From positions 416,001-480,000 of the forward strand of contig CAXXMU010000001.1 of assembly GCA_963667785.2 (NCBI GenBank): 64,000 bases of DNA, written 5' to 3'. Position 1 is the stretch's first letter, and the number at the start of each line of letters is the position of its first letter. The notes below the pieces were generated by a model that was not told the DNA's origin, made no database searches, and was given only the letters and a program-made list of their open reading frames with translations. This document shows, piece after piece, positions 1 through 64,000 of the stretch. The translations under genes were made by a program, and so were the position numbers. This DNA is from Alphaproteobacteria bacterium. Its GTDB lineage: Bacteria > Pseudomonadota > Alphaproteobacteria > UBA828.

Positions 1-360
1 GGTCTGGGCCGGGGCGAGATCAGGCGCCGGGCGCGGGCGATGCTGGAGAAGGTCGGCATGGAGGACCGGCTCGGCCACAAACCGGACCAGCTCTCGGGCG
101 GGCAGAAACAGCGGGTGGCGATCGCCCGCGCGCTGGTGGGGGAACCTGCGGTCGTGCTCGCCGACGAACCGACGGGTGCGCTCGATTCGGACACCGCCAA
201 GGAGGTCATGCAGCTCCTGATCCGGCTCAACCGGGAGGAGCGCAACACGATCGTCATCATCACCCACGACCCCCTGATCGCCCGGCAGTGCACGCGCCAG
301 ACCCTGATCCGCGACGGCCTGCTGCTGGGAGGCCTGCGCCAGGCCGAAGCGGCGGAGTGA
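1..360 (+). CDS. ABC transporter ATP-binding protein (MacB/LolD-like), 5'-truncated by the window edge
   Basis: Signature LSGGQKQRVAIARAL, Walker B VVLADEPTGALD and H-loop IITHD are present; Walker A lies upstream of the window. Confidence 0.93.
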   Translation, partial: GLGRGEIRRRARAMLEKVGMEDRLGHKPDQLSGGQKQRVAIARALVGEPAVVLADEPTGALDSDTAKEVMQLLIRLNREERNTIVIITHDPLIARQCTRQTLIRDGLLLGGLRQAEAAE

Positions 361-366
361 GGCGCC

Positions 367-1578
367 ATGCGGAGCGTGCGCACGGACCTGGCGTCCACGC
401 TGCGAGAGGCGGTGCGCAGCCTCCTGGGCGCCAGGCTGCGCACGCTGCTGGGGCTGATCGGCATCATGATCGGCATCGCCTCGGTCATCACCATGATCTC
501 GATCGGGGAGATCGCGAAGTCCCAGTCGCGCAAGGATTTCGAGGCGCTGGGAACGGATATCGTCACCATCAAGCCGCCGGATCACCTGATCGGCCGTCCC
601 GGTCGCGCGACCATCGGGCTGGAGGACGCCCTCGCCTTGGCGGAAGTGCTGCCGTCCGTCTCCGAGGCGGCGCCCCGGATCGAGACGCAGGGCTCGTTCC
701 GCTACGCCGGCAAGCGTGTCGGCGGCGGCTCGGTGCAGGGGGTCTCCGCCTCCTTCGCGGACGTGAACAAGCTGCAGATGGCCGAGGGGCGCTTCGTCTC
801 GAACCTCGACCGGGGCCGCTACTTCGCGGTCGTCGGCGCGGACGTGGCGAACGCCATGCGCCGGCGCGGCGCCGGTACCCTGGTGGGCCAGACCATGGAG
901 GTCGGCGAGCGCCTCTATACGGTGATCGGCGCGCTGGAGTCTGCGCCGGAGACCTACGCGCTGCCGTTCTCGGTGGACGCGAACCGCTCGATATTCGTGC
1001 CCATCACCACCGTTCGCCGCACCGAGCCCGAAGCGCAGATCGAGCTGATCGTCGCCCGCGCGGCGCCGGGCGTGCACTACGCCGATGCCACGCGCGACGT
1101 GCGGGCCTACTTCCACGAGCGCGCCAGGGGGCTCGAGCTCGAGGTCGTCAGCGCCGAGCAGCTCATCGAGCAGATGGAATCGCAGCTCGGGCTGATGACC
1201 CTGCTGCTGGCCGCGGTCGGCTGCGTCAGCCTCCTCGTCGGCGGCATCGGGGTGATGAACATCATGCTGATCTCGGTGGCGGAGCGGCGCCGCGAGATCG
1301 GCGTCCGCCGCGCGCTCGGCGCGAACCGCGGCGATATCCAGCGCCAGTTCCTGATCGAGGCCCTCATCCTGACCCTCAGCGGCGGCATCGCCGGGGTGAT
1401 CGTCGGCACCGGCGCCGCCTACGGGATCGCCCACATCTACGCGTGGGAGTTCTTCATCTCCCCGGCCTCGATCGTCGTCGGCGTCGGCGTGTCCACGGCG
1501 GTCGGCATCTTCTTCGGCTTCCAGCCCGCCTACCAGGCCTCGCGCCTCGACCCCATCGTCGCCCTGCAGGGGGAATAG
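367..1578 (+). CDS. ABC transporter permease, MacB/FtsX family
   Basis: N-terminal RTLLGLIGIMIGIASV TM, periplasmic domain, then VGGIGVMNIMLISVAERRREIGVRRALGA and PAYQASRLDPIVAL. Confidence 0.95.
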   Translation: MRSVRTDLASTLREAVRSLLGARLRTLLGLIGIMIGIASVITMISIGEIAKSQSRKDFEALGTDIVTIKPPDHLIGRPGRATIGLEDALALAEVLPSVSEAAPRIETQGSFRYAGKRVGGGSVQGVSASFADVNKLQMAEGRFVSNLDRGRYFAVVGADVANAMRRRGAGTLVGQTMEVGERLYTVIGALESAPETYALPFSVDANRSIFVPITTVRRTEPEAQIELIVARAAPGVHYADATRDVRAYFHERARGLELEVVSAEQLIEQMESQLGLMTLLLAAVGCVSLLVGGIGVMNIMLISVAERRREIGVRRALGANRGDIQRQFLIEALILTLSGGIAGVIVGTGAAYGIAHIYAWEFFISPASIVVGVGVSTAVGIFFGFQPAYQASRLDPIVALQGE

Positions 1579-1602
1579 CGTGGCCGCACGCAACGAGGGG
1601 CG

Positions 1603-3192
1603 GTGACGCAGCCGGCTGCCCGCGCGGGCGACGCCATGACGGGCGCGCTCGGCCGCGTCCGCACCCTCGCCGCCCGGCCGGTCTGCGGCCAGTCGCTCGC
1701 CGTCTTCCGCATCGCCTTCGGCCTGCTGATGCTCAACGACGTCGTCCACCTGTTGAGGTACGACTGGCTCACGGGCTTCTACATCGACCGCGCCATCCTG
1801 TTTCCCTACTACGGGCTGGAGGTGCCGGCGCTGCCGGCGCCCTGGCTGCACCTGCTGTGGGGCCTCTGCGGGCTCTGCTGCGTGCTCACGGCGCTCGGCG
1901 CCTTCTACCGGATCGCGATCTGGGGCTTCAACGCGATCTTCATCTACTTCTTCCTGCTCGATCAGCTTCTCTACCTCAACCACTTCTACATGATCGCGCT
2001 CTTCGGGCTGCTGCTGGGCTGCACCGACGCGCATCGCTGCTGGTCGTTGGACCGCCGCCTCGGGCGCATCGGGGGTACAACGAGGGTGCCGCTCTGGAAC
2101 CTGCTCATCCTGCAGTTCCAGGTCGAGGTGATCCTCGTCTTCGCCGGCCTCGTGAAGATCGAGATCGACTGGCTGCGGGGCGAGCCGCTCAGGACCTGGA
2201 TGCTGGAGCGCCCCTGGTCGCCGCTCTCGACCCTCTTCGAGGTGCACTGGATCACGCTCGCGGCTCCCGTTCTGATCATCCTGCTCCACACCGTGGGCGC
2301 GCCGCTGCTGCTCTGGTCGAAGACCCGGCTCTGGGTGTTCCTGCTCTATTGCGCCTTCCACGTGACCAATGCCCACCTCTTCAACATCGGCGTCTTCCCG
2401 TGGATGACCGTCGCGGCCACGACGATCCTGTTCTCGCCCGCGTGGCCCACGATCCTCGTCGGGCGGATCGGCGCCGCCCTGACATGGCTGCGGCTGCCAC
2501 GGCCGCCCGTGCCGGCGTGGATCGGCCATGCGGCACGCATCGTCGGTGGCGGGCCGGCGGCGCGCGGGGGAGAGCGCGCCGCGTTCCGGCCCCTTCACCC
2601 GGCGGCGCTGGCCGCGCTCGTCCTCTACGCCCTGGTCCAGATCTGGCTGCCGGTCCGCGACACCCTCTTCGAGGGATACGTAGGATGGACCGAAGAGGGC
2701 CAGAAGTTCTCGTGGCGCATGATGCTCTACGTCCACGGCGCAGACGGTCGCCTCATCGCGGTCACGCCGGAGGACGAGGCCTGGGTCATCGACATGCAGG
2801 CGCACCTCGACCCCCTGCAGACCTGGATGGTGTTCGCCAAGCCCGAGATGCTGCTGCACTTCGTCCACATGATGAAGGCGCACTACGCGGAGACCGGCGT
2901 CGGCGATGTGAGAATCTACGCCGACGTCGTCAAGAACGTGAACGGCCAGCCCTATCGGCGACTGATCGACCCCGACGTGGACCTCGCCGCCGTCGACGGG
3001 ATCAACTGGTTCGGCGAGGACCCCTGGGTGCTCCGCCCCGCCCGGATGCAGGCCGCCGAAGGTTTGGCCCCCGACTGGTATCCGCCGATTACCGCCACCC
3101 GCCTCGGCGCCATGCTGGACGCGCTCGGCGCACCGGACCCTGCCGCCGAGGCCGAGGCCGAGGCCGCCCCCGCGCGCGCGGTGAAAGAGTAA
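1603..3192 (+). CDS. HTTM domain / vitamin K-dependent gamma-carboxylase-like membrane protein
   Basis: SLAVFRIAFGLL, YLNHFY, FAGLVK..DWLRGEP, FH..N..LFNIGVFPW, KFSWRMML and NGQPYRRLIDPDVDLA motifs. Confidence 0.9.
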   Translation: MTQPAARAGDAMTGALGRVRTLAARPVCGQSLAVFRIAFGLLMLNDVVHLLRYDWLTGFYIDRAILFPYYGLEVPALPAPWLHLLWGLCGLCCVLTALGAFYRIAIWGFNAIFIYFFLLDQLLYLNHFYMIALFGLLLGCTDAHRCWSLDRRLGRIGGTTRVPLWNLLILQFQVEVILVFAGLVKIEIDWLRGEPLRTWMLERPWSPLSTLFEVHWITLAAPVLIILLHTVGAPLLLWSKTRLWVFLLYCAFHVTNAHLFNIGVFPWMTVAATTILFSPAWPTILVGRIGAALTWLRLPRPPVPAWIGHAARIVGGGPAARGGERAAFRPLHPAALAALVLYALVQIWLPVRDTLFEGYVGWTEEGQKFSWRMMLYVHGADGRLIAVTPEDEAWVIDMQAHLDPLQTWMVFAKPEMLLHFVHMMKAHYAETGVGDVRIYADVVKNVNGQPYRRLIDPDVDLAAVDGINWFGEDPWVLRPARMQAAEGLAPDWYPPITATRLGAMLDALGAPDPAAEAEAEAAPARAVKE

Positions 3193-3198
3193 CGCGGG

Positions 3199-3645
3199 TC
3201 AGTTCCGAAACCGGGCCACGCCCTTCGCCAGCAGCGCTGCGCGCCGCAGCCGGCGCAGCCAGGGATAGACCGCACGCACCCGCGCGGGGCTCGACGCGAA
3301 CCAGCGCGCGAACGCGTTGAAGCGGCCGAGGCCAGCGCTCATCGCCTTGAGCGCGACCATCGCCGCGGCCCCGTGATAGCGCCGGCCGTCGAGTGCCAGG
3401 ATCATGCCCTGTTCGAGATCGAAGCCTTCGCGTCGCAGCCGGGCGACGAGGTCGGGCGCTTCCCTGCCGTCGATCAGGCGCAGGGGCTTGCCGATGCGGG
3501 CCTCGAACTGCGATTTCGCGACGTAGTAGCTGCAGAACGGGCATTCGCCGTCATAGAGCAGGAAGGGGTCCGGCGGGGAAGCAGTGGCGGTTTCGCCCGT
3601 TTCAGCCATGCGTCGGGTCACTCCGGCTTCAGCTCCCCATGTCAA
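3199..3645 (-). CDS. DCC1-like thiol-disulfide oxidoreductase family protein (DUF393)
   Basis: LLYDGECPFC (DxxCxxC) motif near the N-terminus. Confidence 0.88.
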   Translation of the reverse strand: MTWGAEAGVTRRMAETGETATASPPDPFLLYDGECPFCSYYVAKSQFEARIGKPLRLIDGREAPDLVARLRREGFDLEQGMILALDGRRYHGAAAMVALKAMSAGLGRFNAFARWFASSPARVRAVYPWLRRLRRAALLAKGVARFRN

Positions 3646-3935
3646 CCGAGAAACATTGGGTCAACCGCGCGTCGAGATCAATAGCCCGCCCTCAGCCAGG
3701 CAAGACCCCAATTGCACATGCAGTCGCAGTTTCCCATGAGACGCTGCAGTTGCAGTCTTTGCCGCCTGACAATGACTTGTCGCGCCCAAGCGCCCGCCCG
3801 CGGCGACGCGGGCCTAACCCCAATACTGTTCACTTAGGGCTATAGTCGCGGGCCTGTGAACGCAGCAGGGGTCAGGCGGATGTCACGGGCTGTTGGGATA
3901 TCAATCGGCATTGAAGAAGGCTCAATTCGCAAAAC

Positions 3936-4266
3936 GTAGGCATAGTCTGGTCATCGCCGCTTTCTTGGTAGACGCTTGGCTGATGTCGATTGCCGAGGAG
4001 AATCCGGGCGCTGCGAGCGTTGGTCAGGTCCGTCGCCGCCGGCGGCGACGGTGGAGCGATGCGCTGAAGCGTCAGATGGAGGCGGAGACCCAGGAGCCCG
4101 GGGTCTCTATGCCGATGGTAGCGCAGCGCTACAACCTCAACGCCAACCAGATTTTCAGATGGCGGCGTCTGCTTCGCGAGCCTGAGCGCGCCGGTCCCAC
4201 CGGCCGGTTCGCGCCGGTGGTGGTTGAGGCAGCACCAGGCCAGGAGCCGGACGCGGCGCCGCCCTG
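3936..4266 (+). mobile_element. tnpA: IS66-family remnant (left end plus truncated TnpA/Orf1)
   Basis: RRRRWSDALKRQMEAETQEPGVS...VAQRYNLNANQIFRWRR HTH; no tnpB or tnpC follows; boundaries approximate. Confidence 0.75.
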
Positions 4267-5226
4267 TCATGCGCCAATCCCGTTGTCAGCGAGGAAGCCG
4301 CTGAACAGAGCGAAGCAGCGTTCCGGCTCCTCAAGCTGCAGGAGATGGCTTGTCTCGGGCACGACGGCGTAGTCGATGCCGAACGTCTCGCAGAACAGCT
4401 TGCAGCAGGGCGCGGTCTTCGGCGCGTCCTCGGGCCTCGGGTCGGAGCCGACGATCAGAAGCGGGCGCGACGGCGGGGCCGGCTTCCGCCAGATCGGCAG
4501 CTCGGCGACCTCGACATAGAGACCGGCCTCGACCGGGCCGGGGCAACAGAGCAGCCACTCGCCGCTCGCGGGATCGAAGCGCAGCACCGAGCGCGCGTTG
4601 AGTTCCGCCACCCCTTTCCGCAGGCGGCGGAAGCGGTGCAGGTGACGAAACACGTCGGCTAGTCCGCCGGGGTCCGGGAACCGGTTCTGGCGGATCAGGG
4701 CGGCATCGCGCAGCACCTCGCCCTCGGTCATCAGCGGGCCGCGCAGCGGATTGCCTTCCGGCGGGACCACCGGCGGGTCGAACAGCACCAGCGCATCCCA
4801 GTGCCAGACGCCGTCGACAACCGCGAGCAGCGCCGCGATCGCCGACATGGAGTGGAAAACACCGATCGTGGTCTTCCCGCCCCATTCCTTCGCGATCGCG
4901 CCATGCACCGCCGCGTTGTCGCGCGCGAAGCGCGGATAGTCATGCGGCTGGGCTGCGTGGAACGGGTTGCGCCCGCAGTTGCGGATATCGAAGAGGGCGA
5001 GGTCGAACCGCTCCAGCATCAGCCGCCAGAATGGGAAGTAGGAATCGCTGGCGAAGCCGTTGCCGTGGCTCAGCACCACGCGCGGTCCGCCCGGGTTGCC
5101 GTGGCGCACGACGCGTATCGGCGCGCCGTCGTCCATCGCGAGATCGAGGGTTGCCGAGGGCTCGGGCAGGGCGAACTCGAGCGTTTCCCGGCGGTCCTCC
5201 ACGTCGGAACGTGACTGATCGGTCAA
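4267..5226 (-). CDS. Alpha/beta hydrolase
   Basis: HGNGF oxyanion motif, GVFHSMSA nucleophile elbow, C-terminal SHLLQLEEP. Confidence 0.88.
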   Translation of the reverse strand: MTDQSRSDVEDRRETLEFALPEPSATLDLAMDDGAPIRVVRHGNPGGPRVVLSHGNGFASDSYFPFWRLMLERFDLALFDIRNCGRNPFHAAQPHDYPRFARDNAAVHGAIAKEWGGKTTIGVFHSMSAIAALLAVVDGVWHWDALVLFDPPVVPPEGNPLRGPLMTEGEVLRDAALIRQNRFPDPGGLADVFRHLHRFRRLRKGVAELNARSVLRFDPASGEWLLCCPGPVEAGLYVEVAELPIWRKPAPPSRPLLIVGSDPRPEDAPKTAPCCKLFCETFGIDYAVVPETSHLLQLEEPERCFALFSGFLADNGIGA

Positions 5227-5711
5227 CTGTTGGTGACTCCCGCAACAGCGATCCCGGCGATACGCTCACGGATCATCGACAGACTCCTCAAACTCAGGGT
5301 GGTCTCTACAGATACGCCTCGGGAGCGTCCGCTCCCCCGGTCGCTCACCCTGCCAGAGTTCCCGCGATTGAAACAGGCGGCCTCCGCCGGACGAATATAA
5401 CGGAGCGCGGCCTTCACCGGATGCTCACCAATCCGTCGCCATAGAGGCACAGATGGTCGGACGCGGCGCCCGCGGGGGCCTTGCGACGATACATGGGGTG
5501 GTTGAATCAGTAGCGGGACACCGCGATGATGCCGGCCGAGGCCCGGGCGGATACTAGTGGCGACAATCCTCGTGGCAGCGGCATGGCGGCCGCGCACGCG
5601 GATCTCACTCACCCGTCGACGGCATCCACCGCCGCACCTGGGAGCGCATCCAGCCGTCGGAACTCCACTCCAGCGCAACACTCGCGTCGCGGCGCACGTC
5701 AAAAGCGTGCA

Positions 5712-6353
5712 TCAATCCGGCGCGACCGTGTCGCCCGTGTAGAAGGCCGCCGTACGCTGCGCCGCTGCGCACGCAACGTCGGGGTCCGTTCCCGCCGCCT
5801 CGGCCGCCCGGCCCCACGCCGCGCTGCTTCCGAGGATGAGCGCCTTTCCGTCACGAGTCGTGTGGAACGTCGCCGCGTCCAGCTTGGGTTCGTTCGGCCG
5901 TGCAAGATGCAGTTCCATCCCCAGCAAGCCCATCTCCCAGCCGACGCCGACAGCGCCGGGACCGAACGTGTGCCAGTGGTCCGACACCAGCGCGGTATGC
6001 GTAATCGCAAGGCGCGCGCGGCCGGTACCATCGTTGCACAGACGCGCCTCCACCCAGCTCACGTTACCGCCGAACTCCCACGTCAGCCCGAGATAGGAGG
6101 GAGGCTCGCAGTGCCTGATCGTGCCGCCTGCGTGTCCCTCCAGCTGGTAGCGACCGCCGAGTTCGAGGCGGCCGCTGGCCGGCAGGAACCAGCGTGGGAT
6201 TCGTTCCGCGCTCGTCACGGCGTCCCAGAGGTCCTCCACCGTCGTCGCGTAGCTGCGCGCGAGGGTGACGGAGCGCGCGGCCTGTCCGTCGCGCTCCAGG
6301 GACGACACTGTGCGCTCCACGGCGCCGAGGAGGCGTTCGACATCCAGGTCCAT
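5712..6353 (-). CDS. SRPBCC/AHSA1-family protein
   Basis: DLWDAVT..ERIPRWF, GGRYQLEG, CEPP..L.LTWE and C-terminal helix GWEMGL. Confidence 0.88.
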   Translation of the reverse strand: MDLDVERLLGAVERTVSSLERDGQAARSVTLARSYATTVEDLWDAVTSAERIPRWFLPASGRLELGGRYQLEGHAGGTIRHCEPPSYLGLTWEFGGNVSWVEARLCNDGTGRARLAITHTALVSDHWHTFGPGAVGVGWEMGLLGMELHLARPNEPKLDAATFHTTRDGKALILGSSAAWGRAAEAAGTDPDVACAAAQRTAAFYTGDTVAPD

Positions 6354-6459
6354 GGCTGCTCCGTTTCGTCAGGCAGGCGATCATCCAAGTACATGCCGCT
6401 GCGTACAGCAAATCGAGCCGCGTGGACGATGGCTCGGACCGCCCACAAGGTCGCAGACC

Positions 6460-7047
6460 CTCCGAAAACAGCCTCATGTCGTCCGTAGGAGCGAGCTCGC
6501 GCTGCTGCCACGCGACGTAGAGCCAGTCGTGAACGATGGAGGCTTCCAGGTACCGCCCGACACGGCCCACATACCAGCGGAATACCGGGGGCACGGAAGC
6601 AAGGTCGGTCACCGTTCCCCGCGGCACCTCAATGACGTGAACCGTCGTTCCACCCAGTTCAGCGTGTACGACATATTTCTTGGCGACAAGGTATTGCTCT
6701 TCCGGACCGAAAGGCGGGTCGCGCTCCTTCAGTCGCGCGAGGCACAAGTCGGTCTTGAACCAGAAACCGGTAATGCACTTCCAGCCGGGAGCGGGATAAG
6801 GGGAACCGGAAGGCGTGCATGCCTTATCGCAGGCGCGGGGCTTCGTTCGCTGTTTCCAGACCACCCACCAACGGCAGGCGAGGAGAGCAAGCGCGGAGAG
6901 AACGATGACGACGGCTGCGATCCAGTCTCCCGCCTCCAGGATCGTCCGATACCATTCCAGAATCAGGTCGTAACCCCAGATGGCCAGCAACCCGATGACG
7001 CTGATCGCCACGACGATCGCGGAATAGGCCAAGGCTTTAGGGATCAT
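6460..7047 (-). pseudogene. DUF1353 domain membrane protein, apparently 3'-truncated
   Basis: Two N-terminal TMs, then VPRGTVTDLASVP...ASIVHDWLY; after about 6460 the ORF runs out of frame across the SRPBCC gene; truncation point approximate. Confidence 0.65.
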
Positions 7048-7337
7048 ACTGCAGTTCCCCTTTGTCTTTGGGGATTATAGACAATAGTCCCAATTGGCGG
7101 GCTCAAGGGTGCCGCATTCTGCTGGTGGCCCATTCCTCAATCTGAGCCAGAGACATTCCCGCTTCTCGTTCAATCCGTCGCGTGTAGCTGATCGAGGTCG
7201 CTTCTACTGTGGGCGTTCAGAAGCCCTCGTGTTCCTTCCCCTGCAACAACCGGGCGGCGTTGTAGAAGTTCCAGTAACTGCGGTGGCTAGCTACCTTGAT
7301 GTCATTGGCTGTTCTCAGATCGGGCATTGCTTCGACA

Positions 7338-7514
7338 TCAGGCGTCTGGGTCCTCAACGAGTTTGACCGGCCCGAGCGAGCGGGCCAGTTCCTCGGGAGA
7401 GACAGCGCTGCCATCTGCCTTGCAGATCACAACGGGTTCCTCCATGTCGGCCTTCGTCGGGCGGTAGCTCATCGGCTTCACGCGCACCTCGCGTGGCTCC
7501 TGTTTGTCGCTCAT
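7338..7514 (-). CDS. Small 58-aa protein (not in the ORF track), IS1595 accessory candidate
   Basis: MSDKQEPREVRVKPMSYRPTKADMEEPVVICKADGSAVSPEELARSLGPVKLVEDPDA; start overlaps the REase stop (ATGA). Confidence 0.65.
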   Translation of the reverse strand: MSDKQEPREVRVKPMSYRPTKADMEEPVVICKADGSAVSPEELARSLGPVKLVEDPDA

Positions 7515-8053
7515 TGGCCCCTTCCTCCAAGATTGGTGATCGCCTTGGGAATGGGATGACCCACTCCGTCATGACGAAACGCTATGATCTGTACCGCCAT
7601 GTCCAAAGCGCGACTCTCGACATGCTTGATCGCAGTCCGCAGATTCGGTGTTCGGTCGGTGAGAAACCGAGATAGCGTGTCGTCCGGCACCACGATCACG
7701 CCAGCATCCAATTGCCCGGATGACAGATCACTCCGCAAATGAAGCACGTCGACTGCCAAGAGGTCGCTACGACCGGACACTTGAACCTCCACCCCTAGCG
7801 TACTTTGGCGCTGATTTCCCTTGCTCCAGTCGACGCCACCCGAGGTGATCTTCTTCCAGCCGCCAATCGAAGCGAAGGCTTCGTCTATCTTCTCTCGTAT
7901 CCACTTGGTTCCGTTTGCGTGCCTGGTTTCCTCAATGTGCAGAGAGAACCCCGTCACGGCACTTTCTATCTCCGCCAAGAGGGGCTGCAGCCCTAAGCGC
8001 TGCACCTTCTTGTCAAAGCCGTTGTAGCTGCGACGATCCGTAATCCGCGGCAA
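7511..8053 (-). CDS. BglII/BstYI-like type II restriction endonuclease
   Basis: VDWSK...LGVEVQVS (D...ExQ catalytic pattern); lies 2 bp after the methyltransferase. Confidence 0.72.
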   Translation of the reverse strand: MPRITDRRSYNGFDKKVQRLGLQPLLAEIESAVTGFSLHIEETRHANGTKWIREKIDEAFASIGGWKKITSGGVDWSKGNQRQSTLGVEVQVSGRSDLLAVDVLHLRSDLSSGQLDAGVIVVPDDTLSRFLTDRTPNLRTAIKHVESRALDMAVQIIAFRHDGVGHPIPKAITNLGGRGQ

Positions 8054-8055
8054 GG

Positions 8056-8940
8056 CTAGTGACCACCGTTAGGCAGTGACGGATCGTAGATCGGTTTGCC
8101 CATCGGGCGGGTGCGCAACTCGCCAGTGCGCAGCGCCTCAATCCGGTCAATAGCAATGTCGATGTACTTCTTCACCGTGTCACAGCCGTAGGCGACGCGT
8201 CCGTGCTTGAGGGCCGCTATGGCGCTCGATCCGACGCCTAGGTAGGGATCGAGCACCGCATCGCCCGCATCGGTCATCGACAGCACCAAGCGCTCAACTA
8301 GCTCCACCGGATACTGGCAGGGGTGTTCCGTCTTCTCAGGATGATTGCTCTTGACGTTCGGGAACGCCCACACGTCGGATGGGTTCTTGCCCTTCGGGTT
8401 GCACGAAAGCTGGCCCGCCTTCGGCCCCTTGAAGTAGCGCTTGTTCGGGTACTTCGGTGGGACGCGAATTGGATCGAGATTCCACGTGTAGTCGTCACCC
8501 TTGGTCCACCAGTTGATCGTCTCGTAACGGCCCGACAGGCGATGCGTGCAGTGCAGGCCGTGCCCGAAGTGCCAGATGATCCGATTGCGGAGCTTGAGCC
8601 CGTGAGCGGCGAAGAGAGGATAGAGCAACGTGTCGAGCGGGATGATCTCTCCGTTCTCGACATAGTTGCCCACTTGCCAGCAGATCGAGCCGCCGTCTTC
8701 CAGCAACCGCACGCACTGAGCGATCACGCGTTGCTGGTCCGCCAAGTAGGCGTCCAACGAGCGTCGATCATTCCCGTAGGACTTTCCGAGGTTGTAGGGA
8801 GGCGAGGTGACGATCAGCTTGAAACTGCCATCGTCCAGCCGAGCCATGAAGTCGAGATTGTCGCGGCACTCAATGATGAAATCGGGGAGACACGGATCAT
8901 CCGCGAGTGCGAGCGCGACCTGAGCGCCCATCGGAGACAA
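8056..8940 (-). CDS. Site-specific DNA methyltransferase, beta class (N4-C/N6-A)
   Basis: TSPPYN motif IV precedes HPCQYP and VLDPYLGVGS motif I. Confidence 0.93.
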   Translation of the reverse strand: MSPMGAQVALALADDPCLPDFIIECRDNLDFMARLDDGSFKLIVTSPPYNLGKSYGNDRRSLDAYLADQQRVIAQCVRLLEDGGSICWQVGNYVENGEIIPLDTLLYPLFAAHGLKLRNRIIWHFGHGLHCTHRLSGRYETINWWTKGDDYTWNLDPIRVPPKYPNKRYFKGPKAGQLSCNPKGKNPSDVWAFPNVKSNHPEKTEHPCQYPVELVERLVLSMTDAGDAVLDPYLGVGSSAIAALKHGRVAYGCDTVKKYIDIAIDRIEALRTGELRTRPMGKPIYDPSLPNGGH

Positions 8941-8943
8941 CCC

Positions 8944-9891
8944 CTACCGGATCAAGTCGCGATACCGCAGGCGCTTCCCTACCATTTCCTTGGCGAGGTG
9001 CCCCATCTGATCCGCGGTGTCTCTCTCCCGAATGTTGTGCCGGCCTGCGAACTCCGACACATAGCGGTCCAAGTGCTTTTCGCTGAAGTGATGGAAGGTG
9101 CCCTGATACCCCCGCTTCAGCATTGCCCAAAACGACTCGATCCCCTGCGTATGCGCCATGCCCCGGACGTACTCGCCGGCGCTGTGGTTCACCGCCTCGT
9201 GATCGAAGTCCATGCCCTCGTAACCGCCGTGGTCGTCGGTGTAGACTGTAGCCCCCGGCGCGGTGTGCGCCGCGATGAAGCCCTTGAGCGTCGCACCGTC
9301 GGTGCTCTCGATGGAGCGCGCCGCGATCCGGTTGGTGTCCCGGTCTTTCGTGCCCATCACGATGGCCTTCCCGACCGCTCCCCGGCCCGTCAGCGCGGCA
9401 CGCTTCGACCGGGACATATTCTTGCGCTTGCCGCCGATGTACGTCTCATCGGCTTCCACGGGGCCGGAGAACTGCGGGTTGCCATCGTCCTCGAATGCCT
9501 TGCGCAGACGATGCGCCAAGTGCCACGCCGACTTGTAGGAAATCTCCAGGTCGCGCTGGAGCTTCATCGCCGCGACGCCCTTCAGATTGGTCGTCACCTG
9601 ATAGATGGCGATGGCCCAAGTCTGGTAGCCGAGGTTCGACCCCTGCATCACTGTCCCGGTCTTCAGGGAGAACTGCGGCCGGTTCGGGCAATCCCGGCAA
9701 CGGTGCGTCATCGTGTTGTGCTTGGCGCCGCACTGGACGTTGGTCGAGCCGCAGTGCGGGCAGTGAGGGCCGTCCGGCCAGATGTGCTTCTCCAGCCACT
9801 TCCGCGCCGCGTCGTCATCGGGGAACATCCGCATCAGCTTGGTGAGGCTGATGCCCTCGCGGTGGCTCTTTCCCAGCGCCTTCTTGGTCAT
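8944..9891 (-). CDS. IS1595-family transposase
   Basis: CPHCGS...CRDC zinc ribbon, VEADETYIGG, VYTDD, HTQGIESFWAMLKRG. Confidence 0.96.
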   Translation of the reverse strand: MTKKALGKSHREGISLTKLMRMFPDDDAARKWLEKHIWPDGPHCPHCGSTNVQCGAKHNTMTHRCRDCPNRPQFSLKTGTVMQGSNLGYQTWAIAIYQVTTNLKGVAAMKLQRDLEISYKSAWHLAHRLRKAFEDDGNPQFSGPVEADETYIGGKRKNMSRSKRAALTGRGAVGKAIVMGTKDRDTNRIAARSIESTDGATLKGFIAAHTAPGATVYTDDHGGYEGMDFDHEAVNHSAGEYVRGMAHTQGIESFWAMLKRGYQGTFHHFSEKHLDRYVSEFAGRHNIRERDTADQMGHLAKEMVGKRLRYRDLIR

Positions 9892-9915
9892 GGTCGCGCC
9901 CCCTCAATTGGGACT

Positions 9916-9944
9916 ATTGTGCATCGGAGTCGCGATCAGGTCAA
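9916..9944 (-). promoter_or_regulatory. Sigma70-like transposase promoter overlapping an internal IR copy
   Basis: TTGACC-17bp-CACAAT; the -10 overlaps a second copy of ACAATAGTCCCAATT (9906-9920). Confidence 0.6.
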
Positions 9945-9989
9945 GCGAAAATTGGGACTATTGTCTATAATCCCCTTTCGATGACCGCA

Positions 9990-11210
9990 TCACGCCCACA
10001 GACATGACAGCGGCGCCGCCGCCAACTTGTCGCCGAACGGCACGAAATCCGCACTGTCATAGAGAACGACGCCGCAGGCGAAACGCTCCTTGCACGCTTC
10101 GGCCAGGGTCCGCAGCCCGGCGAAATCTTTGGACGTCACCGTTGCGGCCGCCTTGACCTCGATCCCCGCGATCCTCCCGTCGTCGCGTTCCAGCACGATG
10201 TCGACTTCGCGCATCTCCCGGTCGCGGAAATGATAGGCGGCCAGCTGCAGGTCCGACGCGGTCATGAGCTTCAGCACCTCCGAGAACACGAAGCTCTCGA
10301 GCAGCGCGCCGAACTCGCTGCGGTCGGACCTGACTCGATCGAAGCTCAACCCGCGCACCGCCGCGAGCAGGCCGGAATCGAGGAAGTGCAGTTTCGGCGT
10401 CTTGGCGATGCGCTTCAGCGCGTTCGTGTACCAGGGCTGCAATGTCGAGACGAGAAACACCTGCTCCAGCAAGGCGACATAGCGCTGCCCGGTCTTGTGG
10501 CTGACGTCGATTTCGGAGCCGAACTGCGAGTAGTTGACCAGCCGTCCCGAATACTCCGCCAGCAGGCGCACGAACTTGGGCAGCTCGGCCAGCCTCTCGA
10601 TCTCGGCAATGTCTCTCAGATCGCGGGTTAGCACCGAGGTCAGATAGGACCGCGCCCAAGCCTGCCGCCGGCGCTCGCTCTCGCGTTCGATCGCCTCGGG
10701 GAAACCTCCGAGCAGCGCCAGCCGGACGAGGTCGTCGCCGATGACAGCCTGCCGCTCGCCTTCCAGCCTCCCCTCGAACAGACGCTCCAGGAAGGTGGGT
10801 GCGGTGCCCGCTATTTCAGCGCGGGCCAACGGCAGCATGCGGATGGTTTCGATCCGGCCCGCCAGGCTGTCGGCAACCCGGGGCAACGTCATGACGTTGG
10901 CGGAGCCGGTCAGCAGAAAACGGCCGGGGCGATAGTCTTCGTCCACGCTCCTCTTGATTACCAGCAGCAGGTCCGGGGCGCGCTGGATCTCGTCAATGAT
11001 GGCTCGGTCCAGGCCGCGGATGAAGCCGTTCGGATCTGACAGTGCGGCGTCGAGGACCGTGCGGTCGTCCAGTGTGATATAGATCCGGCCTTCTTCCGCC
11101 ATCTTCCGGGCGAGCGTGGTCTTGCCCGCACGGCGCGGTCCTACGATCAGCACCACCGGGGTATCCGCGAGGGCCTCCTCCGCCCGCCTCTCTACGAACC
11201 GTGGGTACAT
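9990..11210 (-). CDS. AAA_14 ATPase with DUF4143 domain
   Basis: GPRRAGKTT, IIDEIQRAP, FLLTGSA, KTPKLHFLDSG, EVDIVLE...IEVKAA. Confidence 0.93.
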   Translation of the reverse strand: MYPRFVERRAEEALADTPVVLIVGPRRAGKTTLARKMAEEGRIYITLDDRTVLDAALSDPNGFIRGLDRAIIDEIQRAPDLLLVIKRSVDEDYRPGRFLLTGSANVMTLPRVADSLAGRIETIRMLPLARAEIAGTAPTFLERLFEGRLEGERQAVIGDDLVRLALLGGFPEAIERESERRRQAWARSYLTSVLTRDLRDIAEIERLAELPKFVRLLAEYSGRLVNYSQFGSEIDVSHKTGQRYVALLEQVFLVSTLQPWYTNALKRIAKTPKLHFLDSGLLAAVRGLSFDRVRSDRSEFGALLESFVFSEVLKLMTASDLQLAAYHFRDREMREVDIVLERDDGRIAGIEVKAAATVTSKDFAGLRTLAEACKERFACGVVLYDSADFVPFGDKLAAAPLSCLWA

Positions 11211-11230
11211 GCCTCCTCGGCCTTTCCGAC

Positions 11231-11282
11231 GATTGGAACTATGACGACTGACGATTGGAAGTCAACAGACCGCAGATTGGAA
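11231..11282. repeat. Three GATTGGAA direct repeats with a 22-bp period
   Basis: Copies start at 11231, 11253 and 11275, just upstream of the AAA/DUF4143 start. Confidence 0.85.
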
Positions 11283-11936
11283 GCCGTAGAACCGCGGACT
11301 GAGAATGGGCGGGAGGCAAAACCTTCCCTCCTGAGCAACCGGGCTCACCTTGGCCGCATCGACAAGGGACCAAGCGGGCTTGCCGCCCGTGGTCCTGCGC
11401 TTGAGCGATGGCGAACAGCCGGACATCATACGCCTGTCACCGAGGCCGCCAATTCGCACAACGGTGATGGGCAGTGCCGATCGTCCGGCCGACGACACGG
11501 GTACGACATCAAGGATCAAGGAAGGTAATGGCTATCAAGAAATCCAGCGGGATCGGCCCGGAGCACGATCTCCAGATACTGACCCGCGATATCCTCCCCC
11601 TCCACGCAGATCACGGGCGCGGCCCCTTGAGCTCTGCTTGGCTCCGCTGTCCGCACCTGCTGAAAATCTCCTGCACCACCTCCCGGGAACCGACTCCGAA
11701 ACTTGCCGATAGACGTCCGCGGCCCGACTCGGCATTTGTAAGCCACCAGAAGCGCTCGACTGGGCTCCTGCCTACAGCGCAGACATGCCGCCGCCAGGGA
11801 CTCCGGCAGCGTGCAGACAGGAAACAACGTCACTGGCATCAGAAGAGCAGTACGCCAATATCCGTAGATCCCCTACAATCCATCTCTTGAACAATCCCTA
11901 CGAACACTCCGGAAATTTGGCAGTCCATTTCCTCTC

Positions 11937-14594
11937 ATGAAATACGAAGCCACATTGGAGGAACTTCACTCCTCCATCAACTCGCTCGATCAACCTACGA
12001 CGTTGGCCCTTCTAAACATTGATGAAGCCCTTCTGGATCTACCAGACACGACGCTTTCGTATATCGCGCGCTGGAATCACTGGAAGCGCTTGCGACACGT
12101 CGTAGCCTCAATCCCACATTTGATACACCAAGGCAGCACTGCCTACACTCCACTTGTAAGCTTTTTGGGACACTTTAGTTCCGGAAAATCTACTTTGATA
12201 AACGCCATCATGGAAATTGAACAAAACGAACACCCAGCTTACAGAAGGGAAGCGGGCCGCAACCCAACGGATAGAGGTATCACACTAACTACACACTTCA
12301 ACAATTATTCGAGCACAAGTAACGAGTTCCTGTCATTCATTGATAAAGTAGATGTAGTGCAGGGTCCCCGCTTGCCAGTCATGGAGCACATGACCCTGGT
12401 GGACACGCCAGGACTAGGAGACGATCCGTCTGAAATGGATAGACTCATTCGTTTCCTCCACCTAGTCCATGTGCTGGTTCTTACAGTCGACGGACGTCGC
12501 CCTTTCGCCGATACCGATAAGGACTTTGCATTGCTTGACGTCGCCTTTAATCGACTAGTCGGCGTACCAAAAATCTTCGCCATTACCAGCGCCGTTGATT
12601 TCCTCTCGGATCGCAGGGGGGAATTTGATACTGAGTGGGACCAGGCTGAAGCGGATGCATTTTGGCGACAAACCCTTGGCCGCCTTCTTTCCGATCCACG
12701 TTTCGCGGACCGCAAAGAAGAACTAGCCGGCACACCGCACCACTTCGTTGATTCTATCGAGAGCTTTCGCATCAACAATTTGGTGGGCACTATTCTTCCC
12801 ATTGTTTCAGACGACGAGCAACGAACAAGAACTGATATTGCTCGTGCAGAATATGTGATTACATCAGCTGTTGAATCCCTAAAGTACCTTGAGGAATATG
12901 TTGGCGAGCGGAGTCAGCACCTGGGCAAACTTCGGTCGGATGCTGAGCAACGAAGCGAGAATACCAAGACTGCTATAGAGAACTTAATTGTCGATCTCGA
13001 CCGGCGCCTCGCGAGCACTTTGGAATTACTACAAGGACAACAGAACGATAACACCGATATATCAGTTCCGCTCGATCATATAGTAACCATTGATACACTA
13101 TCGCAAGACATTGACATGCCAGCTACGGGGAGCGCTATTCGAGATGCTCTGCAAAACCTAATTGATTTGAGACGATCTCAGGTATTGCGCCGTTCACGGG
13201 AATACTACCGACGACGAAGCAGTGAGACGACGGAACAGTATAAGTCCGAACTTCTGGTGGATCGTGATATCGCTGCAACAGTTAAAGGGACAGATCTCCT
13301 AGGCCAATTGCGTCTGTGCGGACGGACTGCGCTGAGCAGTGCCTTAGTCAGGCATCGAGCGGCTCGTACCATGGGATTGGAGTTTCTAGAGCGACGGTCA
13401 GAGCGCGGTCGAGTTATGTCCGCAGCTCGGGATATTCAGAGTGAATTCGATCGCTTTCAAGAAGTCCACGACGATACCGTAAAGACATTGATTGCCTACA
13501 TAACCCAGCCGAGTTCTCTTGAACTGTTGCGCGAGCATGGTTTCGTCGGGTTTGATAGATCTGGCCAACGTTTAGCCGATCCCGATAGCATCGACATGAA
13601 CAATCGAGAGGATTATCGTCGATTGCTCACCGAGATTGAGAAATGTAAGGACGCCCTTAAGGACATATACGAGCAAGCAACCGTGGACCTTGAGACCAGC
13701 GTGCGGGGCAGTTTACCGGAGGACGATGAAGATGCCGACGAAGAGTTTTCATTCGAAAGTATGGGTCCGTCCGCACTAGAGCCCATAGTCGAGCAAATCT
13801 CTGCCAGAACCTCCGTTGGTGTACGCGAGCTGGACCAAGCGGTTAATGAGCAGGTCGCGGAACTGACAGAAGAAGTTGCGGAGAGGAAACAGGCTACTAC
13901 AGCACGTATAAGAGAAATTTGGCAAGCGCGAGGTCGAGTTGCAGCAAGATTGGCAGTAGTCATATTCGTCTTCGGTGGTGTCGGATTGATACTCAGAGAA
14001 CTCGCTCCCGACCTTTGGACAAGGATGTGGTCCTCACTGCCAGACTGGATGATTCAAGGAGCGGTAAGTAGCACTGTAACGTCGTTAATTCTTAGTATCT
14101 GTTTCTTTATCTTTATTGGATCCGCTAACGCAAATCTAAGAGTCGCATTCGGATCCACAACGTTTGTGCTATTAAAGCTTGCACTATTGCGACGAAAGCA
14201 TCGGCAAGAAGTTCGACGGATCACAGACGAAGGGCTGAGCAAAGCCAAAGCAAGAGTCAGTGAATCATTTAATTCCATAGAAGATGTCTTGCTCGGATCT
14301 GTAGTGCGTTGGCTCGAGAACGACTGCGTTATATATAGAAAGTCAGCTGGAGAACTACGTCAACTTAGCCAGCGCGCCGGCGAGCGGGGCCAGCATGTGA
14401 AGGAGTTGGTAGGCAAGATAGCTACATTTCGGCAGGAGCTGGGCGGTCAATTGCGAGAGAAATCGGAAGCAATTCGTTCGGCTGCCGTATCGACGCATAT
14501 GTCGACAATTCGAAAGGCGGCTGGGGACGTCGAACAACTAAGAGAAACTATTGCCGAGATAGAGGACAGGGCACAACGTGCGAGCGTTTCCTAA
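11937..14594 (+). CDS. Dynamin-like GTPase with two C-terminal TM helices
   Basis: GHFSSGKST (G1), PTD (G2), LVDTPG (G3), long helical region, TM pair near aa 670-730; visibly lower GC than the flanks. Confidence 0.8.
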   Translation: MKYEATLEELHSSINSLDQPTTLALLNIDEALLDLPDTTLSYIARWNHWKRLRHVVASIPHLIHQGSTAYTPLVSFLGHFSSGKSTLINAIMEIEQNEHPAYRREAGRNPTDRGITLTTHFNNYSSTSNEFLSFIDKVDVVQGPRLPVMEHMTLVDTPGLGDDPSEMDRLIRFLHLVHVLVLTVDGRRPFADTDKDFALLDVAFNRLVGVPKIFAITSAVDFLSDRRGEFDTEWDQAEADAFWRQTLGRLLSDPRFADRKEELAGTPHHFVDSIESFRINNLVGTILPIVSDDEQRTRTDIARAEYVITSAVESLKYLEEYVGERSQHLGKLRSDAEQRSENTKTAIENLIVDLDRRLASTLELLQGQQNDNTDISVPLDHIVTIDTLSQDIDMPATGSAIRDALQNLIDLRRSQVLRRSREYYRRRSSETTEQYKSELLVDRDIAATVKGTDLLGQLRLCGRTALSSALVRHRAARTMGLEFLERRSERGRVMSAARDIQSEFDRFQEVHDDTVKTLIAYITQPSSLELLREHGFVGFDRSGQRLADPDSIDMNNREDYRRLLTEIEKCKDALKDIYEQATVDLETSVRGSLPEDDEDADEEFSFESMGPSALEPIVEQISARTSVGVRELDQAVNEQVAELTEEVAERKQATTARIREIWQARGRVAARLAVVIFVFGGVGLILRELAPDLWTRMWSSLPDWMIQGAVSSTVTSLILSICFFIFIGSANANLRVAFGSTTFVLLKLALLRRKHRQEVRRITDEGLSKAKARVSESFNSIEDVLLGSVVRWLENDCVIYRKSAGELRQLSQRAGERGQHVKELVGKIATFRQELGGQLREKSEAIRSAAVSTHMSTIRKAAGDVEQLRETIAEIEDRAQRASVS

Positions 14595-14800
14595 GTCTGG
14601 TCAGCTGCAAATACAGGCTGCAGTTCGCTGTATGCCCCCTTCGGGTGATCGAGATCGCCGTCGAGGCCCACACGCGCAGGATCGTCCGCCCCCGGTAGCG
14701 GCGAAGCTGCGCCTGCACATCCTCGCCTCTGGAAGTGTCGGCGCCTCTGGTGCCAAAAAAGGGGAGTTATATACGAAAGTGACCAGCTTGCGTTGGGGAG

Positions 14801-15130
14801 TTAGTCGTGATCCCGAGCGCCCCTTGATACGTGACTGAGGATACGATCCAAGAGGCGATGGATTTCTTCTATACCCAAGCGCCTAGCCAAAAAGACGAGC
14901 AAGATAAGTTCAAGTATAAGGATGGCGATTGGACCGCCAAATGTGGGCATGAACGAGAACGCCGCTATATCAATCAGGATTATGATGCCCAGCACAAAGG
15001 CGAAGCGATCTTCTTTCCGGGCATCACGCTCACCAGCGAGGTCTCTTTGCAGATTTTCTATCTGCTCCTTTAGCTTCGACTCCTCTGATGGCTCAAGGGC
15101 GGATGCGATCTCGCCTCTTTCATCCGGCAT
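14801..15130 (-). CDS. Small coiled-coil/2-TM protein, putative Panacea-associated toxin
   Basis: Start overlaps the end of the Panacea gene; two hydrophobic segments. Confidence 0.6.
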   Translation of the reverse strand: MPDERGEIASALEPSEESKLKEQIENLQRDLAGERDARKEDRFAFVLGIIILIDIAAFSFMPTFGGPIAILILELILLVFLARRLGIEEIHRLLDRILSHVSRGARDHD

Positions 15131-15569
15131 TCTTCGCGTGCTCAATCCGCTTATTGTACTCGACTAGAATATCTTCATTCGGAATGATGACGCTCCGCTC
15201 GCCTGAATGATAGTTCTTATACCATGCACCTTCCTTCCAGTGGGTAATAGCCACTAAGCGAGACGGCGGAAGCGACATGTCAACGATTTCGTCGAGCATG
15301 GAGCACTCCGTCCCATCTTCTATATCTTGTTGCGAGCGGAAGATGTTTTTCACCGGGTCTTTACCAAACACCTTCGCCTTATGGTACAGGGTGGGATGAA
15401 CTGGACCATAATCCCACGCCTCAAAGAAGCCAGGGATAAGGGCGTGGTCGTGCTTGCCCAAGTGGAACATATGGGCGAGATACAGCACTTTCTGCATTTC
15501 CAGATTGGACAGCGACCAATCGGATTGGTGTCCCATGCGCTTGGCCGCCGAGAGGACCGGTATCGGCAT
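15120..15569 (-). CDS. Panacea/SocA (DUF4065) antitoxin-family protein
   Basis: LSNLEMQKVLYLAH, FEAWDYGPVHP, L..ITH..GAW motifs. Confidence 0.9.
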   Translation of the reverse strand: MPIPVLSAAKRMGHQSDWSLSNLEMQKVLYLAHMFHLGKHDHALIPGFFEAWDYGPVHPTLYHKAKVFGKDPVKNIFRSQQDIEDGTECSMLDEIVDMSLPPSRLVAITHWKEGAWYKNYHSGERSVIIPNEDILVEYNKRIEHAKNAG

Positions 15570-15654
15570 GGCAAACCTCCGCTCGGGCGACTCCACCTAC
15601 CACTGCAGGTGATTTTGGGCAAGTGCGATGTCAAGTGCCATCTGCCAATATCCC

Positions 15655-15683
15655 TTGACATCTGGCGTCGTGGTCACTATACT
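15655..15683 (+). promoter_or_regulatory. Near-consensus sigma70 promoter of the E2 transposase
   Basis: TTGACA-17bp-TATACT, followed by a GGAGG RBS before the ATG at 15707. Confidence 0.75.
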
Positions 15684-15706
15684 TCCATTATTGGACGGAG
15701 GCGATC

Positions 15707-16645
15707 ATGGCACACAAGGCACCCGGCAAGCACTACCGCGAAGGCATGTCGCTGGTCGAGATCATCCGCAAGTTCCCGGATGACGCGGCGGCAGAGCGGT
15801 GGTTCACGGAGGTCCGCTGGCCGGATGGCGTTCACTGCCCGCATTGCGGCTCGGTGAACATCCAGGACGGCACTAAGCACAAGACCATGCCCTATCGCTG
15901 CCGTGACTGCCGCAAGTGGTTCTCGGTCAAGACTGGCACGGTCATGCAGTCGTCGAAGCTGGGCTTGCAGGTGTGGGCCGTCGCGACCTATCTGCTGACC
16001 ACGGGCTTGAAGGGCCAAGCCAGCATGAAGCTGCATCGCGATCTGGGCATCACGCAGAAGTCGGCGTGGCACTTGGCCCACCGTATCCGCGAGACCTGGG
16101 CGAAGAAGAACGAACCGACGATGGCTGGGCCGGTCGAGGTTGACGAGACCTACATCGGCGGGAAGGAGAAGAACAAGCACTCTCACAAGAAGCAGCGCTT
16201 GGGTCGCGGCGGCATCGGCAAGGCCATTGTCGCTGGTGCCAAGGATCGCGCCACGGGCGCCATCAGCGCTCAGTCGGTCCCCGACACCACCAAGGGCACG
16301 TTACACGGCTTTGTCGGCTCTCAGGCGGCCCCTGGCGCCACGATCTACACCGACGAAGGTGGCGGCTATCAGGGCATGCCCTTCGATCACGAGACCGTCT
16401 GCCACGGTGTCGGCGAGTATGTCAGTGACATGGCCCACACCAACGGCATCGAGTCCTTCTGGTCCATGCTGAAGCGCGGCTACCACGGGACCTACCACCA
16501 CATGAGCGCCAAGCACCTAGATCGCTATGTCGGGGAGTTCTCGGGTCGGCACAACGACAGGGACGCCGACACCATTGACCAGATGGCCCGCATGGCACAG
16601 GGTATGGTCGGGAAGCGGCTCAGGTATCAGGACTTGATCGGTTAG
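15707..16645 (+). CDS. IS1595-family transposase
   Basis: CPHCGS..CRDC, VEVDETYIGG, IYTDE, HTNGIESFWSMLKRG. Confidence 0.96.
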   Translation: MAHKAPGKHYREGMSLVEIIRKFPDDAAAERWFTEVRWPDGVHCPHCGSVNIQDGTKHKTMPYRCRDCRKWFSVKTGTVMQSSKLGLQVWAVATYLLTTGLKGQASMKLHRDLGITQKSAWHLAHRIRETWAKKNEPTMAGPVEVDETYIGGKEKNKHSHKKQRLGRGGIGKAIVAGAKDRATGAISAQSVPDTTKGTLHGFVGSQAAPGATIYTDEGGGYQGMPFDHETVCHGVGEYVSDMAHTNGIESFWSMLKRGYHGTYHHMSAKHLDRYVGEFSGRHNDRDADTIDQMARMAQGMVGKRLRYQDLIG

Positions 16646-16904
16646 AGTCGGTCACTGATCTTCTAGTGACACTACTCGATCAGGATCGCCCCAAGCATTG
16701 ACCAGCCAAAATGCTGCATCCAAAGAGCACACCTTGGCAAGAATCGTGATGCCCTTGCATCCCGGTTCATCCGATGTCTCAAAGAGAAAATATCCGTCGC
16801 AACCAAGGTGCCCCATGTCGTTTTCGATGATCGTTTGGTCCGACAGGGTTCCTATGTGAAGTGAGTGCTGGCCAGTACCGTAACCTGCATCAAGGATTTT
16901 CTCC

Positions 16905-17624
16905 ATGGCTCGCCCCTCCCCCCGCAAGATAGCCAAACCCAGGATATCTGTTAACGAATTGGCCAACTTTATGGTTTCCACTGAGACGGCCCGCATGAGC
17001 ATTATTGAACGGGCTCGCAATCCGATTCGCCCCCCAATAATACGATATAGGGATGCTCGTCAAGCGATTTGTTCATTTCTAACAGATAAAAGCAGAAGTT
17101 TGCACTACTTAGTTGACGCAGAACAGATGTTTTTGCAACGGTCTAACGATGCCGCTGAATCGGCGCTCCGACAAGAAGACGCCCGCTTGTCAATCAGCGT
17201 TCTTCATGCAATCCAATCAATGCAAAATGAACTAGCGCCGCTTGCCTTTGTTCCGGCGCCGCGCAATCAACGCAAGCTGATACTTTCCGGGGTAGAGGTG
17301 TCGGTGCAACTGGATATGCTGATACACGGTCGCACGCGAGGTGCTGAACAAATTGGAGCGGCCGTCCTTAGGATGACAAAGGACGACGGAGCAACCGCAT
17401 CTGCGCGAGATAGACGTAAGCGAATGGGGCTTTATGCCGCTGCGTTAATCAGAAGGCACGTTGAGGAGAACATTTCCTCAGACCGCCAACCTGCGAACAA
17501 GTTGTGCATGTCAATCGACGTACAGCGCGGCGAGCTATTCCGAGCTCCACCCTCTGTTGCGCGGCGAATGAGGGATTTGGAATACGCCTGCAGAGTTATC
17601 GCAGCGCTTTGGCCACAAATGTAG
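16905..17624 (+). CDS. Hypothetical passenger protein, possibly a degenerate PD-(D/E)XK fold
   Basis: 239-aa lower-GC ORF with protein-like composition; the fold is a guess from the VSVQLD...GAAVLR strand pattern. Confidence 0.65.
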   Translation: MARPSPRKIAKPRISVNELANFMVSTETARMSIIERARNPIRPPIIRYRDARQAICSFLTDKSRSLHYLVDAEQMFLQRSNDAAESALRQEDARLSISVLHAIQSMQNELAPLAFVPAPRNQRKLILSGVEVSVQLDMLIHGRTRGAEQIGAAVLRMTKDDGATASARDRRKRMGLYAAALIRRHVEENISSDRQPANKLCMSIDVQRGELFRAPPSVARRMRDLEYACRVIAALWPQM

Positions 17625-17640
17625 AACGAGGGACGGCAAC

Positions 17641-17844
17641 ATGAAAAGCCGACCAACCAATTCTCCTAAACGGGGGCGCCCAGTCGAGAAGCCGCTGCCC
17701 GAGCCTATCCCCGACACGCCTGAGAACGTGGCACGTGCGCTCGTGTCTTCCCCGCCCAAGGATGAGGGCGATTGGGACTATCTCAAGAAGCCCAAGCGGC
17801 TTGACGTGGCCGCTTCGCTTGGGAAACCGCCGAAAGACAAGTAG
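17641..17844 (+). CDS. Small IS1595 accessory protein candidate
   Basis: KRGRP AT-hook-like motif and PIPDTPENVARAL; GAGGGA RBS upstream. Confidence 0.65.
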   Translation: MKSRPTNSPKRGRPVEKPLPEPIPDTPENVARALVSSPPKDEGDWDYLKKPKRLDVAASLGKPPKDK

Positions 17845-17871
17845 GGCATTGCACACAGCGGCCCCTGCTCC

Positions 17872-18102
17872 ATGCCTCGGTACATCTACACGCACCAAGG
17901 GCCAGCCAGGACCTTCGCCATTCTTGCCGCCCTCTGCGGCGTAGGGGCCTACTTCGCCGCTGAAGAGGCGTACTTCACCACTCTCAGCATCTGGGATGAT
18001 CCAGCGGTTGTGAGCGCGGTGGCAGGAGCCGGCATCTTCGCCATCATGGCCATATTCTTCGCGATCCAGAGGACGAAACACCCGAGCGGCAAACGGGATT
18101 GA
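17872..18102 (+). CDS. Small 2-TM hypothetical protein
   Basis: Two hydrophobic helices; ends just inside the right IR. Confidence 0.5.
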   Translation: MPRYIYTHQGPARTFAILAALCGVGAYFAAEEAYFTTLSIWDDPAVVSAVAGAGIFAIMAIFFAIQRTKHPSGKRD

Positions 18103-18211
18103 CGGTGCGGCGGCTCAAAGCCCACTGGTCACTTTCGTATATAATCCCCCTTTTTTGGGGGATTATATACCGAGCTTGACGGCTGACCGCAATTCCCCGT
18201 AGCCTCTCCCC

Positions 18212-18361
18212 TGCAACGTTACACGGACCCGCATGTCGGGTCGCCCGTCGAATACAACAGCCCTAGACCGGGCGCGGGGTAGCTCCCTGCGTCTTGGCGA
18301 ATAGGCGGGGCTTCACGCTTTCCGTGTGACGTTGCAACGGCCCGGCACCAGCCGGTGCCGC
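18212..18361 (+). ncRNA. Candidate structured leader/ncRNA
   Basis: 16-bp closing stem 18212-18227/18321-18336 with one G-U pair, inner G-U-rich hairpin, downstream hairpin 18344-18361; begins just after TTGACG-18bp-TAGCCT. Confidence 0.5.
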
Positions 18362-18378
18362 AACAGCCGGAGGCGTCC

Positions 18379-20025
18379 ATGAAGCGGATCACATGCATCG
18401 CAGCAGTTCTAGCCGTTCTTTCCCTCGCCGCCTGCGGCGGAGGCGGCGGCGAATCGACAGGGCTCACCCAAGCCGAGAAGGAGGCCGCAGAACAGGCGGC
18501 CCGCGAGGAAGCCGAGCGCCAAGAGCGGGAGCGTCTGGAACGCGAGGCTCGAGAGAGGGCCGAACGCGAGGCGGCAGAACGAGCGGCGGCGCGACTGGCC
18601 TTCCCGTTAGAGGCGTGGAGCGGGACCTGGTATGACGCCGAGCAGAACATCACATGGTATCCCGCAGCCTTTGGCACCCAGCACTACGGCATCTCTCGCG
18701 TCGCGCCCTTCGCCGCTTCCGACGCCCAGCATATGCCGACCTACCACGACAAGGGGGTTGGCGGCGGGCTCGGGCTGGAAGCACCGGAACGTCGCTTCTT
18801 CGTCGGCGTGGACCAGGGGGAGAAGACCACCGACTACTTCACGGTCGGCGGACAGGTCCATTCCATCGTCCGCTCGTCCGGCCTTGCTGACCTTCCCGTC
18901 GTCAGCGAGCGCGACGCTATCGCGGTAAGGCATGGCAGCCTGAGCGACGGCGCCGGGCGCGCGGCGGTTGTCGAATACCTGCGCGACGCCAGCGCAGGGT
19001 CTGCCTCTATCCCGCTCTGGCAGAGCCCGCCTGAAGTGCGCTTGGTCGGAACCTCGACTGCAGCCGAGAGACAGCGCCTGATCTCCGCCGTGCAGCTCCT
19101 GAATGCTGCCCTCCCCGAAGGCGCCAAGCTCACAATGGGCACATCCTCGCAGGCGAGGGATGAGGGCATCGACGTGGAGTTCGTCGACTGCTATGGGCCG
19201 CGTCATTCGTGCGGCGGTGGCACCGCAGCAGCTACGGAGTTCACCCGGAAGAGCGATGGCCGGATCGAACACTCATACATCGTGTTCAGCCGAGAGACCG
19301 TTTCATACGGCCGTGAACGAGAGACGGTGATCCTGCTGGCTCACGAGCTGATGCACTCTCTCGGGCTGTACCATGCGTCTTCGGCTACCTTCGCCACCAT
19401 CTTGGAGGGCACTGGTGCGATCCACCATACCGAGCAGGCAGGCCAGCCACAGCCGCTCTCGCTGCTCTATTCGATCGACCGCGAGGCGTTGCGAGCACTC
19501 TATGGGGAACTCGAGATCGGCGATGGCCCCGAGGACCTCGGCCCCTGGAGCGCTAACTCCATGCACCTTGCCGGCAACGGTCCGCACGCGAATTTCGGCG
19601 TGGCGCTGAGGAATGGCTATGTGGAGCCCTGGGCGCACGGTTACCTGCCGGACACCGACCTCGCGTCCAACAGTGCGCTGTTCGGCTCCGCGACATGGAC
19701 GGGCACCTTGCTCGGCTTCTCCGGCCAGGCCCCCGTCGCGGGCGATGCCGAGATCGGCGTCAACCTCGCCACCATGGGCGGCACGGCAGACTTCACCCGC
19801 TTGGAGAGCTGGGCGGCCGGAGCAGCGCCTGGTGAGGCGGGAACCGGCGCGACATGGCTTGATGGCGACTTGGGCTACACGATCGCGGTGCGCGGTAACA
19901 CCTTCCGGGAAACGGGCGGTGATGATGGTAGACTCACGGGGATCTTCACGGGCCAGTCCCATGAAGGTGCCGCAGGCACGCTGGAACGCCAGGACCTCAC
20001 GGCCGCCTTCGGCGCGTCTCGCTGA
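18379..20025 (+). CDS. Lipoprotein with a metzincin zinc-peptidase motif and C-terminal beta-rich (TbpB-like) domain
   Basis: Lipobox LAAC-GGGGG, E/R/A coiled coil, HELMHSLGLYH, ATWTGTLLG...GIFTG..HEGAAGTL...AAFGASR. Confidence 0.82.
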   Translation: MKRITCIAAVLAVLSLAACGGGGGESTGLTQAEKEAAEQAAREEAERQERERLEREARERAEREAAERAAARLAFPLEAWSGTWYDAEQNITWYPAAFGTQHYGISRVAPFAASDAQHMPTYHDKGVGGGLGLEAPERRFFVGVDQGEKTTDYFTVGGQVHSIVRSSGLADLPVVSERDAIAVRHGSLSDGAGRAAVVEYLRDASAGSASIPLWQSPPEVRLVGTSTAAERQRLISAVQLLNAALPEGAKLTMGTSSQARDEGIDVEFVDCYGPRHSCGGGTAAATEFTRKSDGRIEHSYIVFSRETVSYGRERETVILLAHELMHSLGLYHASSATFATILEGTGAIHHTEQAGQPQPLSLLYSIDREALRALYGELEIGDGPEDLGPWSANSMHLAGNGPHANFGVALRNGYVEPWAHGYLPDTDLASNSALFGSATWTGTLLGFSGQAPVAGDAEIGVNLATMGGTADFTRLESWAAGAAPGEAGTGATWLDGDLGYTIAVRGNTFRETGGDDGRLTGIFTGQSHEGAAGTLERQDLTAAFGASR

Positions 20026-20152
20026 CATCGGGAGGGAGACCATGACTGAACGAACCAGCGGCCCCGACCTGCTCACCCTGGCGATGCGCCGCGCGCACGC
20101 CGAGACGGCAGAAAGGCGGGAGCCGGAGCCCCCGCCCGATGCCGAAGATGTG

Positions 20153-20419
20153 TCAGCCGCGGATGCAGCTAACGGTGACGATTGAGCCGTCGATGAGCTT
20201 TTGCTCGTTGATCCGCGCGCTCAGCCATCCCTGGCGAGCCGCGCCTATCACTACGGCCTCGATCACGTGAGGGCTGGCGTCGGGAATGTGAGGGGCGAGG
20301 TCATCGACGCTGTTAAACTCGCGGTCTCGACAGACCGCGAGAATTTCCTGAAGCAGCGATGTCTGAGTCACTTCTTGGACTCCATCGTTGGAGGCCAGCT
20401 TGACCGCACCCTTCGTCAC
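20153..20419 (-). CDS. Small hypothetical protein, possibly winged helix
   Basis: Helix-helix-helix-strand pattern only. Confidence 0.35.
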   Translation of the reverse strand: MTKGAVKLASNDGVQEVTQTSLLQEILAVCRDREFNSVDDLAPHIPDASPHVIEAVVIGAARQGWLSARINEQKLIDGSIVTVSCIRG

Positions 20420-20469
20420 TGCTATGGGGAGAACAGCTAAGGCGCGGCCGGCCGGAGCTCGGATGAACC

Positions 20470-20503
20470 CAACGCCCTCGGGACCCCAATCCCGGGGGCG
20501 TTG
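20470..20503. terminator. GC-rich hairpin downstream of dcd
   Basis: CAACGCCCTCGGGA...TCCCGGGGGCGTTG stem; no strong U-tract. Confidence 0.4.
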
Positions 20504-20527
20504 CCGTTCTAACGGGATTCGTGGGAA

Positions 20528-21127
20528 CTATGGCGGGGGCGCCGCTGCCGGAAAAGGACGTTCTTGGCGCTGAAATCCGTCTTTCGGCTTTGCGCCATAA
20601 GCGAGTTCCTCGGGAACCGCACTCGATAGAACAAAAAAAGTGATTTGGCATGGTCGATCTTTGATTGGTGTCAAATCTATGGGGAAACTACCGCTATTCA
20701 TAAGTTCTAAGATGATCCTTCCTTGCCATCCCGGCTGTATCCAAGGGGCCGTTTGATGCATACTCAATCCCATGCGCGCATAGCTACTGCGTCCTTCAAC
20801 TCTCGCAATCAAATGCCTGGGAACGCAGACCTCTTCATGTGTCCTTGCGAGAATGAACTCGCCCGGCTGTATCGTATAGCATCGTTGATTCCCAAAGCGA
20901 TCAGGCTCCTCCAAATCATCCTCGTCCCAGAGCTGCGCATCCGCCACTGCTCTGATTCCTTCCACTAGTGATACTCTTATCCCGGCTATTTTCTTGAGCT
21001 TCGTAAACTGATACCCCAGTCTAAGGTCAATAGAAGCCTCACCCCATTGACCTTCTTCCAGTTGAGGAGAAAAAGCGATGCTGCCGTCGGCAACACGTGC
21101 ACGAAGCTCAGCGTGAGACAAGATCAT
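20528..21127 (-). CDS. dcd: dCTP deaminase (trimeric dUTPase-like fold)
   Basis: MILS, ASIDLRLG, IQPGEFILA.T.E, EGRSSYARMGL, IQPGWQGRIILEL, CQITF. Confidence 0.9.
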   Translation of the reverse strand: MILSHAELRARVADGSIAFSPQLEEGQWGEASIDLRLGYQFTKLKKIAGIRVSLVEGIRAVADAQLWDEDDLEEPDRFGNQRCYTIQPGEFILARTHEEVCVPRHLIARVEGRSSYARMGLSMHQTAPWIQPGWQGRIILELMNSGSFPIDLTPIKDRPCQITFFVLSSAVPEELAYGAKPKDGFQRQERPFPAAAPPP

Positions 21128-21408
21128 GGATAGCTCTCCACCATCTGTTGAGAGAAGTAAGCAATTCCCGTAGTTGTGAAGAATGATCCAGGGACGCGGA
21201 CAACCACAGTGTCTTGTCCGACTTCTTGGACGGTCCCCACGATATACTTCTTCCCTGCATCATCCTCCGTCACAAAACCGGCTTCAATGAACCCAGAGAT
21301 CACCCCATCTGCGGTCTCTACGGTGATCAGGTATTCGTCCCTGAATGCACCATTTTGGGTTGTGCAGGGAATCTTGAGCTTCGTGCCTGGACGCATTTCG
21401 GCCGACAT
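21124..21408 (-). CDS. Small all-beta hypothetical protein coupled to dcd
   Basis: Stop overlaps the dcd start (ATGA); GAGGA RBS upstream. Confidence 0.75.
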   Translation of the reverse strand: MSAEMRPGTKLKIPCTTQNGAFRDEYLITVETADGVISGFIEAGFVTEDDAGKKYIVGTVQEVGQDTVVVRVPGSFFTTTGIAYFSQQMVESYP

Positions 21409-21668
21409 TTCTGAGTCCTCTCATTCTCATTGTGGGGGGATTTGTTCATCAGAGCCTCCGTTCGGGGAGGCGCTTGACGACGCACGTGGAGATGCTACGT
21501 TCATCCCGTTCGCCGTTCCGCGCGCCACCCAAGGTCTGCGCGGGACCATCGTGCAGGGGGTCGGGCGCCATCCCGACCCCTTGCGCTCTCGATGGCTATT
21601 CGATTCGCACCATATTGTCCTTTGGCACGAGAAAAATCACAAGAACGCGGGCGTGCTCTCAATCCCAA

Positions 21669-22661
21669 TCATCGCGACGCGGACCTCGCGCCGCTCGACA
21701 GGCCGTTGTCCGCGATCAGCGTGCGGTACGCCAGATGCTTGCCGATCATGTGCGTGACCGCGGCTTCCATCTGGTCGATGGTGTCAGCCTCGCGCACGTT
21801 GTGCCGGCCTGAGAACTCGTTGATGTAGCGCTCCAGGTGCTTCGGGGACATCTTGTGATAGATGCCCTGATGCCCGCGCTTCAGCATGGACCAGAACGAC
21901 TCCATGCCGTTCGTGTGGGCCTGTCCGCGGACATACTCGCCGGCCGAATGGTTCACGCTCTCGTGGTCGAAGAAGCGATCGAGCACGTTGTAGGCCGCGC
22001 CTTCATCCGTGTACACCGTAGCGCCGAGCCGGGTCTTCTCCGCGACGAAGCCCGCAACGTGCGGCGCATCGGTGTGCCTGACGTGCCGGGCCGCGACCCG
22101 GTTGGTCTCGCGGTCCTTGGCTCCGACCACTGCGGCCTTGCCGACCGCGCCCCGACCCGAGAGCTCCGCGCGCTTCGCCTTCGGCATGTTCTTGCGCTTC
22201 CCGCCCATGTAGGTCTCATCGGCCTCGACCGGCCCGCTGAACGGATCGGCGCCGAAGTCTTCGGTCCACGCCTCGCGGAGCCGGTGCAACATGAACCAGG
22301 CCGTCTTCTGCGTGACCTTCAGATCCCGGTGGAGCTTCACGCTGCTGACGCCCTTGAGGTTCGTGACGTAGAGGTAGACGGCGAAGACCCACTTGCGGAG
22401 CGGCAGGCGGGAGCTCTGCAGCATCGAGCCGGTGCGGACGCTGAAGTATGACCGGCACGACTTGCACCAGTAGGGCATCGGCTTCGCGTTCGGGACTTCC
22501 TTGGTCTCGGTCGATCCGCAGTGGCCGCAATGACGCTCGCCGTCAGGCCAGCGTGTGTCCTCGAACCACTTGATCGCCGAGGCTTCGTCCGGGAACATCT
22601 CGCCCAGCTCGATGACAGAGATTCCTTCGCGGTGGGCCTTTCCGGGTGCTTTGCGGGCCAT
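21669..22661 (-). CDS. IS1595-family transposase
   Basis: CGHCGS..CKSC, VEADETYMGG, VYTDE, HTNGMESFWSMLKRG; start taken at MARKAPGK. Confidence 0.96.
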   Translation of the reverse strand: MARKAPGKAHREGISVIELGEMFPDEASAIKWFEDTRWPDGERHCGHCGSTETKEVPNAKPMPYWCKSCRSYFSVRTGSMLQSSRLPLRKWVFAVYLYVTNLKGVSSVKLHRDLKVTQKTAWFMLHRLREAWTEDFGADPFSGPVEADETYMGGKRKNMPKAKRAELSGRGAVGKAAVVGAKDRETNRVAARHVRHTDAPHVAGFVAEKTRLGATVYTDEGAAYNVLDRFFDHESVNHSAGEYVRGQAHTNGMESFWSMLKRGHQGIYHKMSPKHLERYINEFSGRHNVREADTIDQMEAAVTHMIGKHLAYRTLIADNGLSSGARSASR

Positions 22662-22686
22662 TTCTTGTCTCCCTCTCAACACCCTG

Positions 22687-22715
22687 AATGTAGGCGCTTA
22701 TCCCCCGTTTGTCAA
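22687..22715 (-). promoter_or_regulatory. Sigma70-like promoter of the E3 transposase, with -35 in the IR
   Basis: TTGACA-17bp-TACATT. Confidence 0.7.
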
Positions 22716-22856
22716 GGTCGGTATATAATCCCCCAAAAAAGGGCCATCCGCTTTGCGCCGACGGCATCCTTGAGACGCCCGAGTGTCCGGTAGAACCGGG
22801 CGAGGTCCGCGGCCCTCGAACTGGCGTCGGTCGATCCCATCGTCAGCACCTCGCCG

Positions 22857-23024
22857 TCAATCGGCGGTGATCTCGATTCGCCTCTTCCAGACCGCGATCG
22901 CTCGATCGACCCGGTCGGAGGCAGGATCGAGGTCGTCGAGATGGGTGCTCAGGCAGACCCCTAACCACTCTCGCGCGAGCCCCGCCAAACTGGGGCACAT
23001 GCATTCGTCGATCAGGAACTTCAC
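22857..23024 (-). pseudogene. Truncated PIN-like (DUF5615) toxin
   Basis: GTG start gives MKFLIDECMCPSLA...; only 55 aa long. Confidence 0.6.
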
Positions 23025-23071
23025 CCCGCCGTGCGCGCCGCATCAAAGTACGCGTCGTCCGAGAGCACCCG

Positions 23072-23300
23072 CTAGCGCGAGCGCCAAAAGGGCGTGTTCC
23101 AGGAACGGCCCCGACGCGGATAGGCCTGGTCGTAGAGGACTGCGGCTTCGATCTGTTCCTCCGTGCGCACGGGCAAGGCGTCGCGGATGGTGCCGCTGCT
23201 TTCGCCATTGGCGAGTATCTCGGCGATGTCATGAGCCAGAATGAGGGTTTCGCTGCCGTAGGAAGTGTCCGCGAGCATGGCGTCATAGATCATAATCGCC
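23072..23300 (-). pseudogene. DUF433 antitoxin remnant
   Basis: IAEILANGES..TIRDALP..TEEQIEAAVLY...YPRRGR; lies upstream of the PIN remnant. Confidence 0.6.
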
Positions 23301-23339
23301 TCATGTAGCTCACGGGAAGTTTTTTCCCGCGTGTGCCTT

Positions 23340-24515
23340 CTACTTTGCAACATTGAAGTTTTGCATCAACCAAGCTTGAACAGAACTTAGAGTGGATAAA
23401 TTGTTGCCCCGTAGTATCGCTACGATATCCGCACCCGATATAACAACGATAGGATGTTCATCCTCCTTGATTTCACGATAAGCTTGAAGGTTGACATAGC
23501 TGGTCGTCACCAGAATACCAAACTGTCGATGTCGCAATCTGGAAATCAAACGAGACATATCTCTAACGCCTACTCCCGTTGACGTGTTATAGCACTTTGC
23601 TTCAAGCGCGAAATCAACCAAAATCCCTGATGCTCCGCTTCCAATGCGCAGCTTCCCAATTGCATCTCGACCTCCATCCCGAGAGGGTCGGGTCAAATCG
23701 ATTTCAGCGATATCGGGAAGTGACAGCGTTGCTATTGACGCTGCACAGCGCTCAAATGCATGAAAATGATCCTGAAAATGGTCATGGATTCTCTTCAGGA
23801 TTGCGCGGTCTTGGAAATTCTCGGGAATTTGCTCTAGTTTGGTTCTGTACTCGAGCGATCTGGTGGCATGCAGTGTGCGATGCACTCCAGTCTCAACCCA
23901 ACTCATCCAGGCTGGTGGGGCTTTAGGAGAGTGTAGGTTCCCGGCGATGATATCTTCGATCCAGTCTCTTGCAAGAAAAGACTCATTGAGGACCGAAAAA
24001 CGGGCGCGGTAATTCTGGAATCGACTGCCCTTGGAGATCCTCCATACAGCTACGAGATCTTCTGATGCGCGAAGGTCTGCGGTTCCAGGAACAGCCAAGC
24101 CGAGGAATACGACATCTCTCCATTCGCCCGTGTTTTCGAAAAGAAAGATTGGAGGCACCTGCTGGCGTCCCTCCACACCTGAATGAGCTAGGTCAAAAAT
24201 GCGTCGAAGAAGCTCGTTACCCTTTCTGGGAGTTTCGTGCAGTCTACGACCGGGACTTTTGTTGTCGCCGTAATATGTGTAAACGCCAGTTTCCCTGTCG
24301 AGTGCGTCCGGCCAGTCCGGATCCCTTCCTGACGATGTCAGCACAACCAGCTCCAGTGCGTCGACCTTTCCTCGATACCTGAAGCCACCGGAATTGCTCA
24401 CATTCAGAAGGCGAGGGAGAGGATCATCTCCTGCATGGCGGTTGCGCCCACCCTGATACACCGCATCGACTATGAGATCTGTAGAACGAGAGTCTGAGAA
24501 AGGCACAATCTGCAT
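23340..24515 (-). CDS. AspBHI/MspJI-family 5mC-dependent restriction endonuclease (SRA-like plus Mrr-cat)
   Basis: DLIVDAVY.GG, GGFRYRG, WPD.LD.ETG.Y.YYGDN..PG, RFQNY, RDGGRDAIG, FALEAKCY, SRLISRL.HRQFG. Confidence 0.9.
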   Translation of the reverse strand: MQIVPFSDSRSTDLIVDAVYQGGRNRHAGDDPLPRLLNVSNSGGFRYRGKVDALELVVLTSSGRDPDWPDALDRETGVYTYYGDNKSPGRRLHETPRKGNELLRRIFDLAHSGVEGRQQVPPIFLFENTGEWRDVVFLGLAVPGTADLRASEDLVAVWRISKGSRFQNYRARFSVLNESFLARDWIEDIIAGNLHSPKAPPAWMSWVETGVHRTLHATRSLEYRTKLEQIPENFQDRAILKRIHDHFQDHFHAFERCAASIATLSLPDIAEIDLTRPSRDGGRDAIGKLRIGSGASGILVDFALEAKCYNTSTGVGVRDMSRLISRLRHRQFGILVTTSYVNLQAYREIKEDEHPIVVISGADIVAILRGNNLSTLSSVQAWLMQNFNVAK

Positions 24516-24567
24516 GTCTGTGTCCGGCGTCTGGGCTATTGGGGCGGCGCCAAAATGGGGCACTTTG

Positions 24568-26280
24568 CTATTGAATTGCCTTTGGATCGTCTGATGCTGG
24601 GGTCATGCCGCGCATGCGGTTGAGCACCTTCTCGGTACCCACAATGACCAGATGAGTGCGAGCTCGGGAAAGCGCGACATAGGGCAGTTCTTCGTTGATG
24701 ACGGTCTCCGGCGTTGCAGCGATGACGACGACCGGGCGTTCAAGACCTTTGAACCGCCTTATGCTGTCGACGACTATTCGTCCTTCGCACTGATCCTGGC
24801 AGCGAACCGTACGAAACCCGCCCAGTCGGTCGCCCGGCGCGATCTTCTCAATCGCGGTTTCGGTGGCTGTGAGGACGGCTATGTCGTCCGGAGGCACGTG
24901 CTCAAGAGAACACAGACGCTCCACGCAGTCGGAGACAAGTTTGCCCAGCTCGTCTGGCTTCTTGATCATAGCCCAGCGAATTTCCACGCCCTCTGGTCCG
25001 ACAGCATCGACTTCGTGGCCTGTGTAATGCTGCCGGACCAATTCGTGTATCCGCCGTGTGTTACGCAGGTTGAGGGTGAGACGGATGGGGATCAGGGAAA
25101 CCTCTTCGGGCAGTTCGTTGGCGCTGGCGTATACCCGTTGGTTGTTGTCGTAAAATATTCGAAGCAGCCCCGGCCCGTCCGGGTCCAGACCTGCCTGCAC
25201 CGCCGTCCACCAGAGCGGCAGAAAATCCTGCCCCTCGTCAACGATGACCGCATCGTATCGCTCTTCTTCCAGGCGGTCGTAAGCCTGCAGAAGAAGTTCC
25301 GGCCAGACGTCGTCGAACCGTTCATCTTCTGGACTACCGGCTGGAGGCGCGATTGCGGCGCGCGCGGTCAGAGTCTCGCAGAGCTCATGAAATGTCATGG
25401 CGGCCACTGGCGGCCCGTCCTTCAGGCGGTGGCGGATGTCCGTCGCCAAGCCGCTGTTGTAGCAGATCAACAGGGTGCGGGCGCCGCGTTCGGCGCAATG
25501 TCTGGCTTCCTCCAAGGCCAGCACGGTCTTGCCCGTTCCCGCTGCTCCGCTTATCGCGGCTCTAGGTACGGCCTCGATTGACCGCAGTATGTGGAACTGC
25601 TGCTGGGTAAGAACCTGCAGCGCTGCGTCGTCCTGGGAAAGCAGCGTCCGAAGCGGCATGCGCAACTGGAAGGGTTTCGCGAGAATTTTCTCTAGCGCCT
25701 GAAGTCCGTCAGGGCCCATTTTTCTGGTGCGCCCTTCATCTGCCGGCGTGTCTCCAAATCGCTCGAGAATCCAGTCCCCGAATCCAGCCTCGAAGGTTTC
25801 CGTGAAGCAGAATATTCGCTGTGGCAAGTCTGCGCCGAGATCGCCAGGCAGCGCTGACGAATGCGCTAGTACGACTCCATGCCGGGCTCGAATGCGGCGG
25901 GGCTTCCAGTGCGGAGACTCCTTCAGCTTTCTCAAGAGCTCGTGTTTGGCGCTTCGGGCCTGCTGCACCGGATTCTTGATATTATGTGTGACCTTCCATC
26001 GATCACGGCTTGTCCAGCGATCCGAGCGAGGGTTGTAGGCAACCGCGCCGCCCTTCACCTCAAGCGTGAGCATTCCCAGTTCGGCGTGTGCGATGACGAA
26101 ATCGCATTCGCCGTCAATTTCCTCCCCGTCCTGACTGAGGCCGAGCCAGGGCCGCGAATAAAAGACAACGAAGGAGTCGTCCAGCACAGCTTCCAGCCGT
26201 CTGAACACGTCGCACTCGGTGCTGCGCAGCGTATTGCGCGTGACGTCTGGTGGCAGCGTCCGGGGCCACATCACCGCCAT
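24568..26280 (-). CDS. NERD nuclease fused to an SF1 helicase/ATPase
   Basis: GECDFVI...LEVKGG, NPVQQA, GAAGTGKT, VDEGQD, FKGLER, YVALSRA. Confidence 0.9.
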   Translation of the reverse strand: MAVMWPRTLPPDVTRNTLRSTECDVFRRLEAVLDDSFVVFYSRPWLGLSQDGEEIDGECDFVIAHAELGMLTLEVKGGAVAYNPRSDRWTSRDRWKVTHNIKNPVQQARSAKHELLRKLKESPHWKPRRIRARHGVVLAHSSALPGDLGADLPQRIFCFTETFEAGFGDWILERFGDTPADEGRTRKMGPDGLQALEKILAKPFQLRMPLRTLLSQDDAALQVLTQQQFHILRSIEAVPRAAISGAAGTGKTVLALEEARHCAERGARTLLICYNSGLATDIRHRLKDGPPVAAMTFHELCETLTARAAIAPPAGSPEDERFDDVWPELLLQAYDRLEEERYDAVIVDEGQDFLPLWWTAVQAGLDPDGPGLLRIFYDNNQRVYASANELPEEVSLIPIRLTLNLRNTRRIHELVRQHYTGHEVDAVGPEGVEIRWAMIKKPDELGKLVSDCVERLCSLEHVPPDDIAVLTATETAIEKIAPGDRLGGFRTVRCQDQCEGRIVVDSIRRFKGLERPVVVIAATPETVINEELPYVALSRARTHLVIVGTEKVLNRMRGMTPASDDPKAIQ

Positions 26281-26281
26281 G

Positions 26282-28123
26282 TCATGCGGCTCGCAGCAGC
26301 GGGGAGAAAAAGCCTGCATCGGAGGAGTTCGGCGATCCGACGAGCAAGGCCCTGTCCAGGAACCGGTTGTACTCCTCGCAGGCCGTCTCAGGTGCGAACA
26401 CGCAGGCATGGCATGCGGCCAGGGACAAACCGTCGGACCCGGCAACAAGCCCTTCAATGCACAGGGGATCGGAGGAACACCACTCCATCGCCCGGATTGC
26501 AGCTTCGACGGCGCGTTCGATGCGGCGGGATTCACCCTGCCGCTGCAGACCGCCGAGGGTGCCGTCAGCGTCTGAAGTGGCGGTATAGATTAAGAGGCCT
26601 GCCATCCCGTCATCCCCTTCGCTCACGTATAGGCGCTCGCGCAGGGCGGCCGTCGAGTAACCACACTCCAGCGTAAGTTGGCGCATCAGTGCATGCGCGA
26701 ATGTGTGGGCCAACAGATAGCGAGGCGTGATGGGCCATGCCGGATCGCCTTCGCCGTAACGCTTCTGCCATTCGACATGCCAAGCCGCGTGAACCTTCCG
26801 GGCACGGTCCTGCACAATGCCCTGTACTTCCCACGGGCGAAGCGTCTCCTGATTGAAAGCCAGGAATATGCCTTCGCCGCGAACCTCAATTGCCGGAAGC
26901 CAGCCGGGCTGGCCGACAGCGATCGCCGCGATATCGGGGCTGTCTTCATCCCCAGGCGGATTGATGCGGGTGAAACCCTTCAGGGCGCGAACCTCGCGCA
27001 ACCGCACAACGCGGACGATTCGACTGAAAAAGGGGCCCAGGCTGTCAGGCAGTGAGACGCTCCGCACTTCGAACTCGCGCGCGTCCCTATCGGCGGTATC
27101 AGCTCCCAAGACGAACTGCCGGTATTCCTCCTGGCGAATATTCAGAATTGCGTCGTCATTGTAGCGAGCGAGCCGGTCTTCGACCTGCTGAGCCAGTTCC
27201 TCTGGGCTGAGGCCGAGTTCATTAAGAACGGGGTCCAGTTCACCCTGTGCCAGGATGCGGATGAATGTGGCCCGGTCCTCGGGATCTGCACGGACGATCG
27301 GGGTCCAGTAAACTCCGAGCGCTTCCTGAAGAGCGTCCGACCACGGAGGAATGCTCAGCGCCGACTCCAGGACGGGGAAATAGAGATTCGATGCGCCTCG
27401 CTGTAATGCGCGCGGTTGGTGGTTGCACGATTCGTTGGTTGCGGCCAGCCAAGGCCGGCGCCCCCGGCACTGGAAACCGTGCCATGTGCGTGCATTGAAA
27501 ACGCCGTCCATGGACCGTCGTGCCTTGCAGTCCGGGCAGCTCAGGATCAGTCCGGCCAGACCCGGCCGTTCCGATCTGAGATACAGGTCGGCGCGTTCCT
27601 TCTTCTCGCAGTCATCCTTGTGTCCGACCCAGAGATGCCACGGAAACTCGTCCAGGTGTCCCTTCGCACAGGCCATCACGAAGCGGATTGGCACCGCAAA
27701 GACCTTGCGTTGCCCAGGTGCCTGTCGCGTACAGCGTGCGCAGTACCGATAGGCCCGGCCAGGCTCATGCGACCAGCGGCGCGCCGGTGCAAGGCGGTCG
27801 CATAGCGGGCATTGCAGCCACTCGGGAAACCTCGCTGCAACCAGGGCGCGGCGGTCGGGATCGGCGTCGTCGTTCGGCCCACTTTCATCGACAACCGGCG
27901 GCAGACGAAACCCGTCTACCGAGAGCTTCCTCTGCAGCCGCGGTTCTGCAATTCGTTGGGGATTGCGAAGACCTGGGGGTGGAAAAGATCTGTCCCATTC
28001 CTCAAGGCCGGCCGCGACGGCGGATACAGCTGCGCCGTCAGCGCGGAAATCAACAACGGCACCCGGACCGAATGTCATCAGTGCGGCGCTTCTCCGCAGA
28101 TCCCCGAGACGATTATTGGCCAT
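26282..28123 (-). CDS. drmB: DISARM DrmB (DUF1998)
   Basis: TFGPGAVVD, RFVMAC..GHLDEFPW, RGASNLYFP, HTFAHALMRQL, CSSDPLC...ACHAC...ETACE..N..LDR. Confidence 0.92.
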   Translation of the reverse strand: MANNRLGDLRRSAALMTFGPGAVVDFRADGAAVSAVAAGLEEWDRSFPPPGLRNPQRIAEPRLQRKLSVDGFRLPPVVDESGPNDDADPDRRALVAARFPEWLQCPLCDRLAPARRWSHEPGRAYRYCARCTRQAPGQRKVFAVPIRFVMACAKGHLDEFPWHLWVGHKDDCEKKERADLYLRSERPGLAGLILSCPDCKARRSMDGVFNARTWHGFQCRGRRPWLAATNESCNHQPRALQRGASNLYFPVLESALSIPPWSDALQEALGVYWTPIVRADPEDRATFIRILAQGELDPVLNELGLSPEELAQQVEDRLARYNDDAILNIRQEEYRQFVLGADTADRDAREFEVRSVSLPDSLGPFFSRIVRVVRLREVRALKGFTRINPPGDEDSPDIAAIAVGQPGWLPAIEVRGEGIFLAFNQETLRPWEVQGIVQDRARKVHAAWHVEWQKRYGEGDPAWPITPRYLLAHTFAHALMRQLTLECGYSTAALRERLYVSEGDDGMAGLLIYTATSDADGTLGGLQRQGESRRIERAVEAAIRAMEWCSSDPLCIEGLVAGSDGLSLAACHACVFAPETACEEYNRFLDRALLVGSPNSSDAGFFSPLLRAA

Positions 28124-31100
28124 CGTCGTTTCCCCGCGACGGTCGTTCGCTCAGCCTTTCGGCGAGTCTGAATTGCGTCGAGGGTTCGACGCTTCGCATG
28201 TTGTTCAGTGTCGGCCACGCTTCTCCTGGCATACGTCCCATTGCGCGCAGTGTGGCGGCCCGCTCGGCGTCCTGCAGAAGGGAGCTTCCAATCCGCCAGG
28301 GCCACCAGTAACTCTCAGGTGCGCGGAATTCCCAGGTTTCGAGACAGCGCTCCAACTCCATCTGTACGGCTGTCTCCTCCGGATCAATTGCTGACGACCT
28401 CTGGACGACGTCGCGGATCAGGTCTCTCGCGGCGTCGAGGGCATCATCGTTCAGCGCCGGCCTGTCCAACATGCCGGGAACCAGATGCCGGACGAGGGCA
28501 ACCAGAACTGAGTGAAGCGCGCGGTCTCGGGCCCGCGATGCAAATGGCGTGACACTCGTCGGTTCGACATCCCGATAGAGCGTCTCGTGCCATGTGGGGA
28601 AGCTCTCGTAGTGCGACCGGTCGCGGGCCTTGGCATTGTTCAGGACAGCCACGACCAGACCGGGGACATCGCCGCGCCCCACACGGCTCGTGGCCTGTAT
28701 GTATTCGGCGATGCCCTTGGGCTGTCCGTTTACCAGCATCAGGCCGAGGCGGGGAATGTCGACGCCGACGCTCAGCATGTTGGTCGCAAGCACAACGTCG
28801 AGAGCGCCCTCGCCGACCGAGGGTATTTCGAGGCGGTCCAGCATGTCCCTTACATCGGCCTGAGTCCGCCTGGATGTCAGCTCCTCTATGAACTCGGGCT
28901 GACGTGCGGTCTCTTCGCGTCGCTGCGCGAAAATGGAAAGACTGTCGTTGACGTCGTCCTGCATCAGCACGAGTGCGCCGCCAAGTTCGCGCAACGAGTT
29001 GAAATAAGAGACCAGCGTCCAGTACGGATCCCGCGCGGGATCGTCTGGAGGGGCATTTGACGCAGATTGAAGAAGCGATGCCGCTACAGCCTGGAGCGTG
29101 AATTTCGCCGACCTTCCGGCCGTGGTAATCCCTGCATACCTGCGACCGGGCGCATCGCGGTCCACGACGGCGAAGGCAGAGTCATCCGCGTCAATACAGG
29201 GCGGTGGGAACTGAGCGGTCTCGCGGTCGAACAGGGATGCCACCTGTTCGGATGCGCGTCGGATTGTTGCTGTGGAGCCGATGATTTTCGGGCGCACAGC
29301 ACCTGTCGAGAACATTCGGTCGACTGCAGCCTCATAGAGGCCCGCGACGGTGCCAAGCGGACCGGAAATCAGATGCAGTTCGTCCTGCAGGATCAGATCG
29401 GGCGGCTGGCCGGTATCCAGGCCAAAAAGAGTGTTCACCTGCTTGCGACGGACGATCTGCGCATACTTGTCAATCGTGCCGATGAGCAGGGTCGGACGTA
29501 TCCGGTATACGTCCTCGTCCACGGTCCAGACTGGGAGAGGGACTTCGGGATCGAACAGAAGACATTCCTCGTTCTTGCATCGAACGTGAATGGCTCCGGC
29601 CTGTTCGTCATGCTCCCACGTCAGTTGCTTGCGACAGGCGGGGCACTGCACAAGCTGTTTCGGCGTTGGCTGATCCGGAGCGCCCCCAAGAGCGACGGCT
29701 GCATCCACCACCCTGTTCGGGACCGCCTCGCCACCAACCCAAAGCCCGATCGAGAAAGGAGTGGATCCCAATTCAGGGCGGGAAACGCCGGCCTCTGGGA
29801 TGCGTCCACGCCTGATTGCCTCGCACGCGAGCAGGACTGCGGCGGCGCGCACGAACTGCTGCGTCGTGAGGAGCCGCAGCGTGTAGCGCATGATCGCCGC
29901 GACGCCATGGCCCCGGTCTGGATCGTCAGCGGCGGATAGCCGTCTGAAGAATGCGAGAAACGCGATCAGTGCGAGGTAGGCTTCGGTCTTGCCGCCGCCC
30001 GTCGGAAACCAGAGCAGGTCCATGAACCGGCGTTCGGGGTGCTGGCGATCCACGACAGATGCCGCTGCGAGCAGGATGAAACCGAGTTGGAAGGGCCGCC
30101 ATTCGAGAGGGCCGCGCTCCCTTTTCTTCGGATCCCAGCCGTGTTGAACATCCATGGCGAGATTGGCGAGGCGGAATGCGCGCGACATTACGGCGTCTTC
30201 GGAAATGCGCGTCGCCCCTGCAGCCACGCGCGTGTGGACATCGCGGCACAATGTGATGTTCTTGTCGGCCTGATCCCGAAACTCCTCAGAGAGTGAAGAC
30301 ACTTCGGCAGCCCTGGCGTCAATCCATGTCTGGTAGGCCGCCGGAAGGAGATGCAGAGCGTCGGCGAGTTCATCTGATGCCGCCATCGCCAGCCATCGAG
30401 CGGACAGCGGATTGTGCTTTGCATTGGTGCGCAGTGATGCGAATACCTCGTGACCGGCGGAGCTCGTTGAATGAACCTTTGTGGTGGGAGTCCAGGTGGT
30501 GGCAACAAGTCCTGCCGTTGCCGGTTCGAGCCCAGGCTCCCATTCGACGGAACAGGTATGGCCGTTCGCAAACTCGTGCGCGTTCCGGTACAGAAGCGCT
30601 CCCGAGCGGTCATCGTCGTCGAGAACGGCACGTCGCGACGGCCGCGCGACCAGAACGGTCCCCCGTCGTGGCCTTATCTCGATGCGGACCTGAAACAGCG
30701 TCAGCCGCTCGATACCCTCGCGATCTTCGTCTTCATCCGGCTCGGCCTGGTTGAGGAGCGTGATGGTAGCGAGAGTGCCGCCAGACCAAGCGGCTGAGCG
30801 CAGGTGCAGCCTGATACCCGACGGCGCCCCAAGTGGTTCAAGATCGGTGAACCGGGCGCCGTCCTGGAGGGCAACGCCATTCACCGGGATCAGATATGCC
30901 TTGCGTCGCCATTCCGTCCGCCTTCGAACGCGGCCGTCATTGGCTGACTGGCCTCGCTCCGACCCGGGGCCGATTTCATCCTCCTCAGGTGTGACGGGCA
31001 CATAGGTTGCAAATCGGACGGACACGTCCACTTCGGCACCGGCGTCGGCAGCGGTGGCGGCGAAAGAGACACCTGCGGAGCAGGGTCGGCTCATACCGAC

Positions 31101-31316
31101 GAGGGAGACTTCCTCTTCCTCGCCTCCGCCGTCCGTCTCACTTTCTCCGACGCCCGACAGACCGAACCGTTCGTCTTCCTCGGCTCCCATGCGGGTTTCG
31201 CGCGGCCAAAGGATGCCGGTGAGATAGACATCCGACGGGCGTGATGTGAGAACTTCGTCCTCGGTGTATGGGCCGATCAGGTCCTGCTTCAGCCGGTCAA
31301 GCAGAGTTTCGCGCAC
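28113..31316 (-). CDS. drmA: DISARM DrmA helicase
   Basis: WRPFQL.FIL, LLWFPTGGGKTEAYL, RYTLRLLT.QQF, QDELHLISGPLG, YIQATSRVGR; directly upstream of drmB. Confidence 0.92.
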   Translation of the reverse strand: MRETLLDRLKQDLIGPYTEDEVLTSRPSDVYLTGILWPRETRMGAEEDERFGLSGVGESETDGGGEEEEVSLVGMSRPCSAGVSFAATAADAGAEVDVSVRFATYVPVTPEEDEIGPGSERGQSANDGRVRRRTEWRRKAYLIPVNGVALQDGARFTDLEPLGAPSGIRLHLRSAAWSGGTLATITLLNQAEPDEDEDREGIERLTLFQVRIEIRPRRGTVLVARPSRRAVLDDDDRSGALLYRNAHEFANGHTCSVEWEPGLEPATAGLVATTWTPTTKVHSTSSAGHEVFASLRTNAKHNPLSARWLAMAASDELADALHLLPAAYQTWIDARAAEVSSLSEEFRDQADKNITLCRDVHTRVAAGATRISEDAVMSRAFRLANLAMDVQHGWDPKKRERGPLEWRPFQLGFILLAAASVVDRQHPERRFMDLLWFPTGGGKTEAYLALIAFLAFFRRLSAADDPDRGHGVAAIMRYTLRLLTTQQFVRAAAVLLACEAIRRGRIPEAGVSRPELGSTPFSIGLWVGGEAVPNRVVDAAVALGGAPDQPTPKQLVQCPACRKQLTWEHDEQAGAIHVRCKNEECLLFDPEVPLPVWTVDEDVYRIRPTLLIGTIDKYAQIVRRKQVNTLFGLDTGQPPDLILQDELHLISGPLGTVAGLYEAAVDRMFSTGAVRPKIIGSTATIRRASEQVASLFDRETAQFPPPCIDADDSAFAVVDRDAPGRRYAGITTAGRSAKFTLQAVAASLLQSASNAPPDDPARDPYWTLVSYFNSLRELGGALVLMQDDVNDSLSIFAQRREETARQPEFIEELTSRRTQADVRDMLDRLEIPSVGEGALDVVLATNMLSVGVDIPRLGLMLVNGQPKGIAEYIQATSRVGRGDVPGLVVAVLNNAKARDRSHYESFPTWHETLYRDVEPTSVTPFASRARDRALHSVLVALVRHLVPGMLDRPALNDDALDAARDLIRDVVQRSSAIDPEETAVQMELERCLETWEFRAPESYWWPWRIGSSLLQDAERAATLRAMGRMPGEAWPTLNNMRSVEPSTQFRLAERLSERPSRGNDDGQ

Positions 31317-33438
31317 GCCCCCGCCTCCCTTTCTTGTTGCGACCGGGGAAAAACACCGTGCTGTAACCCAGGATCAGTGGTGCCAGCATGATCCCGCTGC
31401 TTCTCCAGGGCTCGTGAAGTGCCTCGCATTCGGGCGCGTCCGGGGGCAGGACGATTGTGCGGACCCCCTGTACATGCAGGTGCCGGATAGTGTCCGGGGG
31501 GCGTCTGCGGATTCCTCCAAGCTTTGCCTGAACGGCATCGGCGATGGCAAACAGGTCGGTATTCACGCTCTGCGACAGGACAGCCAGACAATGCCCACTT
31601 CCATCCTCCCTCAGGCGGAACGCGAAACGCGATGAGCGATCGCTTTCGGCCACGAGGGGTACGGACGCATCCGCAAAGCTGCGAATGCTGTTCTGGCTGG
31701 CGCGTACCGCGGCGCCGTTTGGGAAATAGGTGCGGCCGGCCAGACCTTCGGCGCCAATATCGGTGTCACGACCGATTTCGACCTGGGCGCGAGGTTTGCT
31801 GTCCCTTGTCTTGAGGCTGTATGCCCTGCCGGAACCCTCGACCCGGCTGGCGTACTGGCGATACCCGCGTCCGACCAGCAGTCGTGACCGCCCGCGTGTC
31901 GCACCCACAAAGACGACCCGGGCCTCTTCGTCCTGGTCAACGTGCTGGTTGTGTGTTCGGGGCAGCATCAGATGCACTGTGTCCGCCTCCCGGCCCTTGG
32001 AGGCGTGAATTGTGCCGACAATGGGACCGCTAAGCCCGAGCTCGGCGTGACACAGTTCCGCCGGCGGTTGTTTGCGCCCGAAACGCTGTCTTAACTGACG
32101 CATTTCAACCACTGTCCGAGTGCGCCCCGCCAGCCGAACCAAGGTAGCCCAGGCAAAATCGAAATCGCAGTTGGCGAGAGACGTGCCTTGCACCCTGTCG
32201 ACCCACAATTCCTCGAAGGTGCCCCTGTTCAGATCGGCTTCGGAATATTCGGACAATGCCGCTCCGATCCAGGGCGTGAGGCACACCGGCAGTCCTGACA
32301 TACGCACACGATGTGCAATGCCGTTCTGCGTCAACGTCGAACTGGTCTGCAGTACGTCGCAGCGCCTGCGATAGAGAATGAAGGCATCTTCAAGCTCTGC
32401 CAGTGCCGCATCGTCAACCCGCGGCGCTTCGCCATGTGCGAGGCTGATGATCTCATCCCTGATATCGGCGAGCTTGTCCGGTGTCTCACCTGCGGCGGTG
32501 AGTACCTTGCGGCGCGTGTCGGAGAAAATCTTGAGCAGCCGTCGAGAGCCGGTGCGATGCACGTCGGTCAATTCGCATTCCCGGAATTCACCCGCAGACC
32601 CACTTCTTATCCTCTCCGGGAATGTAGGCTCTCCGACTTCTCCTGGTCGGACCTCGCGGTCGTCGGCAAAGCCATAGATGGCCTGGGCTTCGTCGGCGAA
32701 GACGGTCACACCGCAGAAAGATGACAGCCTGCGGACAATATCGACGACAAGATCGGAGCGAATGCCAACGATATCCTGCGCCTCGTCAACGACTAGGTGC
32801 TCGATGCTCTCAAGGTACTCAGCGACACTTTCGTCTTCGCGAACGAGTTTGAGCACCCTCTCGATGTTTTCTTCGTAGGAACCCAGAATTCTGGCTTCGT
32901 CATCGAAGCCTGAATGGATCGTCCAGGCGTGCGAGTCGAGGGTGGCGATTTTCACCGCATAGGCCGCTGACGCATCTTCGAGATAAGCAGCGATTCGGTC
33001 GCGGATTTCGCGCACGGCAGTGCGCGTGAAACTGATCAGCCAGATGCGGCTCGGCTCCAGCCCGTCCTGGTCGATCAGCTGCGAGACCCGAGCGCAGGCA
33101 ACCGCGGTCTTGCCTGTGCCGGGACCGGCACCGACGAGAAGACGGTCCTCCTGCGGAGCGTCAATCACGTCCCTCTGCGACTTGTCCCACTCAATGAGGG
33201 CAGGGGGAACGACCTGGAATTCCGGCGCGACGTCACTCGCGTCCGCGTCGTGTGCGCTCTGCATATGCACGCCATCCGAGGGCGGGACATTGTCGAGATG
33301 GATCTGACCGCCATTGATCAACGGCCAGAACTGCTTCTTGTATTTGACGAATGGCTTGCCGTCGACATGACGAAGGGGACGCATCACCCGCGCGACTTCC
33401 TGCCCCTTCTTGAATATGCGGACCTCGATCTGCGCCAT
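31297..33438 (-). CDS. UvrD-like SF1 helicase
   Basis: AGPGTGKT, ISFTRTA, VDEAQD, TIHASKGRE, EEARVVFVGATR. Confidence 0.9.
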   Translation of the reverse strand: MAQIEVRIFKKGQEVARVMRPLRHVDGKPFVKYKKQFWPLINGGQIHLDNVPPSDGVHMQSAHDADASDVAPEFQVVPPALIEWDKSQRDVIDAPQEDRLLVGAGPGTGKTAVACARVSQLIDQDGLEPSRIWLISFTRTAVREIRDRIAAYLEDASAAYAVKIATLDSHAWTIHSGFDDEARILGSYEENIERVLKLVREDESVAEYLESIEHLVVDEAQDIVGIRSDLVVDIVRRLSSFCGVTVFADEAQAIYGFADDREVRPGEVGEPTFPERIRSGSAGEFRECELTDVHRTGSRRLLKIFSDTRRKVLTAAGETPDKLADIRDEIISLAHGEAPRVDDAALAELEDAFILYRRRCDVLQTSSTLTQNGIAHRVRMSGLPVCLTPWIGAALSEYSEADLNRGTFEELWVDRVQGTSLANCDFDFAWATLVRLAGRTRTVVEMRQLRQRFGRKQPPAELCHAELGLSGPIVGTIHASKGREADTVHLMLPRTHNQHVDQDEEARVVFVGATRGRSRLLVGRGYRQYASRVEGSGRAYSLKTRDSKPRAQVEIGRDTDIGAEGLAGRTYFPNGAAVRASQNSIRSFADASVPLVAESDRSSRFAFRLREDGSGHCLAVLSQSVNTDLFAIADAVQAKLGGIRRRPPDTIRHLHVQGVRTIVLPPDAPECEALHEPWRSSGIMLAPLILGYSTVFFPGRNKKGRRGRARNSA

Positions 33439-33499
33439 GACTTTGATTCTGAATTCGCCGCTAAGCGGCCATGAAATTCCTTGCAGGTTGGCGCACTTA

Positions 33500-33976
33500 T
33501 TATGTCCGTGTGTCGGAATTCTCGTATTCGGCGATTTCGGCCACGGCCTCCCGCCCCTGGCGAATGAAGGCCTCTGCGCGGCTCAAGACTTCCTGCACTG
33601 CCCTTCCGTGCCTGCCTCGCATGGCGCACTCCCAGACCACCAGCGTCCGCCACTCATCCGCCTTCAGCGCGGCCAGCGCATTCCGGTCCCGCTCCATGTT
33701 GCGGTTAATTTTGGTCCTCCAGAATGTGGCGCGGGTCTTGGGCCACCTGAACAGCGAGCATCCGTGACCATGCCAGAAGCAGCCGTGCACGAATACCACG
33801 GCTCGATGTCTGGGGAACACCATGTCGGGTTTGCCAGGCAAGTCCGCTCCATGAAGCCGGCAGCGGAGGCCACGCTTGTGAAGCCCGCGCCGGAGCAGCA
33901 TTTCGGGTTTGGTGTCCTTGCCCCGGATTCGGCTCATGACGAGCCGGCGCTGTTCCGGCGTCAATACGTCGGAGAC
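33500..33976 (-). CDS. vsr: Very short patch repair endonuclease
   Basis: MSRIRGKDTKPE, LPGKPD, FVHGCFWHGH, VVWEC. Confidence 0.95.
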   Translation of the reverse strand, partial: VSDVLTPEQRRLVMSRIRGKDTKPEMLLRRGLHKRGLRCRLHGADLPGKPDMVFPRHRAVVFVHGCFWHGHGCSLFRWPKTRATFWRTKINRNMERDRNALAALKADEWRTLVVWECAMRGRHGRAVQEVLSRAEAFIRQGREAVAEIAEYENSDTRT

Positions 33977-34007
33977 TTCGTCTCTTTCCGTGGAGGTACC
34001 CACGCCT

Positions 34008-35588
34008 TCAGGCTTCAACGGCGTTCCCCATTGCCGGCAAATCAGGTCGAACTCCGGTCGGTGGCGCCGAAATCGCGGAAGCCGCTGGGGTTGAGGACTG
34101 ACAAGGTTGCTGCTGCATCGGATGCGCGCTGTCCGTCGGCTGTAGTGTCTTCATGATTTCGGTGGCAATCGTTCGCGCCATCAGGGGTGGAACCGCGTTC
34201 CCGATCTGCCGGAAGGCTTGGTTCATTGCACCCATGAACACGAAGCCGTCAGGAAATGACTGCAACCGCGCCGCTTCCCGGACTGAAATCGTCCGGGCCT
34301 GGGCGCTGTCGTAGTGGATGTGGCTGTAACCGTCCTTGCTCAGATGCGCCATGACCGTGCGAACCGGCTGGTCCCGGGTGATCTTCCGCCACTTGTTCGG
34401 AAACTTGCCGGCGTCGTAGGGCGGTACGATCGAGCGTCGTAATACTTCATGCTCCGGTGATTCCGGCTCTATAGGTACGCCCTCCCCGGCGAGGCTGGAC
34501 AGCTCCTCACCGAGCATCTTCAGGGCGAGCCTATGTGCTTCCGGATACTGATCACCCTCCTTCATCCGTGCGAACAGCGCGTAGTCGCGAGGGAGGTACC
34601 GAATGACATGATCGTAGATGCCGTCTCCGGCCTCGTATCCTGCCCAGTTCTTCATCGAGCGGGCATAATCCGAATCGGGACGGTTCCCGTCGTAGGGGAC
34701 CGGGCTGTCGAAGCGACGCGCACCCCGCTTCAGCACGCCTTCTCGCATCAGCCTGCGGGCATCGATTCTTGGAAGATCGCCAATCGCCTCTTCGGCGGTT
34801 ACGGCAGGCGGCAGATCGCCAGTGGCCTGGGGTGGGTCCCGATAGTTGTGCGCCTGCTCGAACAGGTCACCATTGGACAGTACCTTCAGCGCGACCCGGC
34901 GCGACCCTTCATAGCCGCGAGGCAGCTCAACCCAATGCGTCGGTGCAGGAAAGCTGACATGTTGGGCAACGTCCCGATGATACGCGATCAGAAACATGCG
35001 CTCACGAGTCTGAGGTACGCCATAGAAGGCGGCGTTCAGCAGTGTGTAGGCGCTGACATACCCGAGGTCTTCCAGGACCTCGCAGACTTCTTCGGGGACG
35101 TTGTGCCCACCGAAATTCATCACGTCTGGCACGTTCTCCATCAGAATCGCCAGCGGGCGGCAGGACTTCACGTATTTGAGGTAAGGCGTATAGAGCGTGG
35201 CGCGCGGGTCGTGACGGAACGCCTCGGGATGCGCCTCGATCTCTCGCAGCTTCGACCTGCCGACCCGCGCGAAGGCTTGGCACGGCGGACCGCCGATGAT
35301 GACGTCGAAGGTCTCAGCAACCCTGCCGAGCTTCAGCGTCCGTACGAGCTGGGCGGGAGCTGTGGAGCTGATGTCACGGTCAACCGCGTGGCGCGGATCA
35401 TCCGCATGGAAGTTGGCGCCGTAGGAGGCCGCCGCCGTGGGATCGTTCTCAACCGCCGCAGCGATTTCGAACCCTGCTGCACTGAAGCCCAGGGAAAGCC
35501 CGCCGCACCCGGAAAAGAGATCGAGCACCCGAGGCCGTCCGCCGTTTCGAAGCCTCGACATCTTTTCCTGAATTATGCGTCTGGTCAC
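34008..35588 (-). CDS. DNA cytosine-5 methyltransferase (DrmMII-like)
   Basis: DLFSGCGG, GGPPCQ, MENV, PQTRER, REAARLQSFPD, QIGNAVPP; GTG start overlaps the upstream stop. Confidence 0.95.
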   Translation of the reverse strand: MTRRIIQEKMSRLRNGGRPRVLDLFSGCGGLSLGFSAAGFEIAAAVENDPTAAASYGANFHADDPRHAVDRDISSTAPAQLVRTLKLGRVAETFDVIIGGPPCQAFARVGRSKLREIEAHPEAFRHDPRATLYTPYLKYVKSCRPLAILMENVPDVMNFGGHNVPEEVCEVLEDLGYVSAYTLLNAAFYGVPQTRERMFLIAYHRDVAQHVSFPAPTHWVELPRGYEGSRRVALKVLSNGDLFEQAHNYRDPPQATGDLPPAVTAEEAIGDLPRIDARRLMREGVLKRGARRFDSPVPYDGNRPDSDYARSMKNWAGYEAGDGIYDHVIRYLPRDYALFARMKEGDQYPEAHRLALKMLGEELSSLAGEGVPIEPESPEHEVLRRSIVPPYDAGKFPNKWRKITRDQPVRTVMAHLSKDGYSHIHYDSAQARTISVREAARLQSFPDGFVFMGAMNQAFRQIGNAVPPLMARTIATEIMKTLQPTDSAHPMQQQPCQSSTPAASAISAPPTGVRPDLPAMGNAVEA

Positions 35589-35779
35589 AGCGCTTCCGGC
35601 TCCCGCTGCTCCTGATCGAACAGGTCCGGCTGAGGGTCGAAGGTTTCGCTGTCCAGGTGATCCCGGACAAGCCGGGCGATCAGCGGAGACTTCTTGTAGC
35701 CCTTTTCGCGGCAATAGGAATCGAAACGGTCTGCCTCCGCTTTCGACATCAGCACCTGGACGCGAACCAGATCAGACAT
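35585..35779 (-). CDS. Small ribbon-helix-helix-like regulator
   Basis: VRVQVLMS strand plus two helices; first gene of the operon and coupled to the MTase. Confidence 0.7.
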   Translation of the reverse strand: MSDLVRVQVLMSKAEADRFDSYCREKGYKKSPLIARLVRDHLDSETFDPQPDLFDQEQREPEAL

Positions 35780-36089
35780 GGGCGACGGCCTTCATGGTGG
35801 CAATTGTATTCGCCCGACTGCGCAGATTTCAACAGTAGTGTGTATTTCTGAGCATTGCTTGAACCCTCGGCCCGCAAGTCTTCGCTCCGACCCTGGCGTC
35901 CCCGGCCGCCGTAACGGCGTCAGCAGCATTGCTCCACGCCACCGTCCTTGCCGCTTATCCCCCGAACGTCGAGTGCCCGGGTCCTGGTGCCCATCAAGTC
36001 CCAAGCGGTCTGGAGCGGTCTGAAGATTGCGTCCGCGTGATTCCCAATAGATTCCCAGTGCCCAATTCGGTTAGCTGGCTAGAAGTGAC

Positions 36090-36122
36090 GAACGCCGCTA
36101 AGTCATTGACTTAGCGGCGTTC
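36090..36122. terminator. Hairpin downstream of the duplicated tRNA 3' end
   Basis: GAACGCCGCTAAGTC-ATT-GACTTAGCGGCGTTC perfect inverted repeat. Confidence 0.7.
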
Positions 36123-36171
36123 TCAGTGGTTGCGGGGGTAGGATTTGAACCTACGACCTTCAGGTTATGAG
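36123..36171 (-). repeat. att site: duplicated 3' half of tRNA-fMet
   Basis: 49-bp direct repeat of 63858-63906 with 2 mismatches. Confidence 0.95.
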
Positions 36172-36300
36172 TTTCAAAACTCCTCGTTGTCTCCAGGTAG
36201 CTGGAAGTAGCCTGAGATGGATTGAGGTTGATAGATCAGTAGGTTATAACGCTCAGTCGTGGGGTGGAGAGGGTTGGAGGTGCATCCGAGTTGTTCGATT

Positions 36301-36321
36301 CTGTTTGCCAATAGTTTGCCA
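36301..36321. repeat. Putative integrase arm-type sites
   Basis: CTGTTTGCCAATAGTTTGCCA is identical at 63772-63792; TGTTCGATTCT/AGAATCGAACA is also shared in inverted form. Confidence 0.75.
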
Positions 36322-36341
36322 GTGTGATACGCCCTGCCGCC

Positions 36342-37529
36342 ATGGTCAACCGGATTCCACGCCTCACCAAGCGATCCGTCGACGCCATCAAGCCCGACGG
36401 CACCGATACCGTCTATTGGGACGGCGAGCTCACCGGCTTCGGGCTGCGGGTGCGCCAGTCCGGGCGGAAGGTCTACGTCGTGCAGACCCGAGTCGACGGG
36501 AAGCTTCGCTGGTACACCATCGGTGCGCCGGGGGTGATAAGCGCGGATGAGGCGCGGGCGAAAGCGCTGGAGGTCCTGGCCCTCGCCAAGAAGGGCATCG
36601 ATCCCCGTGACGCGGAGGCGAAGCGCGAGACCGAACCCACAGTGGTCGAGCTGGGACGGCGGTTTCTCGAGGAATATGTTCCGGACCACTGCAAGCCGAG
36701 CACCCAGCAGGAGTACCGCCGCTCGGTCAGGCTCTTCATCGATCCCGTGATCGGGGAGATGCGAGTCTCGGAGGTACAGCGCAAGGACATTGCCGCCCTG
36801 CACCACGGGCTCAGGGACAAGCCCTATCAGGCCAACCGGACGCTCGGGGTGCTCTCCAAGATGTTCAACATGTCGGAGATATGGGGCTGGCGGCAGGACG
36901 GCTCCAACCCGTGCCGGCATGTAAAGCGTTACAAGGAGCACCAGCGCGAGCGCTTCCTGTCCGAGGAGGAGGTCGCGCGCCTTGGCGAGGTCCTGCGCGA
37001 GGCCGAGGACGAGATGCCTTCGGCGGTCGCGGCGTTCCGGTTGCTGCTGCTGACGGGCTGCCGGATGTCGGAGATCAGGGACCTGCAATGGGAGCATGTG
37101 AAGGAGGATTGCATCGAGCTTCCCGACGCGAAGACCGGCGGGCGGGTGGTGCCGCTGGGGCCGGAGGCCCGCGCGGTGCTTTCAGCCATTCCCCGCGAGG
37201 ACGACAATCCCTGGGTCATCGCCGGCAAGCTCCCAGGCTCTCACCTCACCGACCTGCAGCGGCCGTGGCGGCGCATCCGCAAGCGGGCAGACCTTGAGGA
37301 CGTGCGCATTCACGACCTCAGGCACAGCTTTGCGAGCAGAGCGCTGGCGCTCGGCGAGAGCCTAACCATGATCGGCAAGCTCCTGGGCCACACTCAGGTT
37401 CAGACCACGGCCCGGTACGCCCACCTGGCTCGTGATTCCATGCAGAATGCCGCGTCCCGCATCACCGAGAGCATCAGCGGGAACCTGTTGGGCGACGAGA
37501 CCGAGAGTTTTCCGACAGCCTCCGGCTGA
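36342..37529 (+). CDS. int: Tyrosine integrase with an arm-DNA-binding domain
   Basis: WDGELTGFGLRV N-domain; TGCRMSE, KTG, HDLRHSFAS, LGH, RYAH catalytic residues intact. Confidence 0.96.
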   Translation: MVNRIPRLTKRSVDAIKPDGTDTVYWDGELTGFGLRVRQSGRKVYVVQTRVDGKLRWYTIGAPGVISADEARAKALEVLALAKKGIDPRDAEAKRETEPTVVELGRRFLEEYVPDHCKPSTQQEYRRSVRLFIDPVIGEMRVSEVQRKDIAALHHGLRDKPYQANRTLGVLSKMFNMSEIWGWRQDGSNPCRHVKRYKEHQRERFLSEEEVARLGEVLREAEDEMPSAVAAFRLLLLTGCRMSEIRDLQWEHVKEDCIELPDAKTGGRVVPLGPEARAVLSAIPREDDNPWVIAGKLPGSHLTDLQRPWRRIRKRADLEDVRIHDLRHSFASRALALGESLTMIGKLLGHTQVQTTARYAHLARDSMQNAASRITESISGNLLGDETESFPTASG

Positions 37530-37673
37530 CCTAACGGATCGATTTCAACAACGGTCCGTCCCACCACTGCCCCGCTTTACCTAGCGGATCACTCTGCGTC
37601 CCGCACCCATTGCCCCAACTGTCTGGAGATTACCCAATCTGTACACTGTGACCATGCTCTTGCACCGAAGAAA

Positions 37674-38291
37674 TCAGATACCCACAGCCATTCCACAGGG
37701 TTCGGGAAAGAAAGCCTGGTATGCAAGCATAGCCGCGATAATCATTATGCCTGCGTAGGCTAGCCATAATCCGTTTCTCAAGGCTTGGTAAGCTGTTTCA
37801 TTGCGTAGCTGACGAATGATATTCATAGTCTCCTGACAAGCGAGGGCTTCCGCGAGAATTTTCTGATCATTCTGACTTTGCAACAAGAACCTAGTCCCAT
37901 AACCATAGGTTGGGAGCGTACGAAGCGCACCCAGCGCCACAAAACCCGCCGCCAGAACATACAGCACCCCACATCCGATCACTACTATCGATATAGTCTG
38001 GATAGTATCCGACGATATGAGGTTGGTAAGAAAGGCTGCCGTTAGACCCAACACCGTTAGCCCAACTGACAAAGACAAAGTCAACTTAAATGTTTTTTCA
38101 TCCATACTAGAAGCGCGCTGATGCTCATCGCTGAGGCGTTGTTGGAGCCCAGATACAGAAATGGTCTCATAGTCGGCGAACTGCGGTTCTTGTAGGAGGT
38201 TCTCTGAGAAGCACTGTTTTTTCTTGCGTCGCGCACGTACCACATAATACCCGAAGGGGAAGATTTCTTCGGTAATGCGAGAAATACACAT
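37674..38291 (-). CDS. 3-TM membrane protein, effector-like
   Basis: R..MDEK followed by two TMs, a soluble linker, a helix and a third TM; starts 9 bp after the ATP-grasp gene. Confidence 0.75.
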   Translation of the reverse strand: MCISRITEEIFPFGYYVVRARRKKKQCFSENLLQEPQFADYETISVSGLQQRLSDEHQRASSMDEKTFKLTLSLSVGLTVLGLTAAFLTNLISSDTIQTISIVVIGCGVLYVLAAGFVALGALRTLPTYGYGTRFLLQSQNDQKILAEALACQETMNIIRQLRNETAYQALRNGLWLAYAGIMIIAAMLAYQAFFPEPCGMAVGI

Positions 38292-38300
38292 CCAACTTTC

Positions 38301-39257
38301 CTACTGGTTGTCCTTGGGTGGATTCTGCAACCAAGATGCTATTGCAGAGTCCATCGGGCGATCACAGGTTGACAACCAGCCCCATTCTCCGGTGGGATTA
38401 ATCTCAATGAAAAAGATACCGTTGGGTGTTTCGATTAGATCAATAGCGCCAAAGGATAGACCGAGCTGACGCACCAGTAATCGGCATCGACTGGTCATGT
38501 CATCGCTCAACTCCACATCACGATATTCAAGCTCAGATTTTGGAAGTACGCGCCAATCACCTGATACCCCATTGCCGCCTGATAGTATCTGGACAGCAAA
38601 AACCTCTTCACCGATGACCGTAACTCTTAGATCTATCTTATCTTCCAAAGCGTGTTGTGCGAGAAACGGCACCGCTCTAATGGCCTCCTCGGTCAAATCA
38701 TCACAAGAGCTTATTGTCGTGTAAGTGAATAAACAATCGTCACCATCCCGCAGTAGAACGGTATCCAAAGACTTCACCACCAGTGGCCCTGGAAATGTCC
38801 GCCGAATACGCGTAGCGTCGTTAGTGGCAAGTGTTGTTGGAACTCTAAAGCCACAACTTTTGGCTACACTAAGCTGATATGGCTTTGACTCCGCGATATA
38901 CGTGGCAGTTGGTGAGTTCATCCACGTCGCGTCACGAAAGACGCAGAGGCCTCGAAGAAACGCAGTCCATTGAGACCGCTCAAGCTGCTGCTGTGGACAA
39001 AGCGGCTCAGAGGGGGTGTTACGCAGAAAGACGGGCTGACGAAACCAAACGGAACTGAGATCCTGACCGACGACATGGGTCCCGGCCGGACCACGCATAG
39101 TCAACTCGGGAACGAGAGGATCGAGAGTGAGGTGATAATCCGCTAGCTGCTCACGGTTTAGGCGAACATAGGGGACGCCAGCTTTTTGCAGTCGCAGGGT
39201 AACTAAATCTGTGGAAAAGTCATACAGCCCAGCAAGGATAAGAACGCGTGTTGTCAT
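38301..39257 (-). CDS. ATP-grasp ligase, MvdC/MvdD (graspetide) type
   Basis: VWFRQP, WMNSP, AESKPYQL..A...GF.VPTTL.TN, VVKSL, DLRVTVIG, DWR, FGAIDLI, FIEINPTGEWGWL. Confidence 0.9.
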   Translation of the reverse strand: MTTRVLILAGLYDFSTDLVTLRLQKAGVPYVRLNREQLADYHLTLDPLVPELTMRGPAGTHVVGQDLSSVWFRQPVFLRNTPSEPLCPQQQLERSQWTAFLRGLCVFRDATWMNSPTATYIAESKPYQLSVAKSCGFRVPTTLATNDATRIRRTFPGPLVVKSLDTVLLRDGDDCLFTYTTISSCDDLTEEAIRAVPFLAQHALEDKIDLRVTVIGEEVFAVQILSGGNGVSGDWRVLPKSELEYRDVELSDDMTSRCRLLVRQLGLSFGAIDLIETPNGIFFIEINPTGEWGWLSTCDRPMDSAIASWLQNPPKDNQ

Positions 39258-39460
39258 TCGCCTTTCTGATCTTCGCCTGTTTCTTGATCACACTTCTTGG
39301 TGGTGGGTCCGCCATTGGCAAACTCGTCCACCGTAACGATCGGTACGCCATCCTGTAGCCAATAGCCTCGGGCGGCATCATATTGAGCACCAGACGGCAA
39401 TTCAGGTGTCATGCGATAGGGCCGACGGGTCGCGAAGGTCATCAGTACATGCTCAGCCAT
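39254..39460 (-). CDS. Putative ATP-grasp-modified precursor peptide (68 aa)
   Basis: C-terminal core TTKKCDQETGEDQKGE with Thr/Lys donors and Asp/Glu acceptors; stop overlaps the ligase start (ATGA). Confidence 0.82.
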   Translation of the reverse strand: MAEHVLMTFATRRPYRMTPELPSGAQYDAARGYWLQDGVPIVTVDEFANGGPTTKKCDQETGEDQKGE

Positions 39461-39952
39461 ATTCTTTGTCCCGTTTGTGGTGCTTCTCGTATGCTTGGGC
39501 CATCCCTCCCACCCGATATATGGCGTGAGGTGGGCTCGTGGCGTAGACCAGAGGAGCCGCCGAGTCAACCTCGGTTCCGACCGGATCCGTCCGCAACGCA
39601 GACGAGGTCGGTGCCTACCGGCTCCGGCTGAACGACGGTAAACATCAGCCCCATTTTGCGCTCTAAGGTCGTCTCGAACGCGTCGGCATGCTCCTGCATC
39701 GCACTGTGCGTCCCCATAATCGTCCAGCGCTCGAACAAGTAGCCACTCGCGAGACCAAATCGCGTGAACGGGCTGGGAGGTGGCAAAGAATATGGTCTTT
39801 GCTCTCCAGAGTCGTAGAAAACCATATTAAACGTGTTTCTTGCCACCGGTTCGGCGAAATAGGTAGCGCGCAAGCCGTTTCACCATTGAAGGACTAAGTG
39901 TCATGTCATATATGGTTATCATAGACTTTCAACAAGTCTCCAACAAAGCGCC

Positions 39953-40762
39953 ATGTCCAGGCTCATATCAGCGCCGTTCTTCAGTGCGCACCCTGTCTTC
40001 CGCCGCGCCGAATACGCCGCCGCCGTCGGCCGCGAGTCGGGCGACAAGGTCGTCACGGCGATGCTGGGCCAGCATCTCAAAGCAGGCAACATCCGACGCA
40101 TCGCCCGCCAGGTCTTTGCGTCCGTCCCCAAGCACGCCGACGCGCGAACGTGGTCCGTTGACCGCTTCCTGGCAGCCTCGCGGCTGCGCCTGGGTGGCGT
40201 GATCGCCTATCACTCGGCCCTGGAGCTGCACGGCTATGCCTATTCCGAGGGGTACGACGTGCAGGTCATCGCCCCCGGTGAACCGCGCATGTTCGAGGCC
40301 AACGGCCTTACCTGCCGGTTCGTCAGGCCGCCTCGGGGCTTCACCGGACCGAACGGAGCAGCGACGGACGGCGTGACAGCGGTCGATCGCCTGGGACTGG
40401 ATGTCAAGGTGACGACGCTCGAGCGCACGATCACGGACCTGTTCGACCGTCACGATCTTGCCGGAGGCGCAGAGGAGCTGTTCAACTCGCTTGATTTGGT
40501 GGCGCGCGTCGACGCCGGAGCGTTGGTTCGGCATGCGCGCGCGCGCGGCAACGCCGCGGCTGCCGGCGCACTCGGTTTCTGGCTGGAGCACGAACAAGAG
40601 AGGCTGGGCGTGCCGCAACGTGCCCTCGCAGATCTCCGGGCGCTGGCGCCCCCCAGGCCACGATATGCGCTGGGTGCCAAACCTGGATCGGCAAGGACGA
40701 CCGGGCATTGGAACGTCATCCTTCCTGTCGACGTCGCCGAACGCCGGTTCGAGGGGCTGTGA
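39953..40762 (+). CDS. abiEi: AbiEi-type antitoxin/transcriptional regulator
   Basis: N-terminal wHTH, IAYHSALELHG, VTTLERTITD; directly upstream of abiEii. Confidence 0.85.
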   Translation: MSRLISAPFFSAHPVFRRAEYAAAVGRESGDKVVTAMLGQHLKAGNIRRIARQVFASVPKHADARTWSVDRFLAASRLRLGGVIAYHSALELHGYAYSEGYDVQVIAPGEPRMFEANGLTCRFVRPPRGFTGPNGAATDGVTAVDRLGLDVKVTTLERTITDLFDRHDLAGGAEELFNSLDLVARVDAGALVRHARARGNAAAAGALGFWLEHEQERLGVPQRALADLRALAPPRPRYALGAKPGSARTTGHWNVILPVDVAERRFEGL

Positions 40763-41740
40763 ATGGCGCCGCCCACCGTACAGACATTGCAGCGCCTCGC
40801 CGGCGAAACCGGATACCAGCCGGACACGCTGGAAAAGGTGCTGCGGCTCCTGGACCTGCTGGATGAGATTGCCGGAGACCCGTTGCTGTCCGAACGCCTC
40901 GTCCTCAAGGGCGGAACGGCGCTCAATGTCTTCCACCTCAATCTCGACCGGCTCTCGGTGGACATCGATCTGAACTACATCGGCGCGCTCGACCTGACGA
41001 CGATGGCAAGCGAACGGCCTCACGTCGATGCCGCGATCGACCGGCTCCTCACCTCACAGGGCTACGCCGTCCGGCGCCGCCCCACCGAGCACGCCGGCGG
41101 CAAATGGCTGTCGCGCTATGCTTCCGCTCTCGGTGGCAACGCCTCCCTAGAGTTGGATGTGAACTACATGGCGCGCCAGCCCTTGTTCGGCGCAGCCCGC
41201 ATGGAGTCCCGTCTCTTCGGCGAGCTTCGGACGAGCCGCGTTTTCGTCCTCGATCTCCATGAGATCGTCGCCGGAAAGATCGTGGCGCTCTTCGACCGGC
41301 ACGCCGCACGCGACTTGTTCGACGTGCGCCGCATCCTATCAATCGAGGGGATCAACTGGGGCTGGATCAAGGCCGCAGTCCTGGCCATCGGCGTTTGCAA
41401 CCGCCGTGATTGGCGAATGGTGTCAACCGACGCCATTGCGTGCGACCCGCGCGAGTTTCGTCGGAACCTCGCCGTCTGCCTTCCGCGTGGCTCCCTTGCC
41501 GACGGCAAGGATATCGACACGTGGATCGAGCACACCGCGGCACTTTGCCGCGAAAGGCTCACATTCCTGTTCGATCTCTCGGCCGATGAACGGAAGTTTC
41601 TCGATGATGTCCTCGACCGGGGCAAGGTCGAAGCCGATCTTCTCGACGTCGAACCTGAAATTCGGACGCGAATCCGCGCCATGCCCATGCTCGCGTGGAA
41701 ATCTGAGCACGTTCGAAGGCATCATGGTCTCAACCCGTAG
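40763..41740 (+). CDS. abiEii: AbiEii nucleotidyltransferase toxin
   Basis: LEKV, LKGGTALN, RLSVDIDL, K..AL..R..ARDLFD. Confidence 0.92.
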   Translation: MAPPTVQTLQRLAGETGYQPDTLEKVLRLLDLLDEIAGDPLLSERLVLKGGTALNVFHLNLDRLSVDIDLNYIGALDLTTMASERPHVDAAIDRLLTSQGYAVRRRPTEHAGGKWLSRYASALGGNASLELDVNYMARQPLFGAARMESRLFGELRTSRVFVLDLHEIVAGKIVALFDRHAARDLFDVRRILSIEGINWGWIKAAVLAIGVCNRRDWRMVSTDAIACDPREFRRNLAVCLPRGSLADGKDIDTWIEHTAALCRERLTFLFDLSADERKFLDDVLDRGKVEADLLDVEPEIRTRIRAMPMLAWKSEHVRRHHGLNP

Positions 41741-41912
41741 AAATTTGACATTGGGAAGATCGTCACAGATGCTTGTCCCGCTAGGCTCAGTAATGCTCTC
41801 AAATGGAGCGAGGCATGAGAATTTCACAAATATTATCAAGTGGTTTTACCATCACCCAAGATTTCAGAGACCGTGTATGGTTTGTGATGTTTGAAATCGC
41901 CAATTTACGCAC

Positions 41913-42512
41913 CTATTTTAATCGGTACTCATAGGATACTTTTCTAACCTTACCCGCCTTGTGATCTTCGATTAGTTGAGCCATGACGCATCTTGCCGCC
42001 TCAACGCCATATTGCTCATTATATCGGTATGCTTGATTAAGCATAGTAAGCCAATCCTCGCCGGATACACCATCTGGTCGAGCAAATCCTAACTCTCCTA
42101 ATCTACGCAGTGTTATTGCAAAGTCGGCACCTAATTGTATACCTTCGTGGTGTCCTAGTTCATCCGGTGTATCTAGTCGCTCCAAAAGATGTTTCGTACC
42201 ATCCCGTAACAACCTTAATATTAAGTCTTGCACTTCATTGCTTTGTCGAGACAAAAGCTCAGCTTTCTTACGTCTGCGGCGTTTCCTAAATTCAACACAC
42301 CAGATAAAATATGGCCAACTAAAATACAAAAAACTACCAATTCCAATAATAATCAAACCAACGTAGATGGATTGGACGTCTATAATCGCCTCAAACAGTT
42401 CTTTGGCTTTTTCCGAAGGACCGGAAAAAAACTGTTGGGTAACGGCTCCAATCCATCCCACACTTACTATGCTGCCCGCCGCGCGAGCCGCATTCTTTCC
42501 CTTCGTGTCCAT
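41913..42512 (-). CDS. Hypothetical membrane protein, AT-rich
   Basis: 199-aa ORF with N-terminal TMs followed by a basic stretch. Confidence 0.65.
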   Translation of the reverse strand: MDTKGKNAARAAGSIVSVGWIGAVTQQFFSGPSEKAKELFEAIIDVQSIYVGLIIIGIGSFLYFSWPYFIWCVEFRKRRRRKKAELLSRQSNEVQDLILRLLRDGTKHLLERLDTPDELGHHEGIQLGADFAITLRRLGELGFARPDGVSGEDWLTMLNQAYRYNEQYGVEAARCVMAQLIEDHKAGKVRKVSYEYRLK

Positions 42513-42714
42513 ACATGAATATTACATTTTTTGTCCAAAATTGCAATAACTCTCTATTTCAGACTCTGTAGAAACTTTGTTCCCGAATCGTTAGCGAATG
42601 GTAGTGGTTCATTGGAGCGGCTCGGATCCTCGAAACATAGGCGGAAGAGTCGGATTCTCTCACCATTACTATGTGCTTTCTATTAGAGATCTATGTTGAA
42701 TTCAGCATAAGACA

Positions 42715-43320
42715 TTCGCTCCGATTCTGTCGGCGACGCGCGCCGACGACGCCTTGATCGAATCGCGCGCCAGACGCGTTTAGCGCGGGGTCGTGTCGAT
42801 CTCGCTGTGTCCGAGCAGCTTGCCGATCACCGGCAGAGACTCCTCGAGCGCCAGGGCGCGGGACGCGAAGGAGTGGCGAAGGTCGTGAAGCCGGACGTCC
42901 CCCCTGTCCAGTCCTAGTGCGGACGGTCTGCCAAACATGGTCGAGGCCGCCGCCGCTGTAGCGCCCGTGCTGGTCGTTGCCGGAGAACACCCAGGGGCTG
43001 CCCTTGCGCCGCGGCATCGCTTCGAGCAGGCGCACCGCCATCGGTGGCAGGTGGGCCGTGCGCGGTCAGGCCTTGGCGTCCGCGAGGCGGAACTCGCCGG
43101 CGTCCAGATCGACGTGGGCCCAGCGCAGGGTGAAAATTTCGCTCTTACGGCAGCCGGTCAGCATCAGCAGGCAGATAGCCGCCACGGCCTTGGGCGACGC
43201 GACGCCGTCCGCGGTGGCCCGGTCCAGCACCTGTCCCAGCCGAGTGACCTCGGCATCGGTCAGGAAGCGCTCGCGCGACCGCTCCGGGTACTTCACGACC
43301 GATCGGCAGGGATTGTTCAG
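42715..43320 (-). pseudogene. Degraded tyrosine integrase (catalytic half)
   Basis: RERFLT...LTGCRKSE...DAK*, then in other frames PWVF and LHDLRHSFASRALAL..SL..IGKLLGH; paralogous to the intact integrase. Confidence 0.88.
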
Positions 43321-43378
43321 GTCGACGGCTTAGAGAGGAGGGATCGGTTTCTCCGTAGCTCTCGCGATCTGCGGCTCA

Positions 43379-44902
43379 TCAAACAACGTCACCGTTCCAA
43401 ACCAGCGGCTCGCTCGTTTCCGAGTCCATAACGCCGTCCAGAATTGGCGGAGACGCCGGGTCCGCCTTCGCATGATCGAGTTGACGTTGTGTCAAGCCGC
43501 GAGCCGGAGATGCAGAATCATTCATCCAATCGCGCGAGAAGTCGGTCCCGCTCAAGATGGCATCGACTAGATTCGCGTCGGTCAGATCTGCGTTACCCAG
43601 ATTTGCGCCTGCCAAATTCGCCTTGGTCAGCTCGGCCCTGTTCAGGTCCGCACCTGCCCCCCCGAGGTTGGCGTTACTCAAATCGACTCCGCCCAGCTTT
43701 GCATCTTTCAAACTTGCCGCCCTGAGATCCGCTCCGCTCAAGTTCGCACCGCCGAGATGAGCAGCATCGAGCTTGGCGCCCCCCATCGATGCCCCACGCA
43801 TGTCCGCACCGCCCAACTCCGCTCCTCGCAGATCCGCTCCTTCCAATTGAACTCCCACCAATCTCGACGGGAACAGGCTTCCCTTCCAAAGATTCTGTCC
43901 CACTCGGTCAACAAGGCCCAGATTGGCATCTCGCAGATCAGCCCCGATCAGTCTGGCGGCAGACAGGTTCGCCCTCCTCATGTCGGCGCCACGGAAATTG
44001 GCGCCAGGCATATTCGCGGCCGACAAATCTGCGCCCGGGAGAACGGCGTTGGCCAAACAGGCTTGCCAGCCCCGTACACGACGCAGATCCGCCATTGTGA
44101 AGTCGAAGTTCGAGAAGTTCGCACCGTGGAAGACAAGACCGGGCAGGCAGGCATCGGTGAGATTCATCCTGAACGTTTCCTCGCTCTCCAAGGCGATCTG
44201 TGCTTCGCTCCGCTGAGCAATCTGAGTCATGACCGTCTCGATGTCTTTTGCCAGCTCAGGGACCGGTCCGACTTTCCGATCGGCGACGAAGAACGGACCG
44301 TAATGCTCTGCCGGCGCTGACTCGAACCATGGAGCATCCTTTCGGCCTGCTTCCTCTTCATCAATTTCAGCATCGTCCGTATCCGGTTCGCGATGTTCTT
44401 CGTCTCCGGGCGTTTCTGACTCTTCCGGCGGCTCGACGCGCTCCACTGCGTCTCCTCTTGTCCGGTCTACAACAAACGCCGAAAAGAGCTGCATGACCGG
44501 CATATGGAAACTGGCCGGATACTCGCTCGCGAGGCGGGCCAGAGCGTGGATACCACCGATGCGGACCGATCCGATATCAGCATTGCCCAGCATTTCAGCG
44601 CCCTTCTGAAACCGGTCATTCAATAGCATCTGCACCGTGGTATCCGATTGGCGGCGCGCAGCATCCGCTTGACGTTCGGCCACAGTGCTACGCCACATCG
44701 CAAGCGGAAGGCCGATCGCAGCCGCGAGCATCAAGCCGAGGTTTCGAAGCGTTGTGCTGGCCGATTCTCCGCCGGTCAGCCACGCCGGACAGGCAACCCA
44801 GGCGGCGCCCGCTGCGACGACCAAAATCACCGTCCACGCTACGATCCACCACGGCAACGGAATCCGGCTGCAGAAGCGGCGCATCTGTCTCAATCGGGTC
44901 AT
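43379..44902 (-). CDS. Pentapeptide repeat membrane protein
   Basis: Two N-terminal TMs, RIGGIHALARLA, many A(D/N)Lxx repeats, GLTQRQLD. Confidence 0.92.
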   Translation of the reverse strand: MTRLRQMRRFCSRIPLPWWIVAWTVILVVAAGAAWVACPAWLTGGESASTTLRNLGLMLAAAIGLPLAMWRSTVAERQADAARRQSDTTVQMLLNDRFQKGAEMLGNADIGSVRIGGIHALARLASEYPASFHMPVMQLFSAFVVDRTRGDAVERVEPPEESETPGDEEHREPDTDDAEIDEEEAGRKDAPWFESAPAEHYGPFFVADRKVGPVPELAKDIETVMTQIAQRSEAQIALESEETFRMNLTDACLPGLVFHGANFSNFDFTMADLRRVRGWQACLANAVLPGADLSAANMPGANFRGADMRRANLSAARLIGADLRDANLGLVDRVGQNLWKGSLFPSRLVGVQLEGADLRGAELGGADMRGASMGGAKLDAAHLGGANLSGADLRAASLKDAKLGGVDLSNANLGGAGADLNRAELTKANLAGANLGNADLTDANLVDAILSGTDFSRDWMNDSASPARGLTQRQLDHAKADPASPPILDGVMDSETSEPLVWNGDVV

Positions 44903-45651
44903 GACTCCGCTTCCCTCGTGGCCTCGTGCAGGATCGACGCCCGCCGCTTCGCGTCCGCCTCGCCACATGCACAGCATCGCCGGACGCTCACTTGCTCATC
45001 CATAATACAAGCGTGTCCGGCTCCAAACCCGCGGCTCGCAGTTCTGCGAACGACATTGCCGGCTCACGCTCGTCGCTTCGCGACGTCGCCCTCTTCGGTT
45101 TCGCCGTCCAAGGTGAAGAGCGACGCCACTGGCGCCATCGTCAAGCACACTGCCACATCGCTTCTGTCCTCATTGAGCACTTCGCGCTCAACGCGTCCTC
45201 CCACCCTCCCGCCCTCCCATACCCATGATGGTGCTGACACTTACGTCGTCCATCCCGCTGCGACGTCCCGTCAGCCCTCGCGCCGCTCATGCGCCCGACA
45301 TCGTCTCCTCGTCTTGCTCGATCATGCGCTCTCCAAAGCCACCGCGCTCGCCTTCGAGGCTCAGCCGCAAGCGGATTCCGCTTCACTGGATCCTTCCTCG
45401 TCGCCTCCGCTCCGATGCCCGCCATGATGGACGGCTTCGCCACCGGAATCGGAGCCCCTGCGACAAGAATCGTCACCTGATTCGCTCCGATCATCGAATT
45501 TTTTCGCCATGCGCACGCCCAGACACGCCGGTACATCTGGTGATCACTCGCCACGGAGGCCCCACATATGGTGTTTGCAGCGAGGACTGTGCTATGCAGA
45601 CAGCATGCGCTCCGGGACAACACATCGAGGAAAATGTGGCTCTTCACACCT

Positions 45652-45677
45652 CTGCACTAAAGTGCGTGGTGCCGGTA
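45652..45677 (+). other. Candidate MOBF oriT/nic region
   Basis: GCAC-TAAA-GTGC hairpin running into TGCGTGGTG, ~180 bp upstream of the relaxase; resembles the R388/F nic layout. Confidence 0.5.
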
Positions 45678-45853
45678 TGTATCGCCCGTTGTATTGGCGG
45701 TTCCGGGACGCTCCGTTCCGCAGATCCGGGTAACGATCTGACGCTAATGGGGAATTCTGCCTCAGTAACCTTCGGCGACTGTCCGACCTCTGGCCGGACG
45801 CCGGCGCCGGGCCGCAGCGCGGCCATCGGGCCGGCTTCTCTGCGGGCCTCACC

Positions 45854-48800
45854 GTGGTAGCGACGCTCGCCCAGGCCGCTTCGGCCGCCTACTACCTGGA
45901 GAACCAGCGCTCGTTCCGCCATCCGAACGAGTACTACACGGCGGGCGAGGAGCCGGACGGGGTCTGGTTCAACCCGAATGACCTGTTCGGCCTGAAGGAC
46001 GGCGGCAAGGCCGACAGCGCGGACTTCCACCGCCTCTATCACGGCTTCGCGCCGGACGGCTCGGGCAGGCTGACCCGGAACGCGGGCAGCGAGAAGCGCT
46101 CGCCCGGCCTCGACATGACCTTCTCGGCCGACAAGAGCGTCTCCGCGCTCTGGGCCATCGCCGATACCGAGCTGCGCGGCGAGATCGAGCAGGCGCACAA
46201 CGATGCCGCCCGTGTCGCGCTTGAGGAGACGGTGTTCCGCCACTGCGCCTGGACCCGCATCCGCGACCGCCACGGGCAGATTCAGGTTCTGTCCGCGGAT
46301 CTCATGGCGGCGATGTTCCAGCACGGCACCAGCCGGGACAACGACCCGCAGCTTCACACCCACTGCGTGATCTTCAACGCCGCGAGGACCCACGAGGACG
46401 GCAGGTGGCGGGCGATGCATCAGCACCCGGTCTACGGCTGGGTGAAGGCGGCGGGCGCAGTCTATCGGAACACGCTGGCCTGGAACCTCCAGCAGCAACT
46501 CGGCCTACCCATCGAGCAGTACGGCCAGGACGGGGAGTTCACTCGGATTGCAAGCGTTCCGGAAGACCTGGCGGCACACTGGTCGAAGCGGCGGGCGGCG
46601 ATCGTCGATGCGGCGAACGACATGGGCTTCAAGGTCGAGGGCAACGCCGCACGCGCGGCGGCGGCGAACAAGATCACCAGAGCGGGGAAGTCCCCCGACA
46701 ACGACCCCGAAGTGCGTCATGAGCGTTGGCGGGGCGAGGCAGAGAGTTTCTGCGAGCGCGAGGCGCTGATCGCGGAGCTGCTGGGCAAGGCCGAGGACAT
46801 CACCCAGGAGCAGCTGCGCGATCTCACCGCAGTGTTGGAGACGCTGCCGGAGCGCCTGACCCGGGAGGAGGCGGTGTTCCGCCTGCCGGACGTGGTGGAG
46901 CGCGTGAGCAACTTGACGGCGGGGTTGCTCGGCCGGGAAGCGGCGGCGACCGCGGTAGAGCGCGTCATGCGTCACCCCTAGGTGGTGCGGCTGACCCGCA
47001 TCCCCCGCTCCGCCGAGGGCCGCGCGGACATGGCCCATACCAGGCTCTACACCACCGGGCGCACGCTTCAGATGGAGCAGGCGCTACACGACATGGCCGC
47101 AGGCATGGCGGCCGAAACGGGCCACGGCCTCCCCGCCCAGGCGATCGAGGAGAAGATCGCATCGCTCATAGAGCGAGGCTATCCGCTAAGCGAGGAGCAA
47201 GCGCACGCGATCCGCGCGGTGGCCGGCGCGGGCGGACGGGTGGCGATCGTCGAGGGCGCGGCCGGCTCGGGCAAGACCACGACGCTGAGACCCCTCGCCG
47301 ATCTCTGCCGCGAGCACGGGGGTACGGTGATCGCCACCGCGGTGGCGTGGCGCACGGCGGTGGCGCTCGGCAACGACCTCGATGCCCGCCCCTTCTGCGT
47401 GGACAAACTGCTCAAGCTCGCGGCGAAGAACAGTATCGAGATCGACGGCGACACCACCATCGTCGTGGACGAGGCGGGGATGCTGTCGACCCGCCAGGCG
47501 CATCACATCCTGCGGCTCGCGGATCGCCACCATGCCCAGGTGGTGTTTGCGGGAGACACCAGGCAGCAGCAGCCGGTGGAGGCGGGGCCGGGCTTGCGGC
47601 TGATCCGGGATGCCGTGGGTAGCGTCCGGGTGGACCGCATCAGGCGCCAGAAGCCCGACCTCGAGGACATCCAGGTCCACGTCCACGGCGAGTCTCCGTC
47701 CGCTGCGCGCTTCCGGGGCGGTTTGATGGGCGACGTTGAGCGTGCCCGCATCTTCGCCGACTACGAGGCGATGGAGAACAAGCCCGCCTTCACGCCCTGG
47801 CAGGTGGCAGTGTCGGAGGCGCTGAGGGACGGTGACGCGGCCGCCGCGATCGAGGCGTGGCACGAGCGGGGCCGGTTCCATCTCGGCTACAACGAGGAGC
47901 GGACGCTCACGGCCTTGGTGGACGAGTGGGACCGCTACACGAGGCAGCACACGGACAAAAGCGCCGCGGTGCTGGCGCGCACCCGCGCCGAGGTGCGGGC
48001 GCTGTCGCACCTGATGCGCGAGAAGCGCTTCGCCCGGCAGCGAGACCTTGAAAGCTCAGACATCGAGCGCGTCACGGTGATGGTGAGCCGGGGGACGGAG
48101 GACGACAGGACGGTCTCGCCGCTCGAGATCGCCGCCGGCGACCGGCTCCGCATCGGCGCCACCTGCTGGGAAAAGCAGCTCTTCAACGGCACCGTGGTCA
48201 CGGTGGAGGATCTCGAAGTCCTGCACGGGGAACGCAAGCCCGCCGGGCACGGGGCCGGGACGAAGGCGAGGGACCGCGAACCGGGAGAGGACGAACCCTC
48301 CGTCCTGATAACCGCGTGCACCGACGACGGGCGTCGGGTGACCTTCCGCCACGATGAGATCCGCGACTGGTACGGCAACATCCGCCTCGACCACGGCTAT
48401 GCGCTCACCATAGCCGCCGCCCAGGGGCTGACCGTGGACCGCACCTTCATGCTGGCGGACGACCGGCCGGCACGGGAGACCATCTATCCGGCGGCGACCC
48501 GTCATCGCGAGGAGATCGACATATACGTCAACCGCGCCCCGCTGGCGCTGGACGTGGCCGCCCGGCGGGCGGACAGCGATCGCGAGGCACCGGTACTCGA
48601 TAGTGAGATTCGGGCGTACCTGGCGGAGCGCTGGTCGCGCGCCAGGCCCAAGGAGGCGGCGCTCGACTACATGGGCGTGGGCGACTGGGAGGATCGGGAC
48701 ATCCATCGCCGCGCCGGCGGCGACCTGCGCCATGATGAAGCGGCCGAGGCTCGCGCGGCCGCCAACGACAACGCGCTCACGCGCATTGCGCGAGACGTGC

Positions 48801-50722
48801 AGCGCACCGCCTTTGCCTGGCGCCATGAGGCTGTCGTCGGTGCCTTCGCCGCAGGGCGGCAAGAGGTTCTGGCATCCTGGAACGAGCTGCGCCATATGAC
48901 CCGCGCCGACGGCGATGTGGTGGCCCTGGGCGACACCTACCGCGAGACCCTCGACCGCCACGCGGCATTGCTCAGGCAGGCTGAGCCCTTCCGCGCCCGG
49001 CCGGAGGCTTTCTCCGCCCTGCTCGCTGCGCGCAGCATCGTCCACGAGGACCTCGACGAGTTCGAGCAGCTCCACGGCCGTGCGCGCCGCCATCGCCACG
49101 CGGCGACCATGCGGCAGGTGCATCGGGCGCGGCGGGAGACCGAGCGGCAGGACCTGACGCCCGCGGCGCGGCAGAGCGAGCTGACGCTGGAGGGCGAGGC
49201 CGTCCGGTCGACGTCCCCCGAGCCACCCGACTGGTTCGCTTCCGTACCCCCGCCCGACGACAAGGACCTCGCCTGCGCGCGCGCCTTGGTAGAGCAGGAA
49301 GACTTGGCACCGCCTGCCCCGGACCCTGAGCCCGTCAATCCCGACTGGTTGCCCGCCTACAACGATGTGGCCCGCGAGTGGAAGGCGCTCAACGAACGGG
49401 CACGGCAATCCGGCACGATTGCGTTCTACGCCAGAGGCTATGCCGAGCTGGTCCCGCGCATCAGGGCGGTGGCGGAGAGCTTCGATATCCCCCTTGAGAA
49501 CCGCGATCCCATGGTCCGGACCCTTCAGCTTCACGAACGCCATCTCGCGGCACGGAAGGAGATCGAGGACTTCCTCGCCGGCGCGGAGCGGCACATGGTA
49601 AGGCGCGAGGCTCTCCGCGAGGCGGCGACCGACGCCAACGCGATGGTCGCGGCAATGCCGAATTACCGGCGCTGGAGAGGGAAGGCCGAGCAGCTTGTGG
49701 TCGAGGGAGAGGCCATTCTCTCCGACCGCGAGACCTACGGCCCCCATCTCGATAACATTGCCGTCGGCGCGGAGCGTGCGCAGGGGGCGGTCTCCGATCT
49801 CGGCGTGGCGATCCAGGATGACGACGAGGAGCTGGCCCGGTCCAAGCGAGAGGCACGCGAGCAGCGCAGGTGGGCACAGGCACAGACCCGTCTACTGTTC
49901 GCAACGGATCCCGCCCCTGACGCCGCCGCTGCGGAACCCGCGCGCGAAACGCCGGTGCGAGCGGTGCTCTCTCGCCTTGGCCATGCAGCGGGCCTTGCGT
50001 TCGGCGGCGAGGCCTACAGGCGGGAGATCGAGATCGAGGGCTACGAACGGAACGCGCTGGAGCGCACAAAGCAGCCGATGCTGGAGTGGAACCACCTAGT
50101 GGAGCGTGCGATGGAGGAGGGCGCGCATGTCATTCACATGGACGGCTGCGACAGCCTGCGCAGGGAGCTGGATGCAGTATCCCGGAACTTCGACCTGGAC
50201 CGGCGCATCGCCGCGAAGATTGAAGCCGTGCTCACCGAGCTGGGCGAGGCCAGGACAGACGCCGGGTATGTCGAGAGCCGGCACCGTTTCCTGCTGAGGA
50301 GCCTGGAGCGCCGCGAGGAGCTTCACGCCAGCGCGGCAAGGCTTAGCGCCGCGGTTGCCGGCCTTGCGGACTACGATTCCTGGCGCCACAGCATCGACGA
50401 GGCGCTCGAACACGCCGAGCATATTCTGGCAAACCCCGGCAGGTACGGTGTCCATCTCCACGGCGTCACGCAAGGGCGAGAGAGCCTGTCATCGGCGCTC
50501 TCGCGTGCGCGGGAGATGCTGCGCGAGGACGACCGGCACCTTGCGACGGTCCTGGCGGGCCGGCGCACGGGCGAGACCGTGCAGGAACGCCAGGAGCGCA
50601 TTGCCCGTCTCCTCGACGACCCGGACGAACTCAGGAGGCTACGTGAGCAACGCGCAGAACATCGCAGGGCCGGCAGGTGGCAGCGCAGGGGCAGATATCA
50701 GAGTCGCGGCATGAGCATGTAG
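45854..50722 (+). pseudogene. MOBF (TrwC-type) relaxase-helicase interrupted by one in-frame TAG at 46979-46981
   Basis: YY/YY tyrosines, DMTFSADKSVS, H.TSRDNDPQLHTH; the same frame continues into GAAGSGKTT, VDEAGM and HGYALT...QG.TVD. Confidence 0.88.
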
Positions 50723-50985
50723 CGACCGATGCAGGCGTTGACGCCGCCGTCTCAATCGTCTTCCTAATGCACCTCCTCACGATTTGAGGCATTCTCGCGC
50801 CTCTCATGGGACCATGAACTGAGAAGGCCTGCGCCTCATGGAGTGCTCCATCCGCTGGGCGCGGGGACAATGCTTACGCGAGATCAGCCAACAACCTTCG
50901 ACTTGGATTTTGAGGAAATAGTTCACTTGACTAGGGAAACTTACGGCCTCGAAATCAAGTCGAGGGCTCAGACACGAGATGACAC

Positions 50986-53900
50986 ATGAAGGCCTTCCAG
51001 TTCGATCGGCACATTGTCGAAAGCTACGACAGCTTTTCTCGATCATTCAGCACCATTCGGGCGTCTGATCTACATGAGGCAATTGCACACAAGTATGAGG
51101 AAGGCCACTTCTGGCCGGACGCACTTCTTTCCCTGAACCCGCACTACGAAGGTGGGCCGACCGTCGACGATCTCGTCAACTCTGGCGATCTATGTCCGGA
51201 AACGGCACAGGTATTCCGTTTCGAATCAGGCCCAATTCGGTTTCACCGACACCAAGGACAGGCCATCGCCAAGGCATGCGCTAGGCAAAGTTTCGTCGTG
51301 ACCACAGGAACCGGATCGGGGAAGTCTCTCTGCTTCTTCGTTCCGATTGTCGACGCCATCATCAGGGCACGGAAGGCGGGCGACACCCCAAGGACACGCG
51401 CCATCATCGTTTATCCCATGAACGCCCTGGCCAATAGTCAGATCAAGGAGATCGACAAGTTCATCCGCCAGTCGAGCCTGGCGGAGAACTTAAAGCCGAT
51501 TGTTCGGCGCTACACCGGACAAGAAGACCGAGATGAACGAGAGCGCATCGCAAACAATCCGCCGGATATTCTTCTGACCAACTTCATGATGGCAGAACTT
51601 CTTTTAACTCGGCAGGACAGCATTGATTCCCAAGTCATTGCGAACGCTCACGGCCTTGAATTCATAGTCCTCGACGAGCTGCATACATATCGCGGTCGTC
51701 AGGGCGCCGATGTCGCCGTCCTCGTTCGACGGCTGCGCGACCGCTGCACGCCTGACAGGGCTCCGATCTGTGTCGGAACCTCTGCGACCATGGCGAGCGA
51801 AGGCAGCGACGACGTCCGAGCCTTGTCGGTTTCAGAAGCGGCCTCCCGTCTGTTTGGGGTTCAAATCGGTCCGGATTCTGTGATCGATGAATCCCTGCGG
51901 CGAGCCACGGACGATCGCCTTGGGCTCTCCGACGTCGAACCGAAGCTGGCGGCTATCCTTCAGGATGATCTCCCTGATCGATTGATCGATACCGATTTGT
52001 TCACCCATCCTCTGGCAGTTTGGACGGAACTCGCGCTCGGCCTGGAGGACGGCCGGAGTCTGAAGCGGCGGCGGCCGACGCCATTCGGTGATGCCGCAAC
52101 TTTACTTGCGGATGCCAGCGGTACGGACCAGGGGCGGTGTGAGGCTGTTCTGGAGAACTTCCTCACCAGGGTCAGCCTTCCCGAGAAGGACCGAGGCGGT
52201 AGCGGTGACCACGCCTTTCTGGCCTTCAAACTCCATCGTTTCGTTGCGGGAGCGGGCGAGGCTTTTGCAACTCTTCGCGCCAAGCCACGAACTGTGCTGC
52301 TCGAAGGGCAGCTCGAAGATCCCGATGATCCTGGAACACGGCTGTACCCGGTTCGCTTCTGTCGTCAGTGCGGCCAAGAGTACTACGTTGTTGCCAAATC
52401 GGAGCAGGACGATGGCGCCGTGTTCCTGCCACGCAACATCGATGACACACCGATCATGAGCGATGGCACTTCGGATTCTGCCGGATACCTGACGCCAGTT
52501 GGACACGACGATCAAGAATACCGCTTTGACGGCTCTCTTGAGAGTTTTCCGGAAGACTGGTTGGAAGAGCGCAAGGGTGTGATCAAGCTGCGGTCGAACC
52601 GCAAGAACCGCGTCCCGATGATGGTGACAATCGCGCAGGACGGGCGAGTTGCGGGGGACGGCGAGCAGTTCTGGTTTATCTCCGGCAAATTCGGTTTCTG
52701 CACATGTTGCCTCGATGAGCCGCAAAGTCGCATGCGCGAGCGCAGCAAGCTCGCCGGGCTTACCGCGGAAGGTCGGAGCTCCGCGACGACGCTTCTCGTT
52801 TCAAGCGCTCTGGAGTGGTTGAATCGGCCCAACAACGCCGTTCCACGGGACAAGCGCAAACTTCTTGGCTTCACTGACAATCGCCAGGACGCCGCGCTTC
52901 AGGCCGGACATTTCAACGACTTCCTGTTCGTAAGCCTTCTTCGAGGTGCAATTTTGAGGGCTGTTCTCGATGCCGGTGATGATGGCCTGCGGGATGACGA
53001 GTTCGGCTTTCGCGTTCAGAGGGCCCTAGGTTTCACGTCCTCGAATGAGACAGGGCGGTTGCACTGGATGTTGACTCCGGAAGCAGGGGCAGTGGTTCGC
53101 AGCGACGCCGAGCGGGCTCTAGCCAAAGTGCTCGCGCACCGGGTCTGGACCGATTTGCGTCGAGGCTGGCGTTTCACCAATCCCAGCCTATCCACCCTCA
53201 AGCTGATCCAGGTAGATTTCGTGGGTCTCGACGAAGTGGTCGAAGACGCTGAGAGGCTGGCGGCCATTTTGCCGGAACTGGGATCTCTCGATCATGACGC
53301 CCGCAAGAGAGCCCTCCGGATTCTGCTGGAGGCCATGCTCGAAGGCCTCGCCGTAGCGACTGAGGCGCTCGATCTTGCGGTGCTTGACACCGTCGCTCAG
53401 AGATCGCGCTCCCTCCTGCGCCCGCCCTGGTCGATCGACGGCAAGGAAATGCCCCGGGAGCGCGCGACGCTCTTCCTCAGGGCTCCCGGCAAGAAAGCCA
53501 CCGGTCTGCGTGAAGAGAGGATGATCTTGCGCGCTGGCCCGCGTTCGCGCATTGCGCGCCTCCTCAACCGGGAGAGCGCCATCGGTGCCAAGCTTAGCGG
53601 AGATGACTACCTCATCTTTCTTTCCGAGCTCCTCGCGATCTTGGCCGATGAAGGGCTGGTGACGTTGGCTTCCAGCAACGGCGAGCTTCAGGGCTGGTGG
53701 TTGTCGCCGTCGGCCGTTCGTCTCGTTCCCGGTGAGGCTGCCTGCAATCAAGCCGCTCAGGGGAGTCCATACTTTCATGACCTGTATTCGCGCATTGCAG
53801 CCGATCTCGAATCGGACGCCAGTTCGTTGTTTGGCATGGAAAGCCGCGAACACACCGCGCAGGTCACCCCGAGACAACGGGAGTGGCGGGAGTGGCGCTT

Positions 53901-56160
53901 TCGTTTCGAAGCCGACGATCAGGCGCGCATCGCCGAGTTCGAAGCCGAAATCAAGGCAAGCGGAGAGTCGAAACAGCTTCTTCCTGCCCTGTTCTGCACG
54001 CCAACCATGGAACTAGGTGTCGATATCTCGGCTCTGAATGCCGTCTATCTCCGTAACGTACCGCCGACTCCTGCAAACTACGCGCAGCGTGCAGGCCGTG
54101 CGGGACGATCGGGGCAAGCGGCTGCCATCTTCACGTATTGCGCGGCTCAGTCGCCGCATGACCAGTATTTCTTCGATCGGCGCATCGACATGGTGGCCGG
54201 AGCTGTTCGCCCGCCCGCGCTCGACATCGGCAACAGAAATCTCGTTACATCACATCTCCAGGCGATCTGGCTGGCCGAGGCCGGATTGGCGCTATCCCCG
54301 GACATTCCCGAGATCCTCGACCTCCAGAAGCCCCGCTATCCTCTGACGGATGACATACTCAAGGTCATCCATGATCCTGGTTTAGTCGACAAAGCACGCG
54401 CCCCACTGCGTCGAGTCCTTAATCACATCCTCTCGTCGCTCGACGGCCGCAAGCCGATCTGGATGGATGATCCCGAGGAGTATGTGACAGAGGTAGCCAA
54501 CCAGGCGCCGGCCGAATTCGACAATGCTTTCGATCGCTGGCGCGAACTCTATCACTCCGCGCGCACGCAACTGATTGAAGCCAACAAGCAGTCGCAGGTA
54601 CCGGGCCTATCCGGGGCAGACCGGCGCAAGATCAAGGCCGCGCAGATGCAGGCCACGGACCAAATTGGAATTCTTGAACAAGGCAGGGCAACCAACAGTT
54701 CGGATTTCTATTCCTACCGCTACCTGGCAACCGAAGGGTTTCTGCCGGGCTACAACTTCCCCCGACTGCCGCTTTACGCCTTCATTCCGGGGGAGGGAAA
54801 GTCCGGTTCATTCCTGCAGCGAGCCCGCTTTCTTGCCATTTCCGAGTTCGGACCTCGCAGTCTCATCTATCACGAGGGCCGCGCATTTCGCGTCATCAAG
54901 GCGAAGTTGCCTCCCGAGGCGCGCACCGACGACGGTCAGGAGCTCGCGACACAGGACATTGCCATCTGCCCCGACTGCGGCGCTTCCCACGACGGCGAGG
55001 TCGAACGCTGTCACGCTTGTGCTGCGCCGATGGCGGACGCGTTACCAGTCAGGCGCACGCTCAGGATCGACAACGTCGAAGCGGCGCCGACCGAGCGCAT
55101 TACTGCCAACGACGAAGAGCGCATTCGACAGGGCTTCGAGATACAGACCGTATTCTCGTGGCCCAGGAAGCACGGCCGCATTGAGATCGTGGAGGCCCGG
55201 TTTCGAACAGGGGACGTTCCTCTCTTTACGCTCCAATACGCCAATAGCGCCGAGATCAGCCGGATCAACAAGGGCCTGAAGCGCCGGCGCAACGAGACCG
55301 TACTTGGCTTCATGATCGATCCCCGCACCGGCTATTGGGCCAAGACCGAAGACGAGGATCCGGAGACTGAGCTCCCGCCCGATGCGGTACGGCCGGTGCG
55401 GATCGTTCCCATTGTCCGGGATCGCAAGAACGCTCTTCTGCTCCGCTTCGAAGACCCTGATCGCTTCGATCCGAAGACGATCACCACTGTCCAGCACGCC
55501 TTGATGCGGGGCATTGCAGTGGTGTTCCAGCTCGAGGAAGGCGAAATCCTGGGCGAGCCGCTGCCGAGCAGAGACGACCGGCGCGCGGTCCTCGCCTACG
55601 AGGCGACTGAGGGCGGCGCGGGCGTATTGAGCCGCTTGATCGAGGATCCGGCCGCGCTGAACCGAGTCGCCCGGCGGGCACTGGAACTCATGCACTTCGA
55701 TGAGGTAGGAAGTGCTGTTGCGGCAGGCGCTCCCGACCTACTTAAGGAACGCAAAGAAGACGCCTGTGTGCGCGGCTGTTACCGCTGTCTCCTCTCCTAC
55801 TTCAACCAGCCCGATCACGAGATGATCGACCGTGCGAACCTCGAGGTGCAGCAGCTGTTGATCGATATCGCGCGCGGCGAGGTCGTGCTAAACGCCGCAC
55901 CGGTAGACACAGGCCCCGTGGACGGCTGGCCTGAGGCGTTTGCCCAGATTGGTATTCCTGTGCCCGACGCGAGGCACCTGAGGCTTGCCAATGTCTCGTT
56001 TCCCTATAGCTGGCGCAGCCACTACGTCGCCGCGATGACCGGCACCATCCCAGAGGAAGCGAAGGCCGCGGCGAACGACCGTGGTTGGAGCCTTTTCGAA
56101 TTGCCGGCCAACCCGTCAGGCGGCTTGCCATCTGGATTGATCACCGCCCTCAAGGATTGA
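50986..56160 (+). CDS. Large DEAD/DEAH helicase with C-terminal DUF1998-type zinc site
   Basis: TGTGSGKS, YPMNALANSQ, LDELHTYRG, TMELGVDI, NYAQRAGRAGR, GGAG, CVRGCYRCLLSY.NQ. Confidence 0.92.
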   Translation: MKAFQFDRHIVESYDSFSRSFSTIRASDLHEAIAHKYEEGHFWPDALLSLNPHYEGGPTVDDLVNSGDLCPETAQVFRFESGPIRFHRHQGQAIAKACARQSFVVTTGTGSGKSLCFFVPIVDAIIRARKAGDTPRTRAIIVYPMNALANSQIKEIDKFIRQSSLAENLKPIVRRYTGQEDRDERERIANNPPDILLTNFMMAELLLTRQDSIDSQVIANAHGLEFIVLDELHTYRGRQGADVAVLVRRLRDRCTPDRAPICVGTSATMASEGSDDVRALSVSEAASRLFGVQIGPDSVIDESLRRATDDRLGLSDVEPKLAAILQDDLPDRLIDTDLFTHPLAVWTELALGLEDGRSLKRRRPTPFGDAATLLADASGTDQGRCEAVLENFLTRVSLPEKDRGGSGDHAFLAFKLHRFVAGAGEAFATLRAKPRTVLLEGQLEDPDDPGTRLYPVRFCRQCGQEYYVVAKSEQDDGAVFLPRNIDDTPIMSDGTSDSAGYLTPVGHDDQEYRFDGSLESFPEDWLEERKGVIKLRSNRKNRVPMMVTIAQDGRVAGDGEQFWFISGKFGFCTCCLDEPQSRMRERSKLAGLTAEGRSSATTLLVSSALEWLNRPNNAVPRDKRKLLGFTDNRQDAALQAGHFNDFLFVSLLRGAILRAVLDAGDDGLRDDEFGFRVQRALGFTSSNETGRLHWMLTPEAGAVVRSDAERALAKVLAHRVWTDLRRGWRFTNPSLSTLKLIQVDFVGLDEVVEDAERLAAILPELGSLDHDARKRALRILLEAMLEGLAVATEALDLAVLDTVAQRSRSLLRPPWSIDGKEMPRERATLFLRAPGKKATGLREERMILRAGPRSRIARLLNRESAIGAKLSGDDYLIFLSELLAILADEGLVTLASSNGELQGWWLSPSAVRLVPGEAACNQAAQGSPYFHDLYSRIAADLESDASSLFGMESREHTAQVTPRQREWREWRFRFEADDQARIAEFEAEIKASGESKQLLPALFCTPTMELGVDISALNAVYLRNVPPTPANYAQRAGRAGRSGQAAAIFTYCAAQSPHDQYFFDRRIDMVAGAVRPPALDIGNRNLVTSHLQAIWLAEAGLALSPDIPEILDLQKPRYPLTDDILKVIHDPGLVDKARAPLRRVLNHILSSLDGRKPIWMDDPEEYVTEVANQAPAEFDNAFDRWRELYHSARTQLIEANKQSQVPGLSGADRRKIKAAQMQATDQIGILEQGRATNSSDFYSYRYLATEGFLPGYNFPRLPLYAFIPGEGKSGSFLQRARFLAISEFGPRSLIYHEGRAFRVIKAKLPPEARTDDGQELATQDIAICPDCGASHDGEVERCHACAAPMADALPVRRTLRIDNVEAAPTERITANDEERIRQGFEIQTVFSWPRKHGRIEIVEARFRTGDVPLFTLQYANSAEISRINKGLKRRRNETVLGFMIDPRTGYWAKTEDEDPETELPPDAVRPVRIVPIVRDRKNALLLRFEDPDRFDPKTITTVQHALMRGIAVVFQLEEGEILGEPLPSRDDRRAVLAYEATEGGAGVLSRLIEDPAALNRVARRALELMHFDEVGSAVAAGAPDLLKERKEDACVRGCYRCLLSYFNQPDHEMIDRANLEVQQLLIDIARGEVVLNAAPVDTGPVDGWPEAFAQIGIPVPDARHLRLANVSFPYSWRSHYVAAMTGTIPEEAKAAANDRGWSLFELPANPSGGLPSGLITALKD

Positions 56161-56164
56161 GCGC

Positions 56165-64000: not shown

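Follow-up and report, generated by a model that had tools for sequence, protein, structure and literature searches.

A graspetide group 7 cassette with a linked membrane protein on an alphaproteobacterial integrative element: a candidate peptide-based defence module

The cassette and its host element

The window, the whole stretch of 64,000 nt of alphaproteobacterial DNA that was analysed, harbors three adjoining minus-strand genes for a small peptide, a ligase and a membrane protein. The features of the region are:

36091-36171, no strand: left att repeat, which duplicates the tRNA-Met 3' end (81-nt direct repeat with 88% identity to its counterpart at 63826-63906)
36324-37529, plus strand: tyrosine integrase of the host element (Pfam PF00589, PF13356)
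37509-39762, no strand: variable cargo slot, DNA missing from the related element of the congener G430
37674-38291, minus strand: membrane-protein ORF, 205 aa, three-pass
38301-39257, minus strand: ligase ORF, 318 aa, ATP-grasp graspetide ligase
39254-39460, minus strand: precursor ORF, 68 aa, C-terminal end GGPTTKKCDQETGEDQKGE; graspetide group 7 precursor with leader H-x-L ... Y-D-x3-G-Y-W and one C-terminal core TTKKCDQETGEDQKGE
39953-41740, plus strand: AbiEi-AbiEii module beside the cassette (PADLOC E 1e-78, 4e-102)
63826-63938, minus strand: tRNA-Met gene (63862-63938) and right att repeat

A first-pass annotation had described the three genes as a tight unit, more AT-rich than its flanks and located between the integrase and the AbiE module, and this description was confirmed. 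All three ORFs are real; the precursor and ligase genes overlap by ATGA, and 9 bp separate the ligase gene from the membrane gene. The unit has a GC content of 50.4%, whereas the integrase has 66.1%, AbiE 65.0% and the genome 69.7%; in 33 of 35 loci the GC of the cassette was more than 3 points below that of the flanks. Since the arrangement recurs in dozens of genomes, it is not due to chance. A 104-aa precursor extended to a TTG start was ruled out, because the homologues begin at the Met at 39460. A promoter scan of the cassette found none; the same scan gave terminator-like matches.

As judged from the sequence, the host is a 27.7-kb integrative element at tRNA-Met with its left boundary at 36091-36171. 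A DISARM-like cluster was ruled out as part of this element due to its position outside the att repeat. In G430 the slot is empty, with about 37 bp from the integrase end to the region preceding AbiE. Other relatives have related integrases followed by other cargo (partly read by eye), and the defence-type cargo found there comprised AbiE, a type ISP-like methylase, DUF499 and cas3-like genes. The slot behind the integrase is swappable, with the cassette as its low-GC cargo here. Such an island location cannot separate defence from other mobile cargo.

Precursor and ligase

The enzyme had been described as an MvdD-type graspetide ligase. The graspetide part of this assignment stands, while the MvdD label is loose: the best NCBIfam match was TIGR04187 (E 3e-56, 190.7 bits, under the cut-off of 350), and scores for MvdC (TIGR04185) and MvdD (TIGR04184) reached only 132 and 102, with cut-offs of 425 and 475. 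The profile of the ligase family matched the solved AMdnB, CdnC, 5IG8/5IG9 and 7DRM (down to E 1e-34), and by these similarities the ligase belongs to the graspetide-maturase clade of ATP-grasp enzymes. Residues K125, K162, Q201, D234-W235-R236, D273, E285 and N287 were invariant in 48 homologues. The ATP/metal-binding and DWR residues are intact, with roles that we take to be those known from MdnC work. Some sources label homologues of the ligase as "RimK-like". The leader PFFARFL, which together with a group 1 core motif characterises microviridins (group 1), is absent from the precursor. We place the cassette outside the microviridin (MvdC/MvdD) group.

The graspetide group 7 classification reportedly goes back to Lee et al. 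2020. The 68-aa peptide with its single C-terminal core, as noted before, fits the cluster171 consensus (rows marked gr_07 in the Makarova 2022 supplement), and it fits, next to the ligase gene, the group 7 pattern HILL...YDxxxGxW...TKKxDxETGEDQKGE. By these motifs, precursor and ligase represent an already catalogued family, graspetide group 7 or Makarova cluster171, of the marinomonasin type. The first-pass annotation had missed this family and its chemically characterised member, marinomonasin. Group 7 ranges over Proteobacteria, Bacteroidota, Bacillota and archaea. According to the accessible text of PMC9576775, marinomonasin and Gra-3 undergo about three water losses with side-chain ester/amide formation, and Gra-3 (group 7, Bacillus sp. 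S66) was three-fold dehydrated in E. coli. Carter et al. often found an acetyltransferase or a drug-efflux transporter in group 7 clusters. The accessible group 7 literature covers chemistry and gives neither a biological role nor a membrane gene.

Throughout the family the cognate precursor is encoded directly upstream of the ligase, and its core is nearly invariant across phyla. In our set of 57 distinct precursors seven core residues were preset by the search pattern, and independent information comes from the remaining positions alone; these were T/S in 56, T in 56, G in 56 and G in 54 precursors. A looser pattern retrieved the same cores. A GG before the core was present in just 5 of the 57.

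The membrane protein and its genomic setting

Three hydrophobic stretches (about 70-90, 95-123 and 175-195) agree with the three-TM protein described before, and an AlphaFold model of the 205-aa protein is all-helical with a mean pLDDT of 84. Among 85 homologues, all positions conserved to at least 70% were predicted to be cytoplasmic or in the membrane and none lay in the outer loop or tail; the conserved polar residues lie on the predicted cytoplasmic face. No protease-type motif was evident in the alignment. Complex prediction for membrane protein and precursor, run without controls, returned "no answer" with a score of 0.00, which counts neither for nor against an interaction.

The membrane gene was found directly 3' of the ligase gene in 44 of 50 GTDB loci by profile A1. 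A broader profile together with profile-profile comparison added L044, L048 and L049; L008 and L047 run to a contig edge and cannot be assessed, and L050 is an IS-broken remnant. This results in linkage at 47 of 48 assessable genome loci, as expected from the earlier proposal that the genes act together. In the reverse direction, among 18 metagenome loci 15 carry ligase sequence upstream of the membrane gene, and three are cut inside that gene. On the basis of this linkage we consider the membrane gene a fixed partner of the ligase. Clustering of 897 ORFs from 68 loci did not reveal any further conserved gene; apart from the three, the largest cluster was a short-chain dehydrogenase in 5 loci, and no conserved exporter or protease was found nearby. 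Likewise, a scan of flanking ORFs in the present genome turned up neither an exporter nor a peptidase or acetyltransferase, in agreement with the first pass; an unlinked C39-peptidase ORF (740 aa) is located on another contig.

The partnership is broken in a few loci. The membrane gene is disrupted by an IS insertion in L007 and near a contig end in L005, with ligase and precursor intact in both. Conversely, it is intact beside a ligase interrupted by an in-frame stop (L004, L057) and beside a damaged precursor-ligase junction (L054), all metagenome assemblies with possible errors. The protein family extends to multi-core graspetide loci: the membrane proteins of L048, L049, L116, L117 and L136 are homologous to that of the cassette (hhalign 95%); an unrelated L050 ORF in alignment A5 was left out before profile comparison. 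Relatives of 164 aa with no ligase within 6 kb adjoin a CHAT-domain gene and ATPase/nuclease-like genes.

Pycsar reportedly includes the effector PycTM (PF18967; Tal et al. 2021), and the third gene had been likened to Pycsar-type effectors. This Pycsar/SLATT-type assignment is not established. Among the matches listed, PF18967 matched neither the cassette protein P0003 nor any of 77 + 20 aligned members (E 0.1), and hhalign against PycTM gave 10% on raw and 17-29% on trimmed alignments. The homologue P0044 has a precomputed PF18967 tag; in the search with the 77 members this family was absent among the 25 families listed. Pfam, NCBIfam and PADLOC searches with the membrane protein and 77 homologues yielded weak, inconsistent membrane-family matches and nothing else. 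The fold searches hinted at generic helical bundles alone: Foldseek of the AlphaFold model against PDB and a BFVD search gave nothing specific, and the best hit of the VIA wide fold search against PDB had a Z of 9.7. A PDB sequence search with alignment A3 was empty.

The ligase-free 164-aa relatives form a bridge, with hhalign values of 94% to the cassette family and 59.5% to the PycTM alignment. The bridge-PycTM score was 32 (best of 25 shuffles 24.8), the score to the cassette family was 48.0, barely above the best shuffle (46.9), and the A6-PycTM score of 32 was exceeded by one shuffle at 39.6. For the bridge proteins, no PF18967 match was reported by Pfam. P0003 scored 0.1 bits on the PycTM profile, and the scores on this profile showed a family-wide shift against 160 genome membrane ORFs. 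In the ESM Atlas the nearest family was PycTM (11% of cluster members, score 0.90-0.92). These weak but collinear profile matches, helped by the stand-alone relatives, are only suggestive of a resemblance to Pycsar effectors.

A defence or toxin-antitoxin family was found no more than 5 kb from the cassette in 14 of the 20 genomes compared and in 5 of 20 control windows of 11 kb taken from their same contigs (9 discordant pairs against 0, p 0.004); these genomes were picked after the neighbour scan was seen and thus not blindly, and defence calls were judged by hand with DNA methylases, PIN and AAA_21 counted as defence. The difference also held for all 35 full-flank loci (20/35 against 5/20, p 0.027), with a high control rate (25%) and with related genomes that are not independent. 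This is in line with the defence enrichment anticipated earlier. Adjoining or near neighbours included HmaB (L001), a type ISP restriction-modification enzyme (L006) and BrxL (L012), and further ones were PD-T7-4 (L018), Hachiman (L058), Thoeris TIR (L064) and PD-Lambda-4A (L037, L067). No defence family was present at 15 of the 35 loci. Six cassettes lie among metabolic genes (L013, L020, L022, L025, L031, L035), and two lie within contact-dependent-inhibition loci (L024, L026), a setting that cell-cell competition fits equally well. The copies in L033 and L043 belong to prophage late regions. INPHARED held two distant records and IMG/VR one contig, with a precursor identical to that of the prophage locus L033; the cassette is not common phage cargo in these collections.

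Possible functions and known systems

Our best explanation, put forward tentatively, is an anti-phage module that operates inside the cell, with the membrane protein mediating the effect of the cross-linked peptide. Following the family chemistry, the ligase would bind the conserved leader and use ATP to cross-link Thr/Ser and Lys to Asp/Glu in the core, probably three times. Since no conserved protease or exporter was found, the product would be kept in the cytoplasm, perhaps with the leader still attached. The charged helical bundle of the membrane protein probably faces the same compartment (topology predicted, conservation measured) and may act as receptor and effector of the peptide. Phage infection would release, process or displace the peptide, whereupon the membrane protein would oligomerise, damage the inner membrane and abort the infection, by analogy to PycTM-type proteins. 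In a sub-variant the peptide itself might block a phage step, as lanthiphages do, with the membrane protein as an anchor. The earlier proposal of a peptide-based defence keeps its precursor-ligase pair, the linkage, the lack of a conserved export gene and the defence enrichment; its Pycsar-type effector is only suggested. Several points weigh against the anti-phage explanation: the loci without defence neighbours or among metabolic genes, the acetyltransferase or efflux transporter that Carter et al. describe for group 7, the transporter reading of a comparable membrane partner (cluster 18) by Makarova et al. and the unlinked C39-peptidase ORF.

The main alternative, somewhat less likely, is a conventional graspetide that is secreted and acts as protease inhibitor, bacteriocin or signal. 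A host protease would cut the leader, the membrane protein would oligomerise into a minimal export channel or confer self-immunity, and the closeness to defence genes would simply reflect the carriage of both on mobile islands. In its favour, the loci have the membrane gene but lack standard exporters, an argument that Makarova et al. used for cluster 18, and members of one protein family accompany unrelated multi-core precursors, as would be expected of a general transporter. The loci lacking defence neighbours and the unlinked C39 peptidase are also consistent with secretion, and the accessible part of a 2026 preprint lists only protease inhibitors among functionally characterised graspetides. 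However, the protein consists of three TM helices with neither an ATPase nor a conserved outer face, and it has relatives without a nearby ligase. The broken membrane genes beside intact ligase and precursor genes in L007 and L005 argue against an essential immunity function. The scarcely varying core and the excess of defence neighbours over matched controls also speak against secretion.

It is improbable that the membrane protein assists biosynthesis, as a partner or scaffold that keeps ligase and precursor at the membrane or as an aid in leader removal, with a separate role of the peptide. Such a function would fit the near-obligate linkage and the predicted cytoplasmic position of the conserved face, and partner-dependent graspetide synthesis is documented in the accessible text of PMC13097080. 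Stand-alone homologues and the lack of an evident protease-type motif argue against it, as does the dehydration of Gra-3 in E. coli, for which the accessible text leaves unstated whether its membrane gene was included.

Still less credit is due to an addiction module, in which the cross-linked peptide holds off a constitutive membrane toxin and thereby stabilises the mobile element. The low GC of the mobile cassette and the adjoining AbiE would agree with this, but the intact membrane genes beside a broken ligase or junction (L004, L057, L054), assembly errors permitting, weaken the earlier suggestion that the peptide restrains such a toxin. That the ligase tags other proteins like RimK, the peptide being incidental, was also suggested before and is very improbable: against a weak RimK-family match (E 1e-4) and the labels of homologues stand the far higher scores of graspetide-maturase models, the cognate precursor directly upstream throughout the family and, in the accessible literature, the dehydration of group 7 precursors in heterologous expression.

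Returning to the anti-phage module, we regard it as unlikely, though worth stating, that group 7 and several multi-core groups are no natural-product clusters and together form a widespread immune system, in which a stapled peptide replaces the cyclic-nucleotide messenger and gates a PycTM-related effector. In chemical terms, the locus adds another marinomonasin-type cluster to those known. The interest lies in a 1.8-kb unit whose third gene is tied to several graspetide groups, to defence-rich slots and, weakly, to an abortive-infection effector. If the anti-phage reading is true, it would give graspetides a part in anti-phage defence, for which we found no example in the literature, would add a peptide-signalled abortive defence with a new class of signal in immunity, and would reframe a set of "orphan" RiPP clusters.

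The cassette is neither a Pycsar nor a CBASS member. PADLOC models matched none of its three proteins, including those for the CBASS CD-NTase, and no cyclase family (PycC) matched them, the enzyme being an ATP-grasp ligase. As in Pycsar, an enzyme gene adjoins a membrane-protein gene, and the layout helix-[DE]xK-TM-TM-P-loop-helix-TM aligns with the cassette protein over its full length. Unlike Pycsar, the cassette has no pyrimidine cyclase and its enzyme makes a peptide instead of a cyclic nucleotide; its membrane protein has an extra conserved N-terminal E-x-F-P-F segment, and the similarity is too low for Pfam to detect.

Lanthiphages are intracellular anti-phage RiPPs that were found via defence islands (accessible text of 10.1101/2024.06.26.600839; Shomar et al. 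2024). Their clusters share with the cassette the location in defence islands and a conserved core motif, and they act inside the cell, as proposed here for the cassette peptide. They differ by LanB/LanC lanthionine chemistry and restriction to Actinobacteria, and that text names no membrane partner, whereas the cassette has a fixed one. With its ATP-grasp enzyme the cassette is not a lanthiphage proper. Multi-core graspetide loci (thuringinin type; candidate Makarova cluster 18 or 40) have the same precursor-ligase-membrane gene order, with repeated cores instead of a single one, and Makarova et al. read the comparable membrane partner of cluster 18 as a likely peptide transporter. Group 7/cluster171 shows no structural differences and has the same leader and core consensus. 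Within it, the locus of Marinomonas fungiae JCM 18476 (L022), listed under cluster171/gr_07 and by strain and group probably the marinomonasin locus, shares all three genes and their order with the cassette, at 52% identity of the ligase and 49% identity of the precursor.

Gene content and island setting of the cassette

The cassette consists of three ORFs on one strand.

Genes of the cassette (window coordinates, ORF reading)
39254-39460, minus strand: 68-aa ORF, precursor
38301-39257, minus strand: 318-aa ORF, ATP-grasp ligase
37674-38291, minus strand: 205-aa ORF, membrane protein

The first two ORFs are joined by an ATGA overlap, followed by a 9-bp gap before the third. A tyrosine integrase flanks the cassette on one side and AbiEi/AbiEii on the other, and the first-pass annotation had described this layout accurately. 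Its label of the ligase as "MvdD-type" was not sustained: the ligase is no MvdD equivalog, and its top score, for TIGR04187, was under the cut-off. The GC content of the three-gene unit was 50.4%, compared to 69.7% for the whole genome.

Features around the cassette (window coordinates)
26282-35714, minus strand: DISARM-like cluster of DrmB, DrmA, UvrD-like helicase, Vsr and cytosine methyltransferase
41913-43300: region holding a 199-aa membrane ORF (no family match) and integrase remnants
43379-44977, minus strand: 532-aa membrane-anchored pentapeptide-repeat protein, named pentapeptide families all below cut-off
45854-50722, plus strand: TrwC/MobF-like relaxase region, apparently split into 375-aa and 1246-aa ORFs, by eye
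50986-63714, plus strand: 1724-aa and 921-aa (helicase-like), 1324-aa (methylase-like) and 257-aa ORFs, by eye

A 27.7-kb element integrated at tRNA-Met is bounded by an 81-nt repeat (36091-36171 and 63826-63906); the element carries the cassette and, at its far end, the ORF group at 50986-63714, probably another defence operon. The DISARM-like genes lie just beyond the left att repeat, which suggests that islands are stacked at tRNA-Met. Remnants of a second integrase were seen on the opposite strand within 41913-43300, with an inverted repeat shared with 36930-37004.

The cassette was not found among 20 other genomes of the same genus. In a congener with a related element, about 37 bp separate the end of the integrase from the region preceding AbiE, and this near-junction marks 37509-39762 as a swappable slot. 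Eight further regions behind related integrases, with cargo named from BLAST matches to annotated neighbours or by visual inspection, held a type ISP-like methylase, a ThiF-domain protein, DUF499 and HerA-like genes, a PIN-like gene, cas3-like genes, an ATPase among IS copies and a HATPase/PAPS-reductase-like set; one region was cut by the contig end.

A membrane gene linked to a known graspetide pair

The ligase profile matched solved graspetide ligases, and the expected catalytic residues were retained. Peptide and enzyme belong to an already known graspetide family, group 7. The precursor agreed in leader and core with the cluster171 consensus that Makarova et al. 2022 (PMC8939145) give in their supplement. 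Rows of this cluster carry the label Lee group 7; among them is Marinomonas fungiae JCM 18476, the strain of our locus L022, which has the same gene trio. According to PMC9576775, marinomonasin and Gra-3, a group 7 peptide, each undergo three dehydrations. Two tandem, diverged precursor genes precede a single ligase at L027:9553-9977 and L034:9554-10001.

We collected 50 GTDB loci with the ligase alignment and 18 metagenome loci with the membrane-protein alignment. A membrane-gene homologue was located immediately 3' of the ligase in 44 of the 50 GTDB loci, a broader profile added L044 (36 bits), and L048 and L049 combine a membrane gene with multi-core precursors of a different type. The membrane family of these two loci matched that of the cassette with 95% probability and a score of 56.8 (best of 15 shuffles, 34.2). 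With L008 and L047 truncated by contig ends and L050 an IS-broken remnant, the membrane gene lay beside the ligase in 47 of the 48 GTDB loci that could be assessed. Ligase sequence was present upstream of the membrane gene in 15 of the 18 metagenome loci, and the other three end within the gene. Leptospira phage LE1 and a Pseudomonas plasmid also carry the trio, with multi-core precursors.

Loci in which a multi-core precursor and a ligase accompany a homologue of the membrane gene
L116 (KF114876.1): Leptospira phage
L117 (LT969519.1): Pseudomonas plasmid
L136: further locus

The annotated precursor ORF of the Leptospira phage is too short. The membrane gene is a fixed partner of the graspetide ligase; clustering of 897 ORFs from the 68 loci revealed no fourth conserved gene.

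Several copies are broken. L004 and L057 keep an intact membrane gene next to a ligase with an in-frame stop, and in L054 the precursor-ligase junction is damaged. The membrane gene is interrupted by an IS in L007, where the ligase is intact, and truncated in L005. L046 and L050 retain no intact part. Gene loss in either order argues weakly against a constitutive toxin (L004, L057, L054) and against an essential immunity gene (L007, L005); some of these copies may be assembly errors.

According to Carter et al. 2026 (PMC13097080), group 7 clusters often contain an acetyltransferase or efflux transporter. Such neighbours were only sporadic in our scans; examples are a GNAT gene (L018) and LysE genes (L022). 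Of 57 distinct precursors, 5 have a GG motif ahead of the core. For a leader-cleaving exporter this genome yielded a single candidate, a lone C39-peptidase domain (G000:C6:335324-335701) within a 740-aa ORF.

Defence genes around the cassette

After three near-duplicate loci had been set apart, 384 ORFs of at least 120 aa were called within 5 kb of the cassettes; 380 of them were scanned with Pfam, the other four being L068 duplicates. As controls, 162 ORFs were scanned identically from one 11-kb window per contig, placed at an arbitrary round coordinate on the same contigs of 20 genomes. PADLOC was run on 84 selected, mostly Pfam-negative proteins of both sets. The anticipated enrichment was observed: members of defence or toxin-antitoxin families were detected at 14 of the 20 cassettes, compared with 5 of the 20 controls. 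Discordant pairs stood at 9 to 0 (p 0.004), and at 8 to 0 without a PIN-only case. The 20 genomes had been chosen after the neighbour scan was known, and the defence calls were a matter of the analyst's judgement. Among full-flank loci the count was 20 of 35 (p 0.027 against controls), with related genomes being non-independent and greedy ORF calling liable to miss neighbours. The enrichment is modest. Since the control windows were ordinary chromosome and not other island cargo, it is stronger evidence for residence in islands than for a function in defence. In 33 of 35 loci the GC content of the cassette was more than 3 points under that of the flanking DNA.

The cassette directly precedes an HmaB methylase in L001 (9798-14589) and follows DUF1156/HEPN/DUF499 genes in L023, an arrangement that resembles cargo inserted into Hma/BREX-related systems. 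In L033, L043 and L115 it is located in the late region of a prophage, with lysozyme, terminase and portal genes close by, and in L032 it lies amid many short, mostly same-strand ORFs, by appearance a putative integron array.

The membrane protein and the possible role of the cassette

In the model of the 205-aa protein (pLDDT 84), short helices at the N-terminus are followed by a long helix (46-89) that continues into TM1; TM2 spans 95-124, and a further long helix (143-194) continues into TM3. Positions conserved in at least 70% of 85 homologues fell nearly all within residues 1-69 and 123-174. Y111, in TM2, is also conserved, and the TM1-TM2 loop and the tail contain no such position. The basic N-terminus presumably lies inside the cell, which together with this pattern makes the conserved face cytoplasmic. 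This fits cytoplasmic ligand binding and is compatible with an effector and a channel alike.

The suggested likeness to Pycsar-type effectors was examined with a PycTM (PF18967) alignment of 20 rows, built from matches in 401 genomes. A trimmed global alignment to it was collinear (score 24.6; best of 40 block shuffles, 15.6), and 233 family members scored above 160 membrane ORFs of this genome on the PycTM profile (median 0.6 versus -2.05 bits, maximum 11.0 versus 4.2). PycTM clusters came first among named clusters in the Atlas. Two 164-aa proteins that lack a neighbouring ligase, retrieved by the family profile (25-26 bits), reached 14.5-18.7 bits on the PycTM profile, and hhalign linked them to the cassette family with 94% and to PycTM with 59.5% probability. 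On the other side, the direct match reached 10-29%, the protein itself scored 0.1 bits, the alignment score of the multi-core membrane family (A6) to PycTM was exceeded by a shuffle, the Pfam model PF18967 reported neither the family nor the bridge proteins, and fold searches were uninformative. The likeness is a fair lead short of a result, perhaps evenly balanced between true and false.

The 164-aa relatives (L137:1486-1977 and L138:1483-1974; wider context L140, L141) have no ligase within 6 kb. One adjoins a CHAT-domain gene (PDB 8TL0 match) and an ATPase/HNH-like pair; next to the other is an SMC-like set of three genes. Both are candidates for defence effectors that act as single genes.

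The composition, linkage, mobility and modest defence enrichment of the cassette are supported by the data, as is a conserved face of its membrane protein that is predicted to be cytoplasmic. An anti-phage function appears possible, a little short of an even chance. As judged from its family, the ligase would cross-link precursor side chains in an ATP-dependent manner; the peptide might be kept inside the cell and work through the membrane protein, and infection might set off membrane damage. Such a peptide-gated abortive effector, as a share of the anti-phage reading, is more doubtful. Secretion of the peptide, with the membrane protein as minimal exporter or immunity protein, is unlikely but a serious rival; an outward-facing immunity protein fits the cytoplasmic conserved face poorly. 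A biosynthetic scaffold is quite improbable, addiction still more so, and protein tagging by the ligase highly improbable.

Among the papers covered, our full-text literature search found no anti-phage role for graspetides and no description of the membrane family; Lee 2020, Kaweewan 2021, Ramesh 2021, Iyer 2009 or supplements may mention the membrane gene. "Defense" and "abortive" are absent from the main text of Makarova et al., as are "phage" and "defense" from that of Carter et al.; parts of 10.64898/2026.08.04.741601 and PMC11118758, and the citation of PMC9225448, were also covered. The interest of the locus lies in a cheap, decisive functional test valid for the whole family. The cassette is not Pycsar, because Pycsar has a cyclase and the cassette does not. 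The nearest precedent for the anti-phage reading, judging from part of the preprint (10.1101/2024.06.26.600839), is the lanthiphages.
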